A stretch of 16,084 nt of DNA, taken from contig DAOTYG010000103.1 in assembly GCA_034435155.1 (NCBI GenBank), forward strand, positions 1-16,084, in the 5' to 3' direction. The notes beneath the pieces were generated by a model. That model ran no database searches. It was not told the origin of the DNA and saw only the letters and a program-made list of their open reading frames with translations. Positions 1 through 16,084 of this stretch are shown in pieces. Position numbers and translations under genes: made by a program. How positions within the stretch are numbered: the stretch's first letter is position 1; each line of letters starts with the position of its first letter. The stretch is from Anaerolineae bacterium (GTDB lineage Bacteria > Chloroflexota > JAHJIN01).

Positions 1-431
1 ATGGTCTGCAACAGGGCGGTCTTGCCGGAGCCGGTGGTGCCGGCCACCAGGACGTGGGCCACGTCCGGGCTGCTGAGGCGCAGGCCCAGAACCCGCCCCT
101 CCTCGTCCAGGCCCAGCAGGGCGGTTTCTCGGGGCACTGGCCCGAAGAGCCGCTCGATGGTCCGCAACTGCACGGCCGGGGCGTCCGAACGTGGCAGTTC
201 CAGGACCACCTGACCACCCTGGCGGGTAACCCGGCAGGTTGGGGCATTCAGGGCCAGGGCCAGTTCCTCGCTCAGGTTGACCAGGCGGCTGACGCGCACG
301 CCGGAGGCCGGGTGCAGGTAAAAGCGCACCAGACGCGGCCCGACCGTGCCGCCGGTCACCGGGGCCTGCACGCCATGGCTCCACAGCACCCACTCGATAG
401 TGTCTGCCTGTCGCTCCAGAAGATCACGCAT
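1..431 (-). CDS. FtsK/SpoIIIE-family DNA translocase-like ATPase, N-terminal part (gene continues past window start); begins directly with the alpha domain, no membrane/linker region
   Basis: Manual minus-strand translation from ATG at 431..429: MRDLLERQADTIEWVLWSHGVQAPVTGGTVGPRLVRFYLHPASGVRVSRLVNLSEELALALNAPTCRVTRQGGQVVLELPRSD...PDVAHVLVAGTTGSGKTALLQT. It aligns with the FtsK motor region (PGPVITRFEL..PGVK..ISNLS.DLA..L....VRV...IPGK..VG.ELPN ... HLLVAGTTGSGKS), including the Walker A GTTGSGKT at 45..19. The frame stays open to position 1. Confidence 0.85.
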   Translation of the reverse strand, partial: MRDLLERQADTIEWVLWSHGVQAPVTGGTVGPRLVRFYLHPASGVRVSRLVNLSEELALALNAPTCRVTRQGGQVVLELPRSDAPAVQLRTIERLFGPVPRETALLGLDEEGRVLGLRLSSPDVAHVLVAGTTGSGKTALLQT

Positions 432-480
432 AGCCCTATCCCTGGGTCTCACCGGGTGCGGCTGCCAGCTTCTAGTCTTT

Positions 481-496
481 TAGAACATATGTTCTA
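481..496. promoter_or_regulatory. Cheo-type LexA/SOS box candidate (tAGAACATATGTTCTa, GAAC-N4-GTTC) lying just downstream of the -10 of the FtsK-like gene promoter
   Basis: Perfect 16-bp palindrome TAGAACATATGTTCTA. It matches the Gram-positive/Chloroflexi LexA consensus CGAAC-N4-GTTCG core and overlaps the predicted transcription start region. Confidence 0.5.
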
Positions 497-501
497 ATCC
501 T

Positions 502-530
502 ATTATACTGCCTGACCAGATCTTTGTCAA
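502..530 (-). promoter_or_regulatory. sigma70-type promoter for FtsK-like gene (minus strand: TTGACA-17-TATAAT)
   Basis: Reverse complement reads cTTGACAaagatctggtcaggcagTATAATagg. The -35 is at 530..525, the -10 at 507..502, with an exact 17-bp spacer. Confidence 0.5.
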
Positions 531-540
531 GGGCATGAGC

Positions 541-680
541 CTGACATCCGTGCGTAAAATTAAACGCATGAGGGTCCTGTCCCACTCCCCACTTCGTCGC
601 CGCTACGCGATGCGGGGAGAGGGAAAAGAATGTCCCGTAGGGGTTTTTGCAGCGGCTTCGCCGCCGCAAAAACCCTCACA
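541..680. repeat. Dispersed intergenic repeat family A, copy 1 (front module GACATCCGTGCGTAAAATTAAACGCATGAGG...CCCACTCCCCACTT plus hairpin GGGGTTTTTGC(A)GCGG-cttcg-CCGCCGCAAAAACCC at 640..676)
   Basis: Related copies sit at 1262..1395 and 3891..4040. The shared 16-bp CCGCCGCAAAAACCCC shows up as a PPQKP peptide in three unrelated ORF-track translations. Confidence 0.65.
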
Positions 681-711
681 AAGGTTTGGGGCAGGTTCCA
701 CGCCACTGGAC

Positions 712-739
712 AACAAAAGCCCCGACTGGCGTCGGGGCT
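712..739 (-). terminator. Rho-independent terminator downstream of ssb (stem AGCCCCGAC/GTCGGGGCT, then U-tract on the minus transcript)
   Basis: 9-bp GC-rich stem with a 4-nt loop at 718..739, followed on the minus strand by cttttgttg. It lies 7 nt after the ssb stop. Confidence 0.6.
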
Positions 740-745
740 TGGACG

Positions 746-1168
746 TTAAAACGGCAATTCGTTCTCCTCCAGGTCTGGTGGTGGCTCACCCTCTACTTCC
801 GGGGCCTCGGCTGCAGCCTCGCCACGCCCGGCCAGGAAACGCACGTTAAGGGCGTTGATCTCGAAAGAAGCACGTGGCTTGCCATCGTTGCCGGTCCAGA
901 CGCGCGGTCCGCCGGTCTCCGGGTCTGGACGCAGGCGTCCTTCCACCAGAACCGGCCGACCTTTGGTCAGGTACTGATTGCAGATCTCCGCTTGTTTACC
1001 CCAGGCCGAAACCCGGAACCAGACAGTCTCTTCTTGTTGATTGCCTTCCCGATCCGTCCACCGGCGCGAGGCTGCCACACTAAAGTGGGTCACGGCCTGA
1101 CCGGTAGGGGTATAGCGCATCTCTGGATCCCGTCCCAAATATCCCGCGATGATGATCTTGTGGTACAT
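746..1168 (-). CDS. ssb: Single-stranded DNA-binding protein (OB-fold SSB with acidic C-terminal tail ...EENELPF)
   Basis: 140 aa: MYHKIIIAGYLGRDPEMRYTPTGQAVTHFSVAASRRWTDREGNQQEETVWFRVSAWGKQAEICNQYLTKGRPVLVEGRLR.... This is the canonical SSB N-terminal OB fold plus a Gly/Glu-rich linker and a D/E-x-x-L-P-F tail. Confidence 0.92.
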   Translation of the reverse strand: MYHKIIIAGYLGRDPEMRYTPTGQAVTHFSVAASRRWTDREGNQQEETVWFRVSAWGKQAEICNQYLTKGRPVLVEGRLRPDPETGGPRVWTGNDGKPRASFEINALNVRFLAGRGEAAAEAPEVEGEPPPDLEENELPF

Positions 1169-1223
1169 TTGCGTCTCCTTTCCTCGGCCTGTTATAGAAA
1201 CTCGTTCAAGATTTGGTGATGAT

Positions 1224-1252
1224 ATTATACAATAAATGAGCGACTTTGTCCA
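1224..1252 (-). promoter_or_regulatory. sigma70-type promoter for ssb (TGGACA-17-TATAAT on minus strand)
   Basis: Reverse complement reads cTGGACAaagtcgctcatttattgTATAATatc. A GGAAAGGAGAC Shine-Dalgarno precedes the ATG. Confidence 0.45.
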
Positions 1253-1261
1253 GACTCAGTT

Positions 1262-1395
1262 AACATCCGTGCGTAATTAAACGCATGAGGGCCCTGCCCC
1301 ACTCCCCACTTTGCGCCCCTTCGCCGCCGCAAAAACCCCCAGAAGTGGGCCTGGGCCGGGCAGACCGCCGAGGAGCACAAATTTCCATACTATAC
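1262..1395. repeat. Dispersed repeat family A, copy 2 (front module plus right half of hairpin, plus module CAGACCGCCGAGGAGCACAAATTTCCATAC)
   Basis: TAACATCCGTGCGTAATTAAACGCATGAGGGCCCTGCCCCACTCCCCACTT...CTTCGCCGCCGCAAAAACCCCC aligns with copy 1. Its 3' module recurs inverted at 5455..5486. Confidence 0.65.
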
Positions 1396-1425
1396 TCGCC
1401 GACCCTGGGGCGTCCAAAAGTATTC

Positions 1426-1539
1426 GTAACTACCTACCCTCCCGCAGGTTTGGGCGCAATGACCAGCCCAGACGCCCAGATGACCGGCTGCATCGGTTGC
1501 CAGCCCCTTTCTAACCTGCGGGAGGGTTCAGGGTAATTC
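1426..1539. mobile_element. MITE-like element (~114 bp) with ~25-bp imperfect terminal inverted repeats GTAACTACCTACCCTCCCGCAGGTT / AACCTGCGGGAGGGTTCAGGGTAATTC
   Basis: The left TIR nearly matches the terminus of the IS66-like element at 15867..15889 (GTAACTGCCTACCCTCCTGCGAG). There is no coding capacity. The right TIR abuts or overlaps the stop codon of the cyclodeaminase-family gene. Confidence 0.6.
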
Positions 1540-2530
1540 ATAATTCTATCTCTACTCCCAGGCCCAACTCGGCAGCCCGGTTCAATACCCGCCGGGCCGC
1601 CGCCACGTCCTGCACTGCCACGCCCACGGACTTGAAACAGGTGATCTCATCGGCGCGCTCGCGGCCGGGCCTGCGCCCCAGGACGATCTCGCCCAGCTCG
1701 GCGTGGATATGAGACTCAGTGATGAGGCCCTGCTGCAAGGGGATGAGCAGGTCGCCGGCCTCGGCCAGCGACGCCTGTCGCGAGTCAATGACCACCTTCG
1801 CGCGGCGGATCGTCTCCGCGTCCACCTCTTGCATCTGAGGGGTATAAGCACCGATGGCGTTGATGTGCGTGCCCGGTCGCACGTCCCGGCCAGCGAAGAC
1901 CGGCGTGGTCGAGGTGGTGGCCGTGCAGATGACGTCGGCCTGACGCACGGCCTCGGCCGGCGATGCGGCCACGCGGACGTCGGCCGGGATGGGGCCGCCA
2001 CGCCCGCTCAGCTCGGCGGCGTAGCGGGCTGCCTGGTCTGGGTTGGCGTCGTAGACCAGGGCGCGGGCGATGGGCCGGACGGTGCAGACGGCCTCCAACT
2101 GCGTGCGGCCCTGTGTCCCGGCGCCAAAGATGGCCACGACCTCTGCGTCCGGCCGGGCCAGCAGGTCCGTGGCCGCGCCGGAGGCGGCGCCGGTGCGCAG
2201 CGCGGTGAGGTATGTGCCGTCCATCAACGCCACCGGCGCGCCGGTCTCACCGTCCACCACTACGACCACTGCGTGGATGGTAGGCAGACCCCGGCCCAGG
2301 TTGCGCGGGAACACCGAGACGATCTTGGCCCCCAGATCGCCAGAGCCGGCCAGGTAGGCTGGCATAAAGAGGGTCACGCCTTCGTGCTGGGGGACCGGGA
2401 GCTGGGTGCGCAAGGGCACGTTCGCCTCGCCGGCTGAGAGTTGTGCGAAGGCCGTCTTCATCACCTCGATGCACTCGCGCATGGGCAGGGCGCGCTGGAC
2501 GTCGTTTTTGGAGAGGAGCCGGAGTTTCAT
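1538..2530 (-). CDS. Ornithine cyclodeaminase / mu-crystallin family protein (possible ketimine/Pyr2C reductase)
   Basis: 330 aa with Rossmann motif [17 protein letters not shown] and the family-conserved block [23 protein letters not shown]. It overlaps the upstream oxidase gene by 4 nt, giving operon-like spacing. Confidence 0.88.
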
Positions 2531-2533
2531 CTG

Positions 2534-3691
2534 CTACACCACGTTATACTCGACGATCTGCTTGCCCTCCTGGAACCGACTCAGGGCCAGAGAGCTGATG
2601 TCCAGCGTATGTGCCTGACCGTCCAGGATCTCTTCCGCCAGCAGCAGGCCACAGGCCGGGCCGTGCATAAAGCCGTGGCCGGAGAAGCCCACGATGTTGT
2701 AGAATCCGTCCACCTCCGGCACCCGGCCCAGGATGGGATGGGCATCTGGCGTGACCTCATAGAGGCCGGCCCAGCGGCTGCTGATCCCCACTTCCTCCAG
2801 GAGCGGCATCCGGGCCATCGCCGCGTCAATATGTTCCAGCTCCCAATCTGGGTCCACGCGCTGGTCAAAGCCCGGCGGCTCATTCGGGTTGGACATGCCG
2901 GTGAGGATGGCCGGCCCCTCGCGGTGGAAGTAAAGGCTGCGGGCAAAATCAATGACAAAGGGGAAATCCGGTGGGAGCTGCGGGATCGGCGTGGTGACAA
3001 AGATCTGCCGTCGCACCGGGAGCACCGGGATCTCCAGACCGGCCATGGCGCCGATCTGGGCGGCCCAGGGGCCAGCGGCGTTCACCACGGCCGGCGTGGC
3101 GATCTCGCCCCGGTTCGTCTGCACGCTGCGCACCCGCCCGCTTTCTACCGTGATGCCGGTGACTTCCACCCCGGTCAGGCATCTGGCCCCCAGCCGCCGT
3201 GCCCCGGCGATATAGCCCTGCACCACGCTGTTGGGATCGGCCAGGCCGTCTTGGGGATACCAGGTAGCGGTCAGTACATCCTCCAGGGCCAGCAAGGGCA
3301 GACGGGCGCGGACCTCATCGCCGGTCAGCCACTCGGTCATCACGCCCAGCCGATGTTGCAGGGCCATGTTAGCCTGGAAAGCCCGCACATCCTCTTCTCT
3401 GGTCAGCAGGAACAGATAGCCGCAATAGCGCCGGTCAATCGCCTGGCCTAACTCTTCATGGAACCGGTCCAGCATGGGCAGGCTGAGGAGCGAGAGCCGG
3501 ACGTTGATCTCTGTGGCGAACTGGTAGCGGATGCCGCCGGCGCACTTGCCGGTGGACTCCTGCCCAAAGAAGGGATGGCGTTCCAGGAGTATCACGTTCG
3601 GGCAGCCCTTCCGGGCCAGGTGATAAGTGGTGCTGGCACCCATCACCCCGCCGCCGATGACCACAACCTCGGCAGTAGATGGTAGATCCAT
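2534..3691 (-). CDS. FAD-dependent oxidoreductase, DadA/SoxB/ThiO (D-amino-acid or sarcosine oxidase) family
   Basis: 385 aa with N-terminal dinucleotide fold VVVIGGGVMGASTTYHLARKG...LLER. The C-terminal HGFMHGPACGLLLAEEIL block is typical of this family. A GGGGGGA Shine-Dalgarno precedes the ATG. Confidence 0.85.
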   Translation of the reverse strand: MDLPSTAEVVVIGGGVMGASTTYHLARKGCPNVILLERHPFFGQESTGKCAGGIRYQFATEINVRLSLLSLPMLDRFHEELGQAIDRRYCGYLFLLTREEDVRAFQANMALQHRLGVMTEWLTGDEVRARLPLLALEDVLTATWYPQDGLADPNSVVQGYIAGARRLGARCLTGVEVTGITVESGRVRSVQTNRGEIATPAVVNAAGPWAAQIGAMAGLEIPVLPVRRQIFVTTPIPQLPPDFPFVIDFARSLYFHREGPAILTGMSNPNEPPGFDQRVDPDWELEHIDAAMARMPLLEEVGISSRWAGLYEVTPDAHPILGRVPEVDGFYNIVGFSGHGFMHGPACGLLLAEEILDGQAHTLDISSLALSRFQEGKQIVEYNVV

Positions 3692-3731
3692 TGTCCCCCC
3701 TTACAAGATCCCCACCAGTCATTTTGCTCTC

Positions 3732-3760
3732 ATTGTACTCTGGGCCAGGGGCTTTGTCAA
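3732..3760 (-). promoter_or_regulatory. sigma70-type promoter for oxidase/cyclodeaminase operon (TTGACA-17-TACAAT on minus strand)
   Basis: Reverse complement reads aTTGACAaagcccctggcccagagTACAATgag, about 35 nt upstream of the ATG at 3691. Confidence 0.45.
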
Positions 3761-3890
3761 TACTGGGGATGCCGGGGGATGGTTCAGAATTGGTTGAAAA
3801 TTTCTGTACCGCCGGGTCTTTATTGCCCCTCCCCCCTTATAGGCTGCTAAAACGGCTCCTTGGGGAAAGCCTGGATTCAGAGGGCGTGCT

Positions 3891-4040
3891 GACATCCGTG
3901 CATAACTTTTGTCAGGGAAGGAACAAGTTTTTGCGATGGCGAAGCCGCCGCAAAAACCCCTACGAGGTTCCCCTCCCCGAAGGGACATGAAATGGAGAGT
4001 GAGGCAGTGCTCTCATGGGTTTAATTTACGCACGGCTGTC
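3891..4040. repeat. Dispersed repeat family A, copy 3, arranged as a MITE: short left TIR GACATCCGTGCATAAC, central hairpin GTTTTTGCGatGGCG-aagc-CGCCGCAAAAAC, and an inverted full front module ending ...GTTTAATTTACGCACGGCTGTC
   Basis: The reverse complement of 3960..4040 aligns base-for-base with the 543..640 module of copy 1 (GACAGCCGTGCGTAAATTAAACCCATGAGAGCACTGCCTCACTCTCCA...). Confidence 0.6.
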
Positions 4041-4050
4041 AAGCGTGGGC

Positions 4051-4079
4051 TTGACTTGCCCAGGCGATTCGGATATACT
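4051..4079 (+). promoter_or_regulatory. sigma70-type promoter for ybaK-like gene (TTGACT-17-TATACT)
   Basis: cTTGACTtgcccaggcgattcggaTATACTgg. A GGAGACAGG Shine-Dalgarno precedes the ATG at 4123. Confidence 0.4.
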
Positions 4080-4122
4080 GGATGTGTCAGGCGCTTATCA
4101 TCTCGTATACTGGAGACAGGAT

Positions 4123-4602
4123 ATGCCCCAGCAATTGAGTGCCAGTGCCCGTAAGGTCCAGGAGGCCCTGGCTGCATACGGCCTTGACTGTCGCGTGGTG
4201 GAATTACCTGCCAGCACGCGCACTGCCCGGGAAGCGGCCGCGGCCGTGGATTGTCAGGTGGGCCAGATCGTCAAATCGCTGGTCTTTCGCGGCGTGCATA
4301 CGCAACGCCCGATCCTGGTGGCAGCAAGCGGGCTGAATCGCGTGAATGAGCAGCGGTTGAGCGAGCTGGTCTCTGAGCCGATAGAAAAGGCTGATGCTGA
4401 TTTCGTGCGGGCGCGTACCGGGTTCGCTATCGGCGGGGTGCCGCCTGTAGGACACGCGGAGCCATTACAGACGTTTATTGACGCTGATCTCTTGCAGTAT
4501 GACGAGATCTGGGCGGCGGCCGGCACCCCTCATGCCGTGTTCCGGCTTACCCCGGCGGACCTGATCCGGATCACCGGCGGTCAGGTGATCTCGATCACCT
4601 GA
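4123..4602 (+). CDS. ybaK: YbaK/ProX-type aminoacyl-tRNA editing deacylase (Cys-tRNA(Pro) deacylase family)
   Basis: 160 aa: MPQQLSASARKVQEALAAYGLDCRVVELPASTRTAREAAAAVDCQVGQIVKSLVF...GFAIGGVPPVGH...VISIT, which is the YbaK fold signature. The ORF track extends the frame back to 4015, but that stretch lies inside a repeat. The internal ATG at 4123 has a proper Shine-Dalgarno and gives the typical ~160 aa length. Confidence 0.85.
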   Translation: MPQQLSASARKVQEALAAYGLDCRVVELPASTRTAREAAAAVDCQVGQIVKSLVFRGVHTQRPILVAASGLNRVNEQRLSELVSEPIEKADADFVRARTGFAIGGVPPVGHAEPLQTFIDADLLQYDEIWAAAGTPHAVFRLTPADLIRITGGQVISIT

Positions 4603-4810
4603 CCTGAGATGGGCGAACCACCTGGTGGGTCGGTTCGGGCTTGCTCGTTACGCGGGTGATGCCCGGCCCGACCCTGTAAGGGGTTGGCCGTCAGGGACCC
4701 GGCGCAGCCCAGCCCCATATGGTTGAGCAACCGCTGGCTAAAGGTATTGGGATTAGTACCAAATCCCTATTTCGGGATCGCAGATCACGTCCGATGGTAC
4801 AAACTTCCTA

Positions 4811-4839
4811 TTGCCATAGAGTGACAGATCGTGTATAAT
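4811..4839 (+). promoter_or_regulatory. Consensus sigma70 promoter (TTGCCA-17-TATAAT) driving the flp-type pilin gene
   Basis: ctaTTGCCAtagagtgacagatcgtgTATAATagt. The predicted 5' UTR ends in the AGGAAAGGAGG Shine-Dalgarno, 8 nt before the ATG. Confidence 0.5.
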
Positions 4840-4901
4840 AGTAACGGAGGGTAAGGAGAGCTAACCCTTCCCTATCATCTCAGGAAAGGAGGTAAGCCGC
4901 C

Positions 4902-5060
4902 ATGTTGGTTCGCCGTGAGGAAGGGCAGGGTATGGTGGAGTATGCGCTGCTCATCGTGCTGATCTCCATCGCCGCCTTGGTCGTCCTGTTGCTGATCGGC
5001 CCGCAGATTCTCACCGCTTTTAGCATGGTCAACAGCGCGCTGGGCAAGGGCCTCACCTAG
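4902..5060 (+). CDS. flp: Flp/Fap-family type IVb prepilin (52 aa)
   Basis: Not in the ORF track because it is short. MLVRREEGQGMVEYALLIVLISIAALVVLLLIGPQILTAFSMVNSALGKGLT carries the Flp processing motif G/XXXXEY (G/QGMVEY) and then a hydrophobic helix. A strong Shine-Dalgarno, a consensus promoter and an intrinsic terminator flank it. Confidence 0.72.
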   Translation: MLVRREEGQGMVEYALLIVLISIAALVVLLLIGPQILTAFSMVNSALGKGLT

Positions 5061-5121
5061 TCTCGACTCTCGACCATATCCATCCAGCCCATCATCTCAA
5101 GCGTTCTTCACAGTTTATCCG

Positions 5122-5157
5122 AAACGGGGCCTCGTGAGAGGTCCCGTTTCACTTTTT
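5122..5157 (+). terminator. Rho-independent terminator after flp gene
   Basis: AAACGGGGCCTCgtgAGAGGTCCCGTTTcaCTTTTTCTCC: a stem of about 12 bp with one mismatch and a 3-nt loop, followed by a T-tract. Confidence 0.6.
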
Positions 5158-5278
5158 CTCCAGATGGGCCGGGTGCTAAATGAACCTTTTGCCGTCAGGT
5201 CAGGTAATCATAATGTTCGCACGAAAATGAAATACGCCGGTATGCTCGCGCGGGGTGTGCCACCTCGCGTTTCCCCCT

Positions 5279-5303
5279 CGTGCCCACGCTCCGCGTGGGC
5301 ACG
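5279..5303. repeat. Perfect hairpin palindrome CGTGCCCACGC-tcc-GCGTGGGCACG (11-bp stem); a paralogous palindrome CACCCACGC-aga-GCGTGGGTG lies at 5359..5379
   Basis: Two related palindromes built on CCCACGC-N3-GCGTGGG sit about 80 bp apart in the 530-bp flp-tgpA spacer. They look like REP elements or paired operators. Confidence 0.5.
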
Positions 5304-5454
5304 CAGCAGGGATTGGGCAACAGCCAGGCGTTCCTGGCCGCACGACCCGGCGTTTTGCACCCACGCAGAGCGTGGGTGTGAGCAACGGTGGTTTTCCCGC
5401 GCTGGCGGCGGGTCACACTCCCGGTGGTCGCCGCGAGCCAGGCCAGGAGGCTCA

Positions 5455-5544
5455 GTAGATGGAAATTCGTGCTCCTCGGCGGTCTGTGACCGCCGAGCGC
5501 GAAGCGGCGGGTCACCCAGTCAGGCCTGGGCCTGGCAGACCCGC
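5455..5544. repeat. Dispersed repeat family A fragment (inverted CAGACCGCCGAGGAGCAC(G)AATTTCCAT module plus direct GGCCTGGGCCTGGCAGACCCGC module)
   Basis: The reverse complement of 5455..5486 matches 1360..1391. The stretch 5523..5544 matches 1346..1367 on the same strand. Both copies translate to RPPRSTNFH in ORF-track artefact ORFs. Confidence 0.55.
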
Positions 5545-5593
5545 TTTGAGCAACTTTTTCCATCTATTGAGGCTATTTAGAGGATGGTGAACT

Positions 5594-7849
5594 ATGCGCA
5601 TCCGTGCCGGTTGGTTGTCGCTCTTTTGTCTGGGCTGTATGTTGCTCAGCACCGTGTGGTCTATTCAGGAGGCCAAATGGACCCCGGCGTTGGATTCGCT
5701 CGTCCCGGTCACATTGGCAGCCCTGATGATGGGCCTGGTGCTAAGTCATCTCCGCTATCCGCGCTGGGTGGCCAACCTGTTGGGCCTATGGGCCGGTGGT
5801 GAGTTTATCACCTTCCAGATGGCGGCCATCGTGGCCCCTGGCCCGACCTTCGAACTGCGAGAGCGGCTGCTCCTGGTGGGCTGGCGTCTCCAGCAATGGG
5901 GGCTGGCGGTCATCACTGGCGCGTCCAATAGCGATCATCTCATCTTTGTCCTACAACTCTCTGTGTTTCTGTGGCTTATTGCCTTTGTGGCGGCCTGGCT
6001 GGTGTTTCATAGCCATCGGCCGTGGTGGGCTATCGCCCTGACCGCGATCCCGCTGCTCATCAACCTCTATTATGCCCGCCATCTTAACCCCAACGGTTTT
6101 CTGATCTTTTTCACCGGCAACGCCCTCGTATTGCTGGTCCGGCACAACATCCAGATGCAGGAAGACGCCTGGCTGCGCGCCCGGGTCTCTCGAACGGCCG
6201 ATGCCCACTGGGACCTGCTGTGGACGGGCGTGACGATCACCCTGTTTTTAGTGACCGCAGCCTGGGTGGTTCCTGGCGCTTCCATCAGCGAGGCGGTGAG
6301 CACCGCCTGGGAAAACATGAGCCAGCCCTGGCAGGATTTCCAGATGCACTGGTATCGCCTGTTCTCCGCCCCGGAGGCCGGAGCCGGGACATTGACCCGC
6401 TTCGATGGCACATTACGTCTGACTGGGCCGGCCGTCCTGCCGGATACGCGGGCGTTAGAGATACACGCCCCTCGGCCCCATTATTGGCGAGCCGTAGCCC
6501 TGGATCACTATGATGGGCAGCAGTGGACGACGACCGCCGCCGTGGAGGTGTTGGTCGAGGAAGGCGATAATGCGATCCGGGATCGCGTTGAGCTGGCCTA
6601 CCGCCGGCGCGAGGTCATGGTCCAGCGGATCCAACCCCGGCGGCCCTATGGGGGTTTGCTGCTGGCGGGTGGGCAGTGGCTCAAGGCTGACCGCGCGGCC
6701 ACGATCAAGACTTATGTGGACCCGGCCAGCCCCACCATTGCCGCTGCTGAACTGTCTGATGCAGCCCTCGTTTACGGGCGGTTCCTCCTGTTCCGCAGCA
6801 GCGAATATGTGGTCGAGTCATCGTACTCGGTGGCCTATGTGGAGGAATTGCAAGGGGCTGAGACCCAATACCCGCCCTGGATGCGGACGCGATTCCTGCA
6901 ACTCCCGGCCAGCCTGCCGCAGCGCGTGCGAGATCTGGCCCTGGGGATCACCGCAGACGCGCCGACTCCCTATGACAAGGCTGCGGCCATCGAGCAATAC
7001 CTGCGCCAGAATTATACCTATGATCTCTTTGTCGGCGAACCGCCGGCGGAGGCCGATGCGGTAGACTATTGCCTGTTCGAGAGTCGGCGGGGATATTGCA
7101 GCCACTTTGCCTCGGCCATGACGGTGCTATGCCGGGCCGTGGGGGTCCCGGCACGCCTGGTCACAGGCTATAGCAGCGGCGAGTATGATGAGGAAGAACA
7201 CCTGTATGTGGTCCTGGAAAGCCATGCCCACGCCTGGGTGGAGGTCTTTTTCCCAGGGTATGGATGGGTTGAGTTTGAGCCTTCGCCGGGGGTGGCGGCC
7301 CTGGAACGTCAGCGGCAACCGGTGCCGACCGGCCCCTCCGGCAGCTCCCAACCCGGCGGTGGTGGGGAACCGCCCCCGGAGCGCGAGCTGCGCGGGGTAG
7401 AAGAGGTAGAAGTGCCCCCCGATACGACACCCGGCCTGGGACGCGGTTTCTCGTTGGGGTGGGGCGGTTGGTTAAGCCTGCTGATTGGGGTGCTGGTGGC
7501 CGTGCTCGCTGGCAGTGCCTGGGCCTGGTGGCGATGGGGCCTGCGCGGGCTGACGTTTGTGGATGCGGTCCACGAGCGAGTACGCCGCCTGGGGCGCTTA
7601 CTGGGGCTTAAGCAGGCTCCATATCAGACGGACCACGAGTATGCTGCCGTGTTGAGCGACATCGTGCCGGCCGGCCAGCCGGAGATCTCGACCATCACGA
7701 CGATGGTCGTCCAAAGTCATTTTGGGCGGCACAAACCCGGACCAGAAGACCATGACCGGGTCTGGGCAGCCTGGGAACAGTTACGGATCAAGATGTTGAG
7801 CCTGGTATGGCAACGGGTATCCGCCTGGCTGTCGCGCCAGGAGCACTAA
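5594..7849 (+). CDS. TgpA-like transglutaminase-domain membrane protein (N-terminal polytopic DUF3488-like region, transglutaminase-like Cys-His-Asp core, extra TM helix, C-terminal DUF4129-like domain)
   Basis: 751 aa with about 7 N-terminal TM helices. The core is [35 protein letters not shown]...[19 protein letters not shown], which is the transglutaminase-like superfamily signature. A late TM ([22 protein letters not shown]) precedes the tail [14 protein letters not shown]...SHFGRH. Confidence 0.85.
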
Positions 7850-7912
7850 GTTTTGTCTGGTTCCAGCCTGGCATGGGGGCAGGGGTATCTCGAACGTCGC
7901 GGTTAAAGCGGT

Positions 7913-7948
7913 GAGGGCACGGACGGGTGCCGGCCCATCCGTGCCCTC
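7913..7948. other. GC-rich hairpin between convergent genes (GAGGGCACGGA ... TCCGTGCCCTC, 11-bp stem)
   Basis: Inverted repeat with no U-tract on either strand. It may act as a factor-dependent terminator or an RNA stability element, which is uncertain. Confidence 0.3.
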
Positions 7949-8060
7949 GTGCAAAGGAGGAGAGGAGCAGTTGTTCACTGCGCCCCCTATGATACCTCAT
8001 TTTGTCCGTTCTCGCTGGTCGAATGCTAAACGTTTGCCTGACGCAACCCCTACGTTTACC

Positions 8061-8984
8061 CTACGATTGCCCTGTGCCAGCCAATGCCTGTGCGATCTGC
8101 GCGGCCACGGCGGCGTTATTCAGCAGCAGGGCCACGTTAGCGCGCAATGATTCGCCGCCGGTGAGGTCCTGAACCCGGGCCAGTACAAAGGGGGTGAGCC
8201 GGCTGCCGCGCACACTCTGCGTCTCTGCCTCGGCCAGGGCCTGGGAGAGAGCGGCCTCCGCGGCCTGGCCGGCCAATGCCTGCTCCGGCGGCACCGGCAC
8301 GGTCACGAGCACCCCCTGACCCCCCAGTTCCCAATGCGTCCGCGCGATGGCCGCCGCCTGCGCCGGATCATCCACGCGCGCATCCACCGGCAAACCGCTG
8401 TGCGGCGAATAAAAGGCCGGGAACTCGGCGGTGCCGTAGCCCAGGACCGGCACCCCCCACGTCTCCAGATATTCGCGGGTCTTGGGTAAATCGAGCAGGG
8501 ACTTGGCCCCGGCACAAACTACCAGCACCGGCGTCCGGGCCAGCTCCGGCAGGTCCGCCGACACGTCCCACGTCTCCTCCGCACCCCGGTGCACCCCGCC
8601 GATCCCCCCGGTGGCGAAGACGCGAATCCCGGCCTGGTGCGCGATCCACATGGTGGCAGCCACAGTGGTGGCACCATCGGCCCGCTGCGCCACGGCGACG
8701 GCCAGGTCCCGGCGGCTCACCTTGCGCACCTCATCACTGCTCGCCAGCCATTCCAGGGCCTCATTGTTCAGGCCCACGCGAATACGGCCGCCCAGGATGG
8801 CGATGGTGGCCGGGATGGCCCCGTGCTGGCGTACCGTGGCCTCTATGAGCAGGGCCACCTCCAGGTTCTGGGGCCGGGGCAGCCCGTGGGCGATGAGGGT
8901 GGACTCCAGGGCCACTACCGGCAGGCCGGCGCCCAGCGCAGCCTGCACCTCCGGGGCGAGGTGAAGCAGTGTTTCTTCAGGCAT
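8061..8984 (-). CDS. psuG: Pseudouridine-5'-phosphate glycosidase
   Basis: 307 aa and collinear with YeiN/PsuG along its whole length: PEVQAALGAGLPVVALESTLIAHGLPRPQN, ATIAILGG, KVSRRDL, GATTVAATM, VFATGGIGGVHRGAEETWDVSADL, VVCAGAKSLLDL, TREYLETWGVPVLGY and LTGGESL. Confidence 0.95.
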   Translation of the reverse strand: MPEETLLHLAPEVQAALGAGLPVVALESTLIAHGLPRPQNLEVALLIEATVRQHGAIPATIAILGGRIRVGLNNEALEWLASSDEVRKVSRRDLAVAVAQRADGATTVAATMWIAHQAGIRVFATGGIGGVHRGAEETWDVSADLPELARTPVLVVCAGAKSLLDLPKTREYLETWGVPVLGYGTAEFPAFYSPHSGLPVDARVDDPAQAAAIARTHWELGGQGVLVTVPVPPEQALAGQAAEAALSQALAEAETQSVRGSRLTPFVLARVQDLTGGESLRANVALLLNNAAVAAQIAQALAGTGQS

Positions 8985-9083
8985 GGGATTCAGTTCCCAG
9001 AGTGACGAACGACCGCTGACGAATGACCACCGACGGGGGACTGCGGTCAGCGATCTGCTGTCGGCAGTCGGCGGTCAGCGGGC

Positions 9084-10007
9084 CTACTCGCGGTACAGGG
9101 CATCCACGCTCAACTCCCGGCTCACGGCGTCTGGGGAACAAAGGGTGATGGTGGCGGCAGAGACGCCCAGGCGCACCGCTTCGTCCACCGGCAGGTCGTG
9201 GAGGAGGCCAAAGACCACGCCGGCGGTGAGGGCGTCGCCGGCCCCGGTGGCATCCACGACCGGGCAGCGGATGGCCGGGATGTGGCCGCTGACCTCCGGT
9301 GTGGCATAGACCACGCCGCCGGCCCCCAGGGTGATGAGGGCTACCTGTACGCCGGCCGCCACCATCTGCTGAGCCGCCTGGGCCGCATCGGCCTGGGTGT
9401 AGATGTGACAGCCGCACAACACCTCGGCCTCGGCCAGGTTGGGAGCCATGATGGTGCAGCGGTCCAGGTAGCCCTTGAACCGCTCGGCCAGCACCACCGA
9501 GGTGGGGTCCACGCAGACCGGCACGTCGTATCGTTGGGCCAGGGAGAAGGCCCGGCGGATGGCTGGCGGGTGCAGGTTGCCATCCAGGACCAGCATTCCA
9601 GCACCACGGATGAGACGGCGGTGCGCTGAGATATACTCCGGGGTGATGGCGGCGGCGATACCCATGTCGTCCAGGCCCACGGCCAGCGAGCCGTCCGTGT
9701 CCACGATGGCCAGGTAGGTGGCGGTGGGGTATTCGGCCGTGCGGAGCACGTGGCTCAGGTCCACGCCGGCCGCGGCCGTCTGGGCGAGCACCTGCTCGCC
9801 AAAGGGGTCCTCGCCCACGGCGGTGAGGAGGGCCGTGGGCACGTCCAGCCGGGCCAGGTTCTCGGCGACGTTGCGACCCACGCCACCGGCGGTGCGGCGC
9901 ACCGTGCCGGGGTTGGAGGTGGCCGGGACCAGTGGCTCGCGGGTGCGGCCCCGGATGTCCAGGCCGGCGATACCGATGACGACAACGGGGGAGACATTCA
10001 TGAGCAC
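9084..10007 (-). CDS. psuK: Pseudouridine kinase (PfkB/ribokinase family)
   Basis: 307 aa with PfkB motifs NPGTVRRTAGGVGRNVAENLARL near the N-terminus and the catalytic ATGAGDA near the C-terminus. The overall pattern matches YeiC. The ORF-track start is a GTG at 10007, and an ATG two codons in (10001..9999) is an alternative start. The overlapping 363-aa ORF 8977..10068 is a GC-rich shadow frame. Confidence 0.9.
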   Translation of the reverse strand: MLMNVSPVVVIGIAGLDIRGRTREPLVPATSNPGTVRRTAGGVGRNVAENLARLDVPTALLTAVGEDPFGEQVLAQTAAAGVDLSHVLRTAEYPTATYLAIVDTDGSLAVGLDDMGIAAAITPEYISAHRRLIRGAGMLVLDGNLHPPAIRRAFSLAQRYDVPVCVDPTSVVLAERFKGYLDRCTIMAPNLAEAEVLCGCHIYTQADAAQAAQQMVAAGVQVALITLGAGGVVYATPEVSGHIPAIRCPVVDATGAGDALTAGVVFGLLHDLPVDEAVRLGVSAATITLCSPDAVSRELSVDALYRE

Positions 10008-10025
10008 CTCGGAACCAATCCTCGT

Positions 10026-10994
10026 TTAGACCGGCTTGAGCACCGCCAGCGCGATCCCCCGGACGCACAGGCTGGGGTCTTTCCTGAACTCGTATATCTC
10101 CTGGTATTCTGGATTCGCTGATTTTAGGTAACAGCCCCGATTATCGCGGCAGAACCGCTTGACCAGCGATTCCGTTCCTCCCTCACACCCTCGCTCTACC
10201 ACCACGATCTGCCAGTGCTCCGCATCGGGTTGACCGTGAACCAGCACCAGATCACCATCGTGAATCCCGGCATCCACCATGCTATTGCCCCTCGCCTGGG
10301 TGATAAAATACTTGCCGGTTGCCCTGAGTGTGGGCAGGTGGGCGGCTATCCCCCCCACCGGTTGCGGCAGATATGTCTTACCACCTATCAGTACCTCTCC
10401 GGTGGCCGTAAGTTCGATCTGCTCCCAGATTTGCGAGACGTACTGCCACGGAGGGCCGGCCGAGGAAAGCTCCATTCGGGGAATCCAGCGGGCGGTTTCC
10501 CAACACTCGTTCAGCACCCGTTCCATCTTTTCACACCACGAACGCCGCTCTTTATAGCCATACCCGATAGGCCGCTGCGCGCAAAGGCTATGAAAGCAGG
10601 CATCTGCCATCTGATATTCAGCCTGTACGTCGGCCAATGGTTGTTGGCGCAGGCTGGCGAGGTTGCCCAATATGACGTGCATCACCGCCTCTCCCTGACG
10701 GTTCCCCCGACAACGAAAAACCTGGCACGCCTCCTGGTAACAGGCCAGAGTCTGGTCGAGGTCGTTCAGTTCTTGCCGGATGATCCCTTTTACCACCAGG
10801 GCCTGCGCTGGCGCATTTGCATCTACCAGTCCATCTATTGCGCCACAATCCTGCTCCGCCCACTTCAAAGCCTCCCCCCATTCTCCCCGCTTGCAGGCTT
10901 CTAAAGCCTGCTGGCAAGCCCGCGATAGTTTGCCGGTGGGGCTGGTCAGTTCCAACAACGAGATGATCGTCCGCACAGATTCCTGTTCTTTCAT
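10026..10994 (-). CDS. S24 (LexA/UmuD-type) serine peptidase-domain protein with a ~190-aa non-HTH, helical/TPR-like N-terminal domain
   Basis: The C-terminus has the S24 signature ITQARGNSMVDAGIHDGDLVLVHG...HWQIVVVE...GTESLVKRF, with the Ser in GNSM and the Lys in VKRF. The N-terminus (MKEQESVRTIISLLELTSPTGKLSRACQQALEACKRGEWGEALKWAEQDCG...) has no recognisable winged-HTH and looks helical-repeat-like. Confidence 0.7.
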   Translation of the reverse strand: MKEQESVRTIISLLELTSPTGKLSRACQQALEACKRGEWGEALKWAEQDCGAIDGLVDANAPAQALVVKGIIRQELNDLDQTLACYQEACQVFRCRGNRQGEAVMHVILGNLASLRQQPLADVQAEYQMADACFHSLCAQRPIGYGYKERRSWCEKMERVLNECWETARWIPRMELSSAGPPWQYVSQIWEQIELTATGEVLIGGKTYLPQPVGGIAAHLPTLRATGKYFITQARGNSMVDAGIHDGDLVLVHGQPDAEHWQIVVVERGCEGGTESLVKRFCRDNRGCYLKSANPEYQEIYEFRKDPSLCVRGIALAVLKPV

Positions 10995-11011
10995 CTGCCA
11001 TACCCTCCAAT

Positions 11012-12232
11012 CTACGAGACCCGTTTGAATCGGCTCTCCAGCATGTTCAAGGTCTTGACGATGTCATCTGGCAGATAGATGCTACGAGCGGATGCCGTCC
11101 GCTTGATCATGTCAATGAAGCTCAAAACGACCAGGTTCTTGGAGATCCGCTGGCCCTGGCGGGCCATCTCGGCGAACAGCCTGGCGGTATCCGTCAACAT
11201 ACTGATGCGGATCTCAGCCCGGGCCTGCATGGCGATCTTGTCGCCCAGGGCTTTGCCCTCCGCGATCGTTTTCGCCTCCTCACGGGCGCGCTCTGCCTGC
11301 CAGGTATCTATCCATTGCTGGAGCACCTTGTCTTGTAATTCGATGTCCCCCAGGGCCACACTCAGGATCCGGGCACCCAGCCGGGTGGTAGATTGGCGCA
11401 GGCTGTTCTCCAACTCTTTCTGCACGGCCGCCCGGCACTCGGGCTTGATGAGTTCGTCGAGGGTGTAGCGGGCCAGGATGGACCTCAGCGTGCCCTCCGT
11501 ATCGCCGATCACCACCAGCTTGATCCAGCTCATCACCCGGTCAGGCTCGGTTCGCCAGGCCTCCCGGATCCACTTGCAGGTGGCCGCCTTGAAGATGTCC
11601 TCTTCCTTGTCGCCGACCTGGAAGCGCACATCCGCGTTGTACTTGATGGGGATCCCGTCGTGGGTGATCGCGCTCACCTTGAACTCCCACCGTTGCGGGC
11701 GCAGGTCAATGATGTCCCAAACCTTCTCAAAGGGGTCCAGGCGGGGCGGGGGCAGCGGAAACGGCGGGACATGGGAGCCACGAAAGACCCGGCTGAGCCG
11801 GCCGGCCCGCTCCAGCACCACCGCGCTGTCGTTGTAGAGGACCAGGCCGCACGGCCCGCCGACCCTTCGGACCACGTTGCTGCCCGTAGCGATCCGGCCC
11901 TCCTTGATCACCAGGTAGGGGCCGCCAGACATCTGCCCCAGCAGACGGGTGCTCAGGAAGGCCCGGCCTTCCTTGTCCTTTTCCAGCCCATACAGGGAGC
12001 GCACGAAGCGGCCGGCTACCTGCCAGCCGATCCATAGCGCGGTCAGGCCGGGGATCATGCCCAGCAAAACTGGGCCGCCCAGGTCGAGGAAAGAGGTGGG
12101 CCAGGGCCGGATGCCCAGTTGAAAGGACAGATAGACGGCCCCCAGGCTCAACAAAAACCACAGGCCCACGACGAGCAGGCCCGCCAGGGCGATCTTGACG
12201 AAATAGACCAGGGCACGACGGGGATCAAACAT
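11012..12232 (-). CDS. SPFH/Band-7 (stomatin/prohibitin/HflKC-like) domain membrane protein with 2 N-terminal TM helices and a C-terminal coiled-coil
   Basis: 406 aa. Its SPFH core VVLERAGRLSRVFRG..IDLRPQRWEFKVSAITHDGIPIKYNADVRFQVGD fits the pattern seen in QmcA/HflK (V.ERFG...R...PG......IDLR.Q.......T.D...V.VD..V.F.V.D). Charged helical segments follow, such as QAERAREEAKTIAEGKALGDKIAMQARAE. Confidence 0.75.
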   Translation of the reverse strand: MFDPRRALVYFVKIALAGLLVVGLWFLLSLGAVYLSFQLGIRPWPTSFLDLGGPVLLGMIPGLTALWIGWQVAGRFVRSLYGLEKDKEGRAFLSTRLLGQMSGGPYLVIKEGRIATGSNVVRRVGGPCGLVLYNDSAVVLERAGRLSRVFRGSHVPPFPLPPPRLDPFEKVWDIIDLRPQRWEFKVSAITHDGIPIKYNADVRFQVGDKEEDIFKAATCKWIREAWRTEPDRVMSWIKLVVIGDTEGTLRSILARYTLDELIKPECRAAVQKELENSLRQSTTRLGARILSVALGDIELQDKVLQQWIDTWQAERAREEAKTIAEGKALGDKIAMQARAEIRISMLTDTARLFAEMARQGQRISKNLVVLSFIDMIKRTASARSIYLPDDIVKTLNMLESRFKRVS

Positions 12233-12257
12233 AACTTGCCTCTGAGATCGTCTGGGG

Positions 12258-13922
12258 CTATCGCCCCCGCCGCATACCGGTGAGCAGAGCGTCTTCGGAT
12301 GGGGCAGGTAGTTGGGCTGGTTCTTCCCCTGGCTCTACCATGGTCAGGGCGTCAATCAACTGAAACACCAGGGCTTCGTCAGAGAGGTGGACGGCTTCTC
12401 GCTCCAGGATGCGGGTGAGGGTAACCATCATCTTGAGCTGGGCCTGAGTCCACACCGGGGCTAATTGAAGAATGCGTTCGGCTTTGGTCCGGCCGATCTC
12501 GATCTCGATCCGCCGCTGCCAGTTCGCGGCCCAGTTCTTGATCCGCTGTTCCACGATCTTGTCAGGGGGCATGATGTTGCTGATCCCACCCCCCACCATC
12601 TCGATGCCGTAGGGTCTCATCGCTTCCCGCACCCGCTCTCGAAAGGTTTTGGCGATCTCGACGCGGGGGTCCCCCGGCGCATGTAGCGCGTTGCAGGTGT
12701 AATTCAGGATGATCTCCTTGAGGATCGGCGGCCCAATGATCAGCACCAACTCGTCCCAGGGGGTCTTGGAGATGTCTTCTCTGGCCTGCTTATTTTCGTC
12801 GCGTTCCCATTTGTGCTCGATCAGGGTGCGACGAAAAACGGCGTCCAGGACAGCATCTCGATTATAGGGGTACGAATGGCCCAACGTCGGTTGTCGCCCA
12901 TCGGCGCCGATCCGGTGCGGGAAAAAGGTAAAGATGGTGACCGTGATGCCATCCTGGGTCTCGGCCTTGATCCCCTCGTGGATGCGCAACTGGGGGCGCA
13001 GGTCCACCACGGCATACAGGTCCTCGTATTTCTCGGTGAAGCTCAGGCCCGGCGGGACTACCCGCAGGCGGAAGCCGGTGGTGGTTACGGCCACGTGATT
13101 GCAGTCATTGAGGATGATGCCCGGCCCGGCCAGGAACTGGCTGAAGGCATTGCCGGGCACGCGGGGGTCTGGTTTCTCCTGCTCCTTGTTCTCCTGAGTC
13201 TTCCAGTCCTCGATGACATAGTAAGGGTAGTTTGTGCCCAAGGCGAAGGTGATCAGGCTGCGGAAGGCCTGCCGCCGGTGATGTTCCTGGCGCGCTCGCT
13301 CATCGTTCTCCAGGGGGAGGATCAGGCCGGAGAGGAAATAGAGGAACCCCCAGAAGATCAACACCGCCGGCGCGGCGATCAACAGCAAACCCAGGCGTTC
13401 AGCGATCCCGTAGCCGATCAGGCAGGTGAGGCAGAACCAGAACCAGACCAGGCTCAGGGGTTTGACCCCCTTGCCGCGCAACACGGCCTTGCTGAATAGC
13501 CAGGGGCCCAGGATGCCGACCAGAGCGATGGCGATGAGCAGGCCCAGGGCGCCGGGCCATTCCCTCAGGCCCCCCAGCAGCGCGGGGGGGTAAAAACAAA
13601 GAAGGGCTGCCAGTACGGCAAACCCTTCCACGATCAACGCGCCGATCATCTCGGTAAGAAAGTAACCCGCGGCCCCGGCCAGGACGTAGGTCCACACGGC
13701 GATCTCCAGGATCGTCATCTCCGGGCGCTCCAGGGCCTGGGGCTGGACCAGGGCCACCGGGAGGAGGCCGAGCAAGGTGAACGCCTCCATGAACAGCGTG
13801 ATGCCGCCCAGGATCGCCAGGCCCTTGCTCCCCCCGGCGCCCTTGAGCCGACCCAGGGCATAGCCCGCGGCCGCCGCCAGGCCGCACGCCAGCCCCATCT
13901 CCACGAGGAGCGTTATCACCAT
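12258..13922 (-). CDS. Polytopic membrane protein (about 6-7 TM helices) fused to an SPFH/Band-7-like domain; paralog of the downstream gene
   Basis: 554 aa. Roughly the first 200 aa are hydrophobic helices. The SPFH-like core is VAVTTTGFRLRVVPPGLSF...VVDLRPQLRIHEGIKAETQDGITVTIFTFFPHRI and shares the DLRPQ block with the 406-aa paralog. The gene sits 25 nt upstream of that paralog. Confidence 0.7.
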   Translation of the reverse strand: MVITLLVEMGLACGLAAAAGYALGRLKGAGGSKGLAILGGITLFMEAFTLLGLLPVALVQPQALERPEMTILEIAVWTYVLAGAAGYFLTEMIGALIVEGFAVLAALLCFYPPALLGGLREWPGALGLLIAIALVGILGPWLFSKAVLRGKGVKPLSLVWFWFCLTCLIGYGIAERLGLLLIAAPAVLIFWGFLYFLSGLILPLENDERARQEHHRRQAFRSLITFALGTNYPYYVIEDWKTQENKEQEKPDPRVPGNAFSQFLAGPGIILNDCNHVAVTTTGFRLRVVPPGLSFTEKYEDLYAVVDLRPQLRIHEGIKAETQDGITVTIFTFFPHRIGADGRQPTLGHSYPYNRDAVLDAVFRRTLIEHKWERDENKQAREDISKTPWDELVLIIGPPILKEIILNYTCNALHAPGDPRVEIAKTFRERVREAMRPYGIEMVGGGISNIMPPDKIVEQRIKNWAANWQRRIEIEIGRTKAERILQLAPVWTQAQLKMMVTLTRILEREAVHLSDEALVFQLIDALTMVEPGEEPAQLPAPSEDALLTGMRRGR

Positions 13923-13937
13923 TGCCTCTTGCCCTCG

Positions 13938-13950
13938 CTGTTCCGAACAG
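13938..13950. promoter_or_regulatory. Perfect 13-bp palindrome CTGTTC-C-GAACAG in the leader of the SPFH operon (candidate operator)
   Basis: It lies between the predicted -10 (13977..13972) and the AAGAGG Shine-Dalgarno of the 554-aa gene. Its half-sites are GTTC/GAAC in the reverse order of the Cheo box at 481..496. Confidence 0.4.
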
Positions 13951-13971
13951 CCAGCCTTTACGCGTGCTTAG

Positions 13972-14000
13972 ATTATATCATCTTTCAGGCGAATGCGCAA
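13972..14000 (-). promoter_or_regulatory. sigma70-type promoter for SPFH-S24-psuKG operon (TTGCGC-17-TATAAT on minus strand)
   Basis: Reverse complement reads aTTGCGCattcgcctgaaagatgaTATAATcta. It gives a leader of about 40 nt to the ATG at 13922. Confidence 0.45.
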
Positions 14001-14069
14001 TACTTCGATGACCACGATTCAGGGCCACGGTAGGGCCTACCCGGTGAAATCCTTTGTTGGACAAAACCG

Positions 14070-14098
14070 CCTACCCTCCCGCAGGTTTGGGCGCAATG
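14070..14098. repeat. Solo/degenerate copy of the IS66-like terminal repeat (CCTACCCTCCCGCAGGTTTGGGCGCAATG), identical over 29 bp to 1437..1465 of the MITE
   Basis: Exact 29-bp match to the MITE's left arm. Similarity decays downstream (to about 14130) and no right TIR is present. Confidence 0.55.
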
Positions 14099-14144
14099 GG
14101 TCAGACCAGAGCATGTTTCGGCTTGCATATTAGGATGTCGGATG

Positions 14145-14173
14145 TTGACAGATGGTGTGGTCTCTGGTATAAT
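14145..14173 (+). promoter_or_regulatory. Consensus sigma70 promoter TTGACA-17-TATAAT upstream of the 4-TM protein / SIR2 gene pair
   Basis: gatgTTGACAgatggtgtggtctctggTATAATttt. Both hexamers are perfect and the spacer is 17 bp. Confidence 0.5.
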
Positions 14174-14336
14174 TTTAATGAAGCGTAAGAAGGCGCACAG
14201 GCATGGCAGCGAACACAATGGCCGGTTGTGCTTTCGGAGTTTCTCAGCGACAGATGTGAGGCGTGGGGAGATGTTTACCACAGATACGGTGGACCGGAAA
14301 TTGGGCACGGAGGAGCGGGCTGCCCTCGACTAGCGG

Positions 14337-14885
14337 GTGCTCCAGGCCTATTATGCCCGCCTGAACGGCATTGACGAGAACGTGCGGGACCTGACCAAGT
14401 TCTTCTTCGGGATCAACACCCTGGTCATCGGCCTGGTCATCCAGTTCGTCAAGGACGACGTGCAGCAACTTATCCTTGCCATCTTCGGCTACTCTATTTC
14501 CGTGGCCATCTACCTGATCACATACAAGTACTTCCTGTCGTGGAAGCTATATGCGCGGGACATGGACGAGCTCGAGGACCGGCTGGACTATGACATCTCG
14601 CGCCGGTACGGGGAGCGATTGGCCCAGACCCCCGGCAAGACCGTGCGGGTGACGCTGGTGCGGATGCGGTTCAACTTTCTCTTCGTCTTGTTTTGGCTGG
14701 GTGTCATCGCTTACTTTGGGTACAAGCTGTCCTCGATGTATTCCATCGGCTTCTGGGCCACGGCGCTACTATACGTCGTGGCCTTTTTTGTCGTGGCCGC
14801 TGCGCCGTGGGTCTACTTCGCCGGGACGTTGCGACCGGGGGTGCTCTGGGCCGTGGTGGGGGCGCTGTGGGCGCGGGAGGTGTGA
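14337..14885 (+). CDS. Small integral membrane protein (4 predicted TM helices), function unknown; frame is continuous upstream to ATG 14271 through an in-frame TAG at 14331
   Basis: 182 aa from a GTG start with strong GC3 bias. Hydrophobic segments are FFFGINTLVIGLVIQFV, LILAIFGYSISVAIYLITYKYFL, FNFLFVLFWLGVIAYFGY and FWATALLYVVAFFVVAAAPWVYF. The upstream in-frame ATG at 14271 has a GAGG Shine-Dalgarno 9 nt ahead, and its peptide MFTTDTVDRKLGTEERAALD ends at the TAG at 14331. Confidence 0.6.
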   Translation: MLQAYYARLNGIDENVRDLTKFFFGINTLVIGLVIQFVKDDVQQLILAIFGYSISVAIYLITYKYFLSWKLYARDMDELEDRLDYDISRRYGERLAQTPGKTVRVTLVRMRFNFLFVLFWLGVIAYFGYKLSSMYSIGFWATALLYVVAFFVVAAAPWVYFAGTLRPGVLWAVVGALWAREV

Positions 14886-14915
14886 GCGAAGGTTTGCTTT
14901 CCTGGGAGGACGATC

Positions 14916-15866
14916 ATGGCTCTTGAGGATGAGGTAAGAAGTCTGATATCGAGTGAAGTGCTGCCCAAGATCCGTAGGGATCAATGCGTCCTGTTCGTGG
15001 GAGCCGGCTTATCCTGCGAAGCCGGTTTGCCCAGCTCGAGCGACCTGGCGAGGAGACTTGGGCGAACGTTGCCGGAAAGGGAAAGACCAGAGCCGTGTAC
15101 TCTGCGTGAAGTGGCCGAGACATACTTAAGATTCCGCACCAAACAGGAACTCGTGGAGTTCGTCCAGGAAGCCCTGAAACCCATCCGGGGGGAAGATTTG
15201 AATACCACCACCTTTCGCCTGATCGCCCACATTCCACACCTCAACAGAATCATCATCACCACCAATTGGGATACCTTGTTGGAAGGGGCCATTCAAGAGG
15301 TAACAGGGGCACCTCCAGCAATTGTCGTGGAGGATATTGACGTAGGGGGACTGGCTGGTGCTCAATGCGCTATCTACAAGATCCATGGCTCTGTGGATAG
15401 GCCGGGGACTCTTGTGATAACCGAAAGGGACTACCGGCTCAAATATAGGGAGCTATTTGACCCCCGATCGTTGGTCATGGCCCATGTGCGTGCTTTGCTC
15501 GCCCGAAACAACATCATCTATGTAGGATATAGCCTGCGCGACGAGCATTTCGAGGAACTCCTGCGGGAAATTCGGTACGCTTTGACGTATCAAAAAACGG
15601 GAGAGTTCCTGGGCCGCACCAGCTTCCTGGTTACACCCGAAAAACCCGATCAAGAGACACTTAGACGCTTGAGAGGACTAGATATCAGGTGGATCAACGC
15701 TTCGGCACGAGAATTCTTTCAGTTCGTGTTTGCCGAAACAGCCGAGTTTGTCAACCGACAGGAAGAGCTCCAGTTGATTCGGTCGCTGAAGGAACCTTAT
15801 GTAGAGATACACGGCAGTGCGGGGACCGGCAAGACCAGGCTCTTGCGGGAATTAGCCAACAAATAG
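14916..15866 (+). CDS. SIR2-like (SIR2_2/defence-type) domain protein fused to the start of a STAND/NB-ARC-type NTPase, ending right after the P-loop at the IS terminus, consistent with IS-mediated truncation
   Basis: SIR2_2 motifs CVLFVGAGLSCEAGLPS, IIITTNWDTLLE, IYKIHGS and IIYVGYSLRDEHF. After them comes the canonical STAND start FVNRQEELQLIRSL...YVEIHGSAGTGKTRLLRELA. A stop follows 5 codons after the GKT, right at the IS-like terminus. The GC content looks visibly lower than in neighbouring genes. Confidence 0.75.
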   Translation: MALEDEVRSLISSEVLPKIRRDQCVLFVGAGLSCEAGLPSSSDLARRLGRTLPERERPEPCTLREVAETYLRFRTKQELVEFVQEALKPIRGEDLNTTTFRLIAHIPHLNRIIITTNWDTLLEGAIQEVTGAPPAIVVEDIDVGGLAGAQCAIYKIHGSVDRPGTLVITERDYRLKYRELFDPRSLVMAHVRALLARNNIIYVGYSLRDEHFEELLREIRYALTYQKTGEFLGRTSFLVTPEKPDQETLRRLRGLDIRWINASAREFFQFVFAETAEFVNRQEELQLIRSLKEPYVEIHGSAGTGKTRLLRELANK

Positions 15867-16084
15867 TAACTGCCTACCCTCCTGCGAGTAGGGAGACTGG
15901 CTGATGGGCAAAGAGGTTGCGCAGTGTCACAAAGACATTCCGCCCCTGCTTGCGACAGGTGGAAATCACCGCCTGCAAGCGGGCATATACCGTTGCTCCG
16001 TGCTCGGTACGGAAACAGCCGCTCACCTTTTGCTTGATTTTGGCCGGCCGCAGGTCTCGTTCGGCCTGGTTATTGGTGAACGGC
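15867..16084 (-). mobile_element. IS66-family-like insertion sequence, right end with 3' part of its transposase gene (CDS 15875..16084, continues beyond window)
   Basis: The minus-strand translation ends ...PFTNNQAERDLRPAKIKQKVSGCFRTEHGATVYARLQAVISTCRKQGRNVFVTLRNLFAHQPVSLLAGG*. This resembles the conserved IS66 TnpC C-terminus (NNxAERxLRP...GRKNWLF...YSLIxTCKLNG.NP). The terminus GTAACTGCCTACCCTCCTGCGAG begins with GTAA and matches the MITE TIR at 1426. Confidence 0.55.

Follow-up and report, generated by a model that had tools for sequence, protein, structure and literature searches.

A predicted SOS operon of Chloroflexota: a putative LexA operator on the promoter of a short ftsK gene paired with a small membrane protein gene

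Why should the gene of an FtsK-type DNA motor that has no membrane anchor be transcribed from a promoter whose start site is covered by a Cheo-type palindrome, and does such an arrangement reflect a chromosomal response to DNA damage or the edge of a mobile element? This question is raised by the first nucleotides of a contig of an Anaerolineae bacterium (DAOTYG010000103.1), of which the whole stretch of 16,084 nucleotides was analysed (hereafter, the window). The initial annotation had placed a Cheo-type SOS box 5 bp past a TTGACA-17-TATAAT promoter on the minus strand, upstream of a motor gene that lies beside ssb. Every coordinate of that description was confirmed, with the promoter scoring 12/12, and the features are collected in Table 1.

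Table 1. Positions of the features around the short ftsK promoter and ssb in the window
Feature	Position	Strand	Basis or remark
Short ftsK, first 143 codons (alpha domain and Walker A); the gene runs past the window edge	1..431	minus	Pfam
ATG of short ftsK	431..429	minus	sequence
Predicted 5' untranslated leader, ~64 nt	432..495	minus	start inferred from the -10 position
Putative LexA operator (Cheo-type SOS box) TAGAACATATGTTCTA, perfect 16-nt palindrome	481..496	both	pattern scan and orthologue consensus
-10 hexamer TATAAT, after a 17-nt spacer from -35	502..507	minus	sequence and promoter scan
-35 hexamer TTGACA of the short ftsK promoter	525..530	minus	sequence and promoter scan (12/12)
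Composite intergenic repeat, species-specific, abutting -35	539..690	minus	copies elsewhere in the window
Terminator-like hairpin, 10-bp stem with 7 GC pairs, T-rich tail	717..740	minus	predicted end of the ssb transcript and upstream boundary of the short ftsK unit
ssb	746-1168	minus	Pfam SSB, E 2e-30
ssb promoter (11/12)	1252..1224	minus	promoter scan

The GAAC-N4-GTTC core of the palindrome is a perfect dyad at 483-494, and 5 nt (501..497 on the minus strand) separate the palindrome from the -10 hexamer. Transcription is predicted, from the position of the -10 hexamer, to start at about 495, which is covered by the operator at 481..496. A box that begins 5 nt after -10 and spans the predicted +1 is placed where bound LexA would occlude initiation, as had been proposed in the initial annotation, and this layout recurs in the orthologous loci described below. 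GAAC-N4-GTTC occurs once in the window by pattern scan, and the palindrome at 481..496 is the only match to TAGAAC-N4-GTTCTA when up to two mismatches are allowed; from the base composition of the window, 0.19 occurrences of the former and 0.00024 of the latter are expected by chance. One match to TAGAAC-N4-GTTCTA with three mismatches lies within a coding region of the window. The window contains 14 sigma-70-like sites, with 3.6 expected, including a further site of 12/12 and three of 11/12, so that the perfect short ftsK promoter is by itself less remarkable. An Rfam search of the window found nothing.

The palindrome was compared across orthologous loci taken from reference genomes and metagenomes, with near-duplicates removed, which gave 71 independent Chloroflexota loci with enough upstream sequence and with protein identities of 40-55%; six contigs of the same species as the window are 99% identical and so uninformative on conservation. 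A perfect GAAC-N4-GTTC lies within 350 bp upstream of the gene at 36 of the 71 loci and 351-1100 bp upstream at another 7, the gene directly follows a lexA gene with its own box at 6, and a box with one mismatch is present at 5, so that box evidence of some kind exists at 54/71 loci. No box was found at the other 17; among these, one locus (L007) has a boxed lexA gene about 1.5 kb further upstream, in several the available sequence before the gene is shorter than 500 bp, and in others the gene is preceded by a co-directional ORF. SOS-box control of short ftsK is thus widespread, though not necessarily universal. No box precedes the homologues of 30-35% identity from Omnitrophota and other phyla.

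The distribution of the sites also argues for a functional motif. Perfect boxes occur at a density of 1.79 per kb in the intervals upstream of the gene vs. 0.078 per kb elsewhere, and most of those found elsewhere belong to lexA promoters or to sites farther upstream of short ftsK. When the flanking A and T are included, all 51 AGAAC-N4-GTTCT sites (51/51) in 451 kb are located upstream of short ftsK or lexA, and none elsewhere. The remaining perfect GAAC-N4-GTTC sites in the loci were rejected as operators, as they lack the A/T flanks and those that were checked lie in coding sequence, indicating chance matches. Alignment of 43 orthologous sites gave the consensus T70%-A93%-GAAC-A77%-T-A-T65%-GTTC-T93%-A65%, to which the site of the window, TAGAACATATGTTCTA, is identical, including the spacer preference A-T-A-T. 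The flanking bases were outside the search pattern; nevertheless, the inner A and T are each conserved at 93%. A strong promoter (9-12 of 12) is present at all 36 loci with a perfect box, scoring at least 11 at 28 of them. Relative to this promoter, 28 of the 43 boxes lie 0-16 nt past the -10 hexamer, 13 lie in the spacer, one overlaps the -10 and one is upstream of the -35; 42 of 43 thus overlap or directly follow the core promoter. The operators are of consensus strength and are often doubled. Its retention upstream of orthologues that share merely 40-55% identity identifies the palindrome, on these comparative grounds, as a genuine operator.

The genes next to the operon point to the protein that would bind this operator. 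A lexA gene adjoins the operon in 14 representative loci, co-directionally in 13 and divergently in one, and a perfect box is found within 220 bp upstream of each of these 14 lexA genes. Four of the LexA proteins were tested, scoring 157-180 bits vs. a LexA equivalog cut-off of 110.95, and the tested proteins contain the LexA_DNA_bind and Peptidase_S24 domains. In Firmicutes and Actinobacteria, LexA recognises GAAC-N4-GTTC, and variants of this motif have been reported in Chloroflexi (PMC4951493). Because the autoregulated lexA promoters share the motif and lexA is physically linked to the operon, LexA is by far the likeliest binder of the palindrome, with the motif in this species deduced from the lexA promoters of its relatives.

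There is a slim chance that a regulator other than the master LexA binds the palindrome, either a second LexA paralogue dedicated to the operon or a repressor unrelated to LexA that recognises a similar site. This idea comes from locus L007, in which two tandem lexA genes, encoding paralogues of 41% identity, lie directly upstream of short ftsK, one with a box in its promoter spacer and the other, which directly precedes the operon, with two boxes flanking its -10. However, both of these paralogues pass the LexA equivalog cut-off, and in L008 and L026 the lexA gene adjoining the operon encodes a LexA1-type protein, sharing 54.7% and 57.3% identity, respectively, with LexA1 of L007. The motif is also the one established for LexA in related phyla, and even on this reading control would still run through a self-cleaving S24 repressor of the SOS type.

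The ORF controlled by this promoter begins with MRDLLERQADTIE, and its residues 5-80 match Pfam FtsK_alpha (E 4e-14); the ORF reaches its Walker A motif, GTTGSGKT, at the edge of the window. The remainder of the gene was followed in two longer contigs of the same species (L001 and L002), found through their identical encoded SSB. In both, the complete short FtsK has 364 residues (9811-10905 in L001) and consists of Pfam FtsK_alpha and FtsK_SpoIIIE, and the 364-residue protein gave no match to FtsK_gamma or FtsK_4TM even at E<=10. The initial annotation had described a stand-alone FtsK/SpoIIIE motor that starts at the alpha domain and has no anchor, which agrees with the position of the FtsK_alpha match. 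A hidden N-terminal membrane domain that had been missed upstream is excluded by a stop codon that lies in frame within the operator, 16 codons before the ATG, and by the promoter directly upstream; alignments of the orthologues also begin at residue 1. A database search revealed a very large family of 336-390 residues with the same architecture, and the named sources of the family matches listed are all Chloroflexota (Anaerolineae, Thermoflexia, Caldilineales and Chloroflexia), except for one 377-residue match labelled Burkholderiales.

The conserved residues of the motor include GTTGSGKT, DE and the invariant R236, R240, R242 and Q253, and its sequence matches the FtsK motors of E. coli and P. 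aeruginosa in the PDB (E 2e-42). An AlphaFold2 model of a 90%-identical protein (P0001; pLDDT 89.7, pTM 0.86) found its best structural matches in FtsK motors, with TM scores of 0.76-0.81, compared with 0.60 for TcpA, a coupling protein of conjugation, and 0.58 for EccC. In this model, the beta domain is followed by only about 35 residues of low confidence. Judging from the predicted fold and the conserved motifs, short FtsK probably acts as a soluble hexameric dsDNA motor of the alpha and beta domains. The likeness to SftA or to Tra-type translocases that had been suggested in the initial annotation is loose, as short FtsK has neither a gamma nor a winged-helix domain. SftA is a cytoplasmic FtsK paralogue of B. 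subtilis without transmembrane (TM) helices, present alongside a membrane-bound translocase; it has about 950 residues, among them a targeting region at the N-terminus and a gamma domain, and is not known to be under LexA control. Both proteins are soluble, but the Chloroflexota protein lacks the gamma domain and the N-terminal extension.

The motor gene is followed by a gene for a small membrane protein in 44 representative loci, which lies beyond the window edge in the species of the window and encodes 131 residues in L001 (11427-11822). These partner proteins form a coherent family of 110-160 residues in the operon. The N-terminal half comprises a short basic N-terminus, a first TM helix, a loop with (Q/N)R(L/M)SxDAMA, and a second TM helix carrying G-x3-G-x5-P, followed by an Arg-rich stretch, and the tail consists of a Pro/Gln-rich linker with PP-[VI]-[VI]-V-[VI] and a C-terminal R-x-F-x-V-[IV]-G-[ED]. 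AlphaFold2 modelled a confident TM hairpin at residues 2-54 and a disordered tail, which is predicted to be cytoplasmic by the positive-inside rule. A profile search retrieved 358 homologues, of which the best 120 all have 114-170 residues and are annotated "hypothetical"; among these 120, Chloroflexota are the only named sources, no Pfam domain is found and no fusion to any other protein occurs. The longer motor homologues (450-530 residues) likewise carry soluble C-terminal extensions only, rather than a fused partner.

Other small genes join the pair in some loci. Some loci, including that of the window's species, encode a soluble protein of 95 residues between motor and partner, and the space between the SOS promoter and the motor holds a Cys-rich protein of 150-170 residues in L007 and L092 and an ORF of about 120 residues in L090 and L093. 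In a Caldilineaceae genome (GCA_046328725.1), the motor-partner pair occurs twice, on separate contigs, and both copies have a box within the promoter spacer; two operons in one genome suggest an accessory role rather than that of a sole housekeeping copy. The unit is very probably a conserved SOS operon of Chloroflexota, comprising the short motor, variable small soluble proteins and a conserved membrane protein, in which the operator at 481-496 would block the start when bound by LexA. The regulatory layout and the composition of the operon rest on sequence and comparison, from which we infer binding by LexA and induction by DNA damage.

A mechanism for this operon can be proposed. A LexA dimer on 481-496 would lie over the transcription start of the consensus sigma-70-type promoter and block initiation, and upon DNA damage, the self-cleavage of LexA stimulated by RecA would free the short ftsK promoter. 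The small membrane protein may then hold the damage-induced motor in trans at the membrane or septum by way of its tail motifs, forming a split FtsK. As division resumes after repair, the tethered motor would pump unsegregated or repaired chromosomal DNA away from closing septa, with neither orientation by specific sequences (KOPS) nor activation of Xer recombination (XerD), because the gamma domain is absent. This clearance of septa by a tethered, split FtsK is put forward as a possible function, with somewhat less than even confidence.

Alternatively, the operon may encode the housekeeping FtsK of the divisome in split form, with the membrane and linker part as a separate downstream gene and with partial SOS control as in dinH-ftsK of E. 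coli, although this is unlikely. Besides the E. coli precedent, the layout of the partner, with its TM helices and a Pro/Gln-rich linker, resembles the N-terminus and linker of FtsK, and NCBI labels members of the motor family 'DNA translocase FtsK'. However, the partner has two TM helices rather than four and shows no similarity to FtsK_4TM, and the motor has no gamma domain even at E<=10, so that canonical KOPS reading and XerD activation would be missing. The presence of two copies in one genome and the consensus-strength, often doubled operators on the core promoter, which suggest tight repression, also argue against a housekeeping role.

A further reading places the function in the small membrane protein, which would be the key SOS product and a damage-induced inhibitor of cell division, with the motor being separate or auxiliary. 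Small membrane division inhibitors, such as YneA, SosA, ChiZ and DivS, are encoded beside lexA in phyla with Cheo boxes, and the combination of a small, membrane-bound, LexA-controlled and lexA-adjacent product is the usual genomic signature of SOS division inhibitors. The partner is small and membrane-bound, is predicted to be under LexA control and is often adjacent to lexA. However, its conserved motifs are located in a tail predicted to be cytoplasmic by the positive-inside rule, whereas the known Gram-positive inhibitors work via extracytoplasmic segments. It also contains no LysM or other known inhibitor domain, and across the 44 loci its gene always accompanies that of the motor. This reading is therefore considered distinctly improbable.

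A very unlikely reading is that the operon encodes a damage-induced DNA transfer machine, in which a direction-agnostic pump without a gamma domain docks on the membrane protein and moves chromosomal DNA across the membrane or the cross-walls between the cells of a filament. If true, it would provide templates for recombinational repair in filamentous Chloroflexota, and would be a bacterial counterpart of archaeal Ced or of the spread of dsDNA through hyphae by Streptomyces TraB. The Ced system of DNA import in archaea is UV-induced and consists of small membrane CedA proteins and the FtsK/HerA-type ATPase CedB. The pairing of a damage-induced FtsK/HerA ATPase with a small membrane protein would be alike in the two systems, by analogy only: there is no meaningful sequence relation (25.6 bits for CedB vs. 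a cut-off of 700), and the domain of life and the regulator differ. Streptomyces TraB and TcpA of pCW3 are conjugative hexameric pumps of the FtsK/HerA fold, as is predicted for short FtsK, and can work with small membrane partners. However, the match of short FtsK to NCBIfam TraB reaches 22 bits vs. a cut-off of 800, the mobile-element context is absent, and TcpA is the more distant relative (TM 0.60, 18% identity) compared with FtsK (TM about 0.8, 30% identity).

The surroundings of the operon bear on the two options of the initial annotation, in which an SOS-controlled translocase together with SSB pointed either to an SOS-induced chromosome-rescue function or to the edge of an integrated mobile element. 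Independent transcription of ssb, as had been stated, is plausible from its own 11/12 promoter and the terminator-like hairpin. The functional link did not hold: ssb adjoins the motor gene only in contigs of the same species, none of some 70 other loci shows this adjacency, and no box is present at the ssb promoter. As a consequence, ssb was rejected as a functional partner and its adjacency is regarded as incidental. The other genes of the window are ordinary chromosomal genes, encoding ornithine cyclodeaminase, a DAO oxidoreductase, YbaK, a transglutaminase, an IndA-like protein, SPFH proteins and others. The neighbourhood was also followed in the same-species contigs, and no integrase, relaxase or replication genes were found within 16 kb on one side and 6 kb on the other, where the flanks are metabolic and transporter genes. 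No plasmid or phage homologues above 35% identity were found by tblastn. A mobile element or defence system was also rejected as a candidate, with the annotation of neighbours, the plasmid and phage tblastn, PADLOC and PHROGs giving only generic homology to motors.

It is extremely improbable that short ftsK encodes a translocase of conjugation, similar to TraB or TcpA, on the margin of a prophage or an integrated mobile element, with the box belonging to an SOS-responsive element. In favour of this reading, anchor-less FtsK-like ATPases are found in conjugative elements of actinomycetes and in phages, and generic matches exist to phrog_1358, a phage family of FtsK/SpoIIIE-like proteins, and, at 34% identity, to genes of mycobacteriophages. 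Against it, the unit is retained throughout the phylum, where lexA is its recurrent neighbour and the flanks are otherwise variable metabolic and transporter genes, mobility genes are absent over the distances given above, plasmid and phage homologues do not exceed 35% identity, the PADLOC matches are merely generic, and the fold is nearer to FtsK than to TcpA. A chromosomal SOS function, the other option of the initial annotation, is favoured.

SOS control of ftsK is already established, and the regulatory idea itself is not new. In E. coli, the SOS response induces ftsK through the dinH promoter (PMC4080785), and ftsK is listed among the LexA targets of the Corynebacterium/Mycobacterium network (PMC2724278). 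As with these genes, the Chloroflexota operon encodes an FtsK-type translocase and its promoter bears a putative LexA operator, which would link DNA damage to chromosome clearance at division. In contrast, the products of E. coli and the actinobacteria are the full-length, essential FtsK (4TM, linker and alpha-beta-gamma), whereas that of Chloroflexota is a 364-residue alpha-beta protein with a separate membrane partner. The Chloroflexota operon is also often linked to lexA and sometimes present in two copies per genome, and its operator is of the Cheo type, whereas that of E. coli dinH-ftsK is of the CTGT-N8-ACAG type. The sites share the dyad, the spacing, the core-promoter placement and the autoregulation of lexA with the Cheo boxes of Firmicutes, Actinobacteria and Dehalococcoides. 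Cheo boxes of B. subtilis are flanked by C/TC...G/GA. The Chloroflexota sites instead carry the flanks T-A...T-A (TAGAAC-N4-GTTCTA), also differing from the C/TC...G/GA of M. tuberculosis (PMC2724278).

No earlier description of a LexA-controlled short FtsK in Chloroflexi, or of the SOS gene set of Anaerolineae, Caldilineae and Chloroflexia, was found in the open-access literature searched. As far as this literature extends, the apparently new elements are an FtsK product consisting of the alpha and beta domains only, a dedicated membrane partner that is still uncharacterised, the repeated association with lexA, and the probable membership of short ftsK, as a conserved gene, in the SOS regulon of Anaerolineae, Caldilineae, Chloroflexia and their relatives. 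Hardly any of the SOS regulon has been charted in most Chloroflexota, and the short ftsK operon would be its second, highly conserved member besides lexA, with TAGAAC-N4-GTTCTA as an operator consensus for the phylum. The product itself is unusual in that an FtsK motor reduced to its alpha-beta core is accompanied by a phylum-specific membrane protein with two short motifs in a disordered tail. If the partner tethers the motor, the pair would be a natural "split FtsK", in which pumping is uncoupled from guidance by KOPS and from Xer activation, and it could be tested directly how DNA translocation contributes to recovery from damage. The consensus -35 and -10 hexamers together with the consensus operator could also serve as a clean promoter-operator pair for genetic tools in thermophilic Chloroflexota.

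The composite repeat that abuts the -35 hexamer was considered as a conserved co-regulatory site and rejected, as it is absent from an 84%-identical relative (L040), in which the promoter and the box persist. Further copies of this repeat are found in the window at 1256-1345, upstream of the ssb promoter, and at 3924-4044, upstream of a promoter at 4051.

The locus in a Chloroflexia MAG (L007, 3560-7150) encodes two LexA paralogues in tandem, 41% identical, each with its own consensus promoter bearing the GAAC-N4-GTTC box, followed by a Cys-rich ORF of 169 aa and then the short ftsK. The latter has no promoter of its own, suggesting that it may belong to an operon led by the second lexA. In another locus (L092, 329-781), a homologous Cys-rich ORF separates ftsK from the SOS promoter. 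In addition, one Caldilineaceae genome (GCA_046328725.1) carries two paralogous operons of short ftsK and the membrane partner (L120 and L121), both with the box within the promoter spacer and with unusually long leaders of ~240-400 nt.

Omnitrophota and a small number of further phyla likewise have stand-alone short FtsK alpha-beta homologues, 30-35% identical (L015-L036, L112-L119), and these loci contain neither Cheo boxes nor the Chloroflexota-type membrane partner. Some members of the short-FtsK family (proteins P0059, P0084, P0088 and P0106) possess an additional conserved C-terminal segment of ~90 residues where the gamma domain is missing, with the pattern LAxRLxPWW...WGAKT...LFG...G-x-FW...AI-x-x-L. 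This segment may serve as an alternative DNA- or partner-binding module.

A composite intergenic repeat occurs three times in the window. It combines the long hairpin GGGTTTTTGCGGCGGCGAAGCCGCTGCAAAAACCC with a variable stretch and the arm GTGGGGAGTGGGRCAGGRCCCTCATGCGTTTAATT(TT)ACGCACGGATGT, which contains the imperfect palindrome CATGCGT-N7-9-ACGCACG. All three copies share the orientation of the adjoining promoter, and in each case the -35 element of a strong promoter begins ~10 nt past the end of the repeat. The repeat is also present in contigs of the same species and is absent from L040, the locus of a relative 84% identical. One possibility is a MITE- or REP-like element carrying or targeting promoters; another is a regulator site specific to the species.

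Features in the window and in the paralogous Caldilineaceae operons
Feature	Location	Strand	Remark
Composite repeat, copy 1	window 539-690	minus	upstream of short ftsK promoter
Composite repeat, copy 2	window 1256-1345	minus	upstream of ssb promoter
Composite repeat, copy 3	window 3924-4044	plus	upstream of YbaK-like gene promoter
TPR-like + Peptidase_S24 protein	window 10026-10994	minus	322 aa; Pfam E 9e-16
Two large SPFH/Band-7 proteins	window 11012-13922	minus	upstream of SIR2_2 gene
8xMP membrane protein	window 14337-14885		upstream of SIR2_2 gene
SIR2_2 domain protein	window 14916-15866	plus	AAA_16/STAND-like ATPase region C-terminal
Short-ftsK + membrane-partner operon	L120 4843-6417		GCA_046328725.1
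Short-ftsK + membrane-partner operon	L121 4922-6441		GCA_046328725.1

Two further short intergenic repeat pairs, one direct (1428-1461 and 14065-14098, 94%) and one inverted (1361-1388 and 5459-5486, 96%), suggest several small dispersed repeat families in the intergenic regions of this genome.

The window also encodes a protein that is TPR-like in its N-terminal part and carries a Peptidase_S24 domain of the self-cleaving LexA/UmuD type at its C-terminus. It lacks the LexA DNA-binding domain, scores 45 bits against NCBIfam lexA, i.e., under the cut-off, and has no Cheo box near its gene. It may be another kind of damage-responsive protease-domain protein. The SIR2_2 gene is a candidate anti-phage defence gene, and the 8xMP gene upstream of it has a promoter with a perfect extended -10 consensus at 14145.

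Follow-up and report, generated by a model that had tools for sequence, protein, structure and literature searches.

The SIR2-STAND Locus

The window analyzed here is a stretch of 16,084 nucleotides from an Anaerolineae bacterium (contig DAOTYG010000103.1). Near its end lies a gene encoding a complete defense-type SIR2 domain and the beginning of a STAND NTPase, which runs directly into one end of an insertion sequence (IS) of the IS66 family (Table 1). The gene follows that of a membrane protein of the 8xMP family, with which it is probably co-transcribed, and is preceded by a good Shine-Dalgarno sequence. Since a consensus promoter also lies upstream, the truncated protein may still be made. 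All of the elements described are present, and a chance origin is implausible for every one of them. Rfam and tRNA scans of the window gave no matches. The SIR2-STAND open reading frame (ORF) has a GC content of 0.53 and a third-position GC content (GC3) of 0.61, compared with GC3 values of 0.82-0.86 in the 8xMP, SPFH, and IndA genes, which bears out the lower coding GC reported in a preliminary description of this DNA.

Table 1. Features of the SIR2-STAND locus, in window coordinates.
Feature	Position	Strand	Remarks
S24 peptidase gene	10026-10994	-	Possible accessory gene
Two Band_7/SPFH genes	11012-12232, 12258-13922	-	Possible accessory genes
Candidate operon promoter, sigma-70 type	14145-14173	+	Perfect TTGACA-17-TATAAT with TG; consensus match only
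8xMP-family membrane protein gene	14337-14885	+	Pfam PF24838, 38 bits; 30 nt upstream of the SIR2 ORF
Left boundary of variable cassette	14886-14887		One base after the 8xMP stop codon
Truncated SIR2-STAND gene	14916-15866	+	316 codons plus hybrid stop; 5' 45% of a roughly 705-codon gene
Complete defense-type SIR2 (SIR2_2) domain	14916-15755	+	aa 1-280; catalytic-motif residues N117 and H157
STAND NTPase stub	15744-15863	+	aa 277-316: linker, strand 1, Walker A, first two-thirds of helix 1
Predicted 8-bp target site AACAAATA	15858-15865		Duplication expected at the far IS end, outside the window
Hybrid stop codon TAG	15864-15866	+	TA from the Tyr317 codon (TAC/TAT in orthologues), G = first IS base
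One end of IS66-family (ISBst12-like, single-gene) IS	15866-16084		Runs off the window
IS transposase, 3' end	15874-16083	-	69 codons (15877-16083) plus stop (15874-15876); reads toward the junction

Domain Content and Predicted Fold of the Truncated Protein

The translated ORF carries the motifs GAGLS (aa 29-33), GLPSS, TTNWD (aa 115-119), KIHGS (aa 155-159), and VGYSL (aa 203-207), and the Rossmann GAGxS motif as well as the catalytic Asn and His of defense-type sirtuins are all present. Pfam SIR2_2 (PF13289) matches the ORF at 88.9 bits (cutoff 24.5, E 4.4e-25) over profile positions 2-140 of 141, in agreement with the complete SIR2_2 domain described earlier. Among 20 family members, N117 is invariant and H157 is kept in at least 90%. 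The NTPase, in turn, is only begun. The AAA_16 profile aligns with aa 277-315 over positions 1-46 of 167 only, and the Walker A motif GTGKT is present at aa 303-307 (nt 15822-15836), while the Walker B motif, the sensor arginine, and the helical and winged-helix domains of an intact STAND protein are absent from the ORF, which ends at aa 316. The earlier reading of a STAND NTPase that begins and is then cut is therefore upheld, except that the stop codon follows the GKT by nine codons (RLLRELANK) rather than five.

The AlphaFold model of the 316-aa fragment has a pLDDT of 84, with values of about 77-94 for aa 1-270, 71 for aa 271-280, and 46-55 for the NTPase stub. In Foldseek searches, this model matches KomC, DSR2, and ThsA with E-values of 2e-14 to 1e-11, and TM scores normalized to the target reach 0.70-0.77 for chains the size of the SIR2 domain. 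The model of the closest intact orthologue, P0044, has a pLDDT of 89 and places the cut within helix 1 (residues 306-320) of the nucleotide-binding domain. As modeled, the fragment is thus predicted to keep a foldable SIR2 domain followed by an NTPase stub of 35-40 residues that would be unable to fold.

Interruption of the Gene by an IS66-Family Element

P0044 is 705 aa long and is 75% identical to the ORF over all 316 residues. It reads GKTRLLRELANK up to the break and continues with YKYTDNW beyond it. P0002 (69% identity) and P0004, P0043, P0047, and P0048 (44-47% identity) likewise extend past this point. These orthologues are 700-820 aa long, and beyond the break they contain the hhhhDS and RVIWATRYS motifs and the later STAND domains. 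The profile search of the family matched 39 cluster representatives at E below 1e-30. The comparison with uninterrupted relatives that the preliminary description had called for therefore shows protein alignments continuing past the break, and at the DNA level the similarity to loci L015 and L006 extends through AAATA and stops after base 15865. Given the length of P0044, about 390 residues are missing and not the 700-1200 first assumed. The missing part does comprise the rest of the NTPase, as had been claimed; the sensor domain also expected there is not part of it. The TPR sensor-like region belongs to a separate NACHT-TPR protein, whose gene lies downstream in each of the intact loci.

On the other side of the junction, a 14-bp terminal inverted repeat, GTAACTGCCTACCC, occupies positions 15866-15879. 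Among four IS ends with unrelated flanks, the common sequence begins only at GTAACTGCC (GTAAC). The GTAA-type IS66 terminus that had been recognized from the outset is thereby confirmed, though its start after the stop codon is rejected, as the tip maps to G15866, inside the TAG. The hybrid nature of this codon follows from the DNA alignment with L015 and L006 together with the mapped IS boundary. The transposase fragment on the opposite strand, reading inward as first described, matches Pfam DDE_Tnp_IS66 at 30.3 bits (cutoff 23.1, profile positions 253-283 of 284) and the NCBIfam IS66 transposase model with an E-value of 4e-20 (positions 327-385 of 387), and the transposase of a full-length IS relative covers positions 3-325 of the latter model. 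The transposase stop codon lies 8 nt from the IS tip, within the 14-bp inverted repeat.

Relatives of the element were found in Chloroflexus sp. and Chloroflexia MAGs. Two full copies on Chloroflexus sp. MAG contigs (L007 and L009) are 1439 bp long and 82.6% identical to the window copy over the shared 219 nt; at only this level of identity, the latter represents a distinct isoform. Both full copies have perfect 14-bp inverted repeats and 8-bp target duplications (TCAAAATC in L007, CTTCCGTT in L009). The single transposase gene of each copy is divided between two reading frames, and neither copy is long enough to hold the accessory tnpA and tnpB as well. From the 82.6% identity, the window copy is probably single-gene as well. 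GTAAC termini, 14-bp inverted repeats, and an IS66-type DDE transposase are common to the window element and the ISBst12 group, and the 1439-bp relatives further share with that group the single transposase gene, the 8-bp target duplication, and the length of about 1.4 kb, although only 219 bp of the window element itself lie in the window. A member of the ISBst12 group, ISDge4 of Deinococcus geothermalis, has the terminal inverted repeat GTAACTGCTCAGCA, an 8-bp direct repeat, and a 449-aa transposase (PMC12898284).

Three independent lines of evidence, namely the IS tip shared with other copies, the continuation of the orthologues, and the lack of any relative ending at the P-loop in a homologue search and an exhaustive profile search, indicate that the gene was cut by an IS66-family insertion. 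Short SIR2_2-only proteins do exist, with lengths of 204-300 aa in the profile search and 316-381 aa in the homologue search, and could suggest a naturally short SIR2 protein whose C-terminus is merely P-loop-like. However, the last 40 residues of the ORF can be aligned one by one with the beginning of the NTPase in the 700-820-aa orthologues and end mid-helix, and the stop codon is partly supplied by the IS. IS-free homologues of about 316 aa with the same C-terminus were recovered by neither the homologue nor the profile searches, and a natural short form is effectively refuted.

It is also very improbable that the junction is an assembly chimera, joining a contig of the SIR2 gene to a repeated IS. 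The window end does fall inside a multi-copy repeat, and the part of the IS beyond position 15909 differs at 3-6 positions between assemblies, as expected if the assemblers followed different IS copies. However, the same junction is present in four further metagenome assemblies, JGI 3300022548 and 3300010289 and ENA ERZ27245573 and ERZ505355, so that it is identical over 44 IS bases in five independent assemblies made with different assemblers. The break also coincides to the base with the IS tip as mapped, and an uninterrupted version of this allele turned up in neither the homologue search nor the exhaustive profile search. The chimera was rejected on the grounds of the recurring junction and the position of the break. 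Across the five assemblies the ORF shows 100% identity, which offers no basis for a statement on relaxed selection.

The gene was most probably interrupted as follows. The intact protein has an N-terminal NAD-hydrolase-type sirtuin, which is joined to a STAND module with nucleotide-binding, helical, and winged-helix parts and ends in a short helical tail. An ISBst12-like, single-gene element of the IS66 family inserted between bases 15865 and 15866, breaking the gene in NTPase helix 1, nine codons past the Walker A GKT, with the first IS base completing the TAG. The product retains the SIR2 domain with its catalytic Asn and His but lacks most of the NTPase, and the insertion would also uncouple whatever lies downstream.

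Neither the far IS end nor the 3' remainder was found, which leaves a simple insertion, with the remaining coding sequence on the other side of the element, unproven. The predicted far junction, GGGTAGGCAGTTAC followed by AACAAATA, gave no match among JGI metagenome contigs when searched with the exact query GGGTAGGCAGTTACAACAAATA, a search run without a positive control. A degenerate-pattern scan for the STAND remainder returned 515 pattern matches, none of them confirmed by tblastn, and protein searches with the C-terminal parts of P0002/P0004 and of P0044 returned only P0027 and P0002; the latter negatives are weak because known family members were missed too. It is possible, if rather unlikely, that the IS marks the edge of a deletion or rearrangement, produced by recombination between IS copies or by an adjacent deletion, and that the 3' 390 codons are gone from the genome along with the NACHT-TPR and radical-SAM partners that follow the gene elsewhere. 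Such a loss would refine the insertion reading rather than contradict it. It would account for the remainder and the far junction having gone untraced in three kinds of search, although a lossy word index, the missing positive control, and the breaking of contigs in repeats left those searches incomplete and make absence a weak argument. It would also suit a region in which the scars of mobile elements are abundant: a segment with a MITE-like end stands where syntenic strains have an HU-HIG gene, another IS (DDE_5) is located to the left of position 14175 in L001-L004, and the partner gene in L011 is itself cut short.

Fate of the Interrupted Gene

In the SIR2-STAND and other defense sirtuins that have been characterized, the NADase is turned on when the protein oligomerizes through its NTPase or through partner domains, and the fragment is therefore most unlikely to become active. 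In EfAvs5, for example, NADase activity needs filament contacts of the SIR2 and NOD domains as well as C-terminal bundling (PMC11897194). By this analogy, drawn from proteins only 12-23% identical, the gene is most likely dead, inactivated by the IS. The preferred reading as a whole, an IS66-family insertion into a SIR2-STAND gene of about 705 codons that left a fragment most likely beyond activation and hence a recent pseudogene, is held with a probability of roughly 0.87.

The preliminary description had also considered a switch operated by IS excision or a useful SIR2-only NADase, neither of which found support. A truncated product that still functions, whether as a decoy or as a SIR2 NADase that acts on its own or is constitutively weak, could draw on intact catalytic motifs, a SIR2 fold that the model suggests is intact, a ribosome-binding site and a perfect promoter match upstream, and the presence of the allele in five assemblies. 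However, identity across assemblies gives no signal of selection, and the homologue and exhaustive profile searches found no protein family consisting of SIR2 plus a P-loop stub. Precise excision of IS elements is rare, which tells against a reversible on/off switch. The defense sirtuins examined to date show no activity before other domains bring about their assembly (PMC11897194), and ISDge4 is reported to transpose by copy-and-paste (PMC12898284), which further argues against a switch. Both a functional fragment and a switch are accordingly regarded as improbable.

The IS hit itself is routine, given that carrying defense genes has a cost and that mobile elements frequently disrupt them. 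The present case is a clean example, resolved to the single base and including a hybrid stop codon.

Comparison With Known SIR2 and STAND Defense Systems

The SIR2-STAND family is Avs5-like in architecture, but it is not a demonstrable member of Avs5. EfAvs5 and PaAvs5 share with the intact orthologues the order of an N-terminal SIR2_2 domain followed by a STAND NTPase in one polypeptide, an order that is only vestigial in the window ORF. The top Foldseek match of the full-length orthologue model is EfAvs5 (9jap), at 12% identity and a global TM score of 0.25-0.29, and AVAST5 (9nc9) is also among the matches. By analogy, the family would be expected to act as Avs5 does, in which trigger-induced oligomerization leads to NAD+ hydrolysis (PMC11897194; bioRxiv 10.1101/2025.07.08.663546). 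The Avs5-like assignment made earlier thus stands for architecture and nearest solved fold but not for sequence. No Avs5 model is among the PADLOC matches of the window ORF (E up to 0.1), the 796-aa allele of related strains (0.01), or P0044 (0.001), and phmmer against the PDB found ThsA, KomC, and DSR2 but not the Avs5 chains 9jap and 9nc9. Moreover, Avs5 carries a TPR, Sel1, or PPR sensor on the same protein, whereas the orthologues end in a helical tail of about 125 aa, as modeled in P0044. In contrast to Avs5, the SIR2-STAND loci also co-encode a second STAND protein with TPRs and, where flanks allow, a radical-SAM gene. The PaAvs5 NTPase is described as nSTAND3 (PF20720), for which the family shows only a faint precomputed match, in P0043; other members have weak NACHT, nSTAND1, nSTAND6, NB-ARC, or AAA_16 matches.

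In both sequence and fold, the SIR2 domain is best matched by the stand-alone defense sirtuins ThsA of Thoeris, DSR2, and KomC of Kongming, which have the catalytic Asn and His motifs in common with it, and the PADLOC ThsA model matches the window ORF at 7e-21. However, these proteins employ SLOG, HEAT-like repeats, or KomB as partner or regulatory parts, and none has a STAND NTPase.

A Candidate Multi-Gene Defense Module

In every intact locus, the SIR2-STAND gene is followed by a gene for a NACHT-TPR STAND protein of about 1000 aa, and, where flanks allow, a radical-SAM/SPASM gene comes next. The TPRs sit on the NACHT protein. A Pfam scan of the 796-aa allele found no repeat family, and the SIR2-STAND proteins encoded in L015-L018 and L020 have no recorded repeats either. 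The pairing of 8xMP and SIR2-STAND genes recurs in L011-L014 and in the unrelated L016, where the 8xMP protein is 52% identical. The S24 gene adjoins the module in all other loci whose flanks are long enough to tell (L015, L018, and L020/21), and Band_7 genes lie near it in L015 and L020/21, with differing gene arrangements. In intact loci, the SIR2-STAND gene thus opens a conserved operon, with the NACHT-TPR STAND and radical-SAM/SPASM genes behind it, in a strain-variable slot directly after 8xMP. This three-gene core extends, for instance, over 10001-16290 in L015 and 10736-17299 in L014. Nucleotide identity to syntenic strains is 95-96% up to the cassette boundary and then ends, and strains with 95% identical flanks hold a 33%-identical 796-aa allele in the same slot.

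Paired and helper NLRs of plants and bacterial NACHT (bNACHT) systems invite comparison with the two side-by-side STAND genes. In the module, an effector (SIR2) STAND without repeats stands beside a TPR STAND without an effector, which suggests, by analogy with paired NLRs, a division of labor between sensor and executor. The radical-SAM/SPASM, S24 peptidase, SPFH, and 8xMP genes of the module, however, have no counterpart in the paired NLR or bNACHT systems. It is tentatively proposed, as a reading somewhat short of even odds, that these genes constitute an undescribed immune module in which a sensor-less SIR2-STAND executor works with a NACHT-TPR sensor-type STAND and a radical-SAM/SPASM enzyme in the company of S24, SPFH, and 8xMP proteins. 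No PADLOC model matches the SIR2-STAND/NACHT-TPR/radical-SAM arrangement as a system, and a literature search found no mention of SIR2-STAND or NACHT proteins combined with radical-SAM/SPASM enzymes in defense. Radical SAM, SPFH, and S24 go unmentioned in the eLife 2021 STAND survey, and searches for 8xMP or "octameric membrane protein" returned nothing relevant.

The NACHT partner has a weak HaaT-like TPR match (38 bits, cutoff 1125), which, together with the SPASM enzyme, brought RiPP clusters to mind. Such an interpretation of the module was rejected except as a remote possibility.

If the proposed module is real, it would give bacteria a counterpart to sensor/helper NLR pairs, extended by a radical-SAM step, and a sensor-executor relationship between the two STAND proteins would provide a bacterial model of paired NLR signaling together with a new role for radical-SAM enzymes in immunity. 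The comparative value of the locus lies in the intact relatives, which expose the conserved core and the recurrent S24, SPFH, and 8xMP neighbors. The slot after 8xMP records the replacement of a cassette between near-identical strains and is useful for following the turnover of defense alleles.

Truncation of the SIR2-STAND gene

The SIR2-STAND gene of the window is interrupted at codon 317 by an ISBst12-like element of the IS66 family, which breaks the first gene of a multigene module. What is left of the protein keeps its SIR2 fold and catalytic motifs intact but has no functional NTPase. The ORF lies 30 nt downstream of the preceding gene, and its SIR2_2 domain scores 88.9 bits against the Pfam cutoff of 24.5 (profile positions 2-140 of 141); of the 167-position AAA_16 profile, only positions 1-46 are matched, by residues 277-315. 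All SIR2 and P-loop motifs listed in the preliminary description were found in the translation, though the Walker A motif GTGKT (residues 303-307) is followed by nine residues, RLLRELANK, rather than the five codons counted there. The top PADLOC matches are the SIR2 parts of PDC-S25, ThsA, LmuA, Dsr1, and Dsr2, and no Avs5 model is among the matches. The low GC of the gene relative to its neighbors was also borne out (GC 0.53, GC3 0.61), as GC3 is 0.82-0.86 in the adjacent 8xMP and SPFH genes and in the more distant IndA gene.

Coordinates and gene content of the features and loci discussed (window positions unless a locus is named)
Feature	Position	Strand	Content or remark
S24 peptidase	10026-10994	-	
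Two SPFH genes	11012-13922	-	
S24/SPFH span	10026-13922	-	
8xMP	14337-14885		
SIR2-STAND ORF	14916-15866	+	316 codons, ATG start, GGGAGG ribosome-binding site upstream
Transposase 3′ end	15877-16083, stop 15874-15876	-	69 residues, Pfam and NCBIfam matches
363-aa ORF	8977-10068	-	
107-aa ORF	13985-14308	-	
MITE-like element	1426-1535		
MITE-like partial copy	14063-14100		identical stretch 14070-14098
Sigma-70 match	14145-14173	+	
L007 full IS	3329-4767		
L009 full IS	701-2139		
L008 IS remnant	2023-2080		
L005			SIR2-STAND, NACHT
L015 (P0044)	16440-20414 (S24/Band_7 span)		SIR2-STAND, 993-aa TPR STAND, rSAM/SPASM, Band_7, TPR-S24, 373-aa unknown
L016			8xMP, SIR2-STAND, partner
L017			SIR2-STAND, NACHT-TPR
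L018	3-1820 (S24 span)		S24, 398-aa unknown, SIR2-STAND, NACHT-TPR, rSAM
L020/L021	3045-7350 (S24/Band_7 span, L020)		Band_7, S24, PD40 protein, 96-aa opposite-strand ORF, SIR2-STAND, NACHT-TPR, rSAM/SPASM

A first homologue search returned only three close relatives, of 254 to 534 aa. P0002 (69% identity) and P0004 (46%) run past the C-terminus of the window ORF, where KY… leads on to Walker B and the subsequent STAND motifs. Both are damaged themselves: P0002 carries an in-frame TAA (L006 1505-1507) where relatives have Tyr, and P0004 is frameshifted (L005, about 1690-1712), a defect absent from P0027 of another sample. When 1.84 billion cluster representatives were searched exhaustively with a profile, 39 proteins matched at E < 1e-30, and the full-length members measured 700-820 aa in total, so the earlier figure of about 700-1200 missing residues was too high. 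The closest relative, P0044 (705 aa), aligns with all 316 residues of the window ORF at 75% identity; its sequence runs …GKTRLLRELANK up to the break point and YKYTDNWPNV… beyond it. At this site the window DNA is GCC AAC AAA TA/G TAA CTG… (slash, break), the P0044 locus L015 has GCC AAC AAG TAC AAG TAC…, and the P0002 locus L006 has GCC ATT AAA TAT AGA TAT…. From this comparison, the window stop is a hybrid, with TA left from the Tyr317 codon and G supplied by the tip of the IS. Thus a natural short form is rejected, since relatives continue in frame past the break and part of the stop is IS-derived, and the proposed truncation by an IS is correct as stated, with P0044, P0002, and P0004 all continuing. 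The IS was placed directly after the ORF; the cut stands, but the element starts inside the stop codon, at its third base (G15866). The expected target duplication is AACAAATA (15858-15865).

Predicted structures agree with truncation. For the 316-aa product, the model has high confidence to about residue 280 and low confidence in the NTPase stub (pLDDT 46-55); among solved folds, it comes nearest to the defence NADases KomC, DSR2, and ThsA. The P0044 model (pLDDT 89, pTM 0.84) comprises predicted SIR2, nucleotide-binding, helical, and winged-helix domains and a short helical tail, and the break maps inside its helix 306-320. Truncation of a SIR2-STAND gene by an IS is an ordinary finding.

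The IS66-family element

The inward-reading IS66-like transposase on the opposite strand was confirmed: the 69-aa fragment aligns above threshold with the final 31 positions of Pfam DDE_Tnp_IS66, and also with positions 327-385 of 387 of the NCBIfam IS66 transposase (E 4e-20). An exact-match scan in which a 26-base stretch from the putative IS end was compared with a genome collection holding one genome per species located three loci from a Chloroflexus sp. MAG and a Chloroflexia MAG. When these are aligned with the window, the left flanks are unrelated and identity starts exactly at GTAACTGCC. Two loci, L007 and L009, hold the complete IS of 1439 bp, with a single transposase gene and perfect 14-bp inverted repeats (GTAACTGCCTACCC and GGGTAGGCAGTTAC); the target site is duplicated over 8 bp, as TCAAAATC in L007 and as CTTCCGTT in L009. 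Such features typify the ISBst12 group, whose members are single-gene elements within the IS66 family and in which ISDge4 (TIR GTAACTGCTCAGCA, 449-aa transposase) likewise generates an 8-bp duplication (PMC12898284). The window copy shares 82.6% identity with the Chloroflexus copies across 219 nt and represents a new isoform within this known group. In both full copies of the Chloroflexus MAG (L007 and L009), the transposase changes frame around NCBIfam model position 325/327, which could reflect either a gene that has suffered a frameshift or programmed frameshifting. An N-run with a duplicated IS end in L007 looks like a scaffolding artefact, and L008 is a solo remnant that retains only the initial 58 nt of the IS end.

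Reality of the junction and fate of the gene

The ORF/IS junction is real. Four other metagenome assemblies encode an identical 316-aa product and share the same junction, each contig ending 77-140 nt into the IS. Positions 14175-15909, covering the upstream region, 8xMP, the ORF, and the first 44 IS bases, are 100% identical across assemblies; past 15909 the IS differs at 3-6 positions, attributed to assemblers tracking different copies of a repeated element. The predicted far IS junction had no match in JGI metagenome contigs, a pattern scan with tblastn confirmation found no 3′ remainder, and two protein searches found none either, though these also missed known family members. These results fit a simple insertion and an IS-associated deletion equally; a rearrangement is plausible because the locus bears other mobile-element scars.

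EfAvs5 is an NADase only when SIR2/NOD contacts form filaments and the C-terminal domains bundle them, and even a six-residue C-terminal deletion abolishes its activity (PMC11897194). By the titles of their Foldseek-matched entries, the ThsA, DSR2, and KomC structures are likewise higher-order assemblies. By analogy with these four systems, a SIR2 domain stripped of its NTPase would be inert, and the gene is most likely a recent pseudogene. The fragment may still be expressed, to judge by a good ribosome-binding site and the upstream promoter match. A residual or altered function is conceivable on the same grounds, but nothing supports one.

Decay is common in this family, as P0002, P0004, and the partner in the syntenic strain contig L011 illustrate. 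The L011 partner (13060-15342) ends at 760 aa compared with 1029 aa in L014, with 93.5% identity until then. Some of these defects could be low-coverage assembly errors.

Genomic neighborhood and proposed role of the intact module

Four syntenic strain contigs (L011-L014), reached via members of the 90% cluster of the 8xMP protein, share 95-96% identity with the window in two stretches, 5569-14002 and 14221-14886. Identity ends one base after the 8xMP stop (window 14886/14887; L011 10619; L014 10706), and the slot beyond it holds a 796-aa SIR2-STAND protein only 33% identical to the window ORF product, which represents cassette replacement between strains. There the gene after SIR2-STAND encodes an AAA_16/NACHT-TPR protein of 760-1029 aa, and in L014 a radical-SAM (rSAM)/SPASM gene comes next. 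The pairing with a NACHT-TPR-type partner recurs around every other family member placed. Full-length pairwise identities are 32-47% for partners; they are 43-63% for rSAM proteins, 25-36% for S24 protease domains, and 22-24% for Band_7 proteins, and the 373-aa (L015) and 398-aa (L018) proteins are 30% identical. Because such genes recur around relatives, the S24, two SPFH, and 8xMP genes of the window probably belong to the same functional neighborhood. Wherever the flanks are long enough, which applies to four independent locus types, S24 lies beside the SIR2-STAND/NACHT-TPR/rSAM core; Band_7/SPFH does so in three of them, and the gene orders are of three different kinds. No PADLOC system as such was matched by the module proteins, rSAM having a generic pVip match only, and a literature search found no paper combining SIR2-STAND, NACHT-TPR, and rSAM/SPASM components.

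In the intact module, the NACHT-TPR protein would sense a trigger and the repeat-less SIR2-STAND protein would carry out NAD+ depletion, and rSAM/SPASM, S24, SPFH, and 8xMP would have further roles. The label "Avs5-like" holds for domain order and nearest solved fold: EfAvs5 (9jap) ranks first among the Foldseek matches of the P0044 model, with 12% identity and a global TM of 0.25-0.29. However, in sequence the family has no detectable link to Avs5, whether to its proteins or its models; it also lacks a repeat sensor on the same polypeptide and has obligate extra genes. The nearest counterparts of the SIR2 domain of the window ORF are in ThsA, KomC, and DSR2. The intact relatives deserve modest follow-up, more than the broken copy of the window.

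Other features of the locus

No tRNA genes, and no Rfam families at gathering threshold, were found in the whole window. The 363-aa ORF has an odd GC3 of 0.51 at GC 0.70 and no Pfam match; its frame or start is probably wrong, since syntenic loci have a 305-aa PfkB-family kinase annotated there. The 107-aa ORF has low GC3 (0.56) and no family match and is unlikely to be a gene.

A MITE-like element of about 105-110 nt has a left end, GTAACTACCTACCCTCCCGCAGG, resembling an IS66-type inverted repeat and a right end, CCTGCGGGAGGGT…; 29 nt are identical in the partial second copy. Between SPFH2 and 8xMP (a segment at 9165-9950 in L011), the syntenic strains carry a gene for a 133-aa HU-HIG/HU-type DNA-binding protein, in place of which the window (14003-14220) has about 220 nt of unrelated sequence with the MITE-like end. 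This strain-specific segment bears at its right edge a 12/12 sigma-70 consensus match (TTGACA, 17 nt, TATAAT, extended TG), which precedes the 8xMP start by 164 nt. The four contigs sharing the truncated ORF (L001-L004) lack this match, as their sequence differs left of 14175, where a DDE_5-type transposase IS directly adjoins (L001 1-725, and L002-L004). In these contigs the segment of about 1.7 kb with 8xMP and the truncated SIR2 gene therefore lies between two different IS elements.
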